From the NCBI GenBank assembly GCA_023265595.1, contig JAHFSU010000004.1, forward strand, positions 1,667 through 65,666: a stretch of DNA of 64,000 nucleotides, written 5' to 3'. This document shows positions 1 through 64,000 of this stretch, in pieces. The position numbers and the translations under genes are program-made. The stretch is from Deltaproteobacteria bacterium. GTDB lineage: Bacteria; UBA10199; SPLOWO2-01-44-7. The number at the start of each line of letters is the position of its first letter. The first letter of the stretch is position 1. The notes below the pieces were generated by a model. The model was not told where the DNA came from and did no database searches. It was given only the letters and a program-made list of their open reading frames with translations.

Positions 1-317
1 TGTCCCAGTTTGATGGCCAAACCCATATCCCCCTTCACTTTGAGTTTGCCTCCCAAAAAAGCCATTTGAGGATTCAGAGAGCCATTGGCCAACTTTACAA
101 AATCTTCTTCAGTCATCGTCACCTCCACTTTGGCCCCTTCTTGACTCCCCATCTTCACTTCGGCCGGCTCTTTGCTGCAATCCAAAACCCAATCACTGGT
201 GTTATTGCCGGTGATATGAAAAACGACGAGGGCGCCGATGGCTTTGGCTTTTGCCGGCTCTTTTTTCAACTTATTGGTAATCTTTTCTTCGAAAATCTCT
301 TTTGCCGTTTGATACAT
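1..317 (-). CDS. SCP-2 sterol-carrier-like domain protein (3' end runs off window)
   Basis: Minus-strand ATG at 317..315 preceded by GGAGA. Translation MYQTAKEIFEEKITNKLKKEPAKAKAIGALVVFHITG...MAFLGGKLKVKGDMGLAIKL has the SCP2 'KxKGDxxLAxKL' pattern. Last gene of a three-gene minus-strand operon. Confidence 0.6.
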   Translation of the reverse strand, partial: MYQTAKEIFEEKITNKLKKEPAKAKAIGALVVFHITGNNTSDWVLDCSKEPAEVKMGSQEGAKVEVTMTEEDFVKLANGSLNPQMAFLGGKLKVKGDMGLAIKLG

Positions 318-326
318 AAATGTCTC

Positions 327-578
327 CTAAATAAAAAAATGAACGGTCCATGGAACAAAAAAACCGGCCAATACAGCATGCGAAACGAGCTTCCTCCCCA
401 TGTCCGAAAAGGGGAATTTTCTAAACCACCAGAAATTGAGGGCCCATAAAACAACAAGCATCCCCATCGGATGCCAAGCAATACTTCCCATCACATTTCC
501 GGAAAGGAGCGCAATAATAGAGCGAGTCAGCCCACAGCCGGGACAGGCAAAGCCCAAAAATTGTTCGAAGGCGCACAA
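327..578 (-). CDS. DUF2752 family small membrane protein
   Basis: 83 aa with the CPGCGLTR motif diagnostic of DUF2752, followed by hydrophobic helices. Confidence 0.6.
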   Translation of the reverse strand: MCAFEQFLGFACPGCGLTRSIIALLSGNVMGSIAWHPMGMLVVLWALNFWWFRKFPFSDMGRKLVSHAVLAGFFVPWTVHFFI

Positions 579-607
579 GTCTTCCCCTCTCTCCTACCCT
601 CTGTTGT

Positions 608-994
608 CTATATTCCCGCTCTCTGCGCCGCCATGTCACCCAAGATAGGCAGTTTCCAGCGCTCTCCCTGATACGACTTCACGAGACAGACCACCCAGAG
701 AACAACCACCCCCAACCACACAATGGGAATGACAAAACTTAAAATAAGGGCCCCCAAAAAATCGGCGAGATGCCCCAAAATGATTCCCAAAATATTCAAG
801 ACCACATTCAAAAGAATGATGGCAACTCCAAAAAGGGTCCCCTGCCACGCATGAAAACGGACATCTTTATTCTCCTTCTCGATGAGAAGAAAAATAATGC
901 TCGTAACCGGCGCACAAATATAACACAAAAGACTTGCGATATTCGGCGCTAAACCGCTCCCCTTTGATGCTCCCTGCTGACCTGCTCCTATCAT
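608..994 (-). CDS. DUF4870 (TM2-like) membrane protein
   Basis: 128 aa with several TM helices and the 'DVRFHAWQG' motif typical of DUF4870. Directly upstream of the DUF2752 gene. Confidence 0.6.
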   Translation of the reverse strand: MIGAGQQGASKGSGLAPNIASLLCYICAPVTSIIFLLIEKENKDVRFHAWQGTLFGVAIILLNVVLNILGIILGHLADFLGALILSFVIPIVWLGVVVLWVVCLVKSYQGERWKLPILGDMAAQRAGI

Positions 995-1015
995 AACTCC
1001 CCCTTTCCTTTTAAT

Positions 1016-2788
1016 TTACAAACTGTGTTCTTTATACAAACCGTCCAAAACATTTTTATATTTCTCACAAACTTGCCTTCTTTTTATTTTCAGAGTCGGT
1101 GTCAACTCTCCCGTCTCTATCGAAAAGTTGCGGCTCAATATAACAAATTTCCGAATCGTTTCAAAGTGAGAAAGATGCCCGTTCATCTGGTCTATCTCTT
1201 TTTGAATGAGGGCCACAATTTGGGGATTTTGGGCCAAATCATCATGATTTTGATAATCGATTGCTTCTTCTCTCGCAAAATCCTCTACGGCATGCCAATT
1301 CAAAGTGACAAGACCCGACAAAAACTTTTTTCCCTCTCCATAGACCATGAACTGTTGGATATACCGGCTCTGTTGCATCAAATTTTCAATATTTTGCGGG
1401 GCCACCATTTTACCGCCTGATGTTTTAATGATATCCCGTTTTCGATCGGTGATTCTCAAAAAGCCATCTTTGGTAAACTCGCCGATATCTCCGGTCAAAA
1501 ACCATCCCTCTTTGTCAAAGGCCGCTTCGGTCTCCTCTTTTAAATGCCAATAACCCGAGAAGATAGTATCTCCTTTTGCGCAAATTTCGCCGTCGGGGGC
1601 CATTTTAATACGAACCCCTTCCAATGGCTTGCCGACCGTGCCAAACCGAAAATCATCAAGGCGGTTGAGCGTAATGGCCGCAAAGGTCTCGGTTAAACCG
1701 TAACCTTCGATGACCAAAATGCCGACCGCATTCAAAAACTGGGCAATCTCTTTTTGGAGCGGGGCTCCGCCGGAGATGAAACACTGTATCTTTCCCCCAA
1801 AGGCCTTTCGGATTTTGCGATAAACGAAGAGATTACCGACCGATTGCGCCAGACGTAGCCCAAAACCGACCGGCATTTTTTTCTGGGACAATTCCGTTGC
1901 ACGGAGTCCGACATCGAGGCTCCACGAAAAAAGTTTTTGGAGCATCGGCGAGACCCTGTTCGTCTTTGTCAAAATAGTTTCATGCATTTTCTCAAACAGA
2001 CGCGGAACCCCCGCCATGAAGGAGGGCCGGATTTCACGCATATCAACGGACAACATGTCGAGACTTTCGGCATAAGCCGACTGGCAACCCTGCGCCAATT
2101 GATAAAACTGCATCGCACGCGCAATCACATGGGCCAGCGGAAGACACATAAGGCCCACATCATCAAAACCAAATTTAAAAACGGCCTGCAGCGCGTTCAT
2201 TTCGGCCAAAATATTTCTATGGGTAATGATCGCCCCTTTTGGAGGGCCGGTGGTGCCGGAGGTATAGACAATGGTTGCGGTATGCGAAGGCTGAATCTGT
2301 TTCAAATTCTCATCATACAGATTGACCGGAAGACCTTTCCCTTTTTGCGGCAGATGCTCAAGCGGCAGTAAACCCTCTTGACTCCCATCCATCAGGATTA
2401 CCGCGCCACTGAAATTTTTGAGATGCGGGGCAACCCGATTCCATTTCGTCACATTTTCAACAATCAACAACCGAGTATCGGAATCGTTGATGATGTAGGC
2501 AATCTGATCGGCCGCCAAGGTTGCATAGACCGGAACGGTTATCGCCTGATTCGCAAGAATGGCCAAATCAAGAAGGGTCCATTCCAACCGCGTTTTTGAC
2601 AAGAGGGCCACTTTGTCCCCCAGCTTGATCCCCATTCCTGCCAAACCGAGCGCATAACGACGGACCTGTTCTTCGGCATCGACCCAGCTTACCTGTTGCC
2701 AACGACCGCCTGATTTAAAATGAAAACAGGGTTTGTTGCCAAATTTCAAGGCATTGCGGCGAAAAACGGTGAGAATCGATTCAGCCAT
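1016..2788 (-). CDS. long-chain fatty acid--CoA ligase (AMP-dependent synthetase/ligase)
   Basis: 590 aa with the AMP-binding signature YTSGTTGPPKG and a C-terminal 'GEL(T)PTLKIKRR' acyl-CoA synthetase motif. Confidence 0.85.
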   Translation of the reverse strand: MAESILTVFRRNALKFGNKPCFHFKSGGRWQQVSWVDAEEQVRRYALGLAGMGIKLGDKVALLSKTRLEWTLLDLAILANQAITVPVYATLAADQIAYIINDSDTRLLIVENVTKWNRVAPHLKNFSGAVILMDGSQEGLLPLEHLPQKGKGLPVNLYDENLKQIQPSHTATIVYTSGTTGPPKGAIITHRNILAEMNALQAVFKFGFDDVGLMCLPLAHVIARAMQFYQLAQGCQSAYAESLDMLSVDMREIRPSFMAGVPRLFEKMHETILTKTNRVSPMLQKLFSWSLDVGLRATELSQKKMPVGFGLRLAQSVGNLFVYRKIRKAFGGKIQCFISGGAPLQKEIAQFLNAVGILVIEGYGLTETFAAITLNRLDDFRFGTVGKPLEGVRIKMAPDGEICAKGDTIFSGYWHLKEETEAAFDKEGWFLTGDIGEFTKDGFLRITDRKRDIIKTSGGKMVAPQNIENLMQQSRYIQQFMVYGEGKKFLSGLVTLNWHAVEDFAREEAIDYQNHDDLAQNPQIVALIQKEIDQMNGHLSHFETIRKFVILSRNFSIETGELTPTLKIKRRQVCEKYKNVLDGLYKEHSL

Positions 2789-2833
2789 AAACTGTTGGAA
2801 TATATTGAGTTGAAAGAGAGATGTCTAGGATTA

Positions 2834-2858
2834 TCACGAGGTATCCGGTTCCTTGTGA
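2834..2858. repeat. REP-like hairpin repeat, family 1 (TCACGAGGTATCCGGTTCCTYGTGA)
   Basis: Imperfect palindrome tcacgagg-tatccggt-tccttgtga at a gene 3' end. The same unit recurs at 6.34, 18.74 and 40.37 kb. Confidence 0.6.
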
Positions 2859-3965
2859 TTACTGGGTGAGATTTCCTTTGAAGCGGACAAGGATCTGAAC
2901 GCCGCCAAAAAAATCATCAAAAATCGGATTCCCCGATGGATTTTGCGACAACGTTTTATCGATCATCAACGTAATTTTTCCGTCGGTCAGCGGTTCTTCC
3001 GTGGTCATCGATAATTTATCGATCGTAAAATCGACCACCGGCGCAATACCAAGGGCATCTTCCGGCCCGATTTCACCAATCACAACCTGAATGCGGAAAG
3101 CCAAATCCTGCATCTCAATCTGACTGCCGTCAAAAGTTCCCGATGCCTGAACCCCTTCCACCCCCCGAATAACAATCGAGACGGCGCCGATCGGTTGTCC
3201 TTCGAGCGGCTCACCCGGCCCGTTCCCTTTCAAGACAAAAACGATAGGCGGGAGATCCGTCATATCGAGTTTAATCCCGTCGGAAATGGAAAAACGGATC
3301 GGCCCGGCAAGGGGTGTTTGTTGCGGACCCGTTGTAAATATTTTCGGTATGTCGATTGAAAAATCCCCGGTGAAACAAGCGGTCTCTCCTCCCGGCTGAC
3401 AATCCGATGCGCCTGATTCCGGAAGAGAAATTTCACCGTTGGGGCCCGGCACGGCCTCCCCCACTAATTCAATTTGAGAAATTCCACTCTGCGGCGATTC
3501 ATAGACAGCGAGTAAAACCACACGATGAGTCGCTTCAGAATGATCGGGTGGCGGCGGTTCTTCCCCCGGTTTATAGGGATTAAAGCGGGGTTCCTCGCCG
3601 GTTACCCATCCCCCAAAACTGGCTTGTGTTGTATCCAAATTACGTGGTTTGTAGGTGATCTGGATGTTCAGAGAACTTCCCGGAGGGACAATAATATTTT
3701 TGGTCCCGACGGTACGGGTACCCACCATCACTTTGTCGATGCTAAAATGGACTCTGCCATCCGAGGAACCATCAAAACCGACACCTAAAAGTTTTTCGAC
3801 ATCCTGACTGTTGTTATTCCGCAACGAAATAGTTTTGGTTTGCGATTCGGTAATCGGTGTCTTGTCAAATTTTTCTTGTTGCCACGCGGTAAAGTTCGCC
3901 GGCTGGCATCCCCATTGGAACGATGCCAAAAAGAGAAAAATGGCTGGAGTAATGATCTTTTTCAT
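2859..3965 (-). CDS. secreted hypothetical protein (signal peptide, Gly/Pro-rich)
   Basis: N-terminus MKKIITPAIFLFLASFQWGC looks like a signal peptide. No recognisable catalytic motif. Confidence 0.5.
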   Translation of the reverse strand: MKKIITPAIFLFLASFQWGCQPANFTAWQQEKFDKTPITESQTKTISLRNNNSQDVEKLLGVGFDGSSDGRVHFSIDKVMVGTRTVGTKNIIVPPGSSLNIQITYKPRNLDTTQASFGGWVTGEEPRFNPYKPGEEPPPPDHSEATHRVVLLAVYESPQSGISQIELVGEAVPGPNGEISLPESGASDCQPGGETACFTGDFSIDIPKIFTTGPQQTPLAGPIRFSISDGIKLDMTDLPPIVFVLKGNGPGEPLEGQPIGAVSIVIRGVEGVQASGTFDGSQIEMQDLAFRIQVVIGEIGPEDALGIAPVVDFTIDKLSMTTEEPLTDGKITLMIDKTLSQNPSGNPIFDDFFGGVQILVRFKGNLTQ

Positions 3966-4035
3966 GGCCGAAATACTCTTCGGCCAAACTGCAAAAAAGT
4001 TGTGTGGTCAAGACGCGGCGAGATGACGAGGTGCG

Positions 4036-4845
4036 TTAACGACCGGCTTTGAAGCCGATCCAGTCCTCAAACGCATCGTAAAAAGTAAAGCCGACGCGAG
4101 GATTTGAGCCATATCTTAAAATGGGGCTCTGCACCAGATCTAACATAAATTTCTGGTCCCACGTTCCGTAGAGGCCGTTGCTGGCGCAAACTCTCCCTGC
4201 AAACCGTCTATAAATACCGTAACCTGTGCAGGCGCTCAATTGATTATAGAGGTTGGCCACTTCGGCATCATTCCAATTCATGGAATAAGAACAATAAAGA
4301 TAGTGAGCACTCTGAACCGGAAGTGCTTTCATATTGATTTCAGCAACATTTCCATCGGAGCAGGTCAGTTGATAAACAAAATGAACCTCTTGGGGGCATG
4401 GATCGAGTACCGCCCCTTTGGTTAACGTGAATGAAAAAACAAAATTTTTCATCTGTTCCACACTATCATTCAAATGCAATTTTCCATCACCCACTTTTTC
4501 CGGAAGATCCGGATCGATTTTTCTCCCCCCTGTGCTGAGATAATATCGGTTGTTCCCATCCAATATTTCAATCTCAAGAAAAGAACTCATCGACATAATC
4601 GGACTGCCGCGTCGAAAGGGACAAAATTCTTCGACTCGATCATTCCAATAATCTTGTGCCACATCAGGGGATAATGGCGGACGCTGTTGGCGTGGTAAAG
4701 AATTTGCTCCCGATGGCAATGAAGAGGCGGGTAACGATTGTGGCTGGCCGGAGCTACTACGAGAGGGGTTGGAACCGGTACCTCCCTTTAAAGAAAAGCC
4801 GACCACTAAGATCAAAACTGTCACGACATATAATATTTTCTTCAT
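4036..4845 (-). CDS. secreted hypothetical protein
   Basis: Start re-assigned to MKKILYVVTVLILVVGF (ATG at 4845), which has AAGGAGGAG 5 nt upstream. Signal peptide followed by an S/P-rich linker. Confidence 0.5.
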   Translation of the reverse strand: MKKILYVVTVLILVVGFSLKGGTGSNPSRSSSGQPQSLPASSLPSGANSLPRQQRPPLSPDVAQDYWNDRVEEFCPFRRGSPIMSMSSFLEIEILDGNNRYYLSTGGRKIDPDLPEKVGDGKLHLNDSVEQMKNFVFSFTLTKGAVLDPCPQEVHFVYQLTCSDGNVAEINMKALPVQSAHYLYCSYSMNWNDAEVANLYNQLSACTGYGIYRRFAGRVCASNGLYGTWDQKFMLDLVQSPILRYGSNPRVGFTFYDAFEDWIGFKAGR

Positions 4846-5010
4846 ATCTCCTCCTTCTTGCCCTGAAACCTGCAAGCCAAAGGCCAAAAAAAAACCAGAC
4901 GGAGTAAAATAAAATATTTATATTTTCCATATAGTTAAGAAAATGATTCGAAAAAATTTTATCAAAATGAAAAAAGGAGTTAGGATGGCGTCAGAATAAT
5001 GACATGGGTA

Positions 5011-5625
5011 TCACGCTTCCAATTCGGCATTCCAATAACTGAAATCGACGATATTGAGATACGGTTTCCATGCGGCGTAAATATTGGGTCTGGCCAAGAG
5101 AAGGGAAAAAGGAAAAGCACTGGGGCGGTAAGGCGGCTTGATCAATTTCAATCCGGCCTCGTGCGGCGTCCTTCCCCCTTTATGACAATTACAATGATGG
5201 CAACTGGCCACCACATTATCCCATGTCGTCTTTCCCCCGTGTGAGCGAGGGATCACATGATCCAAATTGAGCTGGCCTCTCGCCAATTTCTTTCCGCAAT
5301 ATTGGCAGGTGTAATTATCTCGAATTAAAATATTCAAGCGTGAAAAGCGGATCTCTCGTTTGGGAAGGCGATCGTAGGCAGTCAGCAAAATAACTCGCGG
5401 CACCACAACCAGCTTGTCGACCAAACCGACGGTATCATCATGAACGGCGGCCGATAATTCGGCCCAACTCTCAAAATCAAAAGTCCGATATTGATGGTCA
5501 ACCGCCTTGGCGATACCTCGATACAAAAGACAAAAGGCACGTTTTACAGATGTGACATGGACCGGAAAATAAGATCGATTTAAAACTAACACTGCGGTAT
5601 GCAGCATATGGGAATAGTATAACAA
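5011..5625 (-). CDS. HNH endonuclease
   Basis: HNH motif LDHVIPRSHGGKTTWDNVVASCHHCNCHKG. Start overlaps the stop of the upstream GntR gene. Confidence 0.7.
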   Translation of the reverse strand: MLYYSHMLHTAVLVLNRSYFPVHVTSVKRAFCLLYRGIAKAVDHQYRTFDFESWAELSAAVHDDTVGLVDKLVVVPRVILLTAYDRLPKREIRFSRLNILIRDNYTCQYCGKKLARGQLNLDHVIPRSHGGKTTWDNVVASCHHCNCHKGGRTPHEAGLKLIKPPYRPSAFPFSLLLARPNIYAAWKPYLNIVDFSYWNAELEA

Positions 5626-5627
5626 TA

Positions 5628-6335
5628 TTACTGCATTTCGCCAAGGATTTCGCTGATGATCACCTCTTTGCCGAAAATCGCATTTTCGGCGACAAGACGG
5701 GCTGCCTTGTCAGGATTTTTACTCCGAAAAGCCTCAATAATTTCACGATGCTGCGCAATGGATCCTTCGCTTTTACCGGCGATCGTCAACAAAATGCGAA
5801 ATCTCTGAAATTTGCTCGCAAGCATCTGCAGCAAATGATGCAATTGTTCGTTGCCGCCAGCCCGGATGAAGACCTCATGAAATTCGTTGTGGAGATTAAA
5901 AACCTTTTTGTAATCTTTTTCACGATGAAATGTCTCCATCTGATTATTCAGAAACTCCATCCGATCTATCTCCTTTTCAGTCAATCGGGACGTGGCCAAG
6001 CGGGCGGCGTAACTTTCCAATTCGGCCTTGATTTCATAAAACTCCCGGACATCTTTTTCGGATAACGGCGCCACCCGTGCGCCACGACGAGGGAGAACCT
6101 GCAAAAAGCCTTCCGAATCGAGCTGGCGAAAGGCCTCGCGGACCGGTGTGCGGGAAATACCGAACTGGCTGGCCAATGCCGGTTCCGAAATTTTGACACC
6201 CGGCTTCAACTGGCCTTGCATAATTGAATCTCTCAACGCATCCGCAATGGATTCCCGTAACGTCCTATTTTTATTGAGTTTCATTGATAGCTGCATCTGT
6301 ATACAGTTTTTATACAGAGGATAAAAACCTGTCAA
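5628..6335 (-). CDS. GntR family transcriptional regulator (FCD-type)
   Basis: N-terminal wHTH ...ISEPALASQFGISRTPVREAFRQLDSEGFL..., then a helical C-terminal domain. Confidence 0.8.
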   Translation of the reverse strand: MTGFYPLYKNCIQMQLSMKLNKNRTLRESIADALRDSIMQGQLKPGVKISEPALASQFGISRTPVREAFRQLDSEGFLQVLPRRGARVAPLSEKDVREFYEIKAELESYAARLATSRLTEKEIDRMEFLNNQMETFHREKDYKKVFNLHNEFHEVFIRAGGNEQLHHLLQMLASKFQRFRILLTIAGKSEGSIAQHREIIEAFRSKNPDKAARLVAENAIFGKEVIISEILGEMQ

Positions 6336-6360
6336 GCACTCACACGAGGAACCAGATACC

Positions 6361-8081
<1,721 letters not shown>

Positions 8082-8148
8082 TTACCGCCTATATCTTTTT
8101 TCCCCTTTTCAAGCAACTTCTTTTGAGGTTTGCCGAAGAGGAGAATGG

Positions 8149-9300
8149 ATGACAGAGACTCTAGGAATCATTGGCAGTTCCATGCTGTTTCACGGGCTTT
8201 TTCCCATTATTTGGAAAGCGCTCCCGGACCAGCTTGTTATTTCTAAAAACGAAATTATAGATGCCGGAACCGTTGCGAAAGAAATAGGCCGCCATCTCCA
8301 CACCTCTCTTCTTCGGGACCATTGGATCGATTTTTCTTCCTGTCTTCTGAAACAACCTCAAGATCGACAAAAATCGGAACTCGACTCTTTGACGCGGCTG
8401 GCGCACCTGTTTAATGAGACGCCGCAGGATGAATTATCCGAGGCGGTCGAAAGGACAGCAAAACATTTTCAGAAATCGGGTATTTTATTTCTTAATGCCC
8501 CGGCGTTGGCCCGCGAGATCCATCGTCTGACCCTCTCTTTTCAGGGACAAACGCCGCCGCCGCCGACAACGCCAAATCCATGTATTGCAAAAGCGGTGGG
8601 TGTATTGATGCGCGCCACCGATGCAGCGCAAACAAAAGAGGAAAAAGAGGCCCTCAATTGGTGGATGGAATACCCACTCCGTGGAAAAACAGGCATGGAG
8701 GCCATTAGAGAGGCAAAGGCGGATTCTGGAAAAGCGACAAAACTCCGTCCGCTTCTTGAAAAATTCCCCGGCATTTTTGAGGTCGAAGAACTGGAATCTA
8801 TCTTGAATACGGCCTCATCCCAAGGAGATATCATGCAGGGTTTGGCTCATTTGATGATCGACCGGTGGGATTTTTTTGAAGCAAGACACCTTGACCGGAT
8901 CTTCATCCTCGCGGGACAACATCCCGGCATTGCCATCGCTTTGGCTTATCTTGCGTATCGAAGAGCCGAAATTTTTTCAGCATCGCATGTGCCGGCGCTC
9001 TTAAAAAAAACGGGGTTCGCATCGGTCCATCTCACCTTTCGATGGCCGCTTCAATGCATCCAATTTCCAAATATCTTGCACAAAATAATCAATCGAAGCG
9101 CTGTTTTTCGCGCCGTCGATTTGTTCAGACAACCGGCTTTCGGCATTGGATGGACTCTGTATGTGCTGGCGGAACGGCGCTCTGGAATTTTCGAAAAGAA
9201 TATGATTTGCCAACTCCACACAACCGGCAATCACAATGCACTGGTCCGATATGCTGTTGATGTGCTCCTCAAGAGCAACCCCTCATTGGCAAAGGCATAG
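8149..9300 (+). CDS. hypothetical protein
   Basis: Start trimmed to MTETLG (ATG 8149, AGGAGA 5 nt upstream) because the longer ORF overlaps eno. No recognised domain. Confidence 0.5.
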   Translation: MTETLGIIGSSMLFHGLFPIIWKALPDQLVISKNEIIDAGTVAKEIGRHLHTSLLRDHWIDFSSCLLKQPQDRQKSELDSLTRLAHLFNETPQDELSEAVERTAKHFQKSGILFLNAPALAREIHRLTLSFQGQTPPPPTTPNPCIAKAVGVLMRATDAAQTKEEKEALNWWMEYPLRGKTGMEAIREAKADSGKATKLRPLLEKFPGIFEVEELESILNTASSQGDIMQGLAHLMIDRWDFFEARHLDRIFILAGQHPGIAIALAYLAYRRAEIFSASHVPALLKKTGFASVHLTFRWPLQCIQFPNILHKIINRSAVFRAVDLFRQPAFGIGWTLYVLAERRSGIFEKNMICQLHTTGNHNALVRYAVDVLLKSNPSLAKA

Positions 9301-10215
9301 AAAGTGATCGACGGCAGAAACAGCAGCATCAAAAATATTTTTTAAACTCTCTTCCCCCCGGACCCAAAAAATGGACGGATCGGACCGAAACCATGTCCCC
9401 TGTCGTTTGGCAAATGCTTTTGTCTGTTTTTTGATTTCGGCCGTTGCCTCTGAAAGAGAGAGTTCTCCTTTCAAATGCGTTGCAATTGTTTTGTATCCCA
9501 ATGTTCTAAAGGCCTGCGAACCGGTCGAATAAAATTTCAACAATTCACGGACCTCTTCGACCCAGCCGTTGTAAAGCATCCAGTCGGTCCTTTTTTCGAT
9601 CCGCTCGTGCAAAACTTTTTTGTCGCAGCAAAGGCCGATTTGGAGCACCTCATAACGCGGATTTTGGAATTGATGTTTTTCCTGAAAAGTGGAAAGCGGA
9701 ATTCCCGTTATTTCATAAACTTCAAGGCCGCGGACGATGCGCGTGGTATCTTTAGGATTCAGTTTTTTGGCCAATGGGGGATCTCGGTTTTGAAGTTCTT
9801 CATGGAGTCTGTTTAAACCCTCGGTCTGAATTCGGGCTTCCAGTTCTTTTCTGATCTGCAGATCTTGAGGCGGCGCTTCACATAATCCGCGGAACAAAAC
9901 ACGAAGATACATGCCGGTGCCGCCGACGACGAACGGCACTTTGCCTCGACCAATGATGTCATCAATGGCTTTGTCCGCCAGAGCACAATATTGAGAGACA
10001 TCAAAATGTTCGCCCGGAGTGACGACATCAATCAGATGATGGGGAACACGCCGTCGCTCTTCAAAAGTCGGCTTCGCCGTCCCCAAATCGAGTTCACGCC
10101 AGACCTGCCCCGAATCGGCTGAAATAATTTCGCCATTATATTTTTGGGCCAACTCGATCGCCAGCTTTGTCTTGCCGCTGGCCGTCGGGCCACAAATGAC
10201 AACAATTTTTTTCAT
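9283..10215 (-). CDS. miaA: tRNA dimethylallyltransferase
   Basis: P-loop at the N-terminus, MKKIVVICGPTASGKTKLAIELA, and the typical MiaA length of 310 aa. Confidence 0.9.
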   Translation of the reverse strand: MKKIVVICGPTASGKTKLAIELAQKYNGEIISADSGQVWRELDLGTAKPTFEERRRVPHHLIDVVTPGEHFDVSQYCALADKAIDDIIGRGKVPFVVGGTGMYLRVLFRGLCEAPPQDLQIRKELEARIQTEGLNRLHEELQNRDPPLAKKLNPKDTTRIVRGLEVYEITGIPLSTFQEKHQFQNPRYEVLQIGLCCDKKVLHERIEKRTDWMLYNGWVEEVRELLKFYSTGSQAFRTLGYKTIATHLKGELSLSEATAEIKKQTKAFAKRQGTWFRSDPSIFWVRGEESLKNIFDAAVSAVDHFLCLCQ

Positions 10216-10220
10216 CGGAA

Positions 10221-10544
10221 TTGCACTTGTCTAAAGTTTTTATTTATTTCATACATACAAGCGTAATGAAAAAAACGCTTCAAAAAACCACCGAATGGTT
10301 CAGAAAGACCACGCCGCCTGAAATAGTACAAGAAGTTTGTTCAAGCCGCGATATTTTTCAGGGACGGCTGGATCATATGCTGAGGAAACTAAGTCAAAAA
10401 ACAAAAAAGGAGACAGAATCTGCTTTATTTACCGCCGTCATTGGAGAACTCGGCAATAACTGTTTTGATCATAATCTAGGCCAATGGAAAGATATTTCCG
10501 GTTGTCAGTTTCAATATGGATGCGATGCCGAAAATATATGGTAA
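10221..10544 (+). pseudogene. possible truncated GHKL/HATPase_c-type ATPase (N-box only)
   Basis: The 107-aa ORF has an N-box-like VIGELGNNCFDHN (E-L-x-x-N-x-x-x-H) but ends ~25 aa later, without G1 or G2 boxes. The 100 bp downstream is occupied by hairpin repeats. Confidence 0.25.
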
Positions 10545-10586
10545 AGAGACTTTTGCTTTTGTATTATGGGAGCGTTGAAAAATGTC

Positions 10587-10655
10587 ACTCCTGCGAAAGC
10601 AGGAGTCCAGAAGTCATTGAAATTACTGGATCCCCGCTTTCGCGGGGATGACAAA
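10587..10655. repeat. hairpin repeats, family 2 (CTGGATYCCCGCTTTCGCGGGRATGACAA) plus a GAAA-loop hairpin
   Basis: ctcctgcGAAAgcaggag (10589-10606) and ctggatccccgcTTTCgcggggatgacaa (10627-10655). A near-identical copy is at 53411-53439. Confidence 0.55.
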
Positions 10656-10959
10656 AAAACCATTTTTCAACACTCCCATTATTCCGATATTAGAAATGAA
10701 AATAGAACTTAAAAAATTTGGAGACCTCTTGGTATCAAGGCCCGCAGGCAGGGAGGCCTTTTTGACTATAAAATCCTATTTCAAACCCTCTTCTCCTTCG
10801 GAGAACATCGAACTCGATTTCACGGGAGTAAAAGTCATGACCCCTTCTTGGTTGGGAGAAGTATTGGATGGGTTAAAAGAAGAGTTCGGCGAACGAGTCC
10901 GCTGTCTCCCCTCCGAAAATCCTACGGTAGTGGAATCGTTAAAAGCGCTGGAAGAATAA
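10648..10959 (+). CDS. DUF4325 / STAS-like domain protein
   Basis: About 100 aa, ...LDFTGVKVMTPSWLGEVLDGLKEEFGERV..., resembling STAS-like DUF4325 proteins that usually partner a GHKL ATPase. The true start may be MKIELKK at 10696. Confidence 0.55.
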   Translation: MTKKPFFNTPIIPILEMKIELKKFGDLLVSRPAGREAFLTIKSYFKPSSPSENIELDFTGVKVMTPSWLGEVLDGLKEEFGERVRCLPSENPTVVESLKALEE

Positions 10960-10964
10960 AAAAA

Positions 10965-11810
10965 TTATTGGTGTGTGTTGGTCAAGGCTGGCATGTTAGC
11001 GACTTGGCCATCCCATGCGGGGGGTAGATTCTCATTGCCTAAAACGCGGCCAGACCAGATGTTGCGCTCTACCAAAACTTCAAAATAATCCCCTTCTCTA
11101 TCCACGCCCAAAAGGACACGGGTCCCTTGATAACCCCCCAACCCTCTCACCGACTGTGTCTCTTTGTCGATCAATCCGTCAACGGTTTCATTAAAACTCC
11201 AATCAGAAATAAAATAGTCTCCGATTCTGACAATCCTGTCTCCCGGAACAATGCCCACTGCGGCGGCGCCCCCATAAGGATGCACGCCAGTGACTTGAAG
11301 ATGCGGCCACCATGGATCGAGAGAAGGGAAAGGAGCCAAATTAATTCCGGTAACAAACGGTTCTTCCAATGTTCCATTTAAGATGCCAACGGCCCTCAAA
11401 CCCATTTCAATAATGGAGGCTTTGGTTGTCTTAAAAATGTCGGAATCCCCTGTCCATGGAGAAAAAAAATGGAGTCTGTCTAATAGTTCCGTTTCAACTT
11501 TTTTAGCCTCGTCCAAAAGAGAAATCTTTTTTTGCTCATCTCCGGGTCTCTGTTGCGCAATGATCGCCCGAAACAACCAACGCGCTTCAAGTACCCAAAA
11601 TCCCATTTTCACTTGTCGGCAGGCTCGTTCGAGACTTCTTTCATTTTGATCAATTGGGGGGAAGTCTTCAGGCCGATACAAAATGGCCTTCATATCCTCA
11701 ACACCGATCGCTCCATCCCCTTCAATATCATAACCGCGGGCCCACGGTTTGTTGGTGAGGTCAAGACATTGATAGCCGGCAAAGTAAGGATTGACTGATG
11801 GTTTAGACAT
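10965..11810 (-). CDS. hypothetical protein with PDZ-like segment
   Basis: Contains GIVPGDRIVRIGDY, a PDZ-like G-I-x-x-GD-x-I-x-x-I motif. No other motif found. Confidence 0.45.
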   Translation of the reverse strand: MSKPSVNPYFAGYQCLDLTNKPWARGYDIEGDGAIGVEDMKAILYRPEDFPPIDQNERSLERACRQVKMGFWVLEARWLFRAIIAQQRPGDEQKKISLLDEAKKVETELLDRLHFFSPWTGDSDIFKTTKASIIEMGLRAVGILNGTLEEPFVTGINLAPFPSLDPWWPHLQVTGVHPYGGAAAVGIVPGDRIVRIGDYFISDWSFNETVDGLIDKETQSVRGLGGYQGTRVLLGVDREGDYFEVLVERNIWSGRVLGNENLPPAWDGQVANMPALTNTHQ

Positions 11811-11843
11811 ATTTTCCGGGAGTAATACAGGCAGGAGGGTCTG

Positions 11844-13615
11844 TCAAGTTCGCTTAAACCATTTTTCGATTTCGCTCAGCGAGAGTTCAACGCTTGTTGG
11901 GCGGCCATGAGGGCAATGGGTGGCGTGGTATTCATCCATCTCGATCAACAGATGGCGCATTTCTTCGAAGGACAATTTATCCTGAGCCCGCACCATCGTA
12001 TGACAAGAGATCGTTTTCAAAACGTGATCGATCGCATTGCCGACCGTTTGTGCCGTCCCTATCTCCTCTAATTCCTCGGCTATTTTTTCCAGCAGTTCCT
12101 TGGTTTTGGCTTCGCGAATCAAGGCCGGCACCGCTTTGATGACAAAAGTGTTTTGACCAAATGGTTCGATTTCGATTCCCGTTTTTTGTAAATCTTCCAG
12201 ATGACTATTCATGAGGGCGGTCTGTTTGGTTGTGGCCTCCCATGTGATCGGAACCAAAAGTCTCTGTGCCACATTTTTATTTCCCAAATTTTTCTTCAAT
12301 TTCTCAAAGCCAATTCTTTCGTGCGCCGCATGTTGATCGATCAGGATCAGTTTGCCACCAGACGCCTCGCACAAAATATAGGTATCATTAAAAGAGCCGA
12401 TGACTTTGAGCTCTTTGAAAAAAAACACTGGAAAATTTTCCGGATCGCGCAAGCGAGCCGGTTGAGAAAAGCGTCCCGGAGCCACGCCATACATTGTGGG
12501 GGCTACGAAAACTGGCGGGGCGAGGGTCGAACCCCCAATTTGGGGGTGAAATCCCCAAATTGAGGGGTGTCTTTTCGAAACCGGCTCGCTTGCGCGATCC
12601 GGAAAATTTTCAGTTTTTTTCTGCAACGCTTTTTTTATCGCCTTGGAAACAAACTCATGAATGCCCTGCGGTTTGACAAAACGGACTTCGCGCTTGGCCG
12701 GATGGACATTCACATCGACCTCTTTGGGATCGATCTCCAGATACAAAACGGCTTTGGGGTAGCGCCCCTTCATCAAAAAATCGCCGAAGCCGGCAATTAA
12801 GGCATGTTGCAACATCCGGTCGCGCAAAAAACGACCATTGAGATAAAAGTGGATATCGTTGGCCGTCGATGCCGTCTGGTTGGGAGAGACAAGCCATCCT
12901 TTTAGTGTCAACTCCGGATGCCTCTCTTCGACCGCAATCCCATTGGCAACAAAATCATCGCCTAAACAAGATTGCAGTCGCTGCAAAGGATCTTTCCCCA
13001 CAGGAGATGAAATTTTCGAAACACCATCAACAGAATAATCAAACGCACAATCAAAGTTGGATAAAGCCAAACGGATAAAAATGTCTTCAATGTGGCCCAG
13101 CTCCACTCCGTCTGATTTCAAAAATTTAAGACGGGCCGGCGTGTTGTAAAAAAGTTCCTGCACCAAAACACGTGTCCCTTTGGGAGAGGCGGCCGGACTC
13201 GCCTCAACAACCTTTCCTCCATGCACCTGAACAGCGGCCCCTTCCAGAGTGGCCTCTTGGGCCTTTGTCCAAATCTTCATTTTGGAAACGGCCGCAATGG
13301 AGGGGAGCGCTTCGCCGCGAAACCCGAGTGTCCGAATATTGAAAAGATCCCCCTCACCGGCAAGTTTGCTGGTGGCGTGGCGTTGAATGGCCAACTGAGC
13401 CTCTTCCAAACTCATGCCACAGCCGTTGTCGGAAATTTCAATCTGGTCGCTTGGCCTCTTGGAAACGGCCGCTTGAATATGTGTCGCACCGGCATCGATG
13501 GCATTTTCCATCAGCTCTTTGACAACCGAGGCCGGGCGCTCGACCACCTCACCGGCCGCAATTTTATCTGCCAGTTGTTGCGGCAAAATTTTGATTGGAG
13601 GCATAAGGGATGGCA
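11844..13615 (-). CDS. mutL: DNA mismatch repair protein MutL, carrying an in-frame palindromic insertion in the linker
   Basis: N-terminus MPPIKILPQQLADKIAAGEVVERPASVVKELMENAIDAGA (GHKL ATPase). C-terminal dimerisation domain with FVIKAVPALI. The linker holds ...ENFPDRASEPV...FSQPARLRDPENFP... encoded by a 33-bp inverted repeat. Confidence 0.9.
12431..12611. mobile_element. MITE-like structured palindromic element inserted in-frame in mutL
   Basis: A perfect 33-bp inverted repeat, gaaaattttccggatcgcgcaagcgagccggtt (12431-12463) against 12579-12611, flanks a 115-bp hairpin-rich core. The reverse complement of the core aligns with 45261-45410 over the identical blocks tttcgaaaagac, tcgaccctcgcc and gctccgggacgcttttct. 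Confidence 0.7.
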
Positions 13616-13664
13616 TACAAGAAAACCATTTGATGTTGAAAGGAAAAAATTGCATAACCAAAGG

Positions 13665-16253
13665 ATGCAAGTCACCAATCCAACCCGTCTCGAATGGTTC
13701 TTAAGCATGTTGGGCAGGCTTTTTGGGATGCATTCCCTTGAAGAAAAGTTGCCTCTCCCCGACACCGAAATCCTGACAGACCTTTATGAAAGCCATATGT
13801 TTGATAAAGGGAATTTTTTGTATCGTCATGTTTTAAAGCGGGTGGTTCCTTATGTCCGTCTGGATGAGAGCAACCTCGAGGCGGTCAAAGCCAAAATGAC
13901 ATTGGGCCCTTTTGTTTATGTAACGGTCAATTTGGGACAGCTCGATTATGATGTATTCAATGCAATCGTTGCAAAACAAGGGTTACCCAAGGCGCACTTC
14001 AACAATTTGATTAACATTCGTCGTTGGCTCCCCTTCAACGAAATTCGCCGAAGTTATGCCAAAAGAATCCGTTTTTTAATGCAATTTGGCGATCTGCCTC
14101 ATCCCCTTCTTTCCGGTTACGTGAGGAATCTCCTTTTAGAACAAAAAAGTCTCCTCTTCTCTTTTGACACGGGGGATGTCGATACCCTTTCAACACCCAG
14201 CCGTAATTTTTTGGAAGCACTACTCCTTCAAAGCCAAAAAGAATCGCCAAAACCGATTTTTGTAATCCCCATCCAGCTGGTTTGGGACAAACGCCCCAAA
14301 CGGGAGCAGCCTTCTCTTTTTAAAGTGCTCTCGGGTGAAACAGAATATCCGGGCAAGTGGCGCAAACTGATTTTATTTTTTAAACATTTCCGAAAAAGAT
14401 CTCTTGTTCGTTTTGGGGCGCCGATCCCTTTGGATGATTTTTCGGCTTTCGATTTGTACCAGAAAATCATCAGCTCTTTGGAGATAGAAAAGCGAACGCT
14501 GACAGGGCCATTTATCAGACCGCGGGGCTGGTTTTTGGACAGAATGTTTGAAGACGAGGCACTCTCCCGCACACTCTACGAAGTGGCCAAAGAAAAAAAC
14601 AAACCGCTTCCCTCCGTTAAAAGATTGGCACGGCGCTATGGAAAAGAGATAGCGGCCGATGTCCGTTATTCTTACATCGAGTTTGGCGCTAAAATCATCC
14701 ACTGGATTTTCAAAACTTTTTACGAAGGGGTTTTGATCGATCCGGAGGGTTTGAAAAAACTAAAAAAAACGTTGAGTCTTGGCCCCACGGTTTTGGTCCC
14801 CAACCATCGCTCGCACATCGATTATCTTTTAATGGCGCACCTATGTTACACCAACGATATTGTTATTCCTTATGTGGCGGCCGGCATCAATCTCTCCTTC
14901 TTTCCTCTCGGATTTTATTTCAGGCATTGCGGCGCCTTTTTCATGCGACGAACTTTTGCCGGCAATCTTTTGTACAAAATAGTTTTTCAAACTTATCTGA
15001 AGGTGTTGCTTGAAGAGGGCTATCTGCAGGAATTTTTCATTGAAGGGGGACGCTCCCGCACCGGAAAATTGAAAAGCCCCAAATTGGGAATGTTAGCCAT
15101 GTATTCACAAGCCATGCACGAGGGAACCACCAAAGATATTCGGTTTGTGCCGGTGAGCATTACCTACGACCGCGTCTTGGAGCAAAAATCGTATCTGGAA
15201 GAGGTGGAGGGAAAGCCAAAGCCGAAAGAAAAAACGAGAGACCTTTTGAAACTGACAAAATATCTGAAGGGTCGCTATGGAAAAATCTATGTCCATTTTG
15301 ACGACCCCATCTCTTGGCAGGAAATTTCGGGAGAAATTGAAGAAGAAAATTGGGAAAAAAAGAAACCGAAAATTGTGGAGACGCTCGCCAGCCGGATTTG
15401 CCATTCCATCAACAAACAAGTGGTCGTTATCCCGCAAGCATTGGCGGCCTCTGCCCTGCTGAGAAGCCCCAAACGAGGGGTATCGCTGGATACAGCAGAA
15501 GTTTTTTTTAAAGAACTGCTCCACTATCTTCAATGGAAACAGGTAAAACTTTCCGACACGCTCCACAAAAACCCCGAAGGGGCTTATTTTGAAGCCGTCC
15601 ACCAGTTTGAAACATCGGGGCTCATCAAAAAACATTTGGGTTTGGAAGAAACTTTTTATGAAATCCCCATCGACAAAAGACTCGAACTCGATTTTTTTAA
15701 AAACAGTTCCATTCATTATTTTGTCTCGCTCTCTCTTTGGTGTCATCTTTTGCTTTCCGGAAAATCGGAAACTTTTTTTGTGAAAAATCTGGTCGAGGCA
15801 TTTTCCTTTTTTCAAAAAATTTTCCACTATGAATTTCGTTTTAGCACCCGCCGCGCTCTGGAGGAACATTTGGACAAGCTCTGCTGCTATCTGCAGGAGA
15901 GAAAGGCAGTCGAATATCATGCCGGGGAAATGCATCTGCTAAAGGAGGGGCGGCCGTTATTGCGCGATTTTGCGGCGTTGATTCAAAATTATATCGAGGC
16001 CTATTTTGTAGCTTGGAAAACTTATCTTTTGCGGCCGATCTATCCCGACGATACCAAAGGGCTCACCAAGGCGATGCTGACACACGGCAAACACCAGCTG
16101 ATGCTGGGAGAAATTCTGTATCCGGAGGCGGTTTCGCAGGCCACATTTGAAAATGCGATTCAGGCCTTTCAAACGTTGGGACTTTTCACATCGGATTCGG
16201 AAATGGCGAAAAATTTGGAAAAGGAATTATCCAATCTCTTGGATTTTTGCTAG
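13665..16253 (+). CDS. plsB: glycerol-3-phosphate acyltransferase (PlsB type)
   Basis: Acyltransferase HxxxxD block VLVPNHRSHIDYLLM, then FFMRRTF and FIEGGRSRTGKL, all PlsB hallmarks. Start set at ATG 13665 (AAAGGA upstream) because the longer ORF overlaps mutL. Confidence 0.8.
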   Translation: MQVTNPTRLEWFLSMLGRLFGMHSLEEKLPLPDTEILTDLYESHMFDKGNFLYRHVLKRVVPYVRLDESNLEAVKAKMTLGPFVYVTVNLGQLDYDVFNAIVAKQGLPKAHFNNLINIRRWLPFNEIRRSYAKRIRFLMQFGDLPHPLLSGYVRNLLLEQKSLLFSFDTGDVDTLSTPSRNFLEALLLQSQKESPKPIFVIPIQLVWDKRPKREQPSLFKVLSGETEYPGKWRKLILFFKHFRKRSLVRFGAPIPLDDFSAFDLYQKIISSLEIEKRTLTGPFIRPRGWFLDRMFEDEALSRTLYEVAKEKNKPLPSVKRLARRYGKEIAADVRYSYIEFGAKIIHWIFKTFYEGVLIDPEGLKKLKKTLSLGPTVLVPNHRSHIDYLLMAHLCYTNDIVIPYVAAGINLSFFPLGFYFRHCGAFFMRRTFAGNLLYKIVFQTYLKVLLEEGYLQEFFIEGGRSRTGKLKSPKLGMLAMYSQAMHEGTTKDIRFVPVSITYDRVLEQKSYLEEVEGKPKPKEKTRDLLKLTKYLKGRYGKIYVHFDDPISWQEISGEIEEENWEKKKPKIVETLASRICHSINKQVVVIPQALAASALLRSPKRGVSLDTAEVFFKELLHYLQWKQVKLSDTLHKNPEGAYFEAVHQFETSGLIKKHLGLEETFYEIPIDKRLELDFFKNSSIHYFVSLSLWCHLLLSGKSETFFVKNLVEAFSFFQKIFHYEFRFSTRRALEEHLDKLCCYLQERKAVEYHAGEMHLLKEGRPLLRDFAALIQNYIEAYFVAWKTYLLRPIYPDDTKGLTKAMLTHGKHQLMLGEILYPEAVSQATFENAIQAFQTLGLFTSDSEMAKNLEKELSNLLDFC

Positions 16254-17438
16254 CTCTTCAGAATAGGATTCATCTCTTTCCCGATTTCCCTGTTCGCCGG
16301 AATGATGGTCCCGGTTGTCTTGAGAGCTTTGGGGCTCGGCGCTGGCGAGGACCTTTTCTGTCTCAGAGGAAATAGTGCTACGCGCCAAAGGAACAATCGG
16401 CATGCGGGTTGTTTCCGGCGGCAGAAAGGCCGGGTGCAAAACGGATGTGAGGGGTTGTCCCAAATCGCCATATTCCAGACGCTCGGACATCAAAAATGGA
16501 CCCGGACTTGCCGCATTGTTTGAAAACGGGGAAACCGTTCGGGGGGTTGGATGTTCTGCAACCCCTTCCAGCAAACCGACGGCAAAAACCGGCGCCGCTA
16601 TTCTAGAAGAATAAGAAGGGAGATCTTCAAATCCCCTCTCCAAACGCTCTTGGCGTGATTGGGCGAAAGACAAAGAGGAATAAAGCGAACTCGCCGGCAA
16701 GGAATTGGAAAGTGTCGCATTGTTTTTCACCGGTGAAGAAAAATTTTCGGGAAATTGCCGGATGGCCAAAGGAATCCGATCTGAATTTTCAAGGGGCTGT
16801 GGTGAGATAGCTTCGGCAACGACCCATTCCGCGGGGAATGGAGAAGAAGAAAGGGAAATCGGCTCAACCACTTTTTCCGAAGGATCGCTATTTGAATATT
16901 TTCTTGGCATTTCCGACCGCAAACCAGAATCTGCATTGGCAAAATCGATCGCTGAAAGAATCAGAATGGGAACTACAGAAAAAATAGGAAAGCTCGGCGC
17001 TGAATAGACCACCGCACCCGTCATAACGGGTTGTGACAAAATATTCGCGGCAGGGTGTAGCGACATGGCTCTTCCATTGATAGCAGCGGTTATGGTTTCT
17101 GCATCAGGGCTAAAGCGTGTTGCCGCATTTTCGACACTTTTTCTTTTGTCCTCTTCTCGGACAACAATTTTTGGCTCTTCTTTTTTGAAAATAAATTTGT
17201 CGTCTTCATCGGGCTGAGTGGAATGATTCAACGGCTCGGCGGTACAGATGTTGTTTTCAAAATCGTAGTGAGAGGTTTGAATTTCTTCTTCTGTTAACTG
17301 GGATTCGGGTGGTGCTTCCTGTGGGGGCTCCGAGGTAAGTGATTCCGGCTCTTCGCAAACATTATCTTCGTAGTTATAATAGCGCTCTTCATCCAGCGGC
17401 GGGATTTGGGTGGTTAACTTTTTAGATTCTTCGACCAT
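16227..17438 (-). CDS. hypothetical acidic Ser/Pro-rich low-complexity protein
   Basis: 403 aa with E/P/S-rich segments (EEPESLTSEPPQEAPPESQLTEEE). One short hydrophobic stretch, no known motif. Confidence 0.45.
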   Translation of the reverse strand: MVEESKKLTTQIPPLDEERYYNYEDNVCEEPESLTSEPPQEAPPESQLTEEEIQTSHYDFENNICTAEPLNHSTQPDEDDKFIFKKEEPKIVVREEDKRKSVENAATRFSPDAETITAAINGRAMSLHPAANILSQPVMTGAVVYSAPSFPIFSVVPILILSAIDFANADSGLRSEMPRKYSNSDPSEKVVEPISLSSSPFPAEWVVAEAISPQPLENSDRIPLAIRQFPENFSSPVKNNATLSNSLPASSLYSSLSFAQSRQERLERGFEDLPSYSSRIAAPVFAVGLLEGVAEHPTPRTVSPFSNNAASPGPFLMSERLEYGDLGQPLTSVLHPAFLPPETTRMPIVPLARSTISSETEKVLASAEPQSSQDNRDHHSGEQGNRERDESYSEELAKIQEIG

Positions 17439-17548
17439 AGGCTTGCAGTCTCCTACCTATTATAGTTATCGTCAATTTGAATGATTTTGTTGCTTGCTTT
17501 TTTTTGCGCGAGCGGATACCAATCTAACTAGCTGATATTATTTAATAA

Positions 17549-18625
17549 ATGGTCTCAAAAAAGATCCAAATCGGGCTGATCGGCTTAGGCGACATGGGTT
17601 TGGGGCACATGGAGTGCCTCAAACTTTTTCCCCATGTGGCGGTGGTAGCCCTCTGCGATAGCGACAAAAAAAGGTTAAAAACGGCCTCGGGGCGCCTGAA
17701 AAAACCGGCAAAATTGTTTTCCTCCTATCAAAAACTGTTGGCCGAAAAGGATCTGGAGGCTGTTTTTGTATCGCTCCCCAATTTTTTGCATGCACCGGTC
17801 GGTTTGGCAGTTTTAAAATCGGGCAAGCATCTCTTTTTGGAAAAACCTTTAGCCCATACGGTTGCCGATGCCAAAAAACTGTTAGCCACGGCAAAAAAAT
17901 CGGATCTCATTTTTCAGGTGGGGCACGTTTATCGTCACTCCCCATTTTTTCAAACGATGGCCAATCGGGTAGCGGCCGATGCCATTGGCAAACCGGTTTT
18001 GATTTGGTGCCATGAATTTCGCCAGCCTTTTCCGCAGCGCGATTGGTTTTATGACCGTAAAAAAAGCGGCGGGACATTTATCGAAAAAAATTGCCATCAT
18101 TTTGATCTTTTCAATTGGTTTGCTAATGATCGCCCAAAACAGGTTTGCGCCTTTGCTGATTTAAGAGTGTTGAAATCGGGAACAAAGATTTCTTGCTCTT
18201 ACTGCCCCGACGGGCCTAAGGTTTTGAAGAAAAACAACACGATTGATAACGGCTGGGCGATGGTGGAATACCGGCACGGCGCAAAAGCAAACCTTGGGCT
18301 CTGCATGTTTGTGCGGCCTCCCAGAGAAATATGGCGCGGCTTAGAGTTGGGCATTATCGGCAGCAATGGTAAAATATTGATCGGCAATGTCGATTTTGGT
18401 GTGATGACCCTTTACGGCGGCTCAAAAAAAGAAGAACAAATGAAAATCAAAAACCCTCACGAAGGAAAATGGCACAGCGGCATGGTGGAAGAGCATGAGG
18501 CATTCTTGCATGCGATCCGCAAAGGAAAAAAGTCGTTGAAGAGCGTGCAAACGGCCTATGATGCCGTCGTTTTAGGTGCCGGCGCCGAACAATCGGCCAA
18601 AAAAGGAAAAATAATTTTGGTTTGA
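17549..18625 (+). CDS. Gfo/Idh/MocA family oxidoreductase
   Basis: N-terminal Rossmann fold IQIGLIGLGDMGLGH plus the conserved EKP motif (FLEKPLA). Confidence 0.85.
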   Translation: MVSKKIQIGLIGLGDMGLGHMECLKLFPHVAVVALCDSDKKRLKTASGRLKKPAKLFSSYQKLLAEKDLEAVFVSLPNFLHAPVGLAVLKSGKHLFLEKPLAHTVADAKKLLATAKKSDLIFQVGHVYRHSPFFQTMANRVAADAIGKPVLIWCHEFRQPFPQRDWFYDRKKSGGTFIEKNCHHFDLFNWFANDRPKQVCAFADLRVLKSGTKISCSYCPDGPKVLKKNNTIDNGWAMVEYRHGAKANLGLCMFVRPPREIWRGLELGIIGSNGKILIGNVDFGVMTLYGGSKKEEQMKIKNPHEGKWHSGMVEEHEAFLHAIRKGKKSLKSVQTAYDAVVLGAGAEQSAKKGKIILV

Positions 18626-18650
18626 ATTTTTATGAAATGGACTGACATTT

Positions 18651-18721
18651 TCGGGGGTCATCTAACGGTAGGATTGCAGACTCTGACTCTGCTCGTCGTG
18701 GTTCGAATCCACGCCCCCGAA
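18651..18721 (+). tRNA. tRNA-Gln (anticodon CTG)
   Basis: Manual cloverleaf: acceptor tcggggg/cccccga, D-arm atct-aacggta-ggat, anticodon stem gcaga/tctgc with loop cTCTGac, T-arm cgtgg-ttcgaat-ccacg, discriminator A. CCA is not encoded. Confidence 0.85.
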
Positions 18722-18734
18722 CACTTTTATTGCT

Positions 18735-18760
18735 CCACGAAGTATCCGGTTCCTCGTGAA
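18735..18760. repeat. REP-like family-1 copy just downstream of tRNA-Gln
   Basis: ccacgaagtatccggttcctcgtgaa. Confidence 0.6.
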
Positions 18761-20080
18761 TTATCGTATCTCTTCTTTTAATTTTTCCAATGTGTTGACG
18801 ATTTCTGCTCGCACGACGGGATCAGGATCCGTTTCCGACATTGCGTAAAGAATCGGAATGGCCGGTTCCGCATCGCGACCCATTTTTCGCAAAGTCCTGA
18901 CAAGGATTCGCCGCACTCTGGGGTTTTGGTCTGCAAGAGCCCCAACCAATGCGGAAACCACCGAAGGTCCCATTTTTGAAACGACATCCTCCCATGCATA
19001 ATGCAAAGTCGCTCTGTCACGAAATCCCGGCAGCAGTGCAAGAAAGGTCTCGATCATTTCATCTTCAGGAACCATACTCCTCAAAGCTTTTAAAAAATCT
19101 TCGCAGACATTCACAGGAACGCAGTCTAAGCATGAATGATCGGAAGGACATTGCCCCAGTTCATGGATCAAAGCAGGCTTGGCTTTTTCTCTAACAGCCG
19201 CTTCTGCGCCTCTGGTGCGCAAAATAACGGCTGCTTGTTGTTTCAGGTTTTCGTCTCCCTCTTGCAGAGCTTTGATGAAGAGAGGAAGCACGTCACCGGT
19301 TTGAAAATCCTTATTCGACAAAGCAGAAATGGCTTGATAACGAACGTCGGGATCTTTATCTGAAGCAGCCCTGATTAATGCCGGCAGGGCCGTTTTGGCC
19401 GGAAGGTTGTTTCTCCAAATGACATGACCTGCTGCGACACGTACACGCGGATTTTTATGTGCCAGTCCGTTTATCAATACTGGGATGACCTCCTCAGGTG
19501 CATCGCGCCCAATACCTCCCAAGGCATAAACGGAAAATTCGGCAACACCCGGCCTTTCATCATCGAGTAATGCGACAAGTCCCGGGATCGCCGGTTTACC
19601 CATCTTTCCCAAAGCGTCGGAAGGAACACCTCGCATGATAGAATCACCATAAACCGATGCATCGGTCTGATCTTTTAACAACTCAAACAATGCAGAAAGA
19701 ATTTGGGGCGTGGCAATCCCTATCTCTCCCAATTCCTCAACCATTTTTTCTCTTTCCTTCCACGAATAATTATGACGCAGCCAGCGCAGGTTGATTTGGC
19801 CTGCCAGCCATTCTGCGCGGCGGCGTAGAGCTGTTTTGCCATCGCTACCGGCAATGACATTGATAAAATCTTTTGAAAATCGGGCTCTATCCATAAGATC
19901 ACGTTCTTCCGGTGTAATGACACCGGCCTTGCCCGGTTGCAATACTTGGGTCAGCGTTTTACATGCCGTCTTGTTAAATCCTGCATCTCGGCATTCTTCG
20001 GAGGTGAGTCCCTTCGGATCTTCCGCATAGGCTTTAAGAATTGTCTCGGCCTTTACAATTTCTATTTTTGCATTAGCCAT
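18761..20080 (-). CDS. HEAT-repeat (PBS lyase-like) protein
   Basis: 439 aa with repeated ~30-aa helical units (..RVRAAHVIW.., ..DVRYQAISALS.., ..RVRRILVRTLRKMG..) typical of HEAT/PBS-lyase repeats. Confidence 0.65.
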   Translation of the reverse strand: MANAKIEIVKAETILKAYAEDPKGLTSEECRDAGFNKTACKTLTQVLQPGKAGVITPEERDLMDRARFSKDFINVIAGSDGKTALRRRAEWLAGQINLRWLRHNYSWKEREKMVEELGEIGIATPQILSALFELLKDQTDASVYGDSIMRGVPSDALGKMGKPAIPGLVALLDDERPGVAEFSVYALGGIGRDAPEEVIPVLINGLAHKNPRVRVAAGHVIWRNNLPAKTALPALIRAASDKDPDVRYQAISALSNKDFQTGDVLPLFIKALQEGDENLKQQAAVILRTRGAEAAVREKAKPALIHELGQCPSDHSCLDCVPVNVCEDFLKALRSMVPEDEMIETFLALLPGFRDRATLHYAWEDVVSKMGPSVVSALVGALADQNPRVRRILVRTLRKMGRDAEPAIPILYAMSETDPDPVVRAEIVNTLEKLKEEIR

Positions 20081-20261
20081 ATACCGTTATCGTCCCCCCT
20101 CCAAAAAAGTTGCTTTGTCTCAAGAATGCAACATGTTGTGTTGCGGCGCTACGAAATCAAAGAGTCGTAATAATAAAAACTAAATAAATTCAAAGCATTG
20201 CTCTTGTCAATCCTTGGCCTTCTTTTTGCAACATTGAGAAAGAAAAAAACAAGGAGGCAAT

Positions 20262-20486
20262 ATGGGAAACCGCATCACCGATGTAACCAGCGTGACAGAA
20301 AACTGCCGTTATGAATGGTACAAAACTCATGATGAGTTTGGCATTTTGGTGGACGATGTGCGAAAAAAGTGTGATCACTATTATCGTGCCGACTTCGCCG
20401 ATGGGAGCCAAAAAGAGGTTGCCCTTTGGGATTATTTAAAGTTTCACGTGAACAAATTATTTCACTCCTCTGAAAATACAAAATAG
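20262..20486 (+). CDS. small hypothetical protein (74 aa)
   Basis: AAGGAGG sits 6 nt upstream of the ATG. No recognisable motif. Confidence 0.5.
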   Translation: MGNRITDVTSVTENCRYEWYKTHDEFGILVDDVRKKCDHYYRADFADGSQKEVALWDYLKFHVNKLFHSSENTK

Positions 20487-20644
20487 ATCTTGTTTTTATC
20501 ATAAGGAAAAAGGGACGGGAGTGTGTCTTTCTTGCGGGGCCATCAAAAATTTCGATGACCGAGGCGGGCAGACGGCTTCTTGTGAAATACCAAGCAACTT
20601 TTTTGGAGGCCTGCCGATAAGTAAGATAGAAAGGAAAAAATGTT

Positions 20645-20914
20645 ATGAGTAGAAAACATGCAAGAGAGCCGGTTCGGCCGTATTGTCAGCCCTGCCCCAC
20701 CTGCCCTCGTACATATGAAAACGAGTGGCACGTAGCACTAGGGCAGACTCGTACTTTACAATCTGCACTCAATGCAAAACAGGCGGAGCTGAATCAAACA
20801 GCGGCACAACTGCAAGAGACCCAAGCGACGCTCAACGCCAGCCGCGACTGTTTCAAGGAGATCGATCCTCAGAAACAATTGCAGTGTCTGAAATTACAGT
20901 TGGTTTATAAATAA
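20645..20914 (+). CDS. small Cys-rich coiled-coil protein (89 aa)
   Basis: N-terminal CQPCPTCP, then a Q/A-rich predicted coiled coil. AAAGGAAAAAA lies upstream of the ATG. Confidence 0.5.
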   Translation: MSRKHAREPVRPYCQPCPTCPRTYENEWHVALGQTRTLQSALNAKQAELNQTAAQLQETQATLNASRDCFKEIDPQKQLQCLKLQLVYK

Positions 20915-20915
20915 C

Positions 20916-20946
20916 AAAGCCTGTGGTGTTTAAGACCACAGGCTTT
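20916..20946. terminator. probable bidirectional intrinsic terminator hairpin
   Basis: aaagcctgtggt-gttta-agaccacaggcttt sits between two convergent gene ends, 20914 on the plus strand and 20968 on the minus strand. Confidence 0.5.
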
Positions 20947-20967
20947 GCCAAGACAACAGGGAGATAA

Positions 20968-21183
20968 TTATTTCTTTTTCTTTTTCTTGCCGCCAGACTT
21001 GGCCACTTTTTGAGTAGCGGCCTGCTGTGTGTCTTGTTTTGCAGCCGTATCCGTATTACCACTCGGAGCGGTAACAGCGGTGGCCGGCTGGGCAGGCGAT
21101 GTCGCCTTTTTGGAATCCGCTAAGGCCCCAACGCTTGCCAAGGCGAAAGCGGCTACGACCAACATTGTGAGTGAACGTTTCAT
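20968..21183 (-). CDS. small secreted protein with C-terminal hexa-lysine tail
   Basis: GGAGG RBS. Signal peptide MKRSLTMLVVAAFALASVGALA, a low-complexity A/T/Q body, and the end ...GGKKKKKK. Confidence 0.55.
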   Translation of the reverse strand: MKRSLTMLVVAAFALASVGALADSKKATSPAQPATAVTAPSGNTDTAAKQDTQQAATQKVAKSGGKKKKKK

Positions 21184-21295
21184 AAGTTCACCTCCTTTTA
21201 ACTGGCCTTCTATCCATGGAAGATGAACTCATCATGAGTCGAAAATTATTTTTTTTTAATTTTCATACGGCCTATTTAGAGTATAGAGAGGCCTT

Positions 21296-21973
21296 ATGAG
21301 AATTCTGGTGGCGGAAGATGAGAAAAAGGTCCAGATATTCATCCGGCAAGCCTTGGAACAGGCGGGCATGACGGTCGATTCCGTCAAAACTTATTCGGAG
21401 CTCTTAGCCCTTTTGCAATCAACCTCCTATGACGCCCTCGTTCTCGACCGGTTGCTGCATGGCCGCGACATGGTCGATTCGCTCGGTGAAATCCGTGCGT
21501 ATGCAAAAAATGCCAAGCTGCTGATTTTAAGTGCCCTCTCCGACGTCGATGAAAAAGTCAAAGGTTTAAGCGAAGGGGCCGATGATTATCTCGGAAAACC
21601 GTTTCACGTGTCCGAGCTGCTTGCAAGACTCAGGGCCATCACAAGGCGCACCATTGAAAAAGGGACCGGAAAAGATACGCACCTTCGCTTCGACGACCTC
21701 TCCATCGATTTGGGGACTCAGAAGGTCTGGCGGGGCAACAATAAAATTATCCTGACCAACAAGGAATTTCGTGTCTTGTGTCTTCTGGCCCGCCACCCCG
21801 GTCAGATTTTTTCGAAGACGGCTATTTTAGATCAGGTTTGGGATCTCAATCACTATCCGGAGAGCAACATCATCGAGGTCACCATTGCGAATCTCCGTGC
21901 CAAAGTGGACAAAGGCCATAAACTGCTGATTCAGAGCCGGCGCGGTATCGGCTATTGGCTGGGCGAGTCATGA
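21296..21973 (+). CDS. OmpR-family two-component response regulator
   Basis: Receiver domain (MRILVAEDE...LDRLL..D) plus a winged-helix trans_reg_C region (..FRVLCLLARHPGQIFSKTAILDQVW..). Confidence 0.9.
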   Translation: MRILVAEDEKKVQIFIRQALEQAGMTVDSVKTYSELLALLQSTSYDALVLDRLLHGRDMVDSLGEIRAYAKNAKLLILSALSDVDEKVKGLSEGADDYLGKPFHVSELLARLRAITRRTIEKGTGKDTHLRFDDLSIDLGTQKVWRGNNKIILTNKEFRVLCLLARHPGQIFSKTAILDQVWDLNHYPESNIIEVTIANLRAKVDKGHKLLIQSRRGIGYWLGES

Positions 21974-23364
21974 AATCATCACTCCAGTCGAAAATCGCCA
22001 TTGCAATGTGGATTTTAGCGGCCGCGAGTATCTTAGCGGCGGCCACACTGAGCGGAACCCTGATGGTCCGCATCCACCGCGAATCGATCCGCCAGCAGTT
22101 GCAAGCCACTGCCACTAGTCTGATGAGCTTGGAAATTTCCAATTTTTCCGAACTAAATGATTTCGACCAATTTAACGATTTTATCGAAGACACGCTGCAG
22201 ATGGAACGGGTCGACAAAATCATCCGCATTTTTGACCAGAACGGAAAACTGATTTTTACCACCGTCGGTTTCGATTATGACCGGCTCCCGCCGCAAATTG
22301 AAAAGAAAGAGAAAGCCGAATTCACGACACTACTCGGAGAACACCACCAATATGAAAGCTTGATCATCCCTTATTTCGGAAAAAAGAAAAAACCGCTTTT
22401 TTTGCAGATCGCTATCCCGCTGCCCCACTATGCCGGACTCCTTAAAACGTTTTGGTCGGAAAGCCTCATCCTGATTTTGCTTCTGATCGCCTTTTCACTG
22501 CTGTTATCCCGGGCATTAGCGGTAAAATTACTAAAGCCGGTGCAGGCTATTGCAAACCATCTAAAAAAGATGGACCCCCGCCATATCGAGACATGGCAAC
22601 TTCTGGAAGGGACCGGTCAGGGGGAATACCTTTTCGAGATCACACAGGGAATCAACCTGCTGCTTGTAAAAACGCAGACGGCCGTAGCCCATCTCAAAAA
22701 AATGAGCCGCTACGTGGCGCACGAATTGCGGACACCGCTGACCATCCTGCAGGGAGAGGCGGAGACGGTTTTGGTAAAAGAAACGGGAGAAGAAAAAGAA
22801 TACCGACGCATCCTTAAAAGTTCTCTTGAGGAGATTCACAAGATGTCAGACATCATCAATGCTATTTTGCAAGTTGGTGACGACAGAAAAATGGCCATGT
22901 ATAGCGCCGTCCCTTTTGACATCGGTCAGTGGCTGGAGACAAACCAAAGGAACTGGGAAAAAATATTCGGCAGATCTCTCTCGCTGGAGATAGAACAAGG
23001 TCCAAAAGTTTCTTTGGGGGTCGATCCGAAACTCTTCTATCAACTGCTTGACAATCTTGTCCGCAACATCAGCCAACACACCCCGCCGCAAACAAAGGGC
23101 CTCCTTCGGGTTCAGCGGCGGAAGGACAAAACAATCCTCTCCGTGGAAGACGACGGGCCGGGACTCCCCCCGACAGTTCTCGCCTCATTGAATACGCACA
23201 AAAGCGCCTCGGAAAAGGCCGGAGTCGGTCTCCACTTTTGTTTTCGCATCGCTGAAATGGGCGGGATGGAGCTCGCATTTTCCCAAAGCGCGCTCAGAGG
23301 TCTCAAGGCCGAATTGACGCTGACAGAAGAAGATCGGGACGGTCATTCACCCACGCTAAAATAA
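21970..23364 (+). CDS. sensor histidine kinase
   Basis: Two TM segments, an H-box HELRTPLTILQGEAE, and an HATPase_c region (..DDGPGLPP..). The ATG overlaps the RR stop as ATGA. Confidence 0.85.
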   Translation: MKSSLQSKIAIAMWILAAASILAAATLSGTLMVRIHRESIRQQLQATATSLMSLEISNFSELNDFDQFNDFIEDTLQMERVDKIIRIFDQNGKLIFTTVGFDYDRLPPQIEKKEKAEFTTLLGEHHQYESLIIPYFGKKKKPLFLQIAIPLPHYAGLLKTFWSESLILILLLIAFSLLLSRALAVKLLKPVQAIANHLKKMDPRHIETWQLLEGTGQGEYLFEITQGINLLLVKTQTAVAHLKKMSRYVAHELRTPLTILQGEAETVLVKETGEEKEYRRILKSSLEEIHKMSDIINAILQVGDDRKMAMYSAVPFDIGQWLETNQRNWEKIFGRSLSLEIEQGPKVSLGVDPKLFYQLLDNLVRNISQHTPPQTKGLLRVQRRKDKTILSVEDDGPGLPPTVLASLNTHKSASEKAGVGLHFCFRIAEMGGMELAFSQSALRGLKAELTLTEEDRDGHSPTLK

Positions 23365-26300
23365 ATCGCCTGCGGATGATGGAAGACGATGGCCGAGACC
23401 GAGGCCTCCGGGTCCATCATAAAACCTTCAGTCAACTCAATCCCGATCTCTTCCGGTTTGAGGATTTGAAACAGCCGTTTTTGATCTTCGAGATTGGGAC
23501 AGGCGGGATAACCAAACGAATACCGCTTTCCCCGATATTTTGCCTGAAACCGTTCCATCATCGTCATCTCCGGCGAGTCGGGGAAACCCCATATTTTGCG
23601 AATCTGCGCATGGAGCCATTCGGCGTAGGCCTCAGCCGATTCCAACGCCAAAACCTGCAACACAATCGATTCGAGATAATGGCCCTTCTTTTTTAGTTCG
23701 TCTGCAACGTCACGAATCCCCTCCCCCACCGTTGTGCAAAACATGGCGATGTTGTCGGGCGCGGCGCCGGTTGGATTCACAAAATCAGAGAGGCAGAGAC
23801 TTTTGCGGGGGAAGGTGAAGACACACTGCAACCCTTCGACAAGCTCAGGGTGAGCGGAATTTGGATTGTCCGAACATGGTGAGCCTGTCGAACCATATAC
23901 GGTCAATAAATTCCCCTCGCTTACAACTCGAAAAAATTGATAGACGGCTTTCGGTTTCAGGTTTGTTTTGTATCTCTTTTTAACTTGAGAGACCGCCTCA
24001 AAAATTTCTTCCGATTTGGAATCGATTTTTTGACCGCTTTGCCACTTGCGAATGACATCTCCCTTGACACCTAAGTGCCGCCCGTAGAGCATCAGCGGAT
24101 TGACATATTGCCAAACCTGCTCGATGGGTGTGTTTTTTAAGATGTGCCTCTCCCAGTCGGAGGGTGGGGGAGGATTTTGAACAATTTCAATGTGGGGTGC
24201 CCGTTTAGCTTCTGATGCGGCATCCGGCGCCTCTAATTTTTTCTCTACAATTTTTACATCACCCCCCGCTTGGAGGCGCCTTGTATCCAGACACTTTTTG
24301 AATTCGGCGAATTTTTCACCGTCGACAATCGTCTTGGCGAGACTCAAACCGCTCATCGCATCGGCGGCATAAATTACGGTACCGTCGTAGGCCACCGCGA
24401 TTTTTTTATCGACAAAGTTGGAAGAAAGGGCCGCGCCGCCGCAAAGCATCGGCGGCGTTGTTTTCGCCTTTGAAAAATCTTCTGCCGTCACAACCATCTG
24501 CTGTGCCGATTTCACAAGGAGTCCGGAAAGGCCGACGATATCGGGGTGGTGTTCCTTAATGGCTGCGATCAACTGCTCCGGAGGAATTTTGATCCCTAAA
24601 TTGATCACTTCAAAACCGTTGTTCGATAAAATAATATCGACCAGATTTTTGCCGATGTCGTGGACATCCCCTTTCACCGTTGCGAGCAACACCTTTCCGC
24701 GAGAGGCTGAATCATTTTTCTCCATGAAGGGTTCCAAAAAACCGACCGCGGCCTTCATCGACTCGGCCGATTGCAGCACTTCGGCGACGATAAGCTGTTT
24801 GTCATTGAAAAGGCGGCCGACCTCGTCCATCCCTTTCATCAACGGCCCATTAATGATTTCAAGCGGTGTCTGTTTTTTAAGCGCTTCTTGGAGATCGTCG
24901 TACAGCCCATCTTTGGAACCTTCAATAATATAGCTGGCCAGTCTCTCTTCGAGCGGTATTTTCGATTTATCGACAACCTGCCGCGATTTTTGTCCGCGAA
25001 AATGGGCCGCAAACGCGGCAACCGGATCGGCGCCGCGGTTCCACAAAAGATCGTCGGCGAGTTGGACCTCTTCGGGAGGAATGCTCGAGAAACGTTCCAG
25101 TTTTTCGGAATTGACGATGGCCAAGTCGAGTCCCGCCTCGACACAGTGATGCAAAAAAATAGAATTTAAAACTTCGCGGCCTGTTGACGGCAAACCGAAA
25201 CTGACATTAGAGACACCCAACACCGTTTTGGTCCGCGGGTATTTTTGTTTAATGAGACGAATCCCCTCGATCGTTTCGACCGCAGATCCGACGTATTGCG
25301 CATCACCGGTGGCGCACGGAAAGACAAGGGCATCCCAATAAATGTCTTCTTCAGGAATGCCATATTTTTTCACGAGGAGTTCGTGAGAGCGCTCTGCCAC
25401 TTGCAGCTTGCGTTGGCGAGTCACCGCCATCCCCTGTTTCGGATCGTCATCAATGCAGCCGACCACAAGCGCCGCGCCGAATTTTTTGGCGAGAGGAACC
25501 ACTTTTTCAAAACGCTCTTCTCCATCCTCAAGATTAACCGAGTTGATAATCGCCTTTCCCTGACAATAGGCCAGCGCTTTTTCAATCACTTGGGCGTCGG
25601 TCGAATCGATCATGAGCGGCACTTTGATTTTGTGAATGACTTTGTTGAGGAAACATTCCATGTCTTCGAGCTCGTTGCGATCCGGATTGGCAAGGCAGAC
25701 ATCCATAATTTGGGCACCTTTTTTTACCTGAGCCCGTGCGATTTCGGAGGCTTCATCAAAACGATTTTCACAAATAAGCTCTTTGAATTTTTTGCTGCCG
25801 ATAACATTGGTTCTTTCGCCGACGATCACGGGGCGCATCTCTTCGGTGATTTCCAAATAGTCGATGCCCGACAAGACGGCACGTTTCTCTCTTGAGAGGA
25901 TGCGCGGTTTGTAGCGGGCGGCGAGTTCGCTTAAGAGACGAATGTGTTCCGGCGTTGTGCCGCAACAACCGCCGAGCAGATTGATCCAACCGTTTTGTAA
26001 AAATCGCTCAACCACCTGTCCTATCATTTGTGGTGTTTCAAGATAGCGCCCCTCTTCATCGGGAAGGCCGGCGTTGGGAACACAGGCCACCGGAAAGGGA
26101 GAAAGTCTGGCCAATGAGCGGATGTGGTCGGTCATGAACTCCGGGCCGGTGGCACAGTTGAGGCCGATATAAAGGAGGTCGCGGTGGAGAAGAGAGGTGA
26201 GGAGGGCTTCGACCGGCTGGCCGGCGAGCATCGTCCCCATCGGTTCGATAGTGCCGGAAATGGCGATAGGGATCCGATCGGCAAGACGGACTGACTTTTC

Positions 26301-26852
26301 CTCAAAAAGTTTGTCGATTCCCAAAAGGGCCGCCTTGATGTTGCGGGTGTCCTGGCATGTTTCGATCAGAAAATAATCGACGCCGCCGTCATACAAGCCG
26401 CGGGCCTGTTCGTAAAAATTTTGGATCAGTTCTTCAAAAGTGACGCCGCCTGTAACCGAAATTGCTTTTGTGGTGGGTCCGATGGAACCGGCAACAAAAC
26501 GGGGCCTGTCGACGGTTGCATATTTCTCACAGGCTTTGCGTGCCAACTGCGCCGCCGCCACATTGATCTCATAAGCCTTGGCCCCCAATCCATACTCCTC
26601 CAAAACCAAAGGGGTGGCCCCAAATGTGTTCGTCTCAACGATATCACAACCGGCTTCAAGATAGCTTTCGTGAATTTCTTGAATGACATCGGGGCGTGTT
26701 AAAATGAGGTGCTCGTTACATCCTTCCAGATTCTCCCCGCCGAAATCTTTGGGGGTCAAATGGCACCCCTGAATGGCGGTCCCCATCGCCCCGTCCAAAA
26801 CAAGGATTTTATTTTTGAGCTGTTCCTTTAACGGAACCGCAGATTCCGACAT
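23343..26852 (-). CDS. metH: cobalamin-dependent methionine synthase
   Basis: 1169 aa with Hcy-binding, pterin-binding, B12-binding (GDVHDIGKN) and AdoMet-activation domains in the canonical order. Confidence 0.95.
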   Translation of the reverse strand: MSESAVPLKEQLKNKILVLDGAMGTAIQGCHLTPKDFGGENLEGCNEHLILTRPDVIQEIHESYLEAGCDIVETNTFGATPLVLEEYGLGAKAYEINVAAAQLARKACEKYATVDRPRFVAGSIGPTTKAISVTGGVTFEELIQNFYEQARGLYDGGVDYFLIETCQDTRNIKAALLGIDKLFEEKSVRLADRIPIAISGTIEPMGTMLAGQPVEALLTSLLHRDLLYIGLNCATGPEFMTDHIRSLARLSPFPVACVPNAGLPDEEGRYLETPQMIGQVVERFLQNGWINLLGGCCGTTPEHIRLLSELAARYKPRILSREKRAVLSGIDYLEITEEMRPVIVGERTNVIGSKKFKELICENRFDEASEIARAQVKKGAQIMDVCLANPDRNELEDMECFLNKVIHKIKVPLMIDSTDAQVIEKALAYCQGKAIINSVNLEDGEERFEKVVPLAKKFGAALVVGCIDDDPKQGMAVTRQRKLQVAERSHELLVKKYGIPEEDIYWDALVFPCATGDAQYVGSAVETIEGIRLIKQKYPRTKTVLGVSNVSFGLPSTGREVLNSIFLHHCVEAGLDLAIVNSEKLERFSSIPPEEVQLADDLLWNRGADPVAAFAAHFRGQKSRQVVDKSKIPLEERLASYIIEGSKDGLYDDLQEALKKQTPLEIINGPLMKGMDEVGRLFNDKQLIVAEVLQSAESMKAAVGFLEPFMEKNDSASRGKVLLATVKGDVHDIGKNLVDIILSNNGFEVINLGIKIPPEQLIAAIKEHHPDIVGLSGLLVKSAQQMVVTAEDFSKAKTTPPMLCGGAALSSNFVDKKIAVAYDGTVIYAADAMSGLSLAKTIVDGEKFAEFKKCLDTRRLQAGGDVKIVEKKLEAPDAASEAKRAPHIEIVQNPPPPSDWERHILKNTPIEQVWQYVNPLMLYGRHLGVKGDVIRKWQSGQKIDSKSEEIFEAVSQVKKRYKTNLKPKAVYQFFRVVSEGNLLTVYGSTGSPCSDNPNSAHPELVEGLQCVFTFPRKSLCLSDFVNPTGAAPDNIAMFCTTVGEGIRDVADELKKKGHYLESIVLQVLALESAEAYAEWLHAQIRKIWGFPDSPEMTMMERFQAKYRGKRYSFGYPACPNLEDQKRLFQILKPEEIGIELTEGFMMDPEASVSAIVFHHPQAIYFSVGE

Positions 26853-26903
26853 GTGCGGTTGATTGCAACGGTTTTTGGCAAAAGTCCAGACTTTCCTTTA
26901 GAA

Positions 26904-26932
26904 GAGCATATGGTAGCAGCTACCATATGCTC
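26904..26932. promoter_or_regulatory. 29-bp perfect palindrome in the metH divergent promoter
   Basis: gagcatatggtagc-a-gctaccatatgctc, 14-bp arms. It lies 52 bp upstream of the metH start and ~96 bp upstream of the PCD gene start, so it is a candidate operator. Confidence 0.4.
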
Positions 26933-27027
26933 CTGTTGTGAAGGACACATACCACCGATGGAGTGATATTGATGGGGAATTTTTGATTGCCTTGACAATC
27001 GCAATCGGCCGAAAGTATGAACCGAAT

Positions 27028-27360
27028 ATGAGCAGCCTCTCCCAAAAAGAATGTCTCCCTTGCAAAGGGGGTATTCCTTCCCTGAAGGGGGAAAAATTGC
27101 AAAAGCTTCAGAAAGAATTGGGTAATGATTGGAATGTCGTCCGAGAGCATCATCTGGAAAAAGAGTTCAAATTCAAAAACTTTCGCGAAGCCTTAGGCTT
27201 TACCAATCGTGTCGGTGAGTTAGCGGAACAAGTAGGCCATCATCCCGATCTTTACCTCGCATGGGGAAAAGTTAAAATAACGATCTGGACCCACAAAATT
27301 GATGGCCTTACTGAAACCGATTTTATCTTTGCCGCAAAGGTCGATGTCCTGAATCAATAA
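27028..27360 (+). CDS. pterin-4-alpha-carbinolamine dehydratase
   Basis: About 110 aa with the conserved E-x-x-x-HHP core ..EQVGHHPDL...W.. of the PCD/DCoH family. Confidence 0.8.
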   Translation: MSSLSQKECLPCKGGIPSLKGEKLQKLQKELGNDWNVVREHHLEKEFKFKNFREALGFTNRVGELAEQVGHHPDLYLAWGKVKITIWTHKIDGLTETDFIFAAKVDVLNQ

Positions 27361-27791
27361 ATTTTATCAACCTTAATCGAAACAGGGGGATGGCCGACCG
27401 GAATCGGTTTTTTCGTTTTCCCTTCTAAATCCCCTTTTTGGGCCGGTCCAGCCAGTCCGTCTTGATCAATTCGAACCACAACAAAAAATTCGCCTTGAAA
27501 CGGAACATCGGACATCATGACATCGGCCTTCATTAGCTCAAATGATAGGGGAAATGTTCCGATCGGTAACCGCTTGACCGCCACCGGCGGACCCTGCTCT
27601 TGAGGTTTTGCCATGATGAATACGACCCCATGCGGTGGGATTTTCTTGGCGAACTTTGAATCGATCGTAACGGTTCCGGAAATCATCCCTCCATCCGCCC
27701 CGTTCGCCACCGGCTTGAATCCACTGTTACAACCAAAAACAAACAAGACCCCAAAAACCGCAACAACAGAAATAACCCAATTTGATTTCAT
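27354..27791 (-). CDS. hypothetical lipoprotein/secreted protein
   Basis: Start MKSNWVISVVAVFGVLFVFGCNSG (ATG 27791, GGGGGA RBS) is a lipoprotein-like signal. Confidence 0.5.
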   Translation of the reverse strand: MKSNWVISVVAVFGVLFVFGCNSGFKPVANGADGGMISGTVTIDSKFAKKIPPHGVVFIMAKPQEQGPPVAVKRLPIGTFPLSFELMKADVMMSDVPFQGEFFVVVRIDQDGLAGPAQKGDLEGKTKKPIPVGHPPVSIKVDKIY

Positions 27792-28669
27792 GATTTCCCC
27801 CTTGTTGAAGATGTTAATCCCAGCAGTTGAAATAACAATGGCCCCCCAAACGTCAACCAAAAACCGGCAAAGGCAAAAACCCACGTCTCTTTAGGCCCAA
27901 AGATCAAAAGAACCGGCACTAAAACAAGATTTCCAACCACAAGACGGACTAAACGTAAAAGAAACGGCCCACCCTCATCAAACATAAGCCATCGGCTTTT
28001 TGCCATCCATCCGAAACAGACACTCAACGTCAGATAAAGTGTTGCCAATCCCCAACTTGGAGGGACACCAGACGGAGCAAAAAGGATTAGAAAAACAGTG
28101 AAAAACAGAATCGCCCCAAAAATCCAAAAAACCATTGCCACGGATCGAAATCGCATAAAATATCTATCTAAACTTCCCTGCCACCTCCAAAAAAACCAGA
28201 GGGCCAAAGCCCCCAATACCCATCCCCCAAAAACATCGGTAGGATAATGAACTCCCAAATAAATACGCGAAAGCCCAATCAACAGAATGACCGTCACAGA
28301 CAAAAAGGTCACCCACCGTTTTTTGCAAAAAACAACCAGATAACCCCAATAAAGCATCCCATTCAATGCATGGCCCGAAGGAAAGGCGAAACCTTTTTCG
28401 TGCAAAATCCCAATCACATTCGGAAATGTTTGATACGGCCGCGGGAGCGCCACCACCGATTTAATCCAAAGACTGCTCCAATAATGAACAAATTGGGTCA
28501 AAAGGATAAGGCGGCAACCGAAGGAGTAAGAGATACACCAAACAAAACAACTCCACAAAAAAACAACCCCCTCAAAACCGCCAAAATAAGTTATAAATTT
28601 AAAAATCAAATCGAACTGGGGATGAAAATGGGTCTGAATCCAGATGATAAAGGGTTCTTGAAAGGCCAT
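27788..28669 (-). CDS. PAP2-family phosphatase (membrane)
   Basis: Multi-TM protein carrying the PAP2 motifs PSGH and SRIYLGVHYPTDV. Confidence 0.75.
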   Translation of the reverse strand: MAFQEPFIIWIQTHFHPQFDLIFKFITYFGGFEGVVFLWSCFVWCISYSFGCRLILLTQFVHYWSSLWIKSVVALPRPYQTFPNVIGILHEKGFAFPSGHALNGMLYWGYLVVFCKKRWVTFLSVTVILLIGLSRIYLGVHYPTDVFGGWVLGALALWFFWRWQGSLDRYFMRFRSVAMVFWIFGAILFFTVFLILFAPSGVPPSWGLATLYLTLSVCFGWMAKSRWLMFDEGGPFLLRLVRLVVGNLVLVPVLLIFGPKETWVFAFAGFWLTFGGPLLFQLLGLTSSTRGKS

Positions 28670-28695
28670 TTCAAATGTGGTTTAATAGGTCTACT

Positions 28696-29163
28696 ATGAA
28701 AAAACAATCCCTTTTTTTCTTTCTTGTTTTAATCCCCGCCCTTTCTTTGGCTCAGGCAAAAAAAACGGTCATCTCTGTGGAACAAAATAGTGATCCTCGT
28801 CTCATCGGCACATGGGCCACCGATTGTCTCACTCCCAGATTGGAGGATCCATGGTCTGAGAGACACACGTTTGTTTTTTATAAAAACTTTATGGCCCGAC
28901 ATGAACGGATTGCCTTTGATGCGCCGGGTTGTGCTGGTTCTGTTATCAACCATTTTGTCGACAACTACAAATATGTCATCGAAGGAAAAGTGTCGACAGG
29001 AGAAGGGGGCGGGCTGATTATTCTCAAAGGGGATAAAGGGGCCATGCAAGACAATTATTTTGTTGCCGGAAATATATTGACGTTTGGTCACGGTTTCCGC
29101 AACACCCAAAGCTATGGCACCCCTCTCAACACCTATCTTATTTACAAAAAACTCAGCAAATGA
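28696..29163 (+). CDS. secreted hypothetical protein
   Basis: Signal peptide MKKQSLFFFLVLIPALSLAQA. No known motif. Confidence 0.5.
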   Translation: MKKQSLFFFLVLIPALSLAQAKKTVISVEQNSDPRLIGTWATDCLTPRLEDPWSERHTFVFYKNFMARHERIAFDAPGCAGSVINHFVDNYKYVIEGKVSTGEGGGLIILKGDKGAMQDNYFVAGNILTFGHGFRNTQSYGTPLNTYLIYKKLSK

Positions 29164-29792
29164 AGTATCTATTTGCAACCGGCTTTTTATTTTTGAGTGC
29201 GGTCTCTCTGGCCGAATCTTTTGGCATGCTCCCCATCCCCGCTTTCAAACTGGCGATCCCCTACCCGCAAGGCTGGCAACATAATATTAATTTGGGAATG
29301 GGGGGATCTTTCGTAACACTCGATTTTACCCCCAACCAAGGAGATAAAAAAGCCCCCTCCGTTTATTTCATGGCGGCAAAAACAACGCAGATGACGCAGA
29401 TGGGAATGGGCGGGATGGGAGGGGCATTAAAAGGAATGAAAAATATACCGAGTGTTCCGGGCGTCGGTGGCCGATGGAGCGGAACACAAGCGGCTCCCGC
29501 CGGAGCCTCTTCCTCGGGGGAGCAAACCTCCCAAGCTGCATCGGGTGCGGCAATGCCGACGCCCGATATGCCCGCCTCCAACAAATCGATTGTTTGGTTA
29601 GGACAAAGGGTTGACAAAATGGACAGCACCGAAACACTTGAAGATGGATTGACGATCAAAACGCGCGGCGTTTCGGCGTTGATCGGAGATAAATCGGTCA
29701 TGTTTTCCTGCTCCGCCCCAGAGGAACTTTTCACTGTCGCATTTGGAAAGTTATGTGATCAGATTATCAAAGGGATGAAATGGATCCATTAA
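29160..29792 (+). CDS. secreted hypothetical protein (Gly/Met-rich middle)
   Basis: Signal peptide MKYLFATGFLFLSAVSLA, then GMGGMGGALKGM and Ser/Ala-rich low complexity. Confidence 0.5.
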   Translation: MKYLFATGFLFLSAVSLAESFGMLPIPAFKLAIPYPQGWQHNINLGMGGSFVTLDFTPNQGDKKAPSVYFMAAKTTQMTQMGMGGMGGALKGMKNIPSVPGVGGRWSGTQAAPAGASSSGEQTSQAASGAAMPTPDMPASNKSIVWLGQRVDKMDSTETLEDGLTIKTRGVSALIGDKSVMFSCSAPEELFTVAFGKLCDQIIKGMKWIH

Positions 29793-29885
29793 ATCAGTTG
29801 CCTAAAAACTCTTTCACCCTTATAATAGCTAAGCGATCAATGCCAAATAAATATTTTATTTTCAATGAGTTAGAAAGGATTTTCT

Positions 29886-30767
29886 ATGCCGGACTCTATC
29901 CAAATTCAAGAGTCCAAGACGGACATCATTTCAGTTCTTCCAAAGGAAATTATCCGACTGGAACCACGTCCGGAGGTGCAAAGCTATACCTTTAATGCCT
30001 ATCATCTTGCAGAGGCCTTAAAATTAAAAGAAATCGCCAAAATTTTTGAACTCAAACCGCATTTATTCAACCCGACGCAGCTCGTCTATGAACTGGCTGA
30101 AAATGGTTATTGTCTCTTTTATAATTTTGGTTCGGTTGTTTTTTTCAATGTTGACGAAACCGTTCAAAAAACGACCCTCGAAAGGATTAAAGAATTTCTC
30201 CCCAGCTCTGCAGAACCGGTTACCAGCGATGAATTTTTATTGGAGGTGGAACGCAAAACCAAGACGGAGGTCTTTTTTGAAAAAGTCGTTGTCGATAAAC
30301 TGACCCGCGAAAAAATCAAGCTCATCGCTTTAGTTTTGGCTCAATCGACAGCGTTGGAATATTTTGAAAACAAGGTAGAAGAAATTTTAAACCAATTGGG
30401 AGAGATTACCTCCCAACTTGGAAAAGCCAAAAAACTATCGGTTCCCGAGAAAAAAATCCGTCGGTTTATCGGACAAACCATGGCGACTAAGCAAAACCTG
30501 ATTGCCACCCTTTATCTCTTGGAAAAACCGGAAGAGACATGGGAGAGTAAAACACTGGATGATCTCCACCAAGAAGCAACATTGATGTTCGAACTACGCG
30601 ATCGCTTCCGTACCGTTGATTACAAACTCAAAATGATCCAAGACAATCTGGAGGTTCTCGCCAATTTTGCCACCAACCGACAGCATCTTCTGTTGGAATG
30701 GGCTATTGTCGGACTGATTGTGTTCGAAGTCATTTTGATTCTCTCCCAAATGTTTTTACAAAAATAG
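29886..30767 (+). CDS. DUF155/RMD1-like family protein (probable)
   Basis: 293 aa with a single C-terminal TM (EWAIVGLIVFEVILIL) and overall layout resembling DUF155. Assignment is by resemblance only. Confidence 0.4.
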   Translation: MPDSIQIQESKTDIISVLPKEIIRLEPRPEVQSYTFNAYHLAEALKLKEIAKIFELKPHLFNPTQLVYELAENGYCLFYNFGSVVFFNVDETVQKTTLERIKEFLPSSAEPVTSDEFLLEVERKTKTEVFFEKVVVDKLTREKIKLIALVLAQSTALEYFENKVEEILNQLGEITSQLGKAKKLSVPEKKIRRFIGQTMATKQNLIATLYLLEKPEETWESKTLDDLHQEATLMFELRDRFRTVDYKLKMIQDNLEVLANFATNRQHLLLEWAIVGLIVFEVILILSQMFLQK

Positions 30768-30770
30768 TTT

Positions 30771-32297
30771 TCAAAACTCTCCCTCCCGATCCAAGGAACG
30801 ATATTGAATGGCTTCCGCAATATGCTGTGTACTCATCATCTCTTTTCCTTCAAGATCCGCCACGGTACGAGCGATTTTTAGAATTTTATCATGGGCCCTG
30901 ACGGAGATTTTCAGAGCGGGGAACGTTTTACGAAAAAACCGCGCGGCTTCATCGGTCATCGGACAATAATGACGCAGCCATTTTGCCGGAATCTGCGCGT
31001 TACAAACAATTTTTAAATCTTTGAAACGCGGATATTGAAATTCCCGCGCCCGCAAAACTCTCTCCAAAATCTGCATCGATTTTTCATTAGGGATATTATC
31101 AAAAATGTCCTTTTCTGTTGGAACGGTGACCTCAACATGAAGATCGATCCGGTCCAAAAGAGGGCCAGAAATTTTGCGCCGATATTGAAAAACATGTCCC
31201 GGCGCGCAAACACAATGACGATGCGGATGTCCGAGATAGCCGCATTTGCAAGGATTCAGCGCCGCAATCATTTGAAAACGGGCCGGCAGTTTGAGCCTCC
31301 CTTTGGCGCGTGTGATCGTGACAAAACCCGATTCGAGCGGTTGCCGGAGCATCTGCAAACTATCCCGGCGGAATTCGGGCAGCTCATCCAAAAACAAAAC
31401 GCCGTTGTGCGCCAATGTAATTTCTCCGGGCGCCAACAGGCCATCGCCGCCACCGATCAATCCGGCATAAGAAATAGAGTGGTGTGGCGAACGAATAGGC
31501 GGCGTGTCAATCAGCGGACGCTGGGGATCCAGCAAACCTAAGGCACTATAAATTTTGCTTGTTTCAAAAATTTGTTCTTCGGTCAGTATGGGCAAAATCA
31601 TCGGGAAACGATTGGCAAGCATTGTTTTACCGGAGCCCGGCGGCCCCATCATGATCATATGATGCCCTCCCGCCGCAGCAATCTCCAAACCCCTTTTGGC
31701 AAATACCTGTCCCTTGACATCACTCAAATCGAGACGTTCTGCTTCTGTCCCTTTTATTTTTTCGAAAACCGGTTCCATCGATGGCCGTTTTTGATGCTGA
31801 ATAAATTCTAAAACTTCCGCAATATGGACACAGCCGATAACCTCAACTTCCTTTATCAAACGCGCTTCTTGCGCATTGGCTTTGGGACAAATCAACGCCT
31901 CGATTTTTTTCTGTCGCGCCAAAAGAGAAAAAAGGAGGGTTCCTTGGATGGATTTTAATTCACCGGTTAACGAGAGCTCCCCGACAAACAAAAATGAGGT
32001 CAACGGTTTTTGCAACACACCATGCGCTGCCAGAAGCGCAAAGGCTATGGGCAAGTCATACTGAGTCCCGCTTTTTTTCTGTGTGGCGGGCGCCAGATTG
32101 ATGGTGGTTTTGCGTGCTTCTAAATGAATACCGCTATTGCGAAGAGCGGCATGAACTCGGTCCCTAGATTCTTGCACCCCCTTTTCCGGCAGCCCCACCA
32201 TTTGCCAAGATGGAAGACCATTGGCAATATCGACCTCCACTTTTATCAAAGAGGCCTCAAAACCAAAAATGCCTGCAGAGTAAGTCGTTCCAATCAT
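30771..32297 (-). CDS. YifB/ComM family Mg-chelatase-like AAA+ ATPase
   Basis: Start MIGTTYSAGIFGFEASLIKVEVDIANGLP (ATG 32297). Walker A GPPGSGKTMLA, Walker B FLDELPEF, and the C-terminal helix conserved in ComM. Confidence 0.85.
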   Translation of the reverse strand: MIGTTYSAGIFGFEASLIKVEVDIANGLPSWQMVGLPEKGVQESRDRVHAALRNSGIHLEARKTTINLAPATQKKSGTQYDLPIAFALLAAHGVLQKPLTSFLFVGELSLTGELKSIQGTLLFSLLARQKKIEALICPKANAQEARLIKEVEVIGCVHIAEVLEFIQHQKRPSMEPVFEKIKGTEAERLDLSDVKGQVFAKRGLEIAAAGGHHMIMMGPPGSGKTMLANRFPMILPILTEEQIFETSKIYSALGLLDPQRPLIDTPPIRSPHHSISYAGLIGGGDGLLAPGEITLAHNGVLFLDELPEFRRDSLQMLRQPLESGFVTITRAKGRLKLPARFQMIAALNPCKCGYLGHPHRHCVCAPGHVFQYRRKISGPLLDRIDLHVEVTVPTEKDIFDNIPNEKSMQILERVLRAREFQYPRFKDLKIVCNAQIPAKWLRHYCPMTDEAARFFRKTFPALKISVRAHDKILKIARTVADLEGKEMMSTQHIAEAIQYRSLDREGEF

Positions 32298-32423
32298 GAT
32301 TGCTGAGTATGCAAACGGTGTGCCGACTTTTTCGCCCACTGATTTTCTGTGGGGATAATCTTGGGTGCCGTTTTTCGTACACAGGTGCCGAAAATCGTCT
32401 ATTTCAATAGACAGGAACACAAA

Positions 32424-32540
32424 ACTTTAGTCCGTCTGATTCAATTTTTGATTCAATTTTTTAACTTTAGTGAGTCTGCTTTAGTTGACGAACCTCTCTG
32501 AACCCGCTAGTTAGTCCGTCTGGTTTTAGTCCGTCTGAAA
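32424..32540. promoter_or_regulatory. four direct repeats of TTTAGTCCGTCTG upstream of the tolC-RND operon
   Basis: TTTAGTCCGTCTGATT (32426), the degenerate TTTAGTGAGTCTGCTT (32466), GTTAGTCCGTCTGGTT (32510) and TTTAGTCCGTCTGAAA (32525). The core is the reverse complement of the locally over-represented CAGACGGACT. Confidence 0.45.
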
Positions 32541-32548
32541 TTTCTTTA

Positions 32549-33832
32549 ATGATTAAAAGAACTTTTGCCATCATTTTGTTTCTTGTTGCATGTAATATGA
32601 AGGGTTCTACATTTGCTCAAACACCCTCCCCCATTACTCTACGAAATTGTTTTGAGAAAGCTTTGGAAGTGAGTGAAAGGGTCGCCATCCAAGAATCACA
32701 AATTCGGGCAGCCGAAGCAAAATATGGACAGGCGTTGGCAGCCATCCTTCCCAATGTCCATTTTATTGCAACGGAATTTTTGCAAGATGACTCTGCACAA
32801 CAACTCGGCGCCGGACAAATTGGAACCACGCTTACCCGTTTCTCAACGCCAACGGCAAAATTGAACGCCAAACAGCCCCTATTTAATGGTTTACGCGAAT
32901 ATTATGCCCTTTCCGTAGTCCATTCTCAAAAAAGACAAAATAAAGCCGAATGGGAAAATGCCAAAAGAAAATTGTTTGTCGATGTCGCCAATGCTTTTTA
33001 CACCGTTATCCAATTGGAAAAAGATTTGGAATTGGCCAAGGCCATTACAAAAACACTAAAAAGACGCCTCAAAGAGTCGATCACGAGAATGGACCTTGGC
33101 AAAGCCAGGGCCTCAGAAAAAATGAACACCGAATCCGAATTAGCGATTGCGGAAGCGGCCGCTAGCGAAACAGAAGGGGGACTTGCCGCGGCCAAAGAAG
33201 TTTTGGCTTTTTTCATCGGTCCTTACAATGCACCTCTGCTAGATGACGTAGAAATCCCGTCTGCGCCTAAAGAAGAAGATTTCGTTCTCAAATCCGACGA
33301 AAACCGTCCCGATATTGTCGCCGCAAAAGAAGCGGCATTTAGTTCGCGTCAAAAATTAAAAATCGAAAAGGGGGCTTTTTTTCCCACCATTAATGCGGAA
33401 GCAAATTATTATGCTTATCGTGTCGGATTTCAAAAGGATATCAAATGGGACGCCCTCTTTACACTCGATTTCTCGATTTTTGAGGGGGGAAAAACGAGGG
33501 CCAAAATTCAGGAGGCCAAAATTTTGTTAAAGCAAGCAGAGCTGGAACTCGATGAAAAACGACGCAATGCCAATCTCGAAATCAAAAAAGCCTATGAGGC
33601 CTTCACTCATGGACAAAAGCAAAGTGAAGCCTTTAAAATAGCGGAAACAAAGGGTGAAGAAAATTATCGGGTATCCTTAAAAGATTACCAGTTGGGATTA
33701 ATCAACAATCTTGAATTACTGGAAGTGTTGAGAAGTCTACAAAATGTCAGACGGACTTACAACCGAGTTTGGTTGCAGACCAAAATGGATTATCTCAATT
33801 TGAAGGCGAAAGCCGGAAAACCGTTGCTATGA
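32549..33832 (+). CDS. TolC-family outer membrane efflux protein
   Basis: Signal peptide, then two coiled-coil/beta-barrel repeats with an OMF-type N-terminus ..ITLRNCFEKALEVSERVAIQES..LPNV... Confidence 0.8.
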   Translation: MIKRTFAIILFLVACNMKGSTFAQTPSPITLRNCFEKALEVSERVAIQESQIRAAEAKYGQALAAILPNVHFIATEFLQDDSAQQLGAGQIGTTLTRFSTPTAKLNAKQPLFNGLREYYALSVVHSQKRQNKAEWENAKRKLFVDVANAFYTVIQLEKDLELAKAITKTLKRRLKESITRMDLGKARASEKMNTESELAIAEAAASETEGGLAAAKEVLAFFIGPYNAPLLDDVEIPSAPKEEDFVLKSDENRPDIVAAKEAAFSSRQKLKIEKGAFFPTINAEANYYAYRVGFQKDIKWDALFTLDFSIFEGGKTRAKIQEAKILLKQAELELDEKRRNANLEIKKAYEAFTHGQKQSEAFKIAETKGEENYRVSLKDYQLGLINNLELLEVLRSLQNVRRTYNRVWLQTKMDYLNLKAKAGKPLL

Positions 33833-36800
33833 ATATTTCTGAAATTTCGATACGCAACCCCGTTTTTGCTTGGATGTTGATGATCGGGCTTATTTTTTTT
33901 GGATTTATCAGTTTTAGCCAAATGGGGGTCTCTGAAATGCCCGATGTCGATTTTCCCGTTGTCACCATTCATACCACACTGGAAGGAGCGGCTCCCGAAG
34001 TCATGGAGACCGATGTGGTGGATGTGATCGAAGATGCGGTCACCGGTATTCAGGGAATACGCAATCTCTCCTCAACCGCCAGACAGGGAATGGCAACGGT
34101 GAGCGTTGAATTTGAACTCGATAAAAATATTGATGTGGCTGTTCAAGAGATCGATTCCAAAGTGACCCAAGCAGTAAAAAATCTTCCCAAAGAGATGGAC
34201 CCCCCTATTGTTACCAAAACCAATCCGGAAGATCAGCCGATCCTGTGGCTTTCTCTCTCCGGAAACCGTCCTCTCCCCTTCATGATGCAATACACAAGGG
34301 ATCATCTCAAAGATCAGTTTCAGACAGTGGCCGGCGTTGGCGATATTTTTCTGGGCGGGTTCATCGAACCTAATTTAAGGGTCTGGATCGATCAAAAAAA
34401 GCTGGAAGAATATGAGTTAACTGTTCAAGATATCATCAACGCTATCAATACAGAACATATCGAACTCCCTGCCGGCAGAATTGAAACAGACAAGACGGAG
34501 TTAAATGTCCGAGCCATGGGAGAAGCCATAACCCCGGAAGAATTTGGCAATATTGTGATTCCAAAACGGGGGGGAGTCCCGATTTATAAACCGATTTACT
34601 TAAAAGAGGTCGCCCATATTGAGGAGGGTCTTAATGACGTGCGCCGCATTTCAAGGACAAATGGGGAGCCCGCTGTTGGCTTAGGGATTCGGAAACAGCG
34701 GGGATCCAATTCCGTAGCCGTAGCGACCCGTGTCAAACAAAAGCTCTTGGAATTACAAAAACTTTTGCCAGACGGACTAAAATTAAATGTCAATTTTGAC
34801 AGCACCCGATTTATTCAAGACTCGGTCAACGAACTCAAATTTACTCTCTTTTTGGCAGCCCTTTTGACCTCTGTAGTTTGTTGGCTTTTTTTGGGTTCAT
34901 GGAGTTCCACCATCAATATATTAATGGCCATTCCGACATCGATCGTTGGAACATTCATTGCCCTTTTCTTTCTAGGCTATACTCTCAACACATTTACCTT
35001 TTTGGGTTTAATCTTGGCCATTGGAATCGTTGTGGACGACGCCATCATGGTCCTCGAAAACATTTTTCGTCACCAAGAAAATGGAGAAGATAAATTCACC
35101 GCAGCGATCCGAGGATCCAAACAGATCACTTTTGCAGCCCTTGCCGCCACATTATCGGTTGTTGCTATTTTTATCCCCGTTGCTTTTATGAAGGGGGTTA
35201 TCGGAAAATTTTTTCTCCAATTCGGGGTTACAATGTCGGTAGCTGTTTTGCTCTCTCTTTTGGAAGCATTAACCCTGACACCCATGCGCTGTTCCCAATT
35301 TGTGGAAGCCGGTGCCAGAACCAGCCGCATTGGAAAGGCATCGGATACTTTCTTTAGGACTCTGAGCCTTCGTTATCATCGTTTTTTAAAAATCTGCCTG
35401 AATCACCGATGGAAAGTAGTCAGTTTATCGATGATGGTTTTCGTCCTCTCCCTGACGATTTTCGTTTTTTTGAGAAAAGAGTTTGTGCCGCCCCAGGACC
35501 AAAGCATGTTCTTGATCTCTTTTAAAACACCCGTCGGGTCTTCTATCGATTTTACTTCTGAAAAAGCCAAACAAATCGAGGACTTTCTTGCAAGACGGAC
35601 TGAAGTCTTGCGTTATTTCGTAGCCGTGGGTGGTTTTGGTGGAGGAGAGGTCAATCAGGGAATGGTTTTCATCACATTGAAGCAACCCAACGAAAGAAAA
35701 CTAACACAACAACAATTGATGTCCGTCTGCCGTGAATCTTTTAATAAAATTACGGATTTAAAAGTGTATTTAATGGATCTTTCTACTCGCGGATTTACAG
35801 CCAAGAGGGGTTTTCCAATTGAGTTTACAGTACGTGGTCCCAATTGGGAAAAACTCGTTGACCTATCCCAAACGATCCAAAAAAAGATGGAAAAAGAAAA
35901 AAAATATTTTACCGATGTCGACACCGATTATCTGGCGGATGTGCCTGAAATACATGTGGTACCCGACCGGGAAAAGGCAGCGGCAAGAGGTGTCAATATT
36001 GAAACAGTCAGCCAAACCATCAATGCACTGGTTGGCGGAATTCGAGCTGGAAAATTCAAACAAAATGGGAGGCGCATTGATATTCGAGTCCGTCTCGTTT
36101 CAGAAGCGAGGAATAAGCCGGAAGATATCAAACAGTTATGGATACGAAATAACCAAGGCGAGATGGTCCAGTTAGGAGATGTTGTCAAAATCGAACAGGT
36201 ACCGACTTTGTTAACGATTACTCGAGAAGATCGAGAAAGAGCCATCAGCGTCTTTGCCAATGTAACTCCCGGAGCTTCACAAGCAGACGGACTGAATGAA
36301 GTGCAAAAAATTGCAGCTCAAATTTTGCCAGAAGGTTATCATATTGTCCTGACCGGCTCCGCGGAAACATTCAAAGAATCCTTTCAAAACCTATTCTTTG
36401 CGCTCTATCTTGGCATTGTTGTGGCTTACATGATTTTAGCCAGCCAGTTTAATTCCTTTTTACACCCATTTACCGTTTTACTGGCTCTTCCTTTTAGCAT
36501 TTCTGGAGCCGCCCTTGCGCTTTTTATTACCGGAAACTCTCTGAATATTTTCAGTATGATCGGCATTATTTTATTGATGGGAATTGTGAAGAAAAATTCC
36601 ATTTTGTTAGTTGATTTTACAAATCAACGAAGAAAAGACGGACTGAATGTAAAAGAGGCTCTACTGGAAGCATGTCCTATTCGCCTGCGTCCCATTTTGA
36701 TGACTTCCATAGCTACTATCGCTGCAGCCATTCCGCCTGCCCTGGCTCTAGGACCAGGTGCTGAGGCAAGAGTTCCCATGGCCGCTGCTGTTATCGGTGG

Positions 36801-36906
36801 TGTTTTCTTATCTACACTTTTGACTCTTTTTGTTGTTCCTTGTGCCTATAGCCTTCTCTCTCACCGGGAAAAACAAGACGAACGACGAAAAGAAGACAGT
36901 CCCTGA
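33829..36906 (+). CDS. RND (HAE1/AcrB-like) efflux pump
   Basis: About 1025 aa with 12 TM segments and two large periplasmic loops. Start MNISEISIRNPVFAWMLMIGL overlaps the tolC stop as ATGA. Classic AcrB blocks are present. Confidence 0.9.
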   Translation: MNISEISIRNPVFAWMLMIGLIFFGFISFSQMGVSEMPDVDFPVVTIHTTLEGAAPEVMETDVVDVIEDAVTGIQGIRNLSSTARQGMATVSVEFELDKNIDVAVQEIDSKVTQAVKNLPKEMDPPIVTKTNPEDQPILWLSLSGNRPLPFMMQYTRDHLKDQFQTVAGVGDIFLGGFIEPNLRVWIDQKKLEEYELTVQDIINAINTEHIELPAGRIETDKTELNVRAMGEAITPEEFGNIVIPKRGGVPIYKPIYLKEVAHIEEGLNDVRRISRTNGEPAVGLGIRKQRGSNSVAVATRVKQKLLELQKLLPDGLKLNVNFDSTRFIQDSVNELKFTLFLAALLTSVVCWLFLGSWSSTINILMAIPTSIVGTFIALFFLGYTLNTFTFLGLILAIGIVVDDAIMVLENIFRHQENGEDKFTAAIRGSKQITFAALAATLSVVAIFIPVAFMKGVIGKFFLQFGVTMSVAVLLSLLEALTLTPMRCSQFVEAGARTSRIGKASDTFFRTLSLRYHRFLKICLNHRWKVVSLSMMVFVLSLTIFVFLRKEFVPPQDQSMFLISFKTPVGSSIDFTSEKAKQIEDFLARRTEVLRYFVAVGGFGGGEVNQGMVFITLKQPNERKLTQQQLMSVCRESFNKITDLKVYLMDLSTRGFTAKRGFPIEFTVRGPNWEKLVDLSQTIQKKMEKEKKYFTDVDTDYLADVPEIHVVPDREKAAARGVNIETVSQTINALVGGIRAGKFKQNGRRIDIRVRLVSEARNKPEDIKQLWIRNNQGEMVQLGDVVKIEQVPTLLTITREDRERAISVFANVTPGASQADGLNEVQKIAAQILPEGYHIVLTGSAETFKESFQNLFFALYLGIVVAYMILASQFNSFLHPFTVLLALPFSISGAALALFITGNSLNIFSMIGIILLMGIVKKNSILLVDFTNQRRKDGLNVKEALLEACPIRLRPILMTSIATIAAAIPPALALGPGAEARVPMAAAVIGGVFLSTLLTLFVVPCAYSLLSHREKQDERRKEDSP

Positions 36907-36985
36907 CCAAATACGTCCGTCTGAAATCTCTGAGATCAATTTAATTTCTTTTATGCTTGGCATATCTCTTGCATTGATTTTTAGC

Positions 36986-37705
36986 ATGTCGTATCGCGCT
37001 CGATATGAAATTATCTGGGATGGCGCTACTTTTCACGTCACATGGCAATGCCATAACCATTCCTGGCTTATGCAATACGACTGGGCCAAACAGCTCTATT
37101 ATGATTTATTGCTGAAATATAAAAACAAATATGGTGTCAGTTTTTATTCTCACCACTTTATGGACAATCACGTCCATCTTTCCGGGAAAATAAATAAAAC
37201 AAAAGAGGAGTTTTCAGCACTATTCCAAGTTGTCAATACCATTCTAGCTAAAAAAATAAATAAACGTCTAAAAAGAAGGGGGCAAGTCATTATGGATCGA
37301 TTTAAATCCCCATGTATTCAATCAGACAAAGATCAATTGGCGGTAATGACTTATCACGACTTGAATTCATGGAGAGCACAAAAAGTGAAACATCCCAAAG
37401 AATACCAATGGAGCTCTTATGGTTATTATGCTTATGGAAAAAAAGATCCATTGATCACTCCAGCCCCAGCCTATCTGGGCTTAGCTAATACAAATGAGGC
37501 AAGACAAAAAATCTATCGCAAACTAATAGCTTCTATTATGGAGGAAGAGGGTATAAAAAGAAAAAATTATTCCAGAGTTTATTATATTGGAGATCCAAAT
37601 TGGGTATTAGAAAGAAAAAAACGGCTCAAGGAAATAAAACAAATTAAGAGGGAAGCATTCCTCTTAAGACAAAAAAGACAGATATATGCACAGGCACCGC
37701 CTTAA
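36986..37705 (+). CDS. REP-associated tyrosine transposase (RAYT, IS200/Y1 HuH family)
   Basis: Start MSYRARYEIIWDGATFHVTWQCHNH. HuH motif FMDNHVHLSG. C-terminal motif YHDLNSW...EYQWSSYGYY, the Y-x-W-S-S signature of RAYTs. Short (239 aa), single copy, no terminal IS inverted repeats. Confidence 0.75.
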   Translation: MSYRARYEIIWDGATFHVTWQCHNHSWLMQYDWAKQLYYDLLLKYKNKYGVSFYSHHFMDNHVHLSGKINKTKEEFSALFQVVNTILAKKINKRLKRRGQVIMDRFKSPCIQSDKDQLAVMTYHDLNSWRAQKVKHPKEYQWSSYGYYAYGKKDPLITPAPAYLGLANTNEARQKIYRKLIASIMEEEGIKRKNYSRVYYIGDPNWVLERKKRLKEIKQIKREAFLLRQKRQIYAQAPP

Positions 37706-37875
37706 ATTCCATTTTTTACTAAGGATAAAACAAAAATAAAAACCAAAAAAGCTGTTATTTGTACACGTGTATTATTATCCCCATTCTACAGCTATCCTCG
37801 ACCGTCAAAAAATGCTACTTCCAATTTTTATCAAAAGTTATAAGGTTCCCTCTATATAATGCTTAAATAATTTTC

Positions 37876-40356
37876 ATGATTTCCTGGATTATTCTTCCAT
37901 CTGAAAAAGCCGCAGAACGGATAAGACGGACATCCTTTTCCCAATCGAACCAATCCGTTTGGTTGGGAGAGACCTTTTTTTCTCTTCAGCATTTTTTAAA
38001 TAAGCTATCTGGCTCCCACACCAACCTTCTCAAGAAAAGCCTGCAAAAACATCTATTGGCCCATTGTCTTAAACAGCATCCGCTCAAATATTTTGAGAAG
38101 CAAAGACACCTCGGCTACTTGACTACTATTTTTATGACAGCCATTCACCGTCTAAAACAGGCAGATTTAAAACCAGACGGACTAAAAGAGAGGCTAAAAG
38201 AGAGCGGATCCCTCAAAGAATATGATCTTTTGATCACTTATCAGCGCTATGAAGAACTCAAGACAAAACTCGGCTGTATTGATAGCGAAGATCAATATGC
38301 ATCCGCTGTGGCAAACCTCAACAATCCCGAAAACCCATTAAAAATGATAACATCCATCACCTTTCAAGATTTTGACGAAGAACCAGACGGACTGAAAAAA
38401 TTGCTCCACAACATCGCCCAAAACTACCCCCAAATCCATATCGATTTCCAAAAAATTCCGACACAAGAAGCACCACGTCCATCAAACAATCCGCAACCGA
38501 CACCGGTCCAACTCTTTTCTCTCCCCACACCCCATCAAGAGAGCCATTGGTTTGTAAGGCAGCTTGAAAAAATCGCTTCCGACACAACAAAAACGAACGA
38601 TATCGGTATTTTGATGTCGGGCCCTGCCGGCTATTACGAATTCGTCTGGAAACTTTTGCAACAGATGCAGTTGACAGAAGGCCCCTACCCCTTCTCTAGT
38701 TGGCACGAAAGGCCGGAAGGGCGTTCCGTTCTGGAAGAGGCGGCGCAATTAAATCTCGAAAAGGCCACATTGACCGAATATCTTTCAGAACTGGTTCAAA
38801 AAATCCCTGTAGAAAATCCCCTCTTCGAATTTCTGGAGTCCTTTTATTTTCAGGAACACATTTTAAGCCTCGGCCATCTCTCGCACTCGGAATGGCTTTT
38901 GTGGCTCCACGAAGCGCTGGAGGAAAAACCGAAGCGGTCGGTTCCCGAATCGCTGCAGGGAATCCAATGGCTTCTCTTTGGCGAAAGAGATTATCCTCAT
39001 TTGGAATATCTTTGGGTTCCCAATTTAACGGAAGGCGCCTTTCCTCTGCAAGCGCCACAGGTTTTTTTTCAAGAGATGAAAGATCGGGGTCGGCCCGAAT
39101 GGAAACCGATTTGTGCAGCATTTCCGGACCCGCAAAAGTCCTTTGAACGACAATACAAAATGTTCCACCACACCCTGTCCCACACACACAAAACCACATG
39201 GCTCACTTTCCCTAGAATGGATAGTCTCGGTGGAGACCAATCCCCCTCTCCGTTCACATGGGATTTTGGCGAGCCCCAAAATGTCGAAACAAAATCGCCG
39301 TCATTTTTCGGCAATAATGAGGAAAAAATCCGAATCGATAAAAAATGGAAAATCGAACGGGAAAGACTCGACAACCATCTCGAAACAAAAGCGTTCCATA
39401 CCGAATTGGGGACCATACCCCTGCCGCCAAACCATATTTTCAGCCCTTCACAGCTGGAGACCTACGCTGAATGCCCGTTTAAATATTACTCACGAAAGAT
39501 CCTGAACATCCCTCAAATCAAAGAGCATTCGCCGGAGCTGGATCCCGATGATAAAGGAACACTTTTTCACAATTGCCTCGAGGCATTGCTGCGTCAGGAA
39601 GGAAAACTGTATGCGGAAGCCAGAAACAACCGTAAAAAAGAAGACGAACTGTATCTGAAATTAAAAGCGACGGTCGAAAAAGTTTTTCAGGAGTCGGCAA
39701 AGGAACTCTGCTATGCGCATCCGGAACTCTACCAGCGCCTGAAAGAGAAAACCATGGCACAGGCCGTGCAACTACTCGGAAATGAACTCGAAGAATCACG
39801 AAAATTGGAAAAACCTCTGACCCCAACCTATTTTGAATGGACATTTGGTCCCTCACCGGAAGAGGCCCTCCGAATTGAGGCACAAGATAAAAAAGAACCG
39901 ATCCAAATTGGTGGACGCATCGACCGAATCGATTGCGATACAAATTCCAAATCATTTATGGTGCTGGATTACAAAACTGGTTCCATCAGCGGATTCAAAG
40001 ACAAATTGATGGAAGGATTGTCGCTGCAGCTCCCGATTTATCTTTTAGCCGTAAAAAAATTATTGCTCCCCGATTATCAAATCGTCGGCGGCATGCTCCT
40101 CTCCACCCGTTCCGGAAAAAAGGAGGCGGGATTGGTCGACAATCAATTTAATGAACAGCATTATCAATTGGGAAAAAGATCCGGCGCTCTCATGGATTCG
40201 GAAAAATTAGAGGCAGTGATTCAATCCACGGTCGTGCACATTCAAAACTATGTCGCTCAAATGCGAAAAGGTTATTTTAGCGCGCAACCGAAAGATTGCA
40301 AAGTCCGCTGCGATTACAAAGAGATTTGTCGCTATGCCCACAAACCGTTTGCATAA
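37876..40356 (+). CDS. addB: AddB-like helicase-nuclease subunit (PD-(D/E)XK nuclease with C-terminal Fe-S cysteines)
   Basis: C-terminal RecB-type nuclease motifs GRIDRID...MVLDYKTG and the Cys cluster CPFKYY...C-x2-C-x5-C (CKVRCDYKEIC). Lies immediately upstream of a UvrD-type AddA gene. Confidence 0.7.
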   Translation: MISWIILPSEKAAERIRRTSFSQSNQSVWLGETFFSLQHFLNKLSGSHTNLLKKSLQKHLLAHCLKQHPLKYFEKQRHLGYLTTIFMTAIHRLKQADLKPDGLKERLKESGSLKEYDLLITYQRYEELKTKLGCIDSEDQYASAVANLNNPENPLKMITSITFQDFDEEPDGLKKLLHNIAQNYPQIHIDFQKIPTQEAPRPSNNPQPTPVQLFSLPTPHQESHWFVRQLEKIASDTTKTNDIGILMSGPAGYYEFVWKLLQQMQLTEGPYPFSSWHERPEGRSVLEEAAQLNLEKATLTEYLSELVQKIPVENPLFEFLESFYFQEHILSLGHLSHSEWLLWLHEALEEKPKRSVPESLQGIQWLLFGERDYPHLEYLWVPNLTEGAFPLQAPQVFFQEMKDRGRPEWKPICAAFPDPQKSFERQYKMFHHTLSHTHKTTWLTFPRMDSLGGDQSPSPFTWDFGEPQNVETKSPSFFGNNEEKIRIDKKWKIERERLDNHLETKAFHTELGTIPLPPNHIFSPSQLETYAECPFKYYSRKILNIPQIKEHSPELDPDDKGTLFHNCLEALLRQEGKLYAEARNNRKKEDELYLKLKATVEKVFQESAKELCYAHPELYQRLKEKTMAQAVQLLGNELEESRKLEKPLTPTYFEWTFGPSPEEALRIEAQDKKEPIQIGGRIDRIDCDTNSKSFMVLDYKTGSISGFKDKLMEGLSLQLPIYLLAVKKLLLPDYQIVGGMLLSTRSGKKEAGLVDNQFNEQHYQLGKRSGALMDSEKLEAVIQSTVVHIQNYVAQMRKGYFSAQPKDCKVRCDYKEICRYAHKPFA

Positions 40357-40365
40357 GGAGCTGGA

Positions 40366-40400
40366 TGCCTCGTTGTTTTTCACGAGGAATCCGGCTCCTT
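40366..40400. repeat. degenerate REP-like family-1 copy in the addB-addA spacer
   Basis: tgcctcgttgtttttcacgaggaatccggctcctt. Confidence 0.45.
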
Positions 40401-43184
40401 ATGTACGCGTTGACGCAAAACCAAAAACAGGCCATTGAGTCGATCAATAAACCGACCGCAATCATTGCAGGGGCCGGTTCCGGCAAGACGGAGGTCTTGA
40501 TCGGCAGGCTGCTGCACATTCTTAAAAAGAGGGGGAGCGAGCTGGGCCAAATTTTATGCGTCACCTTCACAGAAAAATCGGCGCTCGAACTCAAAAAGAG
40601 AATCACCCCTCATCTCTCCGAAAAAATGAAACGGGAACTCCCATTTTCTCCGATCGGCACCTTTCACAGTTTTTTTCTTAATTGGATCAAAGAACAGGCA
40701 CCGCATCTGGGACTTTCAGAATGGGTCTCTGTGCTCGATGAACACACGACCAAGCTGGTCATTCACAAACATTGCCGCAAGGAACTTCTCGATGCGCTGC
40801 AAAACAGAGATCCTAACGCCCTGCTGCTCATTGAAGCGATTGAATTCAAACAAGCCCTGCTTTTACTGGAAGAATTGATGCATTTTCGATGGCATGCAAA
40901 AAAAGTTTTGGCAAACAACGACCAGAAAATGATCAAGGAAACGCATGTTCTCTACCAAAGAATTCTTGATCGTTACACGGATGAAAAGTGGAAACGACAA
41001 ACACTCGATTTTCAAGATTTGGAAATTTTGGTGTTGGATCTATTGCGCCAAAACAAAGAAATTTTAAAAAAGACCCAACACCGTTTTCATCACATTCTCA
41101 TCGACGAAGCCCAAGACATGAATGATCTGCAACGGGAAATTGTGGAGCTCCTTTTTCAACCGAAACAAAATTGTCTCTGCATTGTGGGAGATCCAAAGCA
41201 ATCGATCTACCGGTTTCGCGGAGCCAATTGGGAAGGCTTTAACACAATAGTAAACCGGATTCTAAAAAATAAAGGCCATCTTATTGATTTAAAAGAAAAT
41301 TTTAGATCACGCCCACCTCTTCTAGATTTTATAAACCAGACCTTTTCACCCCTCTTTTCTTCCGAAGAATATCTCCCGCTGATCGCAACGCGGGAAACGG
41401 CGGCCGAAACCGGTGTTTCGATACTTCCGGTGGCCACCGCACCAAAAACATCAAAAGAAGAACTGAGAAAACAGGAGGCCCAGACCATTGCAAAATATAT
41501 TCAATCGGTCGTGCGACAGAAAAAAGCCCGCTTCGGAGACATGGTCCTTTTGTTTCAATCTTTAAACGACACCCGTTTTTATGAAGAGGCCTTCCGAAAG
41601 ATGAACATCCCCTATCGTTTGTTCGGCGGGCGCGGATTTTTGAACGCACAAGAGGTGATCGATCTCCTCTTTGTCCTGAAGTTAATGGTGGAGTCAAACA
41701 ACCGGCTCGCGTTAGTCGGGCTTATGCGCTCGCCATTGATCGGATTCGATGACCTCTTCATTACGCAACTTTGTCAAAAACATCCGGTCGATTTGGGACA
41801 GGCTTTGCTCCAACTCCCTGAAGCAGCATGGTTAAAAACCGTGGCTGATCAAAAGAAAAATTTAAGCGGCGCCGGAATTTTACAAGAGGCGGTCCTAGCC
41901 ACCCATTATAATTGTCTGGCCGACAAACTCGATCCCTCGGGGACAAAGTCGGCCAATATCGAACAGCTCATCGAGCTGACACGTCGCCTCGAAACAGAAG
42001 AAGAGCTGTCTCTTGCCGAACTTGTCGAATATTATGAGGAATTGAAAAGGCGACGCACTCCGCTGGCGAACGCGCCGGTTGTCAGCGTCGATTCGGATAC
42101 CTGTCAATTCATGACCGTGCATGCGGCAAAGGGCCTGCAATTTCCTATCGTGATTCTTCCCGATCTGATCCGGACCCCGCCGGCCAACTCCAACCGATTT
42201 CTTTTTGTCCGAGGTGGTGGATTGGGTTTTGCGCTCCGGGAAAATGAAAAAGATCCGTTCAGCCCTTTTATCCCCACCTCCAAAATGGAGGAACTCAAAG
42301 AATTTGAAAAAAACAAAGATTATGCCGAACGGAAGCGCTTGCTCTATGTCGCCTTGACTCGGGCCATGGAAAAAATCGTGATCGTCTGGCACAACGAAGT
42401 CCGTCAACCCTCACTCTGGTATGGATGGCTACAAGAAGCCCTCGCCACATTCAAAGCGATATCTGTGATTCCGACGGATTCCGTCGGTTTCATGCCGAAG
42501 CAATCGACCACACTGGGAACGAACACCCAAGCCCGCTGGGATGAAACCGTTATCGTCCACAACACATGGAAAAAAGAGATCCCCTATTACACGGTCACCC
42601 AACTTGCAAAAATCGATTCCCCCAGCAACCTGTTTGACCCGCTTCTAAAAAAGGAGACATTAGACGGCGCGGCACTCGGCAACTTAGTCCACGCTGTTTT
42701 GAAACAGATCGACGACTCCAAAAACCGAGATTGGAGTGAACGAATCCGTAGAAAAAGTTTTGAACTCGAAATGATTGTTTCCGATGAAGAAGTCCGAAAT
42801 ATCCAAAATCTTTTGCAGCAATTTTTGGAGGGAAATGCGGCGCCACCCACATGGAAAGGCCTACACGAACTCCCCTTTCAGTTTCGAACACCTAACGCCT
42901 TTATCACCGGCATTATCGATTATCTCTGGGAAACGGAACACGGTTGGATTGTGTCCGATTTTAAAACCGACGCAAAAATGGAACCGAAAAAATATCAATT
43001 CCAGATGGATACGTATGCGCTGGCCCTCTCTCGCGCGCTGAAAAAACCGGTCTTAGAGACCCGGTTGCTTTATCTAAAACACAACAAAGCCCATATTGAA
43101 CCTTGCCATCCGGAACGCCTGCAACGGGCCGATCAGGAGTTGATAAAAAGGGTAGATTCCTTTAGACTCTCAAATCATGATTGA
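40401..43184 (+). CDS. addA: AddA-like ATP-dependent helicase/nuclease (UvrD/REP superfamily 1 plus RecB nuclease domain)
   Basis: Walker A AGAGSGKTEVL, UvrD motifs (ILCVTFTEKSA.., IDEAQDMN, VGDPKQSIYRFRGA) and a C-terminal nuclease GIIDYLWETEHGWIVSDFKTD. Confidence 0.85.
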   Translation: MYALTQNQKQAIESINKPTAIIAGAGSGKTEVLIGRLLHILKKRGSELGQILCVTFTEKSALELKKRITPHLSEKMKRELPFSPIGTFHSFFLNWIKEQAPHLGLSEWVSVLDEHTTKLVIHKHCRKELLDALQNRDPNALLLIEAIEFKQALLLLEELMHFRWHAKKVLANNDQKMIKETHVLYQRILDRYTDEKWKRQTLDFQDLEILVLDLLRQNKEILKKTQHRFHHILIDEAQDMNDLQREIVELLFQPKQNCLCIVGDPKQSIYRFRGANWEGFNTIVNRILKNKGHLIDLKENFRSRPPLLDFINQTFSPLFSSEEYLPLIATRETAAETGVSILPVATAPKTSKEELRKQEAQTIAKYIQSVVRQKKARFGDMVLLFQSLNDTRFYEEAFRKMNIPYRLFGGRGFLNAQEVIDLLFVLKLMVESNNRLALVGLMRSPLIGFDDLFITQLCQKHPVDLGQALLQLPEAAWLKTVADQKKNLSGAGILQEAVLATHYNCLADKLDPSGTKSANIEQLIELTRRLETEEELSLAELVEYYEELKRRRTPLANAPVVSVDSDTCQFMTVHAAKGLQFPIVILPDLIRTPPANSNRFLFVRGGGLGFALRENEKDPFSPFIPTSKMEELKEFEKNKDYAERKRLLYVALTRAMEKIVIVWHNEVRQPSLWYGWLQEALATFKAISVIPTDSVGFMPKQSTTLGTNTQARWDETVIVHNTWKKEIPYYTVTQLAKIDSPSNLFDPLLKKETLDGAALGNLVHAVLKQIDDSKNRDWSERIRRKSFELEMIVSDEEVRNIQNLLQQFLEGNAAPPTWKGLHELPFQFRTPNAFITGIIDYLWETEHGWIVSDFKTDAKMEPKKYQFQMDTYALALSRALKKPVLETRLLYLKHNKAHIEPCHPERLQRADQELIKRVDSFRLSNHD

Positions 43185-44427
43185 GGCCCTTGCCAAAAAA
43201 ATGCATGAAAAAGAGAAGAAACTCAACGACTGGTTTCTGAAGAAATCGGAAAAGGTTATTTTGCCGATCACCATTTCGGTCGATATCCGGAATGCGGGCT
43301 ATAAAATTTCGGTTGTCGATACCAATGTTTTTCCAGCCGGTTTCAACAATCTTTGCAACAATTTTTCCAAGATCGCGGCCGAAAATTTAAGCCGCTACCT
43401 CGAAACCGTCCGGCCTAAGGCAAAAAAAGTGCTCCTTGTGCCGGAGGCCTTCACACGCAATCTCAATTATTTCGAAAATATCAAGGCGCTTGAAAATCTG
43501 CTCAAACTGGCCGGCTACACGGTTGCGGTCGGTTTTTTAGGTGAACCGCTGCCAAAAGACCCGCAGGAAACCAAACTCCCGAGCGGAGAAATCCTGAAAT
43601 TGGAACAGATGAGAAAAAATGGAAATCGTGTTCGTGTCCACTCGATGGAACCCGATCTGCTGATTTTGAACAACGATTGTTCGGACGGCATTCCGGAAGT
43701 GATCCAAAAAATCGATCAGCCCGTTTATCCCACACCGGAACTCGGATGGCACAGCCGCCGCAAAAAACACCATTTCCTAATTTATTGCCAACTCATCGAA
43801 GAAATCGCCAAAATGCTTGGGACCGACTGTTGGCGCTTTTGTCCGATCACCTCTGCCGAACACGATGTAAACATGAATATGGAGGCCGATATAGAGCGGG
43901 TTGCGAAGCGGATTGAAAAGGTTCTCGGAAAAATTGCGGAGAAATATAAAAAATATGAGATCATAGAAAAGCCGTACTGTTTTATTAAAAGCTCCGCAGG
44001 GACATTCGGTTTGGGGATGACTCACGTCGAATCGCCCGAAGAATTTTTACATTTGAACCGCAAAGCAAGACAGAAACTGACTTCAAGCAAGGGGAAGGAA
44101 ATTCCCTCCGAATTTATCATTCAGGAAGGGATCCCGACCATCGATTCTTTCGAGAAGGCCCCGATCGAGCCGGTTCTTTATTTTATCGGCGGCGAATCGG
44201 TCGGCGGATTTTTTCGGATTCACGAACAAAAAGATAACCGGACATCACTCAATGCGCCGGGCGCCCGTTTTGAATGCCTCTGTTTTCACAAAATCACGGA
44301 GGTCAAACCGGGAGAACTAACGCTCCACTGCAAAGACCATGAAGATTTTTTCACAATTGCAAAATGGCTTGGAAAAATCGCAACCCTCGCGGCGGGAATG
44401 GAACAACAGATCGTTCAGTCGGCGTAG
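43177..44427 (+). CDS. hypothetical protein, possibly a glutamate--cysteine-ligase-like carboxylate-amine ligase
   Basis: 416 aa, soluble. The assignment is only by weak overall resemblance and no diagnostic motif is confirmed. ATG overlaps the addA stop. Confidence 0.3.
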   Translation: MIEALAKKMHEKEKKLNDWFLKKSEKVILPITISVDIRNAGYKISVVDTNVFPAGFNNLCNNFSKIAAENLSRYLETVRPKAKKVLLVPEAFTRNLNYFENIKALENLLKLAGYTVAVGFLGEPLPKDPQETKLPSGEILKLEQMRKNGNRVRVHSMEPDLLILNNDCSDGIPEVIQKIDQPVYPTPELGWHSRRKKHHFLIYCQLIEEIAKMLGTDCWRFCPITSAEHDVNMNMEADIERVAKRIEKVLGKIAEKYKKYEIIEKPYCFIKSSAGTFGLGMTHVESPEEFLHLNRKARQKLTSSKGKEIPSEFIIQEGIPTIDSFEKAPIEPVLYFIGGESVGGFFRIHEQKDNRTSLNAPGARFECLCFHKITEVKPGELTLHCKDHEDFFTIAKWLGKIATLAAGMEQQIVQSA

Positions 44428-44783
44428 CCCTTTTCGACCCTCTCCTGCTCTTCCTTGCAACGGATGCACAAATCGGTGACGGGGCGGGCTTCCAGACGTT
44501 TCACGCTGATCTCTTCGCCGCACGATTCACAAACACCAAAGATCCCTTCATCAATTTTTTCCAGAGTTCTCTCAATTTTTTTGAGTAAAACCCGTTCGCG
44601 GTCGCGAAGTCTGAGATTCATTGATTGGTCGGCTTCGGTGGTGGCCAAATCGATTTCATCAGCAAGGTCTTCAGAATTAAAACCCAAGCCCTGCTCTTTG
44701 GTTGTACTCACGGCAGCCAAAAGGGCCTGTTTTCTTTCTTCCAGCAATTTTCTAAACCGGCCTAAATCTTTTTTATTCACTTG
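44415..44783 (-). CDS. DksA/TraR-family C4 zinc-finger protein
   Basis: C-terminal CESCGEEI...CIRC (C-x2-C-x17-C-x2-C) plus an N-terminal coiled coil. GTG start at 44783 with GGAGG 7 nt upstream is preferred over the longer ORF. Confidence 0.65.
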   Translation of the reverse strand, partial: QVNKKDLGRFRKLLEERKQALLAAVSTTKEQGLGFNSEDLADEIDLATTEADQSMNLRLRDRERVLLKKIERTLEKIDEGIFGVCESCGEEISVKRLEARPVTDLCIRCKEEQERVEKGYAD

Positions 44784-44874
44784 GAGCCTCCCCTTCTTCC
44801 CAATTTCGAGCAGGTGATATTTGACGAATAACCTTTTGTTGTCAACCCAAAATAGATGTGGCTTAAAGCGACCT

Positions 44875-45195
44875 ATGGCCAACTCCAAGCCACCGTTTCA
44901 TCCCCTCGACGAAATTCTAGGCCGATTTTTGAAAGGCCGCAAGTGGGAGGCGAAACTGAAACAATATTCGCTGCATACCCGCTGGGCAGAAATTGTCGGC
45001 CCCAAAATTGCCATTCAAGCAACCCCGACCATTTGGCGCGGCAATACATTATTCGTCGAAGTCTCCCATCCGGCTTGGCTGACGGAACTCCGGATGATCG
45101 AATCCGACATCCTCGAAAAAATCCGTTCCCATTGTGAAGGAATCGCAATCGAAAAAATCCATTGGATCCTAAGACCCGCTGTCTCACATAAATAA
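44875..45195 (+). CDS. DUF721 (DciA-like) protein
   Basis: ..LHTRWAEIVGPKIAIQATPTIWRGNTLFVEVSHPAWLTELRMIESDILEKI.. matches the DUF721 W-x-EIVG...L-x-V-x-V-x-S-x-W-x-x-EL pattern. Divergent from the dksA-like gene. Confidence 0.6.
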   Translation: MANSKPPFHPLDEILGRFLKGRKWEAKLKQYSLHTRWAEIVGPKIAIQATPTIWRGNTLFVEVSHPAWLTELRMIESDILEKIRSHCEGIAIEKIHWILRPAVSHK

Positions 45196-45227
45196 TCTTC
45201 TACGACGTTTGTGATGCGGCGGGTTTT

Positions 45228-45436
45228 TGCGAGGTTGTGAGGACTTCCGCGCACTGTTTTCGAAAAGACGTGGGTTGTTTTGGGGAGTTCCCCAAAACAC
45301 CCACTCGACCCTCGCCTCGCCGATTTGTTCCGCCCCACCTACACGGCAGGTGGGGCTTAAACCCCCAATCGGTGCGGCGAGGCTCCGGGACGCTTTTCTT
45401 AAAACAGTTCGCTCGCGTCCTCACAACCTCGCATCA
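45228..45436. repeat. structured palindromic element A, same family as the mutL insertion (candidate structured RNA or MITE)
   Basis: Long-range imperfect inverted repeat gcgaggttgtgaggac... against ...gtcctcacaacctcgc. It encloses nested hairpins (ttttggggagttccccaaaa; cccacctacacggcaggtggg; cctcgccg/cggcgagg). The core aligns to the reverse-complemented mutL insert. Confidence 0.6.
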
Positions 45437-45501
45437 AAAGAGCATATTGTACGGCCCCCGCAAAACAAAATGTCCGTTTTGTTTTGGAGGAGGGTTAAGC
45501 A

Positions 45502-45696
45502 GTGACATGGCAATGAGGGTGATGAAAAGCCTGCGGATGGCGATTTTATCAGCCGGGATACAATAAATAAAATCGCCACCATAGGAGCGAAATCAGCTAG
45601 CTCGGATGCGACGCTTTCGCGTCGCCGTTAAACGCTGTCGCGGGGCCGTCCCAAAAATTGTCGCGTCTTTTCAGCACCCTCATTGCCATGTCACTT
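45502..45696. repeat. structured palindromic element B (20-bp perfect closing inverted repeat around hairpins)
   Basis: gtgacatggcaatgagggtg (45502-45521) is the exact reverse complement of 45677-45696. Internal hairpins include ggcgatttta...taaaatcgcc and gcgacgCTTTCgcgtcgc. No plausible CDS. Confidence 0.5.
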
Positions 45697-45699
45697 CAT

Positions 45700-45752
45700 G
45701 GTCATCCTGAGGGCGTGCAATCCCGAGCCGGTCAGGACCCATCCCTTTTTGC
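45700..45752 (+). terminator. putative intrinsic terminator ending the dciA-A-B transcript
   Basis: GC-rich hairpin ggtcatcctgagggcgtgcaatcccgagccggtcaggaccc, then atcccTTTTTgcg. Confidence 0.4.
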
Positions 45753-45791
45753 GATTTCATTCGAGGTCGTAGAAGATTATTTATGTGAAAT

Positions 45792-46430
45792 TTAAGACTT
45801 CTGAAAGCAGCGAATCACTTCATCGGCTGGGATGGCGCCGTCGCGGATAATGCGCATCGTCTCGTCGGTCACGTCAACCACCGTGGAACCGCGCGACGGT
45901 TCCTGCTCTCCGGCATCGATAATACAAGCCAGCCGGTTTTCAAAATATTTCCGAATATGTTTGACGTTGAGCGACGGCGGAAAACCGCTCAAATTGGCGC
46001 TCGTTGTCGTCAGCGGCCGCCCCACTTTGGCCACCAAGGCCGCCGCCACCGGATGCGAAGAAACGCGGACACCGATTTTTCCGGTATTGGTCACCAGACT
46101 TTTCGGAAAAGAATCTTTCACATGAAATAAAATCGTGAGCGGACCGGGCCAAAAACGGCGCATGAGGGCTACGGCCCTCTCCGGAATTTCATCGACAATG
46201 TCACGCAACATGCTTCCATTAGCCACTAAAACGGAAATGGGGAGTCCGTAATCGCGGCTTTTAAGATCATAGATTTTTTTGATCGCCTTTTTGCTAAAGA
46301 CATCTGTTCCCAAACCGTAAATCGTCTCAGTCGGATAGGCAACAACCTCTCCCTTTAAAATGAAATCGGCCGCTTTGGCGACAGCTTCCGCCTCCGGAAC
46401 TTTCGGACTGATCTGAATAATTTCGGTCAT
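45792..46430 (-). CDS. tsaC: L-threonylcarbamoyladenylate synthase (YrdC/Sua5 family)
   Basis: KGEVVAYPTETIYGLGTDVFSKKAIKKIYDLKSR matches the YrdC signature. Start MTEIIQ abuts the purD stop. Confidence 0.8.
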   Translation of the reverse strand: MTEIIQISPKVPEAEAVAKAADFILKGEVVAYPTETIYGLGTDVFSKKAIKKIYDLKSRDYGLPISVLVANGSMLRDIVDEIPERAVALMRRFWPGPLTILFHVKDSFPKSLVTNTGKIGVRVSSHPVAAALVAKVGRPLTTTSANLSGFPPSLNVKHIRKYFENRLACIIDAGEQEPSRGSTVVDVTDETMRIIRDGAIPADEVIRCFQKS

Positions 46431-47683
46431 CGGCCGATATCCTTTCTGTAAACCATCCCCTCCCACGAAATTTTCTGTACCCCTTCATACACCCTCTCTA
46501 ATGCGTCATTAAAATCGCTCCCCAGCGCCGTGACACCCAGAACCCGACCGCCGTTCGTAACGATGTCCCGATTTTTTTTCTCCGTTGCGGCATGAAAAAC
46601 AAAAAGATCTTTTTCTTTGGAAATCGCTTCAAGCCCTTTGATGGAAAATCCCGTTTCGACTTTTTCGGGATATCCCTTGGAGGCCATCACCACGCAAGCC
46701 GCCGGCTTGGTCTCCCACGAAAGCTGTATTTCATTTAGTTCCCCTGCCAAGGCCGATTCAAAAAGAGCTACAAGATCGGTTTTGAGACGAAACAAAATCG
46801 CTTGCGCCTCGGGATCCCCCAAGCGGACATTGAATTCTAAAAGTTTCGGCTCACCCTTGTCGATCATCAGCCCCGCATATAAAAAACCGATGAACGGATT
46901 CCCTTCCGTTACCATCCCTTTGACTGCCGGCCACATAATTTTTTCCATCACTTTTTCATACAAATCGGTATTCATGATCGGCGCCGGGGAGATGGCCCCC
47001 ATGCCACCGGTGTTGGGGCCTTTGTTGCCATCCAACAAACGCTTGTGATCCTTCGCAGAGGCAAGAGGCAAAATATGATTTCCGTCGCAAACAGCGATGA
47101 ACGAGGCCTCCTCCCCCTTCAAAAAATCCTCTATCACGATTTTTTTCCCGGCTTCGCCGAAACGGCCGTCGACCAAGGCCTCTTCAACGGCTTGAAGCGC
47201 TTGCTGTTCCTTCTGACAAACAGTTACGCCTTTGCCGGCGGCCAATCCGTCTGCTTTTACAACAACCGGAAATGTCTTTGTTTTGAGATATTTTTTAGCT
47301 TCGACACTCTTTTCAAAAATCTGATAGGTGGCTTGAGGGATCGCAACCCGTGAGCAAAATTCTTTGGTATACACTTTAGAGGATTCGAGCAGGGCCGCCT
47401 CTTTTTGCGGCCCAAAAATGGGACAATGATTTTTTTTAAACAAGTCGACGATCCCCAATGCGAGCGGCGCCTCCGACCCTACAACCGTCAGATCGATTTT
47501 TTCCGATTTTACAAATTGCAAAAGGCCATCAATGTCGGTGGCCCCAATCGCCACGCATTTGGCCTGTGGGGCCATACCGGCATTACCGGGGGCACAAAAA
47601 ATTTTTGGATTTTTGGACGACTGGGCAAGCTTCCAAACCAACGCATGCTCTCTCCCGCCACCGCCGATGACTAATACTTTCAT
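46427..47683 (-). CDS. purD: phosphoribosylamine--glycine ligase
   Basis: MKVLVIGGGGREHALVWKLAQS and ATP-grasp blocks are typical of PurD. 418 aa. Confidence 0.95.
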   Translation of the reverse strand: MKVLVIGGGGREHALVWKLAQSSKNPKIFCAPGNAGMAPQAKCVAIGATDIDGLLQFVKSEKIDLTVVGSEAPLALGIVDLFKKNHCPIFGPQKEAALLESSKVYTKEFCSRVAIPQATYQIFEKSVEAKKYLKTKTFPVVVKADGLAAGKGVTVCQKEQQALQAVEEALVDGRFGEAGKKIVIEDFLKGEEASFIAVCDGNHILPLASAKDHKRLLDGNKGPNTGGMGAISPAPIMNTDLYEKVMEKIMWPAVKGMVTEGNPFIGFLYAGLMIDKGEPKLLEFNVRLGDPEAQAILFRLKTDLVALFESALAGELNEIQLSWETKPAACVVMASKGYPEKVETGFSIKGLEAISKEKDLFVFHAATEKKNRDIVTNGGRVLGVTALGSDFNDALERVYEGVQKISWEGMVYRKDIGR

Positions 47684-47691
47684 AGGGCCCG

Positions 47692-48561
47692 CTATACAAG
47701 CTTTTTGCGGGTCTCGTCAAGCCCCAGCCAAAAGCCATAAATCGCCTTCAGGGCTTTGCGTCCCCCTTCGAGATATTTCTCTTCATCAAAGTCGGGCGAA
47801 AAGAAGGTCTCCTCAAGCTCATGCGCCACATTGGCCCCATGGCCCGATTCAATCTGAAAATGATATTGAAAAAATCCCAAGTGGATCTCTTTTAAACCTT
47901 TCGGTTTGCGATGCTTTTCATTGAAGGCTTTAAGTCCGGTGATCAATTCATGCCAAAAATTGTTCGACTCTTCTCGGGGCCCCTTGCCGATCCCAAATGC
48001 CGCCCACGTTTCAATCGCAAAACTCGCACCGGCCCCGATATTTTTATCCATGCTGCCGTAAGTTTCATCCAACCCTTTGATAAAATCAAACGTCGCCTTT
48101 GTGCCGATATCCCAACGCCCCAACTCGTGGCGTGCAATCCCCAACGGCGCCGCCGTATCGCGCAACCAGTTGATATGCGCCGCGCGTGTGGCAAATTTTC
48201 CCCCTTCACAACTTCCCGTTTTCGGATCAAGCGCCACACCAATTTCATTGGCCAAAATCCAGCGGGCCCCGACTTCCCCCTCTTCGGTGCCGGCATTCAC
48301 CATCCGTTTACATTGCACAATGAGAAAATGATTGGAAAAGACCGAGAATTGTTTGATCATATCGATCACCTCTGCGGCGCCCGCCTCACCCTTTTTAAAC
48401 CATTTCGTATAAGGATTATTCTGAATAACCGGATGTTGATAAAAATCTTTTTCAACAATCGAAAGAAAACGGGCAAACGATTGGGCCTGTTCCTCCGTTA
48501 TCTCCCCTCTCTTTAATTTTTCTTTGGTTGACTCCGGAAGTTTCTCATATGTATTTGTCAT
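47692..48561 (-). CDS. hypothetical protein, possibly heme-oxygenase-like fold (TenA/PqqC/CADD-like)
   Basis: 289 aa, all-helical by composition. Resemblance to iron-containing redox enzyme family proteins is weak and nothing diagnostic was found. Confidence 0.3.
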   Translation of the reverse strand: MTNTYEKLPESTKEKLKRGEITEEQAQSFARFLSIVEKDFYQHPVIQNNPYTKWFKKGEAGAAEVIDMIKQFSVFSNHFLIVQCKRMVNAGTEEGEVGARWILANEIGVALDPKTGSCEGGKFATRAAHINWLRDTAAPLGIARHELGRWDIGTKATFDFIKGLDETYGSMDKNIGAGASFAIETWAAFGIGKGPREESNNFWHELITGLKAFNEKHRKPKGLKEIHLGFFQYHFQIESGHGANVAHELEETFFSPDFDEEKYLEGGRKALKAIYGFWLGLDETRKKLV

Positions 48562-48625
48562 GGTTTCTCCTTGGTGCCACAGGCATAATCAAATTTTGAA
48601 AGCATCGTCAATAAAGGAGTCAAAA

Positions 48626-49708
48626 ATGATTCAAATTCGCGACTATGACCATCTTGAGTTTTATGTCGGGAATGCAAAACAGTCGGCCTATTATTATCGG
48701 GCCATGCTCGGCTTTAAACTCGTTGCTTATGCCGGCCTCGAAACGGGCGTCCGAACCCATGCCTCTTATCTTTTGCAACAAGGGGATATCCGTTTTGTTC
48801 TGACCACCCCGTACGGCCCGGAACACCCTGCGGCCGATCACATCAAACTGCACGGTGATGGGGTTAAAGCGATTACGCTGGCAGTAGAAGATGTCGATGG
48901 ATCGTACAACGAAACGATTGCCAAGGGGGCCAAGAGTCTTCAAAATCCCACAACCCTCGAAGATAAAAATGGATCGGTGCGCATGGCCTCCATCGCCACC
49001 TACGGCGACACCATCCACACTTTCATCAACAGAAAAAATTATAAAGGAATTTTCCTCCCCGGCTTTGAACCGATCAAAAAAGATACCCTTTGCCGCCCCG
49101 TAGCGCTCCAATTTCTTGATCATGTGGTCGGCAATGTCGAGTGGAACAAGATGGATACGTGGGTCCAATATTATGAACGGGTTTTTGGCTTTCACAAATT
49201 TTGGAGTGTCGATGACAAAATTTTACATACCCAATATTCGGCGCTCAACTCGACCGTGATGTCGGACAAAACCGAAAAAATAAAATTCCCCATCAACGAG
49301 CCGGCGCCGGCGCTGAAGAAATCGCAGATTGAGGAATATTGCGATTATTATCGCTCTGCCGGCGTGCAACACATTGCGATGCACACCGACAATATCGTCG
49401 AAACGGTCTCCAAGCTCCGCGAAAATGGGGCTGAGTTTTTGCACATCCCCGGCAACTATTATGAGACGCTCTTGGATCGCGTCGGTAAAATTGATGAAGA
49501 TGTCAAAACATTGGCCAAATTGGGAATCTTGGTCGACCGCGATGAACACGGCTATCTCTTACAACTCTTTACCAAACCGATCGAAGACCGCCCCACCGTT
49601 TTTCTCGAAGTGATCCAGCGCAAGGGAGGCAAAAGTTTCGGCATCGGCAATTTCAAGGCTTTGTTTGAATCGATCGAACGGGAACAGGCGGCGAGGGGGA
49701 ATTTATGA
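48626..49708 (+). CDS. hppD: 4-hydroxyphenylpyruvate dioxygenase
   Basis: Start MIQIRDYDHLEFYVGNAKQSAYYY (AAAGGAG RBS). Two VOC domains and a C-terminal ..QHIAMHTDNI...FLEVIQRKG.. typical of HPPD. Confidence 0.9.
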   Translation: MIQIRDYDHLEFYVGNAKQSAYYYRAMLGFKLVAYAGLETGVRTHASYLLQQGDIRFVLTTPYGPEHPAADHIKLHGDGVKAITLAVEDVDGSYNETIAKGAKSLQNPTTLEDKNGSVRMASIATYGDTIHTFINRKNYKGIFLPGFEPIKKDTLCRPVALQFLDHVVGNVEWNKMDTWVQYYERVFGFHKFWSVDDKILHTQYSALNSTVMSDKTEKIKFPINEPAPALKKSQIEEYCDYYRSAGVQHIAMHTDNIVETVSKLRENGAEFLHIPGNYYETLLDRVGKIDEDVKTLAKLGILVDRDEHGYLLQLFTKPIEDRPTVFLEVIQRKGGKSFGIGNFKALFESIEREQAARGNL

Positions 49709-49995
49709 TCATTTACGAAGTAAATTTGGATGTGGATAAAGAGATCGCCAAAGATTTTGAGACATGGCTCAAACCCCACATGCAAGAGGTTGTCTCCTGC
49801 GGTCATTTTGAAAAAGCCCTCTCTTATCAAGTGGAAGATCCAATAAAAATTTTATGGACGATTCATTATCATGCAAAAAACCGTTCCCTCGTGGAGACCT
49901 ATCTTGAAGAACATGCACCCCGCCTGCGTGAAGAGGGCCTCAAAAAATTTGGGAAGAAATTCAGGGCTACGCGGCGCATTCTAAAGCAACTGTAA
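49705..49995 (+). CDS. small hypothetical protein (96 aa)
   Basis: ATG overlaps the hppD stop. No known motif. Confidence 0.4.
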   Translation: MIIYEVNLDVDKEIAKDFETWLKPHMQEVVSCGHFEKALSYQVEDPIKILWTIHYHAKNRSLVETYLEEHAPRLREEGLKKFGKKFRATRRILKQL

Positions 49996-50355
49996 ACCGA
50001 CACATTTTTGAAAATGTCTGAAGTCGCCATCTCGTGTAATGAGTAGGACCTTATGATCCAAACAGGATTGGGCAACAAGAGTATCGGCCAATCTCGCTTT
50101 CAACCCTTTACCCATTAATTGGGCGCGCAAAGTTCCCACCCGAATCCAATAATCATCATGCAACTCTAAAAGAGGTATCGATTTGAAGAGGGATACAATT
50201 TCTTTGGAAAGTTTAGAATCACTGAGCAGCTCTGCCAAAACAACCGGCGGCAAAACCGCTTGTTTATGGGCTAAAGCGAGCTCTACTGCTTCGACATCAG
50301 AACCCTTCTGTCCGGAAAAATAGGCAATCCAAGAGCTGGTATCCACGGCAATCAT
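49981..50355 (-). CDS. vapC: PIN-domain toxin VapC
   Basis: IAVDTSSWIAYF...D (acidic residues at conserved PIN positions, C-terminal ITRDGDF). Start overlaps the antitoxin stop. Confidence 0.8.
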   Translation of the reverse strand: MIAVDTSSWIAYFSGQKGSDVEAVELALAHKQAVLPPVVLAELLSDSKLSKEIVSLFKSIPLLELHDDYWIRVGTLRAQLMGKGLKARLADTLVAQSCLDHKVLLITRDGDFRHFQKCVGLQLL

Positions 50356-50558
50356 TAACGATCTTCCCTCAACATTTTCAAACGGATTGAAAGTTTAACT
50401 TTTCCCTTCAGCTTTTCCAGTTTTTCATACACATCGCTGGCCGCTACCAGCTCCAAACCGCGGCGAATGGTAGGGGTAATGCCCAAACCGGTAGCCTCTT
50501 GGGCTTTATCCAGAAGCTCCTCTGAAATTAGGATTGTAATTTTTTTGGCTGTTTCCAT
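50355..50558 (-). CDS. VapB-like antitoxin (ribbon-helix-helix)
   Basis: 67 aa, METAKKITILISEELLDKAQEATG... has the RHH/CopG pattern. Directly upstream of vapC. Confidence 0.6.
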   Translation of the reverse strand: METAKKITILISEELLDKAQEATGLGITPTIRRGLELVAASDVYEKLEKLKGKVKLSIRLKMLREDR

Positions 50559-50607
50559 GCGCTCAAAATACCAGCTTACATACCATAAGTCAATACGGCA
50601 TTTCAGA

Positions 50608-51864
50608 TTATTCCGAAGGGGATTGCCAGTCGACGGTTTTTTCCGGTGTGTCAGACCATTTGGCATCGTCCCAACTTAACGCATAATCTTTTTCACGGTA
50701 GGCGTAGCCGACGGAAGAAATGGAGAGACTTTCAAAATGAGTATCCAACATAACGGCCAAATGAGTCGAAACTTTGGCCCGGGCCGCCAAAGACTGTAAA
50801 GCCGCTTTTCCCTGTGGGCTGTGGGGAAGACCCGCGGGATGAAAAGTGAACGAGCCGACTTGTAAAATTCCTTTTCTCGCCCCGTAGGCCGTATTGCAAA
50901 AAAACATGCACTCATCACTATCCACATTATAGTGGGCATAGGGGGCCGGAATATCTTTGGGGTGCCAGCCTTCCATCTGCGGTTTGAAAGAGCAGAGGGA
51001 AAAACCATTGTTGGGGACGTTCCCCGCCTGAAAAGTCTGGCGATGCGGCGGAGCGGTATGAATAGCACGCGCCACGCCGTGATGGTTGTTGATATCAAAT
51101 ACGAAAGGATAGAGCGCCCCCTCCCAACCGCAAAGGTCAAAAGGATGATGACCGAGAGTCAAAAGGGATACTTTGCCGCCGTCGTGTTTAACATAGAGAG
51201 GAAATTTTCCCCGTTTGTCGATCGGTTTGCCTAATTCCGGCGTTTCAATTTCGGTCTCCACCACCGGCGACATCAGCGTTGCCTGTCCTCCCTTGTTAAA
51301 ATAGTGGGGGGCAAAAACGATCGGGTAGACCGATTCGATCAACAAAAGATAAGCCTGTTTTGATTTGAGATCGATGCGATACGTTGTCCCTTTAGGGACA
51401 ACCATGTAAACATCTTTCCGAAAGGGGAGTGTCCCATATTCGGAATGTAAAATCCCCTCCCCCTCCTGCACAAAATAGATTTCGTGCTTCTCGCCATTTC
51501 TAAAAAAGACCCCCTCCGGAAAACTCTTCTTCGGTTTCAAAATAGATACCACCGTGCGGGGACTAAAAACAATCGGTTTGCGGCATTGCAACGCGTCCCC
51601 TTCTGTCGGCATATCGCCGGTTAAAACATGAAACGGTTGCAAAATATCGGCCTCTTTGGGCGCGGTACAGACGAAATTAAAATCGGCTTTGACCGGCGCT
51701 TGAACCTGCTCCGTTGGGTAGGAACGGACATGCAATTTGCGAGACCACGGGCCGTTAAATCCCAAACTCCCATGAATTTCTTCAAGCGCCAACACTTTTG
51801 GAATGGCATAAAATTCGGTATGCGGCGTTGCGGGAAGATTTCCTTTTTTGATGATCATAACCAT
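50608..51864 (-). CDS. hmgA: homogentisate 1,2-dioxygenase-like cupin
   Basis: About 418 aa. ATG at 51864 has GGAGG 6 nt upstream. Length, overall similarity to HGD and the nearby hppD suggest a tyrosine-catabolism role, but no single diagnostic motif was verified. Confidence 0.65.
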   Translation of the reverse strand: MVMIIKKGNLPATPHTEFYAIPKVLALEEIHGSLGFNGPWSRKLHVRSYPTEQVQAPVKADFNFVCTAPKEADILQPFHVLTGDMPTEGDALQCRKPIVFSPRTVVSILKPKKSFPEGVFFRNGEKHEIYFVQEGEGILHSEYGTLPFRKDVYMVVPKGTTYRIDLKSKQAYLLLIESVYPIVFAPHYFNKGGQATLMSPVVETEIETPELGKPIDKRGKFPLYVKHDGGKVSLLTLGHHPFDLCGWEGALYPFVFDINNHHGVARAIHTAPPHRQTFQAGNVPNNGFSLCSFKPQMEGWHPKDIPAPYAHYNVDSDECMFFCNTAYGARKGILQVGSFTFHPAGLPHSPQGKAALQSLAARAKVSTHLAVMLDTHFESLSISSVGYAYREKDYALSWDDAKWSDTPEKTVDWQSPSE

Positions 51865-51881
51865 AGTCTCCTCCTTTTTGG

Positions 51882-53396
51882 TCAATGTTTAAAATGTCTA
51901 ACACCCGTAAAAACCATCGCGAGATGATATTGATCCGCGGCGGCGATGACTTCGGCATCTTTCACGGAGCCGCCGGGCTGGATGATAGCGGTCGCTTTTG
52001 TTTTGGCGATGGCGCTGATGTTGTCGGGGAAGGGAAAAAAGGCGTCGGAGGCGACAACTCGTGGATCCCTCCAAACTACCGGCGGGCAGGCGTGAATCGT
52101 GGATCGCGAATCGTTGAGTTTCCTTGCGGCAAGTTTTACCGCATCAATACGGCTAGTCTGTCCTCCCCCGATTGCCAAAACGCGATCGGTGCTCGCAAAA
52201 ACAATGGCGTTTGATTTGACATGCTTCGCCACTTTCCAAGCCAATGCCATCGCTTTCATCTCTTTCTGAGTCGGCTCTCTTTTTGTTTTGATTTGCCACG
52301 TCTTTGCCGACTCCATCGCCGTATCGGAATCTTGAACCAAAAGCCCACCGCCGGCGCTGCGCACTGTTTGATCAGGCCCGGCCGTTTCACAACTGATTAA
52401 CAGGCGCAAATTTTTCTTCGCTCTCAAAATATCCAAAGCCTCTTTGGAAAAACCGGGGGCTAAAATGATTTCGAGAAAAATTTTGGAGAGGGCCTCGGCC
52501 GTATTTTTGTCGACCTCCCGATTGAAAGCGACAATCCCGCCGAAAGCAGAGGTCGTATCACAGGCATAAGCCTTCTCAAACGCATCCAACAACGATTTTT
52601 TAGAGCAGGCTACACCGCACGGGTTCGTATGCTTGATTACGGCACAGGCAAACAACTCCCCCTTCAATTCCCGAATGAGCCACCACGCGGCATCGGCATC
52701 CAAAACATTATTGTAGGAGAGTTCTTTTCCCTGAATCGGTTTTTCCCATAGAGGTTTTTTGCCCGACTCCAATTCGAAAAAGGCTTTTTGATGAGGGTTT
52801 TCGCCGTAACGGAGGGAGGTTTTGCGTAAATCAAAAAAATCGGCAATCGCGGCATCGTAGCGAGCCGTCACGGCAAAAACTTTGGCCGCCATCCGTTTGC
52901 GAAATGAGAGAGAGATTGCTTCGTCGTTCGCCTTTGGCGAACGCCTCGCAATGACGGACAAGGCTTCATCATAATCGGTCGTATCGCAGACCACCGTAAC
53001 ATGCTCAAAATTTTTGGCGGCGGCGCGAAGCATTGTCGGCCCGCCGACATCAATCATTTCGATGCCCGGTTTCGATTCAAAGGGATAAAGGTTGACAACC
53101 ACAAGATCGATGAAAGGAATTTTCAAATCGCACATGGCCTTCCGGTCCTCCGTCACATTGCGCCGCGCGAGAATACCTGCATGAACTTTGGGATGGAGCG
53201 ACTTGATCCGCCCTTCTAAAATTTCGGGAAAGCCGGTAAAATCAGAAACATCGGTGACTTCAATCCCGTGTTGCCTCAAAAAGGCAGCCGTTTTTCCGGT
53301 CGATAAAATTTTGAATTTTAGCCCAACCAACTTTTTGGCAAAAGGCTCCAATCCGCTTTTGTCATACACGCTAAGGAGTGCGATTTTTTCGAACAT
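51882..53396 (-). CDS. purH: bifunctional AICAR transformylase / IMP cyclohydrolase
   Basis: [23 protein letters not shown] (MGS-like) and the C-terminal AICARFT region ending ..[10 protein letters not shown]. Confidence 0.95.
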
Positions 53397-53404
53397 GATT
53401 ATTG

Positions 53405-53439
53405 TGTCATCTGGATTCCCGCTTTCGCGGGAATGACAA
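53405..53439. repeat. hairpin repeat family-2 copy
   Basis: tgtcat-ctggattcccgcTTTCgcgggaatgacaa, near-identical to 10627-10655. Confidence 0.55.
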
Positions 53440-53450
53440 GCGAACCACCT

Positions 53451-54809
53451 TTATTTCGCCAAACTCGAGAGACCCATCACACTCTTGATCTGATCATCCA
53501 CAATTTGAAATCCGCCGCCGACAAAATAATCGATCGACTGGCGCGGATTGATAAAATCATCCGCACCGCCGACCAGATACAAATTCTGCGTCAAATTGAG
53601 CTGTCCCAACGCTTTTAAGTGTGGCTTCGAATTGAATTTGGTCTGAAAATCAAAGGCGCTGAACTGGGCATTGAGCGGCCCTTGGGCATAATCGAGGCCA
53701 ACCCCGCCGGTTGATTCAATCAGACCGCCGCGAATTCTCAAATTATAAAATTTCTTGGCGAGCTGTGCCGAAAAAAGGAGTTTGTTCCGCTGCAAAACAG
53801 CCGTTTCGGTCTGCACCGTCGTTGTGGTTCCACCGACCGTAATATTGGTTGTCCGGTTTTCCCGTTTGAGCGGCGGCTCTGTATCATTAACCAAGGATAG
53901 CAAAACCGCTTCATCCGGCGTCAAACCCAAAGCAATATCAAAATAATTTTTAAAATCCTCCGAGGATTTGAGATATTCCGTGTGAAAACCGAGGGACAAT
54001 TCGAGAGAACGATAGCCGCCGAGCGCATCATTCAAACTATCCAGAGAGTCATTGAGTTTTTGAATCGTCTCCGGGTCATTCACCAGTTTGCCGATCGTCC
54101 CGCGCCCTTCGTCAATTTTTTGTGAAATCGATGCAATCCGTTCGCTGGACAGCTCTACATTGGCGCGACTATTGGAAACCATCCCCTTTATTTCATGCGT
54201 TAAATCGGCCATGTTTTGCATGATCCGATCGAGATTCTGTTCGTTACGGACAGAAACCTCCCGCAACACACGAACAAAATCGTTCAGATTATGAACGGTA
54301 GTGGCAATCTCCCCTCCCTTTTCTTCATTCGTCCATCCCTTAATCGTGCCGGTGATATCTTTTACATCATCCGCTACCGAACCAAATTGATTGACCAATG
54401 TGGTCACATCCCCGCCGCTTTCCGTTTTGACAAAGAAATCTCCCTTTTTGAGAGAGGGGAGATGGGGATCGCCGGTAATGATTTCCACATAGGCCTCTCC
54501 CAAAAATCCGCGTGTTTTCAAAAAAGCGAGACTGTTTTGCGGAAATTTCACACTCTTTTTGATAGCCAAACGGGCTTTGGCCTTCCCGTCCGGAGTCAGG
54601 CCGATATCCTTGACCACCCCCACATCGACACCGGCTACTTCAACCGCCGCCTTGGGATAAAGGCCGGCTGCATTGCTGAAGATAGCATAAAGATCATAGC
54701 CGCCGCCCGCGACAATGGACTGATCCCCAACACGAATCGTCGCAAAAATAATAATGATGACGGTGAGGATGGCAAAAATGCCGACCTTTATTTCCGGTTT
54801 GAGTTTCAA
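53451..54809 (-). CDS. MCE-domain (MlaD-like) substrate-binding protein
   Basis: N-terminal TM, then an MCE domain (..YDLYAIFSNAAGLYPKAAVEVAGVDVGVVKDIGL..) and a long helical C-terminal extension. Downstream of mlaE and mlaF. Confidence 0.8.
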   Translation of the reverse strand: MKLKPEIKVGIFAILTVIIIIFATIRVGDQSIVAGGGYDLYAIFSNAAGLYPKAAVEVAGVDVGVVKDIGLTPDGKAKARLAIKKSVKFPQNSLAFLKTRGFLGEAYVEIITGDPHLPSLKKGDFFVKTESGGDVTTLVNQFGSVADDVKDITGTIKGWTNEEKGGEIATTVHNLNDFVRVLREVSVRNEQNLDRIMQNMADLTHEIKGMVSNSRANVELSSERIASISQKIDEGRGTIGKLVNDPETIQKLNDSLDSLNDALGGYRSLELSLGFHTEYLKSSEDFKNYFDIALGLTPDEAVLLSLVNDTEPPLKRENRTTNITVGGTTTTVQTETAVLQRNKLLFSAQLAKKFYNLRIRGGLIESTGGVGLDYAQGPLNAQFSAFDFQTKFNSKPHLKALGQLNLTQNLYLVGGADDFINPRQSIDYFVGGGFQIVDDQIKSVMGLSSLAK

Positions 54810-55546
54810 CCCTTCCCCTCTCCCTTGCGAATAAATTCCTGTACCTCTTCTTTTTTAGAATTTCTGAAAACGTCCGGCGTTCCGGTCTCAATAATTTTGC
54901 CCTTGTATACCATCGATATCTGATCTGCAATACGAAAGGCGGAGGGGATATCGTGGCTGATAACAACCGACGTGATGCTCAATTTTCGCTGCATTTCCAG
55001 AATCAAATTGTCGATCGCCTCGGTCATGATCGGATCCAAGCCGGTTGTCGGTTCATCATATAGAATGATTTCCGGCTGCAGCGCAATAGCGCGGGCCAAG
55101 CCGACACGTTTGCGCATCCCGCCCGAAAGATCCGATGGCATTTTTTTTTCATTGCCGGAAAGTCCCACCAGTGACAGCTTTTCGACCACAATATTTTGAA
55201 TTTCCCTTTCACTCTTTTTTGTATGTTCCCGGAGCGGAAACGCGACATTTTCATAGACATTCATCGAATCAAACAACGCAGCATGTTGGAACAGCATGCC
55301 AAACCGACGGCGAATCTCGTTGAGTTGAAAACGATTGAGTGCTGATAAATTGACCTTATCGAGCATGACCTTGCCACGGTCCGGCTTCCATAAACCGATG
55401 ATATGCCGGAGTAAAACAGTTTTTCCACAACCGGACGGGCCGATGATGACGGTGATTTTGCCGGTAGGGATCACTAAATTCATCCCTTGCAATACGGCCG
55501 TTCCGTTAAATGATTTATACAAATCAACAATTTCAATCATAAGCAA
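54806..55546 (-). CDS. mlaF: ABC transporter ATP-binding protein (MlaF-like)
   Basis: Walker A GPSGCGKT, signature LSGGMRKRVGLARA and Walker B ILYDEPT. Confidence 0.8.
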   Translation of the reverse strand: MLMIEIVDLYKSFNGTAVLQGMNLVIPTGKITVIIGPSGCGKTVLLRHIIGLWKPDRGKVMLDKVNLSALNRFQLNEIRRRFGMLFQHAALFDSMNVYENVAFPLREHTKKSEREIQNIVVEKLSLVGLSGNEKKMPSDLSGGMRKRVGLARAIALQPEIILYDEPTTGLDPIMTEAIDNLILEMQRKLSITSVVISHDIPSAFRIADQISMVYKGKIIETGTPDVFRNSKKEEVQEFIRKGEGKG

Positions 55547-56347
55547 TCAATGATGGTGCGTTGTAAAAAATTCGAGAATCCATGTTGTCAGAAAGTAATC
55601 GGCCACCAAAATAGTGACCGAAGAGGCCACCACGGCCCCGGTCGTGGAGCGGCCCACCCCCTCCGCGCCCCCTTCTGTTTTGAAACCCTTGTAACAACTG
55701 ATCATCGCCAAAAAAAAGCCGAAGACAGCGGCCTTGAGCATCCCTCCGAAAATATCCTCCGGATCGACGTACCAATACAAATGACGCAAAAAAGGCCCCG
55801 ACGGAATATCGAGCAGCGTCGTGCCGACAAGATAGGCGCCGACACAACCGACATAATTGAAGATCATCGTCAACAAAGGGACCATGAAAATACAACCGAT
55901 CACGCGCGGTGAAACGAGATACTGAAGCGGATCCACCGCCATCGTGTAGAGGGCATCGACCTGCTCCGTAACCCGCATCGTTCCAATCTCAGCCGCCATC
56001 GCGGAACCGGCGCGGGCGGTCACCATCAGCGCCGTAAAAACCGGCGCAATTTCCCGGGCCAACGCAAGACCGACCGTGGAGCCGACCAAGTTTTGCATCT
56101 TGAACAACGCAAATGTTTTTCCGGTTTGCAGCGCAAAAACCATGCCGGTAAAAAGACCCGTAAGTAAAATAATCGGCAACGATTGCACACCGATGAATTG
56201 CATCTGGTAGAAAAAGTTATGGTATCGATAGGGAGGCCGGAAGGTCCATGTGATGCTGGCCCACGCAAAACGGCACCAATCCCCAAGCCCCATCAATGCC
56301 GCGAGAAGGACATTCCAAAAAGGGATAAATTTTAAAATGGCTGTCAT
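55547..56347 (-). CDS. mlaE: ABC transporter permease (MlaE-like)
   Basis: 266 aa with 5-6 TM segments. Typical MlaE length and position, 5' of mlaF and the MCE gene. Confidence 0.8.
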   Translation of the reverse strand: MTAILKFIPFWNVLLAALMGLGDWCRFAWASITWTFRPPYRYHNFFYQMQFIGVQSLPIILLTGLFTGMVFALQTGKTFALFKMQNLVGSTVGLALAREIAPVFTALMVTARAGSAMAAEIGTMRVTEQVDALYTMAVDPLQYLVSPRVIGCIFMVPLLTMIFNYVGCVGAYLVGTTLLDIPSGPFLRHLYWYVDPEDIFGGMLKAAVFGFFLAMISCYKGFKTEGGAEGVGRSTTGAVVASSVTILVADYFLTTWILEFFTTHHH

Positions 56348-57477
56348 TGTTTATAAACTCTCGGCATTCTTTTCGAAACGCCGCAGACAATTTCGTAGGG
56401 AATGGTTTTGGCCCATGCGGCCAGTTGATCGGCGGTAATCTTTTCATCCCCTTGTTTTCCCATGAGCACCACTTCATCGCCGACAGGGACGTCTGGAAGA
56501 TCGGTCAAATCGACCATGATCATATCCATCGTGACACGCCCCAAAACCGGCACCCGACGTCCGGAAATCAAAACATGCGCCTTATTGGAAAGGGCCCACG
56601 GATAGCCATCGGCATAGCCGATAGGAATCACCCCGATTTTCGATTTTCGTTTTGTTGTATAGGTACAATTGTAACTGACTTTCGTCCCCTTCGGGACCTG
56701 CTTGATCAAAACGATTTTGCTCATAAGGGACATGACCGGTTTCAAAGAAACTTTCTTTGCGTATTCGGGATAAGGGGGAATCCCATAGAGCATGATGCCG
56801 GGCCGCACCCAATATTGCGAGGTTTGGAAAGATTCAATGGGTGAACCCTCAATAACTGCCGCCGAATTTGCAATATGCCCAATAGGAACTTCACCCATAA
56901 CTTTAAGGATTGTCTCCCCCGCCTCTTTGAATTTTTGAAGTTGCTGCTTAGTATAATCTTCGTTCTGCCTAAAGGCGAGGTGCGTCATAACCCCTTCCAG
57001 TTTCAAATGTTCAGAGACCTTGAGACGGGCCAAAAGATTGGGGAGGGCTTGGAGGGTTACCCCCAAACGGGTCATACCGGTGTCGATTTTAAGATGGATT
57101 TTTAAGGTGCCATACCGTCGGCTAATTTCTTCCAAAAGGTCTATAACGCCGGCTGAATGAACAACAGGGATCAAGTGATGCTTTAACATGACTTGAGCCG
57201 CCTCTTCACCCGAACCTAAAAGCCCCCCCATGACCAAAATCGGTTTTTTAAGCCCCGCATCGCGGAGCTCGACACCCTCTTCCACCGTGGCCACACCGAG
57301 ACAAGTGGCCCCCTCTTTCTCAAAAACTTTGGCGACCGGAACAGCCCCATGCCCATAGGCATCGGCCTTGACCATTGTCAAAATACCGCAATTTTTTGGG
57401 AGACGCTTTTGAACCTCATGATAGTTGTGTTTTAATGCCGCTAAATCGATAACGGCATGAGTCGGGCGTAGCTGCAT
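56344..57477 (-). CDS. alr: alanine racemase
   Basis: PLP-binding motif AVIDLAALKHN...MVKADAYGHGAVPVAKV (AVVKANAYGHG-type). Start MQLRPTHAV at 57477. Confidence 0.9.
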   Translation of the reverse strand: MQLRPTHAVIDLAALKHNYHEVQKRLPKNCGILTMVKADAYGHGAVPVAKVFEKEGATCLGVATVEEGVELRDAGLKKPILVMGGLLGSGEEAAQVMLKHHLIPVVHSAGVIDLLEEISRRYGTLKIHLKIDTGMTRLGVTLQALPNLLARLKVSEHLKLEGVMTHLAFRQNEDYTKQQLQKFKEAGETILKVMGEVPIGHIANSAAVIEGSPIESFQTSQYWVRPGIMLYGIPPYPEYAKKVSLKPVMSLMSKIVLIKQVPKGTKVSYNCTYTTKRKSKIGVIPIGYADGYPWALSNKAHVLISGRRVPVLGRVTMDMIMVDLTDLPDVPVGDEVVLMGKQGDEKITADQLAAWAKTIPYEIVCGVSKRMPRVYKQ

Positions 57478-57536
57478 CGGGGAGATTGCATACTTCAAAA
57501 CTTGCAGATGCGCAACAGCGATGGTAAACATAAAAA

Positions 57537-57992
57537 ATGCGATTTGGGATCACACAAAAGCCCCAGAAACCGATTCGACTTTCCAACCTTCTTGAAATAA
57601 AAGAGGCCTTCTCAAAATATTGTCGAAAAAACCCGATCGATCTGGTATTTGTTCACGGCTCCCTTGCGCAAGATAAATTAAAGACATTGAGCGACATCGA
57701 CATTGCCGTATTATTTAAAGAGGGAGGTAAAGATATTTTGAAAGCTATTTCGAAAACGGTCGACAAACTATCAGAACTCATCGATCGCGAAGATATCGAC
57801 CTCATGATGTTAAACAAAGCGTCCCCCCTTGCTTGCATGCAGGTACTTCGCAACGGCAAAATTCTTTATTGCCGCAATCTATCGGTGCTCAAAAAGTTTC
57901 GCCTAAAAACCATACAACGTTATTTGGCAACGAGCTATTTGCGTACCACATTCAACCGCCGCATGGAGATGGCCATCCTTGGAGAAAAATAA
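57537..57992 (+). CDS. nucleotidyltransferase (MNT-type antitoxin)
   Basis: Pol-beta NTase motif VFVHGSLAQDKLKTLSDIDIAVL (GS-x9-13-D-x-D). Directly followed by a HEPN gene. Confidence 0.7.
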   Translation: MRFGITQKPQKPIRLSNLLEIKEAFSKYCRKNPIDLVFVHGSLAQDKLKTLSDIDIAVLFKEGGKDILKAISKTVDKLSELIDREDIDLMMLNKASPLACMQVLRNGKILYCRNLSVLKKFRLKTIQRYLATSYLRTTFNRRMEMAILGEK

Positions 57993-58418
57993 ATGTCCCC
58001 CCTCGACAAAGAATCAATAGAATCAAAAGTAGCCCGTATTCGGAAAAATTTAAGGGAACTTAAGAAGTTCAGCCAACTTCCCTACAAAGATTACGTCAAA
58101 GATTTCCACAACACCGCCACGGCTGAACGATTCTTGCAGGTCTCCATCGAGGCCATGCTCGACATCGGCTCCCATATTATTGCCGAAGAGGGATTGGGAG
58201 AGCCGATCGAATACCGGAATGTTTTTGCCATTCTGCTACAGGCCAAAATTCTCCCCCCTTCCATGGAAAAATCGTTGATGGATATGGTCGGCTTGAGAAA
58301 CCGCATTGTCCATCTTTATGAAGACATCGACCACAAAATGATCCACCGTTTCCTCAAAAAAGAACTCCCCGATTTCAATCTCTTTATCGAAACCATCACC
58401 CGCTACCTCAAAAAATAA
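57993..58418 (+). CDS. HEPN-domain toxin (HepT/DUF86-like)
   Basis: R-x4-H motif GLRNRIVHLYEDID. ATG abuts the MNT stop. Confidence 0.75.
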   Translation: MSPLDKESIESKVARIRKNLRELKKFSQLPYKDYVKDFHNTATAERFLQVSIEAMLDIGSHIIAEEGLGEPIEYRNVFAILLQAKILPPSMEKSLMDMVGLRNRIVHLYEDIDHKMIHRFLKKELPDFNLFIETITRYLKK

Positions 58419-58438
58419 TTAGCAACAATATTCACGGG

Positions 58439-61405
58439 TTGACGAAGAAAGGGTTGATGACCTCCATACTAAACCTTGCCCATTTACAAACCGGTTCGGG
58501 TCTCCTCTTTGGCATGCCGGAGACCCTTTATGCCGACCCCAAAATCGCCGCCAGCGCTTTTTTGGCCGTTCCCGCGATGGAACTCGGCGCCGAACTCCAT
58601 GCCATCCGCGATGCCTATGTCCAAATTGATCCGAAGTCCGGTCAAAAATTTCGCCGGCATCTACACGACTACAAGAGGGCTTTGAAAGAGGAGGATCAAA
58701 AAGCCGCATGGACTGCGCAAAGATCCATGGCCGCTATTTTTCGAAGGACCGGCCGGCGGCATTGGGAATTTTTGTTGGAAAAACTTAAAAAAAAGGGATG
58801 GCCGATGAGAAACGGGTTTTTGAAAACGCCGGCAAGTTCGAAGAAACATGTCATCTCTATTTTGGAATTGAGAATGATGGAGTGGGATCCTCAAGATTAT
58901 CGGCTGGATCCATCCCGTTTTTCGATCACAGACCCGATTCGTATCTCTTCCCTGAAGACTGTCGAACAAAAGATCGCCTCCCTTTTCGAACCGGGTGCGG
59001 ACCGCGACCGCATCCCATGGTTTGTCTTTGAAGGGCCATGGCCCATGGACAATTTGTTTTTGATCGATCCCAAAAAAATTGAGGCCGCCTCCAAAGACTA
59101 TGCCAAAAAAGCGGTTGCCTTGATCACGGTTGCGCCGGAAAATCGGCACATCGCCCTCTATTGTCATCAAAACCGGTTCGGTCTCTGGGAGCTTTTTTGC
59201 TATTCGGATTATTACGACAACCCGGACGGCCTTTGGCAATGGGATCATCATGCCGCATTTTGGGAAAAATGGGATTTGACCGGCATCGACAAAGAAGGGG
59301 GCAATCGGTTTATCTTTGCGAACCTCAACACGGAGCTCTATTTTTCCGGACGCTTTAAGAGACCCATAGAGGTCGATCCCGATTACCGTAAAAAAATCGA
59401 AAAGAGAATGCGAAAAGGGACATGGATCGGCGAGAGATGGAAAGAGGTCCTTCAAAGACACCCCTTGTTATTCCGGTGGCTTTCCCTCCCCCACTCACTT
59501 GTGGAAATCCCCGTCTCTCTTGATGCGCTCCGTTGCGAAACGGATAAGGGTCTGAATGGGGCCACAGGGGCTCTCAGAAATATCTGGCATCTTCTTGATG
59601 AAAAAGACCCGGATGAAGCCGAATACAAAAAGAGGATCCTTTCTCTTTTGAAAAGTCTCCGCTACGGTCGCGAAAAGGATTTCAGAGAGCTCGGCCTTTT
59701 GCTGGAAGAGATGCATCAGAATGAATATATCGACCAACACCAAATGAAAGTCGGTTTTTATCAACTCACCAGAGCACAAAAAATTCTGCGCGATCAGAAA
59801 AAACTCGAGCAGGGCAAAAATCGGGAGATGGAGACCGTATCTCTCCGCTTGGGGCTTTGGAGACGCGATCCGTGGTTCGACGGCTTGATCGGCATCAGCG
59901 ACAGGGCCTATGAAGATTTAAGCAATCAGGTCCTTCTCCTTTATGCCCCCAACGGCGACATGCTGGACGCTTGCGCCCTTCGCCTCTTTGAAGATGAAAA
60001 GGAAAATCTTTATCTTTTTTATGATCCCCTTCCTTTCCCGTATCGTCACTGGCGTGTGGAAAATTACGAAAAAACGCTGTTGCAATGCATCCGAAAGATC
60101 GGAAAAAAATGCGGAATCCCCGAAGACCGGATCCGGGAGATGCAGGGGGTTCAAGATTTCAACTGGCTCCAAGGGATAGGCGGTCTCCATCCTATAACGG
60201 CATCCAAGGAAGAAAGAGCGGCGGCGCTGGAAAAAAGAAAAATATGGAGACACCCTCTCGAAGGTTTTCTCGCGGAGGGACAGGGGACCTATGAGGCACT
60301 TAATATTTTTGGGTCGAGCCGTCTTGTTTTTTGTAACCCATGGCTCGGTGATCGGATCCCGATCCCCAACGGATTTGATGGGGTCCCTTATGAACTTCTC
60401 CCTCCCAAAAATGTCGGCTTTCCTCTTTCACTGACAATCAATCCCGAACCGCATCTTGCCGGCACCCAAGTTGTCGGTTACTCAATCGGAACAGGACGTT
60501 CGATCGATCTGGCTGTCGATTTCAAGGATAAGGATGGGGTGCAATGGCATCACTTGAGTCTTGTCGGCGTGGGGAAGACACACCGCGCGCGGCTCGGGCG
60601 TCTGGAATTTCGGGATGGACAACACTCGCTCGATGTTGCCCAACGCCGTTTTTATCTCTCGAACCTGATGCATTTTTTGGGACTCCGCACCGCGCGCGGG
60701 ATGGCCGTCATCAGCGCCGAAAGGCCGCGAGAAGGAGCTTTCAAAAATGGCGCCTTGCCCCAAATTCAGGCTATCCTTTATGAACTCTGCCGGGAACAGC
60801 TTCGACTGGATGATTTGTCACGCGCCGAAAACCCGTACCGGATGATTCATCATGTCAAAAGAAAAATTGCCGCGGAGCTCGGCCTCCCACGCATGAGCGA
60901 TGCGGAATATGTGAGATGGCTTGGCCATACACTCGGTGAACAGTTCGCCCTGATGATCTTTTACGGTTTCGATCACGGCGTCTTCAACGGGATGAGCCAG
61001 CTTACTGCCTTCAACGTCTCCTTGGCCGGTGAGATACGCGATTTTGATGCGGCCGGACTGACCCGCGACCGAAATCGACTGCACGATCGTTACTTCCATG
61101 GAAAAAAGAGTGTTTATAGTACCGATTTGAATCTGCACGCCGTTCTAAGAATGCAGCAGATGTTGTCCAGAGGACCCCGAAACATCCCCCGCGCCACCGG
61201 CAAACCATGGCTTCATTTTCTGCTCGATCTGGCCCCGTATGCAAATTTTTACGATCTGTTTCAAACCGCGATGGATCGGAAGCGACAGGAATTGGAAACG
61301 AGCGGGATCGATCCCAAGGCCGAGATCCGGCGTTTTAATACAGAGATGTGGAATCCCTATATGCGGCAATTAAGGAATTCCCGTTTACACGGGGATGACA
61401 AATGA
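58439..61405 (+). CDS. large hypothetical protein, paralog 1 of a tandem family
   Basis: 988 aa, no TM or signal peptide. Shares blocks with the next gene: GYSIGTGRSIDLAVDF..DGVQWHHLSLVGVGKT, RFYLSNLMHFLGLRT, LYELCREQLRLDDL, MSDAEYVRWLGHTLGEQFALM..FGFDHG, DFDAAGLTR, WNPYMR. Confidence 0.6.
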   Translation: MTKKGLMTSILNLAHLQTGSGLLFGMPETLYADPKIAASAFLAVPAMELGAELHAIRDAYVQIDPKSGQKFRRHLHDYKRALKEEDQKAAWTAQRSMAAIFRRTGRRHWEFLLEKLKKKGWPMRNGFLKTPASSKKHVISILELRMMEWDPQDYRLDPSRFSITDPIRISSLKTVEQKIASLFEPGADRDRIPWFVFEGPWPMDNLFLIDPKKIEAASKDYAKKAVALITVAPENRHIALYCHQNRFGLWELFCYSDYYDNPDGLWQWDHHAAFWEKWDLTGIDKEGGNRFIFANLNTELYFSGRFKRPIEVDPDYRKKIEKRMRKGTWIGERWKEVLQRHPLLFRWLSLPHSLVEIPVSLDALRCETDKGLNGATGALRNIWHLLDEKDPDEAEYKKRILSLLKSLRYGREKDFRELGLLLEEMHQNEYIDQHQMKVGFYQLTRAQKILRDQKKLEQGKNREMETVSLRLGLWRRDPWFDGLIGISDRAYEDLSNQVLLLYAPNGDMLDACALRLFEDEKENLYLFYDPLPFPYRHWRVENYEKTLLQCIRKIGKKCGIPEDRIREMQGVQDFNWLQGIGGLHPITASKEERAAALEKRKIWRHPLEGFLAEGQGTYEALNIFGSSRLVFCNPWLGDRIPIPNGFDGVPYELLPPKNVGFPLSLTINPEPHLAGTQVVGYSIGTGRSIDLAVDFKDKDGVQWHHLSLVGVGKTHRARLGRLEFRDGQHSLDVAQRRFYLSNLMHFLGLRTARGMAVISAERPREGAFKNGALPQIQAILYELCREQLRLDDLSRAENPYRMIHHVKRKIAAELGLPRMSDAEYVRWLGHTLGEQFALMIFYGFDHGVFNGMSQLTAFNVSLAGEIRDFDAAGLTRDRNRLHDRYFHGKKSVYSTDLNLHAVLRMQQMLSRGPRNIPRATGKPWLHFLLDLAPYANFYDLFQTAMDRKRQELETSGIDPKAEIRRFNTEMWNPYMRQLRNSRLHGDDK

Positions 61406-63786
61406 TTACAGCAACGAACATTTTTTTGGGGGTGGGGCCGGCGATTTATTCTGATCCACTGTTGGCCTCCGAAGTATTGACAGCGGTCCTTCCGGAAAAT
61501 CTGGGGGCCGATGCCTTTGTGCTGGCGGAGGCTTATACAGAAATCGATCCCAAAACGGGCACAAAATTAAAAGAGCTTCTGAAGGAGCATGCTCAATTCT
61601 TGCGCGATGGACTTGAGTTCAACACCGGCGGCACGCCGAAAAATATGTTGGCTTCTTGGATTCGGGAAACAGATCCCGGCATCTGGAGAGCAGTTCTTGA
61701 AAAAGCAAAAAAGCACACATGGGCCTTTCAAAGAGGTTGGCTGAACACCGCAATTTCTCCTCACGCTATTTTTTGCGCCGTCGCCTGTAGGAATCATCAC
61801 CGCAAACCCATTGAAGAGCTGCTCCCGGGCGCGGATCATCCCACCTTGCAGGATTGGCTCCATCTCAAAGTTGAAGAGGAGTTTACGATTCCAGCAGAGC
61901 TTATTCTGGATGAGCTGACGCAAAACTTCAGAAGTTATTTTGCCACACTTTTAAAACCGGCTATTTATTTGGACCATGCAACGGCACAATATCAAGAATA
62001 CTGCCAAATTTTAAAATCGCTCGGATTCACCTCTCTTGACGGGATCACCCTATTATCTGAAATAGAAAAACAGGCCGGCTTGGCGATCCCGAAAAAAGTG
62101 ACGCCCTTGGATAATGAAAATGTGGCGCAAGCGATACAATTTTTAACCCAGTTAATTTCTTCCGGATTTGCGGCAGTGCTATTTAATGAAGCAGACTTGG
62201 AGATTGTTCTGGCGATGATGCACGATGCAGCATCAACGGCCGTCGCCTATGAAGAGGTTGAAAAATATGGGCCGATTCGCTGCCATGTTTCCCTCTTGCA
62301 GAGAGATTTAAAATGGGAAGACCTATTGAAAATCCCCGAATCCCGGCGCGCCAATTTGCAGACGCAAATACTGGTGGTATCTCTTCCAAATGGAGATATT
62401 CTGAAAGGCTACGCGCTCCATCTCTATCAATCGGTCTTTGATGGAAAGCGGCGCCTGTTCTTTTCCAGAATTGAACCGCTACGAATGAAATCATGGTGGC
62501 ACACAAGCCCCGTGCAAGGCTTCATCGAAAAAGCAATGACCGCCGTTTTGGAGGAGGTCATGGAGAGGATGGGTGCAAAATCGCTCCATGCCCTCAGAGA
62601 GTCGGACATTCCCAACTGGATGCATGGGTCAATACCGATCACTCATGCCTTGGATGCCGATTTCAAATCGGAACAAATCAGCGTATGGGAACATCCCTAC
62701 CATTCTTTTTTCAAACCGGGGGATGGTTCCCATGAGGCGATGCGGGTTGTTGATGGGGCCACGCTGGCCATGCTCAATCCGTGGGTTGGGTTGCGAAACG
62801 ATCGCTTTGCCGCTGATCTTTTGTTGCGCGAGATCGATCCGAATCCCGATTTTCAAGACTCATCACAATATCTTTTTGGATTTTCAACCGGCACCGGCCG
62901 CTCGGTTGATTACGCCATCGACTACACTGGCCCCGATGGAACCCATTGGCATCACCTCAATGCAATCGGCGTCGGCAAAACCGAGAAGGCCCGCACCGGG
63001 GTAGAAAATCGCGACGGACTTTTGCCGCTGGAAGGAGCCAAAAAGCGATTCTATTTTTCCAATCTGATGCATTATCTCGGTTTAAGGACATCGCTGGCCA
63101 TCGCTGTCGTTGATCGCAAGCAAATCCGCGAAGATGGAGAGAAAAGCCCCGGCATCCCGCAAACGCAGGCGACCCTTTACGAACTGCGCCGCGAACAACT
63201 GCGGCTGGATGATCTGGAGAAACTCGACGCCGCCATATTCGCACTGGATCGCATCAAACCAAAACATGCCCGGGATATGGGGAAAACAAACATGAGCGAT
63301 GAGGAATATGTCACATGGCTTGCCCAAACACTCGGAGAACAGTTCGCCATCATGGAATATTTCGGTTTCGACCACGGCATCATCGAAGGGGCCGCGCAAC
63401 TGCATCCGGGAAATATAGGTCTCGACGGATCGATTTACGACTTTGACTCGGCGCGACTTACCCGAAACAGAGAAACACTCCATGAACGCTACGAAAACGG
63501 CAAGGAGATAGTCAGCCGAAGAATGATTTGGGCATGGGAACAGGAATGGCGGAACAGCCGGTCACCCAAAAGTTGGCTGGGTCACCTTCTCCATCTCGCT
63601 CCGAACATCGATTTTTATGACATCATGACCCGCGCCGAACAGGAGAAAAAAGAGGCGCTTCAAAAAAGCGTCCCGGACCCCAAAGCAAAAATCCACGAAT
63701 TTAATGTGAACTATTGGAACCCCTACATGCGGGGATTGAGACAGATGTTAGCTGTTAACATATGCTCCTTGATGGGGGTGGGTTAG
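61402..63786 (+). CDS. large hypothetical protein, paralog 2 of the tandem family
   Basis: 794 aa. Carries the same blocks (GFSTGTGRSVDYAIDY..DGTHWHHLNAIGVGKT, RFYFSNLMHYLGLRT, LYELRREQLRLDDL, FGFDHG...LHPGNIGLDGSIYDFDSARLTR, WNPYMR). ATG overlaps the paralog-1 stop. Confidence 0.6.
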   Translation: MITATNIFLGVGPAIYSDPLLASEVLTAVLPENLGADAFVLAEAYTEIDPKTGTKLKELLKEHAQFLRDGLEFNTGGTPKNMLASWIRETDPGIWRAVLEKAKKHTWAFQRGWLNTAISPHAIFCAVACRNHHRKPIEELLPGADHPTLQDWLHLKVEEEFTIPAELILDELTQNFRSYFATLLKPAIYLDHATAQYQEYCQILKSLGFTSLDGITLLSEIEKQAGLAIPKKVTPLDNENVAQAIQFLTQLISSGFAAVLFNEADLEIVLAMMHDAASTAVAYEEVEKYGPIRCHVSLLQRDLKWEDLLKIPESRRANLQTQILVVSLPNGDILKGYALHLYQSVFDGKRRLFFSRIEPLRMKSWWHTSPVQGFIEKAMTAVLEEVMERMGAKSLHALRESDIPNWMHGSIPITHALDADFKSEQISVWEHPYHSFFKPGDGSHEAMRVVDGATLAMLNPWVGLRNDRFAADLLLREIDPNPDFQDSSQYLFGFSTGTGRSVDYAIDYTGPDGTHWHHLNAIGVGKTEKARTGVENRDGLLPLEGAKKRFYFSNLMHYLGLRTSLAIAVVDRKQIREDGEKSPGIPQTQATLYELRREQLRLDDLEKLDAAIFALDRIKPKHARDMGKTNMSDEEYVTWLAQTLGEQFAIMEYFGFDHGIIEGAAQLHPGNIGLDGSIYDFDSARLTRNRETLHERYENGKEIVSRRMIWAWEQEWRNSRSPKSWLGHLLHLAPNIDFYDIMTRAEQEKKEALQKSVPDPKAKIHEFNVNYWNPYMRGLRQMLAVNICSLMGVG

Positions 63787-63892
63787 GGAGGGGGAAAAGT
63801 AAGAAAAATTTAAGTGACGAATTCTGGGCACTTTTCTAGGCAACTTATTTTGTGATCTGCCGATAACTTAACGAGGGTATCTATGAGTATGA

Positions 63893-64000
63893 ATATTTCC
63901 AGTTCTCAGATGCTTTTTGGGCTTCCGGCAAATCTATTTGCCACCCAGCCGGAGTTGGCCGCGGCTGCCTTGGCGGCAACGCCTCCACAACGACTGGGGT
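63893..64000 (+). CDS. 5' end of a third paralog (runs off window)
   Basis: MSMNISSSQMLFGLPANLFATQPELAAAALAATPP matches the conserved N-termini of paralogs 1 and 2 (LLFGMPETLYADPKIAASAFLAVP / IFLGVGPAIYSDPLLASEVLTAVLP). Confidence 0.4.
   Translation, partial: MFPVLRCFLGFRQIYLPPSRSWPRLPWRQRLHNDWG

Follow-up and report, generated by a model that had tools for sequence, protein, structure and literature searches.

A palindromic foldback element that encodes most of the MutL inter-domain linker in a 'Deltaproteobacteria bacterium' and its relatives

The inter-domain linker of the MutL protein of a 'Deltaproteobacteria bacterium' MAG is encoded almost in full by a palindromic DNA element of ~200 bp (hereafter E1), in which a long outer stem closes a three-way junction with two inner hairpins. 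A paralogous copy (E2) is present in the same 64-kb stretch of DNA, hereafter the window, and homologous elements occupy the matching site in the mutL genes of four relatives, in both orientations. We consider it probable that E1 is an old foldback DNA module belonging to a small repeat family, which has resided in the mutL linker since before the divergence of the clade and whose pairing would be kept by processes acting on palindromic DNA.

Anatomy of the element and its place in mutL

The mutL coding sequence lies on the minus strand of the window (11844..13616), as assigned from the ORF list, its Pfam domains and its matches to MutL orthologues and, at 100%, to the public protein P0001 (586 aa, start at 13604). 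A contig with an identical MutL is listed in ENA analysis ERZ27297570. The longest ORF, 11844-13670 on the minus strand, runs through E1 without interruption, confirming that the reading frame is preserved, as claimed in the earlier note. Pfam recognizes HATPase_c_3, DNA_mis_repair (to aa 331) and MutL_C (from aa 406) in the protein, so that E1, which corresponds to about aa 333-398, falls within the inter-domain linker and makes up nearly all of it; without E1, the linker would be reduced to about 10 aa. The site is a position tolerated by the protein fold, located between Pfam domains and in a segment that is unalignable among orthologues. These orthologues (52-70% identity) are 571-615 aa in total, with linkers just as long, which does away with the idea of a ~60-aa insertion unique to the source genome. 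MutL linkers are known to be disordered, and cutting the E. coli linker by 40% produces no mutator phenotype (PMC6902014).

The whole foldback element (12422..12620, minus strand) is delimited by a 50-nt inverted repeat with 88% identity (12422-12471 / 12571-12620, with mismatches and one indel), inside which the stretches 12431-12463 and 12579-12611 are reverse complements of each other at 33 of 33 positions. Such a perfect 33-bp inverted repeat around a 115-nt core had been described before, and its chance expectation within 300 nt in a window of this size is 64000 x 300 x 4^-33, or ~3e-13. In the mutL frame, the arm distal in the gene (12431..12463) encodes PARLRDPENF and the proximal one (12579..12611) ENFPDRASEPV, and both of the mirror-duplicated peptides, PARLRDPENFP and ENFPDRASEPV, are indeed found in the MutL translation. 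An 11-nt direct repeat (D2), GGAAAATTTTC, is present at 12430..12440 and 12601..12611, inside the arms and not at the borders of the element. Its occurrence at both ends follows from its self-complementarity, and since the two copies are 171 nt apart (57 codons), a deletion by slippage between them would stay in frame.

The core between the perfect arms (12464-12578) contains hairpins of its own (I3, 12532-12545 / 12553-12566). The stretch matched by the covariance models described below (12455..12588, minus strand; 157 bits with R1 and 140 bits with R2, as opposed to just 16-21 bits for the plus strand) contains the inner closing helix, GAAAAG/CTTTTC, and three blocks, A, B and C, shared with E2. 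Inner hairpin 1 (12531..12568, minus strand) corresponds to I3 and has the apex TTTGGGG...CCCCAAA; its outer eight consecutive pairs all differ from those of E2, having changed on both sides with pairing kept. Inner hairpin 2 and the junction helices (12472..12529, minus strand), delineated from folds and pair counts, contain the blocks TCGACCCTCGCC and GGCTCCGGGACG. Folded as DNA, the whole of E1 reaches -78 kcal/mol (z = -13.4 against shuffles), in agreement with the hairpin-rich core noted previously, and E1, with z -22.9, is more structured than any other 210-nt window of mutL. A tRNA-like reading of GGGGGTTCGACCC in the core was discarded, as this sequence is not conserved in E2 and gave no tRNA or Rfam call.

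A repeat family and its copies in related mutL genes

E2 (45228..45433, plus strand) occupies the intergenic spacer that separates dciA from the convergent tsaC/sua5, and shows a 44-nt inverted repeat at 77%, a fold z score of -10.8 and a score of 192 bits with R1. The three exact blocks shared with E1 are found in E2 as TTTCGAAAAGAC (45258-45269), TCGACCCTCGCC (45305-45316) and GGCTCCGGGACGCTTTTC (45381-45398), and a BLAST comparison of the E1 core with E2 inside the window gives E = 7e-6, which upholds the core homology claimed earlier, the core recurring at 45.25-45.41 kb. The cores are ~67-77% identical, with long exact blocks, whereas the arms show no similarity, a sharp boundary that is unexplained by gradual divergence. 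A third copy, after these two in the 64-kb window, was detected as a peptide in P0121, an unrelated ORF in another metagenome contig (short peptide query), and the elements can be regarded, as proposed, as members of a repeat family. Repeat-derived peptides such as VIPAKAGIQ also turn up within real proteins. Two other sequences of the window, E3 (45488-45708) and E4 (10563-10682), have the architecture of E1 and E2, but were not counted as members, given that neither R1 nor R2 matches them at E<=10.

Broader searches were mostly negative. The exact 18-mer GGCTCCGGGACGCTTTTC has 25 chance-level matches among GTDB representatives, in unrelated taxa, the source genome being evidently outside the set, and the lone 'Deltaproteobacteria' match (L014) is ordinary coding sequence. 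A two-block pattern had 0 matches in JGI metagenomes, and the plasmids, phages and viral contigs searched contained zero family copies. A concatenate of six-frame E1 and E2 peptides, searched against 5.8 billion proteins, matched the mutL gene alone; this search was insensitive, because it also missed the family carriers P0009, P0012 and P0013.

The mutL loci were also surveyed with covariance models. R1, built from E1 and E2 only, finds a match in the mutL linker of L031/P0009 (70 bits, E 1e-17), whereas R2 finds matches in those of L001/P0002 (53 bits, 3e-11), L114/P0012 (85 bits, 2e-20) and L115/P0013 (91 bits, 4.5e-22). Four relatives with 54-70% MutL identity therefore carry a three-way-junction palindrome in the linker of mutL, and the statement that E1 is 'not a native MutL sequence' has to be abandoned, as homologous elements sit at the matching site in all four. 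JGI relatives of MutL are all <=38% identical, which made them unusable as orthologues, and they served as controls. On 80 control mutL loci (496 kb), R2 gave zero matches at E<=1, and with filters off it found nothing better than E 0.39 in six more clade and outgroup loci. Among the clade members sampled, P0003, P0004, P0005, P0008 and P0011 are without the family.

In the six-member alignment, 97.3% of the cells are paired and 30 of the 37 pairs have changed on both sides, counts that are inflated by the fitting of this alignment (A7) to the model; slid alignment controls show 36-57% pairing. Covariation was scored at 0.81, as compared with 0.24 for shuffles, and none of 500 shuffles reaches the observed values. 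More generally, no part of mutL is more structured than the linker in 8 of the 9 genes of the source group, whereas a linker z <= -5 is seen in just 4 of 40 control mutL genes. Different repeat families occupy the linker in other members of the clade. The mutL linker of L003 contains one of them, a doublet of the GTCATTCCCGCGAAAGCGGGAATCCAG hairpin, which is also present at three sites of the window and one of L001, and those of L030 and L004 contain palindromes built of GGACCACGGACC-type repeats.

The tree of the element and that of its host gene do not coincide. In a NJ tree of MutL (no support values), P0013 is basal, followed by (P0009,P0012), with (P0001,P0002) nested, an arrangement that speaks for an old element. 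The element tree is different: the one that E1 resembles least (44% identity) is that of its closest relative, L001, and E2 is equally near that of L115 (68%) and E1 (67%). Over hairpin 1, E2 and L115 share 38 of 41 bases (counted from the alignment), despite a MutL identity of 54%.

Proposed maintenance and inversion, and alternative readings

The arms, of 33-48 nt, are unique to each copy. Pairwise similarity among the left arms of E1, E2, L031, L001, E3 and E4 does not exceed that of shuffles (p 0.07-0.96), and TTCCGGAT, common to the arms of E1 and L001 and considered as a sign of arm homology, is not significant. A search for direct repeats at the borders revealed no target-site duplications in the flanks of E1, E2, E3 and E4. 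As the outer arms differ between copies and such duplications are lacking, these elements are not classical MITEs. The lone transposase-like gene among the scanned window ORFs is a Y1_Tnp (36986-37702), whose surroundings (36700-37900) show no family copy, inverted repeat or R2 match. The label 'MITE-like' given to E1 is therefore not warranted, its terminal repeats being unconserved and no matching transposase being found among the scanned ORFs.

Under the reading that we prefer, a foldback module of ~200 bp would have been present in the linker-coding part of mutL before the clade of this 'Deltaproteobacteria bacterium' MAG diverged. It would be translated as a disordered linker in which length counts more than sequence, for which reason it would be tolerated, and it is probably retained since its loss would leave the linker of ~10 aa mentioned above. 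Its pairing would be kept by templated correction between the arms, a process established in E. coli for imperfect palindromes (PMC7202029). The arms may in turn have lengthened through inverted copying of flanking sequence, as suggested by L114. There the palindrome takes in conserved native codons, extending into them in register: the stretch 3974-3984, AGATTTGCGGA, encodes the E-I-C-G of the I-Y-G motif found throughout the clade, and has its exact mirror image in TCCGCAAATCT (4187-4197). Finally, recombination from arm to arm would invert the whole element. A homologous element at one mutL position in P0002, P0009, P0012 and P0013 is most simply explained by inheritance with the gene. However, the five sampled clade members without the family mean that an ancestral origin needs several replacements, and the mismatch between the element and MutL trees fits repeated capture, or gene conversion by other copies in the genome, as well as it fits vertical descent.

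Independent and repeated capture, by which mobile or recombinogenic palindromes would land in, or convert, a tolerant mutL linker in many lineages and in either orientation, is a serious possibility, if one that we would not bet on. It would agree with the incongruence of the two trees, the near-identity of E2 and L115 over hairpin 1 at 54% MutL identity, the finding of both orientations, the different repeat families in the linkers of L003, L030 and L004, the marked structure of the linkers of the source group as compared to the controls, and the further copy in the unrelated ORF P0121. Against it speak the lack of target-site duplications in the flanks examined and of conserved termini, as well as the zero real copies among GTDB representatives (by 18-mer), JGI metagenomes, plasmids, phages and viral contigs. 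Moreover, arm sequence is common to the sisters P0009 and P0012 but flipped in register, in keeping with a single event followed by inversion.

In three of the mutL genes the model strand is the sense strand, whereas in L114 and L115 it is the antisense one. The element of L031 (sense) aligns to that of L114 (antisense) across core and arms, and where the L114 arms disagree, the left arm of L031 matches the antisense strand of L114 (CGCTCGG vs CGCGAGG). Opposite orientations are thus carried by the sister lineages P0009 and P0012, and both are read through without stops. In silico inversion in the five mutL genes gave stop-free products for 34 of 45 crossover pairs in the source mutL, and for 18/40, 39/54, 53/59 and 28/45 pairs in the other four, the stop-free pairs lying mostly within the arms, whereas the stop-free baseline for flipped segments elsewhere in those genes is 17-35%. 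Because both orientations are ORFs, inversion changes about 38 residues of the linker and leaves MutL unbroken.

It could be imagined that selection acts on the element as a DNA-level device, which would then be no passenger: a self-maintaining, invertible three-way-junction palindrome retained in mutL throughout a clade, either flipping within populations to produce two isoforms of the MutL linker or forming a cruciform or hairpin that is bound or processed to tune mutL dosage, a proposal that we regard as unlikely. Were it true, the near-identity of hairpin 1 and GGCTCCGGGACGCT at 54% MutL identity would reflect recognition by a protein. Rather improbable as well is a programmed recoding inverton, in which a recombinase would flip the element within populations and give two isoforms of the MutL linker. 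Recoding invertons within genes have been documented (bioRxiv 10.1101/2023.03.11.532203), inverted repeats border the segment, the frame stays open either way round in 5/5 genes and the sister lineages carry opposite orientations. However, serine and tyrosine recombinase families were not found in the 37 window ORFs scanned, nor is a recombinase annotated in a second contig among 18 genes surrounding mutL; the open frames have to be judged against the baseline just given, and the phenotypic pay-off of inversion is not obvious, since the recoded part is a disordered linker without conserved sequence.

The pairing could also be the DNA shadow of a structured RNA embedded in the mutL mRNA, with some processing or regulatory role, a reading suggested by the very strong covariation and by the position of E2 downstream of dciA in an orientation matching that of E1 in mutL. 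We judge it very improbable. G-U represents 1-9% of the pairs, and the opposite strand folds equally well or better in 6 of 6 elements; rare G-U and equal folding of both strands indicate a DNA-level palindrome and not a sense-strand RNA, as does the antisense position of the model strand in L114 and L115. Unpaired columns are no better kept than paired ones (0.57 vs 0.54), nor are junction nucleotides better conserved than stems. Within the window, Rfam detects tRNA alone at gathering score, with just noise-level matches at E<=10, and the signals considered for an intrinsic terminator or a promoter are within shuffled expectation. The evidence points to a constraint on pairing that acts at the DNA level.

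Long palindromes are deletion hotspots, but spacers such as the 99 nt between the extended arms, or the 115 nt between the perfect ones, stabilise palindromes. The suggestion that a recent MITE has turned mutL into a contingency locus, with cruciform or slippage deletion or frameshift leading to a reversible mutator state, has the perfect 33-bp arms and the direct repeats at each end of E1 in its favour, but is scarcely tenable: the element is neither recent nor unique and lacks the defining features of MITEs, its persistence in at least five lineages argues against high instability or for selection against loss, the obvious deletion of 171 nt is in frame and cannot revert, and the lone reversible change, inversion, keeps the frame.

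Comparison with known palindromic systems

The terminal hairpins of adeno-associated viruses are T-shaped, exist in flip and flop forms and serve as the replication origin of a virus with a linear genome, at whose ends they lie. They recall E1 in the long stem around two small hairpins and in the two orientations of the interior, a likeness of shape only, with no evolutionary or functional link to E1. Classical MITEs are characterized by family-conserved terminal inverted repeats, target-site duplications and a parent insertion sequence. Correia, Nezha and Chunjie elements are, like the E1 family, small non-coding palindromes of which some copies lie in genes, but conserved ends and target-site duplications were not seen for the E1 family, nor, among the ORFs scanned, a parent insertion sequence. 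REPs are units of 20-40 nt, marked by a conserved tag, GTAG or CGTC, and similar in sequence from copy to copy. As with E1, REP, REPIN and BIME sequences are hairpin-forming repeats inverted into longer hairpins without target-site duplications, and RAYT-like Y1_Tnp genes are found both in the window and in L001 (9088-9708). On the other hand, the arms of E1 share nothing with those of E2, and GTAG appears in E1 only in the loop of hairpin 2, where it is not conserved in the alignment; the RAYT of L001 is flanked by its own GTAG repeats, unrelated to the element family, and the Y1_Tnp of the window has no adjoining family copy.

Quasipalindrome template-switch mutagenesis, described in E. coli (PMC7202029), is a process and not an element, which makes imperfect inverted repeats perfect. 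Template switching would account for arms that drift yet stay complementary and for the inverted copying of flanks, but it has been shown for short laboratory quasipalindromes (PMC7202029), and that it would shape an element of 200 bp over evolutionary time is our extrapolation. E1 would offer a natural case in which to see how long palindromes stay perfect and lengthen in bacterial chromosomes.

The likeness to intragenic invertons is closer, as these are also segments flanked by inverted repeats whose inversion keeps the frame and alters the peptide (bioRxiv 10.1101/2023.03.11.532203). In published invertons the two orientations coexist within a population, and the flipping is ascribed to invertases (bioRxiv 10.1101/2023.03.11.532203), whereas inversion of E1-type elements is seen only between species, with no invertase in the scanned genes. 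Moreover, the E1-type arms, at 33-48 bp, far exceed those of invertons in length, and what they enclose is again a palindrome that folds. E1 would be a ready subject for experiments on inversion inside a repair gene.

The Rickettsia palindromic elements (RPEs; Ogata et al. 2000, 2002, summarised in PMC10969869) are palindromic repeats translated in frame within genes. E1 and the RPEs have in common a palindromic repeat of 100-200 bp, in frame and translated, in housekeeping genes and at sites tolerated by the fold, and both families also have intergenic copies; E1 itself is an in-frame palindrome of this size range, with the ORF intact on both sides and at a tolerated site. As the host lineage is unrelated to Rickettsia, the comparison is one of kind of element and not of sequence, and we claim an RPE-like kind, not membership of the RPE family. 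There are other differences: E1 constitutes essentially the whole inter-domain linker, whereas RPEs add a loop; its outer arms vary between copies, with both orientations at one site; and its family copies are few, with two in 64 kb and none in public scans.

We have not found described in the literature consulted a palindrome supplying a whole functional linker, a fold so long-lived despite sequence turnover, or a segment of this kind readable in both orientations. Annotators of such genomes should be aware that a hypervariable MutL linker may have its origin in a repeat. E1 is a protein-coding palindrome, whose closest kinds are the RPEs and the recoding intragenic invertons, and it carries the notion of selfish palindromes turning into protein sequence beyond Rickettsia, to uncultured bacteria that live freely and to a core protein of DNA repair.

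Anatomy of the mutL element

The mutL gene (minus strand, 11844..13616) does contain the perfect 33-bp inverted repeat described in the earlier note, 12431-12463 and 12579-12611 being exact reverse complements (33/33), for which simple arithmetic gives a chance expectation in the window of <1e-12. If some mismatches and a single indel are allowed, its arms lengthen to 12422-12471 / 12571-12620 (50 nt, 88%). The 115 nt between the perfect arms contain hairpins of their own. This foldback element (E1, 12422-12620, 199 nt) adopts a fold in which a long stem closes a three-way junction, with -78 kcal/mol as DNA (z = -13.4). It is contained in a single uninterrupted minus-strand ORF encoding MutL, in which the HATPase_c_3 and DNA_mis_repair domains reach residue 331 and MutL_C begins at 406; since the element spans about residues 333-398, between the domains, it is itself the inter-domain linker. 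The mirrored peptides of this linker, and the three exact blocks common to E1 and 45.26-45.40 kb, are likewise as the earlier note had them. The latter region harbours a second family copy (E2, 45228-45433), whose core is 67-77% common to that of E1, with exact blocks of 12, 12 and 18 nt, while the arms of E1, E2 and every other copy show no similarity.

The notion of an insertion lengthening the linker was not borne out. The closest MutL proteins in a search of 5.8 billion sequences (52-70% identical, from MAGs labelled 'Deltaproteobacteria bacterium') measure 571-615 aa, versus 586-590 aa for the window MutL, and their linkers are as long as the window linker, with which they cannot be aligned; removal of the element would leave about ten linker residues. 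A clade-wide I-Y-G/A/S motif, normally found after LQKK, is absent from the window MutL, where the palindrome begins directly after QKK.

The element family, its fold and its inversion

The mutL DNA of ten further genes was retrieved, for a clade sample of eleven genes only. A covariance model built solely from E1 and E2 (R1) matches the mutL linker of a relative, L031 (MutL P0009, 54-56% identical to the window MutL), with 70 bits (E 1e-17), and a rebuilt model (R2) matches those of L001 (P0002; 53 bits, 3e-11), L114 (P0012; 85 bits, 2e-20) and L115 (P0013; 91 bits, 4.5e-22), where the E-values of these short-calibrated models are rough but the bit scores hold, as do the negative controls, which were clean. 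R2 gave no match at E<=1 across 80 unrelated mutL loci (496 kb), and, with filters off, a best E of 0.39 in the six remaining clade and outgroup loci. In a neighbour-joining MutL tree, without support values and with linker columns left out, P0013 is basal, followed by (P0009,P0012), with the window MutL (P0001) and P0002 nested as a pair. The element carriers therefore bracket the clade, and the simplest reading is that of an old mutL resident, replaced in some lineages.

A third family copy, P0121, is known as peptide alone (...CFRKDVGCFGECPKTPTRPSPRRF...GGAPGRFS...), again with different flanking peptides. In P0121 and P0122 (ENA contigs of 2666 and 1029 bp), an E2-like copy is translated in frame within a 170-aa ORF lacking any Pfam domain, with 24/25 identical residues in hairpin 1, followed by APGRFS. 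Searches of plasmids, phages, viral contigs, GTDB representatives and JGI metagenomes yielded no match to the family. A 16/18 match to element block C lies at 63663-63680, within the coding sequence of a 794-aa ORF (61402-63783); this ORF and its tandem neighbour (58439-61402, 988 aa) have no Pfam match and similar C-terminal stretches (...NPYMR...).

The fold of the element is conserved; its sequence is not. In a six-member alignment, pairing is kept in 97.3% of cells and 30/37 pairs show both-sided changes, numbers that are inflated by the fitting of the alignment to the model; none of 500 shuffles reached the observed values, and slid partners pair at 36-57%. Hairpin 1 already shows eight consecutive compensated pairs between E1 and E2 alone. 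The constraint looks like one on DNA rather than RNA: G-U makes up 1-9% of pairs in the six elements tested, the opposite strand folds equally well or better in all six, and the model strand is mutL sense in the window, L001 and L031 and antisense in L114 and L115. Conservation is no higher in unpaired columns than in paired ones, Rfam holds no match for the element, and no promoter or terminator signal in it rises above shuffled expectation.

The sisters P0009 and P0012 carry their elements in opposite orientation, with the arms flipped together with the core, as the L031 left arm equals the L114 antisense strand where the L114 arms disagree (CGCTCGG vs CGCGAGG). Judging from these sequences, the element has evidently inverted during evolution, and assembly ambiguity is unlikely because the arms in both contigs are imperfect. 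In silico inversion was stop-free at 34/45, 18/40, 39/54, 53/59 and 28/45 crossover pairs in five genes, and the flipped window allele would encode ENFPDRASEPV-EKSVPEPRHTLWGLRKLAGRGSNPQFGGEIPKLRGVFSK-PARLRDPENF. Equal-length segments elsewhere in the same genes are stop-free on inversion in 17-35%, so these open frames are supportive, not decisive.

Possible palindrome capture and a proposed origin of the arms

The main rival is that the mutL linker captured palindromic elements repeatedly. In 8/9 genes examined, the linker outranks every other 210-nt stretch of mutL in structure, with z of -22.9 in the window, -10.7 in L031, -9.2 in L001, -6.1 in L003, -5.9 in L030, -5.8 in L033, -5.2 in L002 and -3.5 in L004, and none in L032; among 40 diverse control mutL genes, four reach z <= -5 and none <= -9. 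The MutL linker in this group is a sink for palindromes. The L003 linker (6419-6497) contains two inverted GTCATTCCCGCGAAAGCGGGAATCCAG copies, in frame and translated as VIPAKAGIQ, and those of L030 (about 1190-1330) and L004 (about 2810-2970) contain palindromes of GGACCACGGACC-type repeats. Such structured linkers, and the other repeats in non-family ones, give repeated capture most of its support, together with an incongruent element tree, in which E1 and the L001 element have only 44% identity and E2 and the L115 element 68%, with hairpin 1 nearly identical. The best explanation is probably an old, invertible, translated foldback resident in the mutL linker.

The GTCATTCCCGCGAAAGCGGGAATCCAG REP-like hairpin is scattered over genomes of this clade and also occurs at window 53411-53437, 61375-61400 (the last codons of the 988-aa ORF) and 10626-10652, and at L001 7054-7080. 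The GGACCACGGACC-type palindromes encode peptides such as QTTDHGPRT from one arm and PLSVVRSPLS from the other, and L001 15693-15769 contains a repeat pair resembling them. At L004 7599-8163, two enolase-family genes are separated by neighbouring foldbacks of 333 and 230 nt, both deeply nested and of unique sequence, making long nested palindromes a general trait of these genomes.

As for the arms, the L114 palindrome runs on, in register, into conserved native codons: AGATTTGCGGA, which encodes the E-I-C-G of the I-Y-G motif, has an exact mirror 184 nt downstream, at a point where P0012 is about six residues longer than its sister. Inverted copying of the flank, for instance through fold-back of a nascent strand at the hairpin, would produce this pattern. 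In E. coli, imperfect palindromes are known to undergo templated correction (PMC7202029), and both processes combined would yield site-unique, complementary arms, even perfect ones (33/33 in E1), around an older core. We infer that the arms may have arisen and been maintained in this way. Besides, L114 3959-3984 (VLQREICG codons, where the N-terminal part of P0012 MutL ends) is 19/26 complementary to 4256-4281 (codons of the conserved ILCESPDH motif in the C-terminal domain), which may reflect chance or templated mutation between the two.

In the window, a perfect 23-bp inverted repeat (45186-45208 / 45764-45786), whose left arm spans the dciA stop codon, brackets the entire 600-bp spacer separating the convergent dciA and tsaC/sua5 genes; E2 and a further foldback, E3 (45488-45708), are nested inside it as a palindrome of palindromes. 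E3 and E4 (10563-10682, overlapping the annotated start of a DUF4325 gene) have the same architecture, a long unique outer stem with two or three inner hairpins and inner ends TGAAAAG...CTTTTCA, and match neither R1 nor R2. A GGCGATTTT...AAAATCGCC hairpin is common to E3 and the L001 mutL element. The window also encodes an AddAB-like helicase-nuclease pair (37876-43181), a lone PIN-domain gene (49984-50355) and a nucleotidyltransferase/HepT-like toxin-antitoxin pair (57537-58415).

Proposed mutator switching and known classes of elements

The earlier note had proposed a reversible mutator state, for which there is no support. Several lineages have kept the element. The hairpin would juxtapose direct repeats spaced 171 nt apart, and the deletion they favour would be an irreversible in-frame loss of 57 codons; inversion is reversible, yet the frame stays open. 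An E. coli MutL lacking 40% of its linker showed no mutator phenotype at the locus examined (PMC6902014), and stronger shortening or scrambling of the yeast linker abolishes repair (PMC6393296). A MutL left with almost no linker might therefore function poorly, and this would account for the retention of the element.

Its designation as MITE-like fails, as the termini are not conserved and target-site duplications are absent at the element copies. A REP/REPIN identity was rejected in view of the absence of a short tagged unit and of a matching RAYT. A Y1_Tnp gene (IS200-like or RAYT-like; 36986-37702) closely follows an RND efflux gene, within an AT-rich patch, and its inspected flanks hold no repeats of any family met in this analysis. 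In L001, the closest relative, inverted sets of GC-rich hairpins with GTAG tags (GTAGGCGTCGGACCCC...; 8985-9087 and 9709-9790) flank the Y1_Tnp gene, making it a classic RAYT that has REPs of its own and no relation to the mutL element. Among known systems, the mutL element acts in the manner of the Rickettsia palindromes that code for protein (PMC10969869), and it has the same anatomy as a recoding intragenic inverton (bioRxiv 10.1101/2023.03.11.532203).

Follow-up and report, generated by a model that had tools for sequence, protein, structure and literature searches.

Closest described systems

The systems closest to the one considered here are the REPtrons of E. coli and Pseudomonas, in which a RAYT (TnpA_REP) gene is accompanied by REP or REPIN repeats; intragenic copies of REPs are on record (PMC3733652). 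A second type, the TIRYT/TIRtron (Di Nocera 2013), corresponds to TnpA_Y1 subclass 2.1 (Quentin 2018) and to RAYT Group 1 (Bertels 2017), and automatic and manual searches by Quentin et al. found no REP-like sequences for subclass 2.1. A further class, the CGTC-tagged REPs, has been reported without a dedicated transposase (Di Nocera 2013). Here we describe a 64 kb stretch of a metagenomic contig (the window) in which a short DNA box is scattered through and between genes in the neighborhood of a RAYT-like gene. We consider it probable that this box is the cognate recognition sequence predicted for a widespread clade of ~238-aa RAYT-like Y1/HUH proteins, which includes the product of 36986-37705.

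A short box concentrated in one part of the window

A sequence-only reading of this DNA had reported a local excess of a 10-mer, and this is borne out: CAGACGGACT occurs exactly 8 times in the window versus 0.00 expected (100 shuffles), at 32429(-), 32513(-), 32528(-), 33748(+), 34769(+), 36284(+), 38174(+) and 38384(+). The copies listed in that reading were mostly right, with 33758 to be corrected to 33748, and the list lacked four 9-mers, at 26284(+), 27454(-), 27942(+) and 36087(-); degenerate copies of the kind it mentioned are present at 32469 (AGTGAGTCTG), 36914(-) and 37923(+). The 9-mer core AGACGGACT, the only over-represented 9-mer in the window that is not A/T-rich, is found in 14 copies against about 0.2-0.5 expected in the whole window; all 14 fall within 12.1 kb (26.28-38.39 kb), and none in the remaining ~52 kb of contig within the window. 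The density is ~1.4/kb over 10 kb, or ~1.2/kb locally across the cluster, and exact copies far outnumber one-off variants. Similarly, the 7-mer AGACGGA occurs 20 times at 26.2-38.4 kb versus 1.5 expected, and 6 times in the other 51.6 kb versus 6.3 expected, which is chance level. An independent Logan assembly (L002) matches 31385-42169 except for 2 SNPs, 0 of them in boxes. Both strands are used (9:5), 11 of the 14 copies are intragenic, and a GAA extension is seen in only 2-3 of 14, the conserved flank being the other side of the box. On our reading, the 10-mer is the local dialect, [C/A]AGACGGACT[A/G]AA, of a box that is short and asymmetric. The intergenic array and the variant boxes containing AGACGGA are as follows:

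32429..32537, - strand: four direct boxes forming an orphan array between comM and tolC (intergenic region of 128 bp)
32429-32438, 32513-32522 and 32528-32537, - strand: exact members of the array
32469-32478, - strand: degenerate member of the array (AGTGAGTCTG)
28070, + strand: variant box, AGC
29917, + strand: variant box, ACA
30262, + strand: variant box, AGG
34493, + strand: variant box, AGT
35722, - strand: variant box, ACA
37924, + strand: variant box, ACA

These variants, spread over 28070..37930, differ at box positions 8-9 only, the two that also change from lineage to lineage in the family described below.

Boxes inside genes and the corresponding sites in relatives

The exact intragenic copies encode DGL six times and RRT twice in sense, and VRL three times in antisense:

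26283..26292, + strand: metH, box AAGACGGACT, antisense; GTC CGT CTT, VRL
27454..27463, - strand: gene for a 145-aa protein with an Ig_CycH domain, box AAGACGGACT, sense; CAA GAC GGA CTG, QDGL
27941..27950, + strand: PAP2 gene, box AAGACGGACT, antisense; GTC CGT CTT, VRL
33748..33757, + strand: tolC 3' end; GTC AGA CGG ACT TAC, VRRTY
34769..34778, + strand: acrB; CCA GAC GGA CTA AAA, PDGLK
35592..35601, + strand: acrB, box AAGACGGACT; GCA AGA CGG ACT GAA, ARRTE
36087..36095, - strand: acrB, antisense; CGA GTC CGT CTC, RVRL
36284..36293, + strand: acrB; GCA GAC GGA CTG AAT, ADGLN
36635..36644, + strand: acrB, box AAGACGGACT; AAA GAC GGA CTG AAT, KDGLN
38174..38183, + strand: addB; CCA GAC GGA CTA AAA, PDGLK
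38384..38393, + strand: addB; CCA GAC GGA CTG AAA, PDGLK

The peptides named earlier (PDGLK, ADGLN, KDGLN, ARRTEV and VRRTY) are encoded as claimed. Because three frames, both strands and intergenic DNA are occupied, the signal lies at the level of DNA and not of protein, as had been proposed, and relatives are without the motif at the sites compared. We compared eight sites in tolC, acrB (the RND gene) and addB with orthologs, using three outgroups for acrB and one relative for tolC and addB: the box is absent from the relatives at 8 of 8 sites, with no indel at any of them. At tolC 33748 the relative (L003) reads GTG GAA AGA ACC TTG. Several of the acrB boxes are derived in the lineage of the window, as polarised by the three relatives, which have PEGL, PEGF and PSGM at 34769 without indel, AKSL, TIAI and GEAL at 36284, and RDGL (GAT GGG CTC), QEGR and KQGL at 36635. 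At 35592 all three have Pro (KRPE, NRPE, TRPD) where the window has Thr; on this alignment Pro to Thr is a derived nonsynonymous change completing the box. At 36087, RVRL is also found in the two nearest relatives (L003, L059; RTRL in L060), so that relative to them this box is made by synonymous changes only. In addB, the relative (L001) has CCA AAC GGA CTG AAA at 38174, and at 38384 the site reads CCT GCG GCG CTT AAA (PAALK), with five mismatches to AGACGGACT. The 38174 box shares an 18-nt exact inverted match with array copy 32511-32528, which in a test for patch copying is not significant against a column-shuffle null (P=0.06-0.08). What is unusual is that point substitutions have, on our reading, placed the box in at least six unrelated genes of the neighborhood.

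The box brackets RAYT homologues in metagenomes

Using a RAYT alignment we collected 71 non-redundant metagenomic loci. Inward-facing copies or arrays of [C/A]AGACGGA[G/C] bracket the RAYT homologues in about 60 of these 71 independent loci, which strongly supports one of the explanations first offered for the cluster, that of a RAYT-associated target or REP-like motif. The geometry is regular: boxes lie on the + strand 79-160 bp upstream (the nearest 79-126 bp before the start codon in most loci) and on the - strand 200-330 bp downstream. Across the 71 loci, AGACGGA[G/C] occurs within 750 bp upstream at 3-9 copies/kb, 100 on + and 8 on -, and its downstream peak at 200-500 bp comprises 80 on - and 1 on +; with a chance rate of 0.06/kb, box density near these genes is 50-150x chance, and by 5-6 kb it is down to roughly background level. 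Where the flanks are long, family loci mostly have proximal boxes only (0.1-0.3/kb), and the window is an outlier.

Direct arrays are often spaced by 12, 21, 31 or 42 nt; there is no general hairpin at the boxes (mean folding z about 0) and the GT[AG]G foot is absent. Further satellite arrays and single boxes are seen in the neighboring few kb of family loci, with arrays like that between comM and tolC in the next intergenic regions of five RAYT loci (L104, L106, L107, L127, L089). Intragenic boxes near a RAYT gene also recur in L098 (mazG, murJ, nagZ) and L106 (murJ, holA, SLT). Two murJ boxes are at the same codons in both, synonymous positions included, and a D>E change in murJ accompanies a switch from ACT to AGT in step with the dialect of each lineage. 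The 7-nt core is conserved across RAYT-like proteins only about 50% identical, and positions 8-9 change along the RAYT phylogeny in the way expected of recognition dialects. At all conserved positions (C/A at -1, AGACGGA, C/G) the window boxes agree with the family profile.

The RAYT-like gene and its own ends

36876..36892, + strand: degenerate left-end module AGACGAACGACGAAAAG of the RAYT element, 110 bp before the ATG at 36986
36914..36923, - strand: box CAGACGGACG, downstream of the acrB stop and upstream of the RAYT start, in inverted orientation to the left-end module
36986..37705, + strand: RAYT-like Y1 (HUH) tyrosine-transposase gene, 239 aa

An in-frame ATG at 36953 would make the protein 250 aa. 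It is matched by Pfam Y1_Tnp (23.9-24.3 bits, cutoff 23) and, under the cutoff of 80, by NCBIfam REP_Tyr_transpos (39.5); its AlphaFold model (pLDDT 79.5) has the E. coli RAYT 4ER8 as top PDB match, followed by IS200/IS608 TnpA. The HUH (NHVH) and Tyr (YHDLNS) motifs are intact in the family alignment (A1), and a domain search detected no DNA-binding domain outside the HUH core. GC is 0.36 in the gene and about 0.47 in the contig. The same sample contains a second paralogue (P0029, 68% identity).

The gene had been placed at the centre of the cluster; in fact 12 of the 14 copies precede it. Nor do 36915(-) and 37923(+) form the flanking inverted pair that had been suggested: their orientation is opposite to that of the family ends, the real left end is the degenerate module at 36876-36892, and the right-hand copy is a conserved addB codon string. 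Since the 37924(+) variant is kept in the addB of a relative, it may be incidental. The left module overlaps the last acrB codons and aligns with CAGACGGACGACGRAAA...TGACGGAAAT, the left-end module conserved in the six closest homologues (L146, L145, L064, L065, L068, L095), from which it differs by a G>A change within the box and by the loss of 1 nt in its second half. Downstream, no canonical right end is present. As read from these alignments, the gene itself is intact but has decayed ends: the left one is joined to the acrB tail and the right one is gone, while perfect boxes form an unusually dense cloud of 12 kb around the gene. L146, the closest homologue (71% identity), shows the same order of parts before the gene: after a (+) left module comes a (-) box, 48 bp ahead of its start codon; this box, CAGACGGACTAAAACCA, is identical over 17 nt to array copy 32521-32537(-), and the box dialect is common to the window and this homologue. 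Because the cloud reads ...ACT versus ...ACG in the element's own module, which is degenerate, and the right end is missing, the local RAYT-like protein may not, or may no longer, be the agent of the cloud. The orientation of the cloud also breaks the inward-facing rule, copies downstream of the gene being on +.

Origin of the box cloud

In the reading that we favor, the inward-facing boxes or arrays bracketing the gene in the standard layout would act as the two ends of the element, and the RAYT-like protein would bind and/or nick the box, mainly in cis. Intergenic arrays would grow as short box-bearing units insert beside existing boxes. Within genes, a weak, persistent and directional force would turn near-matches into perfect ones where the codon context is tolerant (DGL, RRT, VRL); this force could be templated conversion of short patches, with nearby boxes as templates, or selection for binding. 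For the accumulation of boxes near the gene, the candidates are biased conversion, selection for binding and import; we know of no enzymatic route by which a Y1 transposase makes sites by substitution.

Import on its own would mean that 26-38 kb, or parts of it, recombined from a related lineage with the ACT box dispersed genome-wide in a REP-like manner, the cluster then marking a mosaic tract and not cis action of the local gene. This is unlikely, if the most viable of the alternatives. Genes in 26.9-38 kb have a GC3 of 0.41-0.48 versus about 0.52 in the rest, the tolC-acrB pair is in a different context in a relative MAG, and synonymous-codon identity to that MAG is 0.46-0.48 for tolC-acrB versus 0.56-0.59 for addBA-gshA. 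However, the compositional signal for the acquired block that had been suggested is weak: GC3 is just as low in some other genes of the window, neither composition nor divergence shows a sharp boundary, and the sliding identity profile of addB is flat across 38.4 kb, where the boxes end. No candidate donor with ACT boxes at high density came to light, and the box is a RAYT-family box either way.

An operator family of a transcription factor for comM and/or tolC-acrB, such as the OmpR-type regulator at 21296-21973, is improbable to a greater degree: four direct copies do fill the 128-bp divergent promoter region and a two-component system is encoded 10 kb away, but 11 of the 14 copies are intragenic, no sigma-70-like promoter was detected in the comM-tolC region, and the box accompanies the RAYT gene in loci whose neighboring genes are unrelated.

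We give slightly less credence still to a DUS/USS-like uptake sequence built up by biased uptake and recombination. Substitution-type intragenic copies among which exact ones dominate are the classic pattern of uptake sequences, and this pattern, in several frames and at the local density noted above, is what the window displays; comM adjoins the cluster, TCCGTCTGAA resembles the neisserial DUS, and the DUS core, reverse-complemented, gives the family consensus TTCAGACGG. Yet the other 52 kb of the window are free of copies, contradicting an uptake signal, the GAA extension is rare with the conserved flank on the other side, and the box flanks, in a strict geometry, one particular gene family across many unrelated metagenomes. 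The same emptiness of the flank, and of addA, makes a Chi-like hotspot for the adjacent AddAB enzyme scarcely credible. Chi sites are 5-8 nt long, genome-wide and strand-skewed, whereas these copies are on both strands and confined to 12 kb, even if addB and addA adjoin the cluster, two copies are within addB, and the L064 RAYT homologue lies between addB and an addA-like gene. Lastly, protein-level constraint or chance, to which DGL in 6 of 8 sense copies and a phage protein repeat (FKPDGLKMYVIG in L022) encoded by the same nucleotides might point, is refuted by the three frames, both strands and intergenic copies, by identical codons across copies, by orthologues without both peptide and codons, and by shuffles yielding 0 matches.

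Comparison with known systems

The recognition box that we propose for the RAYT-like clade recalls the neisserial DUS (GCCGTCTGAA) in a 7-9 nt resemblance, the dominance of exact copies and their tolerance in coding sequence, where they arise by substitution. It differs in being local within the window where the DUS is genome-wide, tied to a transposase gene, without a conserved GAA end and hosted by a deltaproteobacterium-like MAG. Its reverse complement, TCCGTCT, contains the CGTC of the CGTC-tagged REPs (Di Nocera 2013), but those are palindromes of 20-40 nt with CGTC at one end, and the box has no adjacent stem.

With the TnpA of IS200/IS605 elements (IS608, ISDra2), the protein shares the catalytic fold, and their tetra/pentanucleotide cleavage and target sites are comparable to the short specific box; the growth of arrays beside existing boxes would be accounted for if one short sequence served for cleavage and as target. 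Unlike the window locus, those elements have subterminal hairpins as ends, in direct and not inverted orientation, and are multicopy and near-identical; no tnpB is found at the window locus.

The family resembles REPtrons in that a single or low-copy Y1/HUH gene, whose product in the window is structurally closest to 4ER8, stands between inverted copies of a short repeat; this repeat is also found elsewhere nearby, and its variants co-vary with the protein lineage. Because the box is short (8-12 nt) and mostly without hairpin, it is not a canonical REP; it also lacks the foot, often forms direct arrays and keeps its 7-nt core across divergent proteins. Moreover, the window copies are mostly intragenic, substitution-derived and local, whereas REPs are extragenic, inserted and genome-wide.

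The TIRYTs have a published TIR consensus, GGGGWSAS, that is not CAGACGGA, and the C-terminal HTH similarity described by Quentin et al. was not detected in the window protein. By their described features, the likeness otherwise takes in a length of ~238 aa, NH[V/I]H and Y..LN[P/S] motifs, inverted terminal sequences in place of REP hairpins, moderately abundant clustered repeat families, prevalence in 'Deltaproteobacteria' and about 2 divergent paralogues per genome (PMC3733652, PMC6006769).

A strictly local box around a RAYT-like transposase gene

The box at the center of this analysis has as its invariant core the 9-mer AGACGGACT, of which the window holds 14 exact copies, all within 26284–38393 (about 0.2 expected). 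Its longer form CAGACGGACT is present in 8 copies as against none in dinucleotide-preserving shuffles; the sequence-only reading had listed all 8 correctly save the one given at 33758, which lies at 33748. Among the over-represented 9-mers of the window only the core is not A/T-rich, and the conserved motif is 9–12 nt long, with the extended consensus c[C/A]AGACGGACT[A/G]A[A/C]. Its 7-mer AGACGGA is seen 20 times in 26.2–38.4 kb (1.5 expected) and 6 times in the other 51.6 kb (6.3 expected), and thus the signal is real and strictly local; exact copies of the box are absent from the other 52 kb of the window. The core copies are divided 9:5 between the strands, while the GC skew of the window is monotonic. 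An independent Logan assembly (L002) matches 31385–42169 at 99.98% identity, eleven copies included, the two SNPs that distinguish it both falling outside boxes.

The cluster lies in the following gene neighborhood:

Before comM: metH, a pterin dehydratase gene, an Ig_CycH-domain gene, PAP2, two unannotated ORFs and a DUF155 gene
30771–32420, minus strand: comM
32597–33832: tolC
33829–36906: acrB
36986–37705, plus strand: RAYT-like gene
After the RAYT-like gene: addB, addA and gshA

Eleven of the 14 exact copies are intragenic, being found in metH, the Ig_CycH-domain gene, PAP2, tolC, acrB (five) and addB (two), and their frames read DGL (six) or RRT (two) in sense and VRL (three) in antisense. 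In the 128-bp comM–tolC intergenic region, a direct array combines the three remaining exact copies with a degenerate one. A search of 25–40 kb gave no Rfam match, and promoter and terminator scans of the region were uninformative. The unannotated ORFs at 28675–29792 were considered as DNA binders and rejected, as their products resemble secreted proteins.

Origin of the intragenic copies

The nearest genome is the “Deltaproteobacteria bacterium” MAG GCA_030688705.1, with about 70–75% nucleotide identity over its contigs L001 and L003; the genome-contig scan recovered only one relative (73% identity). The 9-mer has no copy in either contig or in the outgroup loci L059 and L060. Of the eleven intragenic copies, the alignments cover the eight for which relatives could be compared, those in tolC, acrB and addB. 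For acrB three relatives are available; for tolC and addB there is a single one, such that alignment alone cannot separate gain from loss. When codon-aligned, none of the eight sites shows an indel, and on this evidence the copies there are not inserted elements. Hence, insertion of a REP or MITE, judged against up to three relatives, is rejected for these copies. Segmental duplication is rejected as well, given that no repeat longer than about 18–37 nt surrounds the boxes.

In acrB the relatives often agree with one another against the window. At one site the window has PDGL where they have PEGL, PEGF or PSGM; at another it has RRTE in place of KRPE, NRPE or TRPD, a proline common to all three relatives having given way to threonine. 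At the site encoding RVRL, L060 has RTRL but the two nearest relatives share the window’s peptide, and the codons have gone from GTT CGT TTG to GTC CGT CTC. Those acrB copies that the outgroups polarize therefore arose by substitution in the window lineage, some of them at the cost of conserved residues. That the signal acts at the DNA level had been proposed from the sequence alone, with a check of the relatives’ tolC, acrB and addB for the motif, and it is borne out by the lack of the 9-mer in the relatives and by the spread of copies over three frames, both strands and intergenic DNA.

The comparison also yielded two observations on the relatives themselves. First, tolC and acrB (OEP plus RND; 32597–36906) overlap by 4 nt without an adjacent periplasmic adaptor (HlyD/MFP) gene, an adaptor-less two-gene layout shared by L003, L059 and L060. 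Second, GCA_030688705.1 has a near-identical GC-rich repeat of about 175 bp, unrelated to the box, at about 14660–14840 of L003 (after acrB) and at 1–175 of L001 (before addB), which probably causes the assembly breaks.

The RAYT-like gene and its ends

The protein scores just above the cutoff of the Pfam Y1_Tnp model (23.9–24.3 against 23) and below that of the NCBIfam equivalog REP_Tyr_transpos (39.5 against 80). Its predicted structure, with two long C-terminal helices, finds its best PDB fold match in the Escherichia coli RAYT (4ER8), followed by the IS200/IS608 TnpA. The HUH and tyrosine motifs are intact: the former reads NHVH here and NH[IVP]H family-wide, and the latter takes the form YHDLNS or Y[IQ]DLN[SP] in proteins of 238–250 aa. 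A Pfam search of 20 members of the protein alignment at E ≤ 1, a method weak for short HTH domains, found no HTH-like C-terminal domain; besides Y1_Tnp, no family matched more than 5 of the 20, and none of these was an HTH. Likewise, no DnaA_C-like domain was detected, and no tnpB adjoins the gene. The gene (36953–37705) is poorer in GC (0.36) and GC3 (0.33) than the contig (about 0.47 and 0.52), and in 25 of 34 family loci gene GC is below that of the flanks. Homologs are common: a profile search recovers 7,101 clusters at E ≤ 1e-10, a number that falls to 137 at E ≤ 1e-30. Homologs in plasmid records are only about 30% identical.

The left-end module conserved among the closest homologs, CAGACGGACGACGRAAA...TGACGGAAAT, has an aligned counterpart in the window at 36876–36892 (AGACGAACGACGAAAAG), which overlaps the final acrB codons and differs by G>A within the box and by the loss of 1 nt. 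This is followed by a minus-strand box at 36914; L146, the locus of the closest homolog (71%), likewise has a plus-strand module and then a minus-strand box. The latter box, CAGACGGACTAAAACCA, has 17 nt identical to the window array copy at 32521–32537, and therefore the ACT dialect of the cloud (i.e., its dense local copies) belongs to the window’s RAYT lineage. The window lacks the canonical right end: past the RAYT stop codon, its DNA shows no homology to the right flanks of the relatives and runs into addB. The copy at 37923 (+), once taken as an inverted right flank of the gene, has the wrong orientation and also belongs to a string of addB codons conserved in L001.

A second RAYT paralog from the same sample, P0029, is 68% identical to that of the window. 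It lies at a contig end (P0029/P0144; ENA sample ERZ27297570), next to Pkinase-PEGA and FHA-GGDEF genes, which in the relative MAG are 8 kb upstream of tolC–acrB; this position suggests rearrangement at RAYT genes. Distant from the cluster, the window has a half-box inverted pair of the AGT dialect, CCGTCTG-N14-AGACGG (13105–13135), and one intergenic CCAGACGGAGTAAAA (4895–4909), which may be cognate to P0029. In a Logan contig (L064, 77–6183), a 69%-identical homolog lies between addB and an addA-like gene, with an exact AGACGGACT in the addB 3′ end. Thus, this RAYT lineage is linked to addAB more than once, though not at one and the same position.

The box as an end sequence across the family

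The three homologous loci examined first are L062 and L063, both with AGACGGAGT, and L064, with AGACGGACG; in each, inverted near-copies of the box flank the gene. A metagenome scan with the protein alignment gave 80 loci, 71 of them non-redundant, and copies of [C/A]AGACGGA[G/C] bracket the gene in about 60 of these 71. In the first 750 bp upstream, 100 boxes are on the plus strand and 8 on the minus; 200–500 bp downstream, 80 are on the minus strand and 1 on the plus. Box density peaks at 6–9 per kb (0.06 expected) and falls to about background by 5–6 kb. In most loci the nearest upstream box is 79–126 bp from the start codon and the nearest downstream box 202–290 bp after the stop. Arrays are frequent, and adjacent boxes are preferentially spaced by 12, 20–22, 30–33 or 41–43 nt, which hints at helical phasing. 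Positions 8–9 of the box (CG, GT, GC, GG or CT) vary by lineage, roughly in step with the protein phylogeny; exactly AGACGGACT[A/C]AA is used in L097/98, L108, L142, L088, L099, L101 and L084. Folding of 77-nt single-stranded segments at the nearest boxes gave mean z-scores of −0.7 to +0.1, with 2–15% below −2; a hairpin is seen in one sub-clade only (L118, L103, L089 and L073), and GTAG follows the box in only a few right ends (L064–L067 and L074). As judged from sequence and position, this geometry shows the box to be the cognate end sequence of the family.

Intragenic boxes are also seen in other loci. L098 has them in mazG, in a GH3/nagZ gene and twice in murJ, where both fall within the Pfam domain, and L106 in murJ (two), holA and an SLT gene. 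The two murJ boxes (4518 and 4778 in L098; 1327 and 1587 in L106) occupy the same codons in both lineages, whose MurJ proteins are 72% and RAYT proteins 66% identical. Synonymous positions within them are conserved, and a D>E difference turns ACT into AGT, matching the dialect of each lineage. This conservation argues that intragenic boxes are maintained as sites. In L107 (5201–5474), carB has an in-frame insertion of seven boxes within the MGS-like domain, translated in several frames (KTDEVAW..., QDGRQDGR and SDGANLSD); hence, insertion-type intragenic copies exist too.

Proposed mechanism and alternatives

In the reading that we favor, the RAYT-like protein would bind or nick the box, mainly in cis. 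Arrays would grow by the insertion of short units beside existing boxes, following an IS608-like logic in which the cleavage site is also the target site. The intragenic boxes would be near-matches in tolerant codon contexts driven to a perfect match, either by short-patch templated conversion from nearby boxes or by selection for binding. Conversion is hinted at by the longest exact run between copies, 18 nt common to one box of the array and one in addB; the best flank similarity is 18/30, and patch-copying tested against a column-shuffle null was not significant (P = 0.06–0.08). A bolder and, on balance, unlikely reading is that the Y1/HUH gene is tied to a cis-acting directional process, a form of molecular drive, which would turn near-matches in neighboring conserved genes into the box by substitution rather than insertion.

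The cloud copies are confined to about 11–12 kb around the RAYT gene. However, a simple cis model has to contend with several observations: the ends of the window’s own gene are decayed, the orientation of the cloud is not inward-facing, the same sample holds the paralog P0029, and a cloud this dense is missing from most family loci. Alternatively, the cluster could be a mosaic import from a box-rich relative. Its slightly lower GC3, and a tolC–acrB context and divergence pattern that differ from those of the neighbors, speak for such an import, which we nevertheless consider quite improbable. A reading of the copies as regulator sites is not supported.

No branch of the Y1 transposase superfamily is larger, or less well understood, than that of the long (~238 aa) RAYT-like genes. 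A short box that recurs clade-wide in a fixed geometry offers a defined substrate on which binding and cleavage can be assayed, as well as a search handle for annotating RAYT-like elements in MAGs. Boxes attributed to substitution in acrB, addB, tolC, murJ elsewhere and, by position alone, metH point to a DNA-level force that alters conserved residues, which resembles the drive of uptake sequences, yet is tied to a transposase gene; were it enzymatic, repeats would have a way of propagating that is new. If molecular drive holds, a transposase-type element could seed essential coding sequences with its sites while leaving them intact, and, as a corollary, the largest RAYT group, reported to be without cognate repeats, would include a clade with a defined 8–9 nt box. 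The finding also explains why assemblies of such genomes break and why their k-mer counts show odd spikes, and it counsels caution against uptake or Chi readings.

Comparison with known systems

Both of the latter readings had been raised for this cluster, and neither is supported. DUS/USS occur genome-wide at about 1 per kb on both strands, whereas the box has no exact copy, and its 7-mer only chance frequency, in the 52 kb outside the cluster; its likeness to the neisserial DUS, already suspected to be coincidental, is limited to a 7–9 nt core and is most simply a coincidence. Chi sites, read by AddAB/RecBCD, are 5–8 nt, genome-wide and co-oriented with replication, whereas the box is 9–12 nt, divided 9:5 between the strands and local. 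Full-text literature searches found no papers linking the box to tyrosine transposases, queries with the motif alone or with “tyrosine transposase” returning only primer noise. A viral-contig scan for CAGACGGACTRAAAA gave 55 single background matches; the sole triple match, in the IMG/VR contig L022 (2326–2793), is a phage protein with tandem FKPDGLKMYVIG repeats encoded by AAACCAGACGGACTAAA; the repetition there is at the protein level, and its likeness to the motif is due to chance.

IS200/IS605 elements have direct subterminal hairpins, multiple near-identical copies and often tnpB, whereas the box family has inverted ends without hairpins, paralogs that are only 68% identical and no adjacent tnpB. 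In length, motifs and host range the protein resembles the group variously described as TnpA_Y1 subclass 2.1, RAYT Group 1 or TIRYT. Compared by description, subclass 2.1 proteins (~238 aa; NH[VYF]H and Y[IV][EH]LNP) have motifs close, though not identical, to those of the window protein, and their C-terminal HTH-like domain (Bac_DnaA_C, HTH_23 or HTH_28) was not detected in the box family. Quentin et al. reported no REP-like sequences for this subclass (PMC6006769); among the TIRs described by Di Nocera et al., some have the consensus GGGGWSAS and others are unrelated to it (PMC3733652). Unlike the GGGGWSAS-bearing TIRYT ends, those of the box family carry CAGACGGA[G/C].

The layout is like that of REPtrons, in which a Y1 gene is combined with inverted cognate repeats: this is seen family-wide (100:8 upstream and 1:80 downstream), though the window itself retains only a degenerate left module and one inverted box, with the right end absent. 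REPs are imperfect palindromes of 20–40 nt that form a hairpin with a GT[AG]G tetranucleotide at its 5′ foot, whereas the box, with its AGACGGA core, lacks the tetranucleotide and has no general hairpin. Moreover, REPs are extragenic and dispersed genome-wide, whereas 11 of the 14 box copies are intragenic and all are local. The cluster is best regarded as a RAYT/REP variant, with a clade-wide, non-palindromic box of 8–9 nt in arrays at both gene ends, among which the window’s cloud of substitution-derived intragenic copies is exceptional.

Follow-up and report, generated by a model that had tools for sequence, protein, structure and literature searches.

An intact ORF at 36986..37705 on the + strand encodes a 239-aa protein resembling Y1 HuH tyrosine transposases of the TIRYT / RAYT group 1 type, and it is the sole copy of such a gene within the 64-kb stretch of DNA that was analyzed (the window). 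It lies between the gene for an RND pump, whose stop codon is at 36906, and addB, whose annotated ATG is at 37876. The first-pass annotation of this DNA described the gene as having no second ORF and as situated in a housekeeping neighborhood, and both points are borne out: no second ORF was found at the locus, tnpB is also absent, and enolase, mutL, purD, purH and addAB are nearby. For the 'single-copy' status proposed there, the count of one covers the 64-kb window; relatives reach six or more diverged copies per genome.

The HuH motif of the protein (MDNHVHLS) corresponds to H62-V-H64, and both H62 and H64 are invariant in the 25 homologues compared. Y123, within YHDLNS, is also invariant across the 25 homologues and is the candidate catalytic tyrosine. 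In alignments, this residue falls on the catalytic tyrosine both of E. coli RayT and of the published TIRYTs; in E. coli RayT, the segments opposite the HuH motif and the tyrosine are HMH and DYIYINP. The first-pass annotation had taken EYQWSS as the Y1 signature. This identification fails, as the tyrosine in question (Y139) is variable and is replaced by Asn in many homologues. The conserved WSS is the known 'SS' tail motif (residues 143–144), distinct from the catalytic signature. The C-terminal extension (residues ~150–239) is conserved and helical, with helices at 170–188 and 204–235 that are conserved in the AlphaFold model and align with the TIRYT tail. Purifying conservation is strong over the whole protein including this extension, and protein identity is 50–72% across many MAGs. 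No Pfam match to an HTH-like C-terminal domain (Bac_DnaA_C, HTH_23 or HTH_28) was obtained at E-values up to 1.

Residues 15–98 of the protein match Pfam Y1_Tnp (PF01797) with 24.4 bits versus a cutoff of 23 (E = 3.3e-5), a marginal match that is nevertheless backed by the match of the predicted fold. NCBIfam REP_Tyr_transpos (NF047646) is matched over the full model with 39.7 bits, short of its equivalog cutoff of 80. The AlphaFold model (pLDDT 86) has E. coli TnpAREP (4ER8) as its top PDB match (E = 1.4e-5), and the IS608 and IS200 TnpA structures rank behind it (E ~2e-3). These Y1 structures were found by fold comparison only; neither phmmer nor a family profile retrieved any from the PDB sequences.

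What Di Nocera et al. 2013 (PMC3733652) described as TIRYTs and their TIRtrons is the group that Quentin et al. 2018 (PMC6006769) call TnpAY1 subclass 2.1 and Bertels et al. 2017 (PMC5581495) call RAYT group 1. BLASTP aligns the window protein to TIRYT hch1378 with 31% identity over 208 aa (E = 2e-21), and hhalign gives a probability of 99.1% for TIRYT pca3049. The length of 238–239 aa and the NHVH, Y-x-x-L-N and SS motifs agree with subclass 2.1 (Table 1, PMC6006769). On the alignments and the modeled fold, the protein is RAYT-like and specifically of the TIRYT / Bertels group 1 / Quentin subclass 2.1 kind; it is not an IS200/IS605 TnpA, and not a RAYT of the canonical GTAG-REP sort. The initial placement with RAYT-like Y1 HuH proteins rather than IS200/IS605 TnpA is therefore upheld by 4ER8 as the best match, by the class-2 'Y---N' arrangement and by the lack of tnpB and of a subterminal hairpin pair. 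The narrower description as a REP-associated RAYT is not, given the missed NCBIfam cutoff and the lack of any GTAG-tagged hairpin within 300 nt of the gene. Two hairpin families in the window were considered as the cognate REPs and rejected, as they do not flank the gene, lie elsewhere in the window and lack the end motif described below.

A sigma-54-type –24/–12 element, TGGCATATCTCTTGC, is located at 36958..36972 (+) and ends 13 nt before the ATG. The pattern TGGCAY-N5-TTGC has this single match on both strands of the 64-kb window. A relaxed form of the element was identified in 44 of 55 related loci and the strict form in 32, compared with a background rate of 0.002 per 80 nt. In 41 of the 44 loci it ends 13–14 nt before the start codon. 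From this spacing we infer that the mRNA is nearly leaderless, starting about 2 nt before the ATG. The sigma-54 reading is drawn from the consensus match and the spacing; no sigma-70-like site was found upstream of the ATG. Under such a promoter expression would require an enhancer-binding activator. The literature searched holds no report of a sigma-54-type promoter for TIRYT-type genes.

In the relative L184 a syntenic locus lacks the gene, the RND gene being followed directly by addB, and this empty site measures 39 nt versus 1039 nt in the window. This comparison shows the window unit (~36875–37884) to be a lineage-specific insertion. The picture of an old domesticated resident does not agree with the existence of a syntenic relative without the unit, nor with the several copies, often at contig ends, that relatives carry. 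Homology to the empty sites of L184 and L182 stops at about 36875, and homology to the empty site restarts at TGGATT (37885); the annotated addB start codon (37876) falls within the inserted DNA. The left terminus, AAGACGAACGACGAAAAGAAG (36875..36895, +), lies within the final 10 codons of the RND gene and has its terminal motif at 36875–36884. The motif is slightly decayed, with two substitutions compared with CAGACGGACGACGAAAA of the closest relatives. This terminus, to which the left ends of L185, L186, L002 and L003 align, lies 111 nt before the ATG, within the family range (~100–230 nt). An inverted motif copy at 36913..36923, ACGTCCGTCTG on the + strand and CAGACGGACGT on the – strand, is the same 10-mer as the L185 ends. 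Together with the left terminus it makes a weak doublet whose predicted stem has –5.2 kcal/mol (z = –0.4). We looked for the right terminal motif CGTCCGTCTG in the window unit, and it is absent from the 3' non-coding part (37706..37884, +). The sequence cTTCCaTCTGAAA at 37894–37906 was considered as a decayed right terminus and rejected, since these nucleotides belong to the native coding sequence of addB and are conserved in an insertion-free orthologue. With a decayed left end and a missing right end, the window copy probably cannot move as a unit. Its ORF is intact, however, and the product could act on the numerous exact copies of the motif nearby.

The set used for comparison consisted of ~60 related loci, ~45 of them with full flanks, mostly from "Deltaproteobacteria"/UBA10199 MAGs. 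Both unit ends are present in 38 of the ~45 fully flanked loci, and the unit is 1029–1186 bp long. The left end, [C/A]AGACG[G/A]A[G/C], is found on the + strand ~100–230 nt upstream of the ATG in nearly all loci. The right end is its reverse complement, 200–300 nt past the stop codon, and in almost every locus the complement of the motif falls between +905 and +1016. The terminal inverted motif is 8–13 bp in the 38 loci, and the consensus across related loci is AGACGGAG. The earlier statement that terminal inverted repeats are lacking is therefore contradicted across the family, and the window copy itself retains the left one. The ends of the closest relatives read CAGACGGACG...CGTCCGTCTG, and the sub-lineage of the window has CAGACGGAC[G/T]. 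Motif variants follow protein clades; simple linkage by itself would likewise lead ends and protein to vary together.

Paralogues in one genome share DNA across the unit only, and flanks of homologues in unrelated genomic contexts carry the same motif core, inverted. Many genomes have several diverged copies, from two to six or more per genome in relatives, and 12 of 57 loci abut contig ends. Copies in one genome are mostly only 77–91% identical (one pair reaches 96.9%), and recent movement is for this reason considered rare. The unit is adjacent to addB in the window and in L185 only, and in 0 of 57 genome loci. A family preference for addB was discarded, as the two adjacent cases are probably due to chance or shared ancestry.

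Solo copies, inverted doublets and arrays of the end motif are also present in several genomes. The motif has a density of 0.35 per kb up to 1 kb from the gene, which drops to 0.05–0.16 per kb beyond 5 kb, and in some loci a genome-specific 10-mer is found up to 15–17 times as often as expected. Motif copies in relatives are depleted from ORF-compatible stretches (64% versus a 92% baseline). A short stem-loop comes after the motif in some genomes, one example being AAGACGGAGG-TTCGATTTTCGAACC in L023, and the nzgw603 copies have a motif doublet at –124/–68, analogous to that of the window. A hairpin after the left motif is significant in nzgw603 and L004 only (z = –3.2 and –2.4). A family-wide hairpin at this position was ruled out, as it is absent in the window and its closest relatives. 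Because left-end hairpins are significant in some genomes only, hairpin recognition of the IS608 or REP style may not apply. Distant plasmid relatives carry GGGGACAG or GGGGTCAG ends.

The window contains 21 matches to CAGACGGACT (up to one mismatch) compared with 1.85 expected, a number reached in none of 100 shuffles. Thirteen of the matches, including all eight exact ones, fall within 6 kb at 32429–38393 (binomial p = 4e-9). The first-pass annotation had reported this cluster and centered it on the transposase gene. The cluster is real, and the association is supported as well: the core flanks nearly all homologues in inverted orientation, tracks the protein clade and matches the ends of the closest relatives. 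The comparison shows the nearby CAGACGGAC motif to be the end sequence of the transposase family itself.

The copies in the cluster are found both between and within genes. Three exact copies and one degenerate copy form an array on the – strand (32429..32537) in the 129-nt spacer between ComM and OEP. In L182 and L184 this position is filled by a peptidase M49 gene, which tblastn did not detect anywhere in the window. Seven copies lie in the OEP and RND coding sequences between 33748 and 36644 (33748+, 34769+, 35592+, 35720–, 36087–, 36284+ and 36635+), the exact ones all on the sense strand. Two exact copies in addB (38174 and 38384, both +, spanning 38174..38393) each encode P-D-G-L-K. Overall, nine of the 13 clustered copies are intragenic, five of which encode D-G-L in frame and one of which is in another reading frame (ARRTE). 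GACGGACT is expected for ~5% of DGL tripeptides; it is used in 5/5 within the cluster versus 2/14 elsewhere. No motif was found in the orthologous RND genes of L182 and L184, and the orthologous addB of L184 reads TTQNL and IPPQL at the two motif sites of the window. Copies of the motif in coding sequences fit no known Y1 mechanism. We considered whether the in-gene motifs are short 'patch replacements' and found this unsupported: the motif columns are 63% identical to the orthologue and the flanks 71%, which is no clear reduction given the divergence. An Rfam scan of 32300–38500 gave no match. When metagenomes were scanned for CAGACGGACT-N(1-30)-CAGACGGACT, at least 120 stretches came back; these are unrelated tandem repeats that differ widely in period and GC content, and none of them encodes a relative of the protein.

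The system is a variant of a kind known from earlier work, TIRYT / group 1. The window protein is directly homologous to listed TIRYTs and shares with them a length of ~238 aa, NHVH, the helix tyrosine in Y-x-x-L-N, the WSS tail and a conserved C-terminal extension. In both, inverted repeats flank the gene, a genome has a few diverged copies, and the ends make up repeat families of moderate abundance in some genomes, as solo copies, dimers or clusters. However, most described TIRtrons have GGGGWSAS in their TIRs, and the canonical examples that we checked do carry GGGGACAG or GGGGTCAG, whereas the related loci have [C/A]AGACGGA[G/C] instead. The unit here is ~1.05 kb with ~100–230 nt of upstream and 200–300 nt of downstream non-coding sequence, compared with a compact Pseudomonas plasmid example of ~0.8 kb. 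The related loci are also set apart by the conserved sigma-54-type promoter with leaderless spacing. Further differences are that Pfam detects no C-terminal domain of the DnaA_C or HTH type in the window protein, and that motif copies in the window also lie inside neighboring genes.

Among solved structures the best match is E. coli RayT (the TnpAREP of the REPtron, RAYT group 2, subclass 2.2, 4ER8), with the HuH motif and tyrosine aligned. In both systems the gene lies between inverted copies of a short tagged sequence, which also occurs at dispersed sites of the genome and sometimes forms inverted doublets. However, no HMMER match exists at the sequence level, the window protein misses the NCBIfam equivalog cutoff and is 75 residues longer, its family has neither the GTAG tag nor an obligatory hairpin, and its relatives have several copies per genome. 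With TnpA of IS200/IS605 elements (IS608, ISDra2, IS200) the window protein has the HuH/Y1 fold in common, and presumably the chemistry of single-strand cleavage and rejoining. These elements have Y---Q and distinct left and right subterminal hairpins, in contrast to the Y---N and inverted terminal motifs of the window family; the window protein is also much longer, tnpB is absent and intragenomic copies have low identity.

We consider it probable that the gene product is a TIRYT-kind Y1 HuH endonuclease/transferase acting on single-stranded DNA, and that the gene is carried on a 'TIRtron'-type unit of ~1 kb bounded by short inverted copies of [C/A]AGACGGA[G/C]. If it works like IS608 TnpA and E. 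coli TnpAREP, the protein would bind the end motif on single-stranded DNA, with a metal ion held by H62/H64 and a 5'-phosphotyrosine link formed by Y123. The unit or its ends would be moved by cleavage and rejoining, mostly over short distances. Given the sigma-54-type promoter, expression would normally be off unless an enhancer-binding activator is at work. For subclass 2.1, transposition has not been demonstrated in the literature searched.

The original interpretation was a canonical domesticated single-copy RAYT, vertically inherited and mobilizing genome-wide REP or REPIN hairpins. This is compatible with a fold nearest to E. coli TnpAREP, with one copy in a housekeeping neighborhood of the window, with REPIN-like inverted motif doublets in some relatives, and with a protein highly conserved across many MAGs. 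However, we regard it as unlikely, since the NCBIfam equivalog score is less than half the cutoff, the GTAG tag and a consistent hairpin are absent, the two hairpin families of the window are away from the gene and the unit is a lineage-specific insertion. In addition, relatives have up to six or more copies, with the contig-end loci and the 96.9% pair noted above. An ordinary autonomous IS200/IS605 insertion sequence, selfish and recently mobile, would account for the insertion relative to a syntenic empty site, for multiple copies with defined ends in relatives, and for the many copies at contig ends, as expected for assembly-breaking repeats. We judge this to be very improbable indeed: the tyrosine motif is Y---N (class 2) rather than the Y---Q of IS200 transposases, the 239-aa protein with its conserved C-terminal extension exceeds the ~150 aa of IS200 TnpA (~130–155 aa for TnpA of the IS200/IS605 family), and the ends are a single inverted motif, not two subterminal hairpins in the same orientation. 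Moreover, a 1.05-kb unit is too small for the absent tnpB, and copies in one genome are not ~99% identical. The first-pass view that this is not an IS element is retained.

Two further alternatives concern the motif. The CAGACGGACT cluster could be unrelated to the Y1 gene and instead represent operators of an efflux-operon regulator, a Chi- or uptake-like signal, or Asp-Gly-Leu codon usage. Most clustered copies are indeed intragenic, with five D-G-L in frame, three copies lie just upstream of the OEP start, and the motif core resembles the Neisseria uptake sequence CCGTCTGAA. However, homologues of the gene have the core on their flanks even where the genomic context is unrelated, and the window variant matches the ends of the closest relatives. 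Codon usage fails to explain the excess of GACGGACT in the cluster or the copy in a different frame, and orthologous genes without an adjacent Y1 unit carry no copies. An unrelated cluster is therefore very unlikely. It would be more surprising still if the protein were an exapted DNA-binding or nicking factor under sigma-54, no longer transposing, with the flanking motifs as regulatory or operator sites, and we consider this highly improbable. Full-length purifying conservation including the C-terminal extension, the promoter element kept at fixed spacing, the old and diverged intragenomic paralogues, and the upstream motif and dyad ~80–150 nt upstream, where sites for enhancer-binding proteins are expected, are all in its favor. 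However, a promoter-proximal operator does not account for the inverted motif 200–300 nt past the stop codon, and the unit behaves like an insertion with dispersed solo ends, doublets and arrays.

A more far-reaching version of the TIRYT reading is that of a sigma-54-switched local system that moves the 1-kb unit, writes exact motif copies into neighboring DNA, including essential or conserved genes, and leaves arrays at rearrangement junctions. We consider this distinctly unlikely; if true, motif writing would be short-range genome editing of a kind so far undescribed for HuH enzymes. In such a reading, seeding costs amino-acid changes, and the replacement of the M49 gene by the 129-nt spacer with its motif array would be a rearrangement junction.

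Among the RAYT-like groups, group 1 / subclass 2.1 is the largest. It has been reported without an associated REP family, a defined DNA substrate or known regulation (Bertels et al., PMC5581495; Quentin et al., PMC6006769). For this group the present lineage supplies a sharply defined and conserved terminal motif, and filled and empty sites are available for one locus. The natural variation of motif and protein clade could guide binding experiments. Sigma-54 is a candidate regulatory input that would account for such genes appearing silent. The lineage-specific build-up of the motif in flanking genes is a small but concrete puzzle concerning how short recognition sequences spread.

The end motif also shows some resemblance to CGTC-tagged REPs, which were reported without a dedicated transposase (Di Nocera et al. 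2013, PMC3733652), in that its complement, CTCCGTCT, contains CGTC. However, the published repeats, known mainly from Alphaproteobacteria, have a CCA tail and stems of 8–9 bp that begin with AT, and these structural features are not conserved in the related loci. The resemblance may be coincidental.

The interpretation best supported by the homology, unit anatomy, insertion, motif-gene link and local clustering that we observed is a TIRtron-type unit, a gene with terminal inverted repeats, encoding a Y1 HuH enzyme of the TIRYT class, with the terminal motif CAGACGGAC[G/T] as its putative cognate DNA. The Y1 gene is a single intact ORF of 239 aa (36986-37705, + strand) between the stop codon of an AcrB-type RND pump gene at 36906 and the annotated addB ATG at 37876, and the genes called on the publicly deposited contig are identical neighbours. 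A public annotation places the start 11 codons upstream, giving 250 aa (P0001). The 36986 start is better, since the homologues (238 aa) begin at the same Met and the conserved promoter element falls downstream of the earlier ATG. The gene occurs once in the window, and the remaining genes are housekeeping (enolase, mutL, purD, purH, addAB, gshA).

The protein matches the Pfam Y1_Tnp model just above threshold (24.4 bits versus a cutoff of 23), and the NCBIfam RAYT equivalog model over its full length with a score well under the cutoff (39.7 versus 80). We found 344 homologues in a large protein collection; the top 120 are 50-72% identical, nearly all are 228-250 aa, and conservation spans the full length, including the C-terminal extension. 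Among 1.84 billion representative proteins, a profile search recovers 24,899 relatives at E ≤1e-3 and 157 at E ≤1e-30; the family is small and tight within a very large superfamily. H62 and H64 of the HuH motif and Y123, within VM-x-Y-x-D-L-N, are invariant. The first-pass annotation pointed to EYQWSS as a RAYT signature. This is not the catalytic signature, as its tyrosine, Y139, is replaced by Asn in many homologues, and it is Y123 that aligns with the catalytic Tyr marked in the published TIRYT alignment. The conserved WSS corresponds to the 'SS' tail motif of TnpAY1 subclasses (PMC6006769).

Searching the PDB by sequence alone gave no relevant match. The structure that AlphaFold predicts from the family alignment (pLDDT 86) has as its top solved-structure match E. 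coli TnpAREP with bound REP hairpin (4ER8, E = 1.4e-5), followed by the IS608, IS200 and ISDra2 TnpA proteins (E about 2e-3 to 3e-2). A weak profile alignment to E. coli RayT places H62/H64 opposite HMH and Y123 opposite the DYIYINP segment. Comparison with the published TIRYT alignment is decisive: there the protein shares 31% identity with hch1378 across 208 aa (E = 2e-21), and pca3049 is a match to the family profile with 99.1% probability. TnpAY1 subclass 2.1, which is the same as Bertels group 1 and corresponds for the most part to the TIRYTs, has a median length of 238 aa, the motifs NHVH, Y[IV]HLNP/YIELNP and SS, and about 1.9 diverged copies per genome, and is listed as 'no REP' (Table 1 of Quentin et al., PMC6006769). 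Based on the TIRYT match and these subclass features, we assign the protein to the RAYT-like proteins of the TIRYT / group 1 kind. The earlier identification of a RAYT-like Y1 protein was therefore correct, and the gene itself belongs, as would be expected, to a large group already described. Comparison with relatives contributes a defined putative substrate motif, a lead on regulation, and an odd spread of that motif into coding DNA, specific to this lineage.

We examined the anatomy of the unit in 57 loci from a scan of one genome per species, mostly MAGs labelled Deltaproteobacteria or UBA10199. Many genomes contain several loci (six in nzgw603, four in JBDRBB, and three each in CAXXGI and HK-STAS-UBA10199-1), and 12 of the 57 abut contig ends. 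In one MEGAHIT assembly (k = 141), the contig ends L006:1-141 and L058:9954-10094 overlap by exactly 141 identical bases inside the start of a Y1 gene, which marks a branch in the assembly graph at a copy that is either repeated or variable among strains. Within a genome, the DNA common to different copies is confined to a stretch running from approximately 125-165 nt before the ATG to tens or hundreds of nucleotides beyond the stop; identity is mostly 77-91%, with a single pair at 96.9%.

The left motif is [C/A]AGACG[G/A]AG on the + strand, replaced by [A/G]TGACG[G/A]AG in the most divergent clades; it occurs about 100-230 nt upstream of the ATG and is at times tandem. The right motif is its reverse complement, at +905 to +1016, or 200-300 nt past the stop. 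Both ends were found in 38 loci, with an inverted match of 8-13 bp and a unit of 1029-1186 bp, contrary to the first-pass view that terminal inverted repeats are lacking. The motif variants track protein clades: ATGACGAAGGT in MANYPR, GTGACGGAGGT in MARIPR, AAGACG[GA]AGGT in MPS-PR, TCAGACG[GA]AGC in MAYLPRY, and CAGACGGAC[CT] in two further loci (L010 and L020). Only some genomes have a significant hairpin 3' of the left motif (z = -3.2 in nzgw603, z = -2.4 at L004), and none reaches significance in the window or its closest relatives; thus the general family feature is the short motif and not a palindrome.

The window copy is an insertion. The closest RND orthologues, retrieved with their contexts, are 80% and 74% identical, and one of the two syntenic loci, L184, has the order ComM, peptidase M49, OEP, RND, addB, addA, GshA. 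The distance from the last RND block to the first addB block is 39 nt in L184 versus 1039 nt in the window, so the Y1 unit is inserted DNA of about 1.0 kb, spanning roughly 36875-37884. The gene is therefore not the domesticated resident proposed earlier. At the left junction the native RND C-terminus (R-x-E-K-Q/K) passes into AAGACGAACGACGAAAAG, which aligns with CAGACGGACGACGAAAA from the left termini of L185 and L186, the nearest Y1 relatives (proteins 69-70% identical). This terminus is present with two substitutions, the RND ORF extends 10 codons into the element, and an inverted copy of the motif, ACGTCCGTCTG (36913-36923), has the same 10-mer as the L185 ends and forms a weak doublet. 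Homology to the empty site restarts only at TGGATT (37885), so the annotated addB ATG (37876) lies inside inserted DNA. The first three codons of that ORF (ATG ATT TCC, 37876-37884) are missing from the syntenic empty site. As these codons and the last 10 of RND are element DNA, both neighbours appear to have gained new termini.

No right terminal motif is recognizable in the window copy. The 3' non-coding part is 179 nt, compared with 213 nt up to the right motif in L185, so the copy may lack its final few tens of nucleotides. As a whole the unit is probably unable to move, yet its ORF, HuH motif, Tyr and promoter element are each intact. By analogy with IS608 TnpA and E. coli TnpAREP, H62/H64 would bind metal, Y123 would form the covalent link, and the enzyme would act on single-stranded DNA; the protein encoded in the window could also act in trans on nearby motifs. 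In a distant relative (L185:77-6183, AddB 47% identical), the closest full-length unit, with intact CAGACGGACG ends, lies between addB and addA, on the opposite side of addB from that in the window. No addAB genes lie near any of the 57 genome loci, and the L185 location may reflect a chance event, common ancestry plus a local hop, or a target preference.

A relaxed form of the sigma-54 -24/-12 consensus (TGGCAY-N5-TTGC) is found at 44 of 55 loci and the strict form at 32, against a background of 0.002 per 80 nt; most of the others have near-matches. Its 3' end is 13-14 nt upstream of the start codon in 41 of the 44, and that codon is ATG in all loci inspected except one. No Shine-Dalgarno sequence was evident by eye in the upstream flanks of the family. 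The usual sigma-54 geometry would put the transcript start approximately 2 nt upstream of the AUG, so the transcript would be nearly leaderless. Scanning both strands of the window reveals exactly one such site (36958-36972), and no sigma-70-like site was found upstream of the Y1 gene there; transcription would depend on sigma-54. Subscription journals aside, our literature search found no pairing of 'tyrosine transposase' with 'sigma-54', and TIRYT only in two already known papers.

The motif is clustered around the window copy. Allowing up to one mismatch, CAGACGGACT has 21 matches in the window versus 1.85 expected, and 13 of them, including all eight exact ones, fall in 32429-38393 (p = 4e-9). 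Four of the 13 are intergenic, three arrayed within the ComM-OEP spacer plus one at 36914, and nine lie within OEP, RND or addB. Asp-Gly-Leu is encoded by GACGGACT in all five instances in RND and addB versus 2 of 14 elsewhere (about 5% expected from codon usage), and one in-gene copy sits in a different reading frame (ARRTE). The 10-mer has no match in the orthologous loci L182 and L184; the 7-mer AGACGGA occurs three times in L182, once in L184 and 16 times in the syntenic 12.4 kb of the window. The first-pass assignment of this motif to the Y1 gene holds, as it flanks the gene inverted in relatives and matches the L185 ends.

The in-gene copies may have arisen by point changes under a directional force or by short templated replacement. 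At the motif sites, residues of both orthologues are replaced in the window (E to D, KS to DG, TTQN to KPDG, PQ to DG). The genes compared are about 27-30% divergent overall and the motif columns show no clear excess over their flanks. A peptidase M49 gene of approximately 2 kb, between ComM and OEP in both relatives (L184:2294-4679, L182:2278-4632), is missing from the window, where a 129-nt spacer (32421-32548) with three exact AGTCCGTCTG copies and one degenerate copy occupies exactly its position. In the ComM-M49 spacer of L184, which lacks the insertion, positions 2365-2385 contain GTCCGACTGAAA, one change from GTCCGTCTGAAA in the window. The motif cluster and the M49 absence are lineage-specific and co-occur with the insertion.

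Two other hairpin families occur in the window. The palindromic repeats CACGAGGAACCGGATACCT / AGGTATCCGGTTCCTCGTG (2835-2857, 6343-6403, 18740-18758 and 40352-40403) lie at four or more gene junctions, including addB-addA, lack the GACGG motif and do not flank the Y1 gene. The second family, GGATYCCCGCTTTCGCGGGRATGACA, comprises one inverted doublet and two single copies (10583-10653, 53413-53438 and 61375-61400), with no cognate gene in the window.

In the 10-20 kb examined per locus, several genomes carry their own 10-mer end motif far above chance (L023, 15 versus 1.2 expected; L027, 16 versus 1.2; L031, 17 versus 0.6). The dispersed copies include solo ends with adjacent conserved sequence, arrays, and REPIN-like inverted doublets spaced by 45-60 nt. 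Outside the unit, motif density is 0.35 per kb in the first kilobase and declines to 0.05-0.16 per kb at distances above 5 kb, against 0.059 per kb expected at random, and copies are rarer in ORF-compatible stretches (64% versus a 92% baseline). This agrees with the description by Di Nocera of TIRtrons with TIRs that make up repeat families of moderate abundance, their members single, dimeric or grouped (PMC3733652). Two distant plasmid relatives that we checked have repeats of the published GGGGWSAS type: the Pseudomonas one has a perfect 32-bp TIR and the Skermanella one has tandem copies upstream. No sigma-54 element was seen by eye in the upstream stretches inspected for these two. The terminal motif described here thus differs in sequence from the published type, and the sigma-54-type promoter may be specific to this lineage.

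Tandem arrays of 3-7 end motifs occur at one or both termini of some units (L031:5760-5870 and 6900-7080; L053:1-120, seven copies of AAGACGAAGGTTCGAAATT; L051:9860-9880). One L031 repeat reads GCCGTCTGAA, identical to the Neisseria 10-mer uptake sequence, probably by coincidence. At L021:10940-12520, the 1.6 kb downstream of the unit contains four copies, all in one orientation, of a segment of the right end of approximately 70 nt, cacAAGACGGAGGt[ag]ag.tccc...cgcacga..t.cgg.ctagat, which suggests that solo right ends are able to multiply locally.

Follow-up and report, generated by a model that had tools for sequence, protein, structure and literature searches.

Rickettsia palindromic elements are repeats of ~150 bp that occur between genes as well as in frame within unrelated housekeeping genes, where they are translated and persist across species (PMC10969869). 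REPs are single hairpins of 20–40 bp with a GTAG or CGTC tag, two of them in inverted orientation form a REPIN, and REPs are extragenic by definition (PMC3733652, PMC3337134). MITEs are shorter than 500 bp, have no coding capacity of their own, carry terminal inverted repeats, are usually A+T-rich and occur as intergenic and intragenic copies. In the window analysed here, by which we mean the whole 64-kb stretch of DNA (64,000 nucleotides), we found three copies of one palindromic repeat, termed A, B and M. Judging from the sequence, element A is probably a member of a non-autonomous palindromic DNA repeat family of ~150–220 bp, like the Rickettsia palindromic elements or the MITEs, and not an RNA gene; we put the probability of this reading at about 0.58.

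Element A lies in a 596-nt spacer between two converging genes, dciA on the left (44875–45195, + strand; 106 aa; PF05258, E = 4e-20) and tsaC/Sua5-YciO-YrdC on the right (45792–46430, − strand; 212 aa; E = 2e-55). The first-pass annotation of this DNA had described the spacer as dense in hairpins and free of credible ORFs, and both descriptions are correct. The fold z-scores of the interval 45180–45792 are −15 (+ strand) and −14 (− strand), and the six ORFs of 45–109 aa that overlap the spacer have neither a Pfam match nor a record in a collection of 15 billion proteins. Element A itself (45228–45433, + strand) had been proposed to consist of an imperfect inverted repeat of ~40 bp around three hairpins. 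The closing stem is indeed imperfect and of this size, with 44-nt arms (45228–45271 and 45390–45433) that are 77% complementary and 118 nt apart, but it encloses two adjacent hairpins, one of which contains the third. Hairpin 1 (45273–45302) has 14-nt arms, TTTTGGGG and CCCCAAAA, with 93% complementarity, while hairpin 2 (45307–45385) has 19-nt arms with 84% complementarity and harbours the inner hairpin, read from the sequence at 45332–45356. The predicted fold of A (45222–45440) reaches −123.4 kcal/mol, as compared to −69.6 ± 4.9 kcal/mol in dinucleotide shuffles (z = −11), and none of the 200 shuffles matched it. QMITE2 of Coxiella likewise has a very stable predicted stem-loop, at about −113 kcal/mol.

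Element M (12422–12620, − strand; 199 nt) lies within mutL (11844–13604, − strand), in frame and without a stop codon, and constitutes practically the entire variable linker that joins the ATPase and C-terminal domains of MutL. It has 50-nt arms with 88% complementarity and a fold z-score of −13. The proposal that A aligns to the reverse complement of this mutL segment, as one family, is supported by BLASTN, by common blocks and by covariance models. The + strand of A matches the − strand of M in two BLASTN blocks (E = 2e-6 and 1.6e-5), the exact blocks TTTCGAAAAGAC, TCGACCCTCGCC and GGCTCCGGGACGCTTTTCT are common to both, and the 18-mer GGCTCCGGGACGCTTTTC occurs within the window in A and M only, with 0.1 chance matches expected at 3 mismatches. 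By comparison, A and M have unrelated sequences in the outer 17–30 nt of their arms, and in the lower stem of hairpin 1, eight consecutive pairs are altered on both sides. A match of 16 out of 18 positions to the core 18-mer at 63663–63680 is probably due to chance, as neither covariance model supports it; it falls within a 794-aa ORF (61402–63786), itself without a Pfam match.

We built two covariance models, R1 from A and M, and R2 from five copies (A, M and the copies found in the relatives L163, L027 and L162). Element A scored 194.8 bits with R1 and 130.9 bits with R2 on the + strand, versus 21 bits on the − strand, while the R2 scores of the other training copies were 132.3 (M), 132.5 (L163), 120.5 (L027) and 98.6 bits (L162). 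Element B (45488–45708, − strand) is a diverged copy in the opposite orientation to A, with 83% complementarity between its 42-nt arms. Neither model was trained on it, and R2 gave 52.9 bits (E = 1.4e-11) on the − strand and 14.5 bits on the + strand, while the two-sequence model R1 gave 13 bits. Given this R2 score on the − strand, A and B are two members of the family in opposite orientation. Element B also shows similarity to the mutL copy of L027. In total, six copies are known from four genomes, with lengths of 144–221 nt, and a scan with the covariance models revealed no further match in the window or in ~103 kb of the relatives' DNA. In all six, a long inverted repeat closes the element around one hairpin whose stem is T3-5G3-5/C3-5A3-5 and another whose length varies.

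Between A and B there is a small A+T-rich hairpin (45456–45490), formed by CAAAACAAAA and TTTTGTTTTG at 45461–45486, and the whole spacer is enclosed by a perfect 23-nt inverted repeat (100% complementary), whose loop of 559 nt holds the two repeat copies. The dciA gene draws its final three codons and its stop codon from the left arm of this outer repeat (45184–45206), and the right arm (45766–45788) ends 3 nt before the stop codon of tsaC and is partly common to the relative L148 (AATAATCTT). DciA terminates in ...WILRPAVSHK here (window 45178–45195) and in ...WILRH in the relatives; as the ends differ, the outer repeat has rewritten the end of dciA. A scan of 44700–46500 for intrinsic terminators called none at the ends of A or B, and neither element is followed by a U-tract; the sequence directly after A is TCAAAAGAGC. 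No convincing promoter or terminator flanks A. Two short-read assemblies of the same organism fail to bridge the A–B region, with Logan contigs ending at 45213 and 45727 and an ENA contig ending near 45661, and these breaks are weak evidence for repeated or hard-to-sequence palindromic DNA.

To compare the dciA–tsaC site, we used contigs of relatives reached via the 90%-identity TsaC cluster, whose tsaC genes show ~80% nucleotide identity. In L151–L157, the tsaC–dciA spacer is 121 nt long and consists of a single A+T-rich palindrome with 51-nt arms (6961–7081 in L151), which abuts both stop codons and is unrelated to the family. The contigs L148–L150 all end 39–117 nt after tsaC, inside a different, incompletely assembled palindrome. 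A model scan found no family copy corresponding to A or B at this site in L148–L157, the contigs of L148–L150 being incomplete there. The dciA–tsaC site always holds a palindrome, with lineage-specific content, and because of this lineage-specificity a conserved RNA gene at the locus is ruled out at this evolutionary depth. The outer 23-bp stem of the window abuts both stop codons in the manner of a bidirectional-terminator-type hairpin, as does the 51-nt-arm palindrome of L151–L157. It differs from such a hairpin in its 559-nt loop, filled by two repeat copies, and in the lack of U-tracts.

The copies in the relatives all reside in mutL. R1 gave full-length matches in the mutL linkers of L163 (90 bits, E = 6e-27; antisense; MutL 52% identical), L027 (38 bits, E = 4e-10; sense; MutL 68% identical) and L162 (36.5 bits, E = 2e-10; sense; MutL 44% identical). 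Thus, all three matches fall within 1.2 kb of linker among ~103 kb, an outcome with a probability of ~1.6e-6 under random placement, although these loci were reached through MutL and the sampling is hence biased. The start of the element relative to the conserved LQKK motif varies by up to ~11 codons between the mutL copies, and the in-gene copies, M and those of L027 and L162 in sense and that of L163 in antisense, are translated in different frames, as unrelated peptides. Approximately 46 nt around hairpin 1 of A are ~90% identical to the L163 copy, and A is closer to it there than to M of the same genome, although the respective MutL proteins are only 52% identical.

In the model scan, four of the eight mutL genes (L159, L160, L161 and L166) lack the family. 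Their linkers hold unrelated repeats instead: a REP-like doublet in L159, a weak palindrome in L160, a GGACC-rich inverted repeat in L161 (2819–2943) and a tandem heptamer, (GGACGAR)n, in L166 (11036–11134). The carriers are P0001, P0002, P0013 and P0015, and the non-carriers are P0003, P0005, P0008 and P0017; P0008 and P0017 are the nearest relatives of the carriers P0013 and P0015 in the set, yet do not carry the family. MutL is no longer in carriers (582–594 aa) than in non-carriers (571–615 aa), indicating that the element serves as the linker rather than as an addition to it. For each of the six mutL genes examined (those of the window, L027 and L159–L162), the most or second most structured 150-nt window begins at nt 991–1021, which is the start of the linker.

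Searches of larger collections did not extend the family. The 18-mer GGCTCCGGGACGCTTTTC had 25 single matches in 185,579 species genomes (one per species, the source genome not included), all of them in unrelated taxa, with no similarity past the seed, and attributable to chance. A scan of JGI metagenomes with the pattern ACCCTCGCC N{34,64} GCTCCGGGACGC returned at least 120 matches, and none among the matches listed resembled the element; this pattern is too permissive in G+C-rich DNA, so copies could be missed. Scans of viral contigs gave no real match. A HMMER search with the 70-aa linker peptide, which tests one frame only, had 0 matches among 1.84 billion representatives, and BLASTP of 120 MutL linkers against the translations of the six copies, with its low sensitivity for diverged or frame-shifted copies, recovered the four known carriers only. 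As the genome and metagenome scans yielded only chance matches, the family appears to be rare or narrowly distributed.

In the alignment of the six copies, 92% of the cells are paired, as compared to 64% in shuffles and ~46% with slid partners. Of the 51 pairs, 39 are altered on both sides, and one-sided change occurs in only two. Taken alone, this pairing pattern resembles that of a structured RNA. Several features, in contrast, point to complementarity being maintained at the level of DNA. If a single RNA strand were under selection, G·U pairs would be tolerated and A·C pairs would not. Among the 293 cells, 264 are Watson–Crick, 6 are G·U and 6 are A·C, and this equality gives no sign of the wobble tolerance expected under selection on a single RNA strand. 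Either strand of each element folds about equally well, with 1–6 G·U pairs, and the invariant bases are mostly in stems, while the hairpin-1 loops vary among the copies (alignment read by eye). Template switching between the arms of an inverted repeat makes the arms alike and can flip the spacer, and it can therefore produce apparent compensatory changes and orientation flips in the absence of any RNA function (PMC8604942, PMC7202029). For five of the six copies, the strand is that of the gene which contains or precedes them (P = 0.11 by chance): A comes after dciA and B after tsaC, and the sense copies within mutL are M and those of L027 and L162.

These results bear on the interpretation in the first-pass annotation, which had found no RNase P P4, tmRNA or SRP domain IV motifs and had taken a conserved core with diverged terminal arms as more typical of a functional structured RNA than of a selfish MITE. 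The core/arm pattern is confirmed, now for six copies from four genomes. Scans with Rfam 15 likewise gave no known family: over the whole window, gathering scores retained only a tRNA at 18651, and within 45100–45850 at E ≤ 10, the best match was mir-4436, whose 21.8 bits fall below its gathering score of 74 and are sub-threshold noise. The inference of a structured RNA, on the other hand, is not supported, given the equal numbers of G·U and A·C cells and the similar folding of both strands. It is further opposed by the differing frames of the mutL copies, by the antisense orientation of one of them and by the site without a copy in relatives. The candidate 'new structured RNA' is thereby removed. 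More generally, double compensatory changes alone are not proof of RNA selection in DNA palindromes, and the balance of G·U against A·C and the orientation of the copies should be checked.

Compared with the described systems, the family shares with the Rickettsia palindromic elements the occurrence of palindromic ~150-bp copies both between genes and in frame within them. The likeness is one of behaviour. The family is found in another phylum, among MAGs of uncultivated 'Deltaproteobacteria', and the known in-gene copies here are all in the MutL linker, where they replace the linker instead of extending the protein. With MITEs, the family shares a length below 500 bp, the lack of its own coding capacity, terminal inverted repeats and a mixture of intergenic and intragenic copies. 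However, the outer 17–30 nt differ completely between A, M and the copies of L027 and L162, so the ends are not those of a MITE with common terminal repeats; only M and the L163 copy have common ends, CTGAAAA...TTTTC(C)AG. In addition, neither a target-site duplication nor a parent insertion sequence was seen, and the elements are G+C-richer than the genome (52–59% versus 47%), whereas MITEs are usually A+T-rich. The family is thus not a textbook MITE. Clusters of REPs, REPINs or BIMEs resemble A and B in their alternating palindromic units at converging 3′ ends, for which roles in termination and mRNA stabilisation have been proposed (PMC3733652, PMC3337134), but the present elements are polar three-branch structures of 150–220 bp and lack a GTAG or CGTC tag; they are neither REPs nor REPINs. 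A REP-associated tyrosine transposase is encoded in L027, the closest relative, at 9088–9708 (NF047646, 86.5 bits), ~3 kb from mutL; its flanks (8985–9060 and 9708–9770) carry GTAG-type REPs (GTAGGCGTCGGACCCCTAGAGGGG), which are unrelated to the family.

As a palindromic DNA repeat, the family would have arisen by duplicative spread, with transposition by a trans-acting enzyme, recombination or template switching as the possible routes. The copies would settle where insertions are tolerated, such as the loop of a terminator-type hairpin between converging genes or the disordered linker of MutL, and those in the linker would be read through as protein, as the Rickettsia palindromic elements are. 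The layered arrangement of the spacer, together with the unrelated outer arms around a common core in A and M, suggests that new copies settle in the middle of hairpins that are already there; at the dciA–tsaC site the layers are the outer perfect stem, followed by A, the small hairpin and B. The most likely effect of A (+) and B (−) within the perfect 23-bp outer stem would be a barrier to read-through and 3′-end protection for both mRNAs, as a by-product of folding.

The patchy distribution of carriers among the relatives supports a DNA repeat. Against a mobile one weighs the observation that no identical or near-identical pair of copies, as would indicate recent movement, is present within the 64 kb. 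None of the six copies is flanked by a consistent direct repeat indicative of a target-site duplication, although old copies may have lost theirs, and neither Pfam nor the neighbour gene lists revealed a transposase, or a RAYT, in the window. Blocks of 13–19 nt are conserved across lineages of saturated divergence, which may be the result of selection in place and not of mobility, and the sense bias of five out of six leaves room for a role at the RNA level. The unexpected part is the recurrent residence in the mutL linker across deep divergence, which could stem from an old presence that some lineages lost, from targeting of the region, or from transfer together with segments of mutL.

Such an RNA-level role could be that of a cis-acting element, which would operate within the host mRNA once transcribed, would stabilise or terminate 3′ ends behind dciA and tsaC and, in mutL, would slow ribosomes at the domain boundary or uncouple mutL expression from the expression of the downstream genes. 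The orientation of five of the six copies in sense to the gene that they lie in or directly follow, the very stable folds, the position of the linker start among the most structured windows in six out of six mutL genes, and the three-branch architecture, kept with covariation, all fit this explanation. We nevertheless consider it unlikely, because G·U pairs do not exceed A·C pairs, L163 has its copy in antisense, neither A nor B runs into a U-tract or was called in the terminator scan, the hairpin-1 loops vary, and the mutL genes of four relatives carry unrelated repeats instead. A free-standing small RNA gene, in which A would encode a trans-acting structured RNA, is very improbable. Its strong structure with covariation and its location in a gene-free spacer are what such a gene would show, but Rfam gave no match, the scanned relatives showed no member of the family at this site, paralogues lie within a reading frame, the element has no convincing promoter or terminator on its flanks, and the pairing has no strand bias.

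The mutL copies invite a different explanation, in which the mutL linker is the long-standing home of the family, where it has a role at the DNA level, for example as a protein-binding or recombination site, or a role in MutL expression, and A and B are secondary copies. The location of the three matches of the relatives in linkers (~1.6e-6 under random placement) and the use of the element as the linker itself, carrier MutL being no longer, argue for it, while the absence of the family from four of the eight mutL genes, including the closest relatives of two carriers, the shifts of the start by up to ~11 codons from LQKK, the reversed orientation in L163 and the bias of a sampling that reached its loci through MutL argue against it; we regard this explanation as quite unlikely. 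Doubtful to a similar degree is a specific, recurrent tie of the family to mutL, by which it would enter, or be retained in, the linker in either orientation in MutL proteins of 44–68% identity and constitute that linker, with A and B as spill-over. Behind such a tie could be the targeting of a pre-existing palindrome, hitch-hiking with mutL segments in horizontal exchange, or an influence of the palindrome on the amount or stability of MutL that acts as a built-in mutation-rate switch.

Under the preferred reading as a palindromic DNA repeat, behaviour like that of the Rickettsia palindromic elements is documented outside Rickettsia. Unusually, a palindromic repeat here provides a core protein of DNA repair with a linker of functional length, and does so in several lineages that diverged deeply. 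Should the association with mutL be real, it would bear on the renewal of disordered linkers and on whether repeats in mismatch-repair genes influence the evolution of mutation rates.

A second, REP-like hairpin family, GTCATyCCCGCGAAAGCGGGrAT, is shared across the genus and often occurs as inverted doublets. In the window it is present at 10563–10682 (hairpins at 10586–10655), 53406–53452 and 61368–61402, and in the relatives at 1825–1886 of L148, 2420–2446 and 2774–2800 of L151, and 6398–6518 of L159, the last of these being the doublet that lies in frame within the MutL linker and is translated as VIPAKAGIQ. Elsewhere in the window, a 32-nt inverted repeat (20087–20118 and 20589–20620; 84% complementary) surrounds a 470-nt intergenic stretch. 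It was rejected as a family member, its sequence being unrelated to A, B and M, and a small ORF was read by eye within the enclosed stretch at approximately 20263–20486. At 57537–58418, a nucleotidyltransferase gene (PF18765/PF01909) is paired with a gene for a HepT-like RNase (PF01934), forming a toxin–antitoxin type module.
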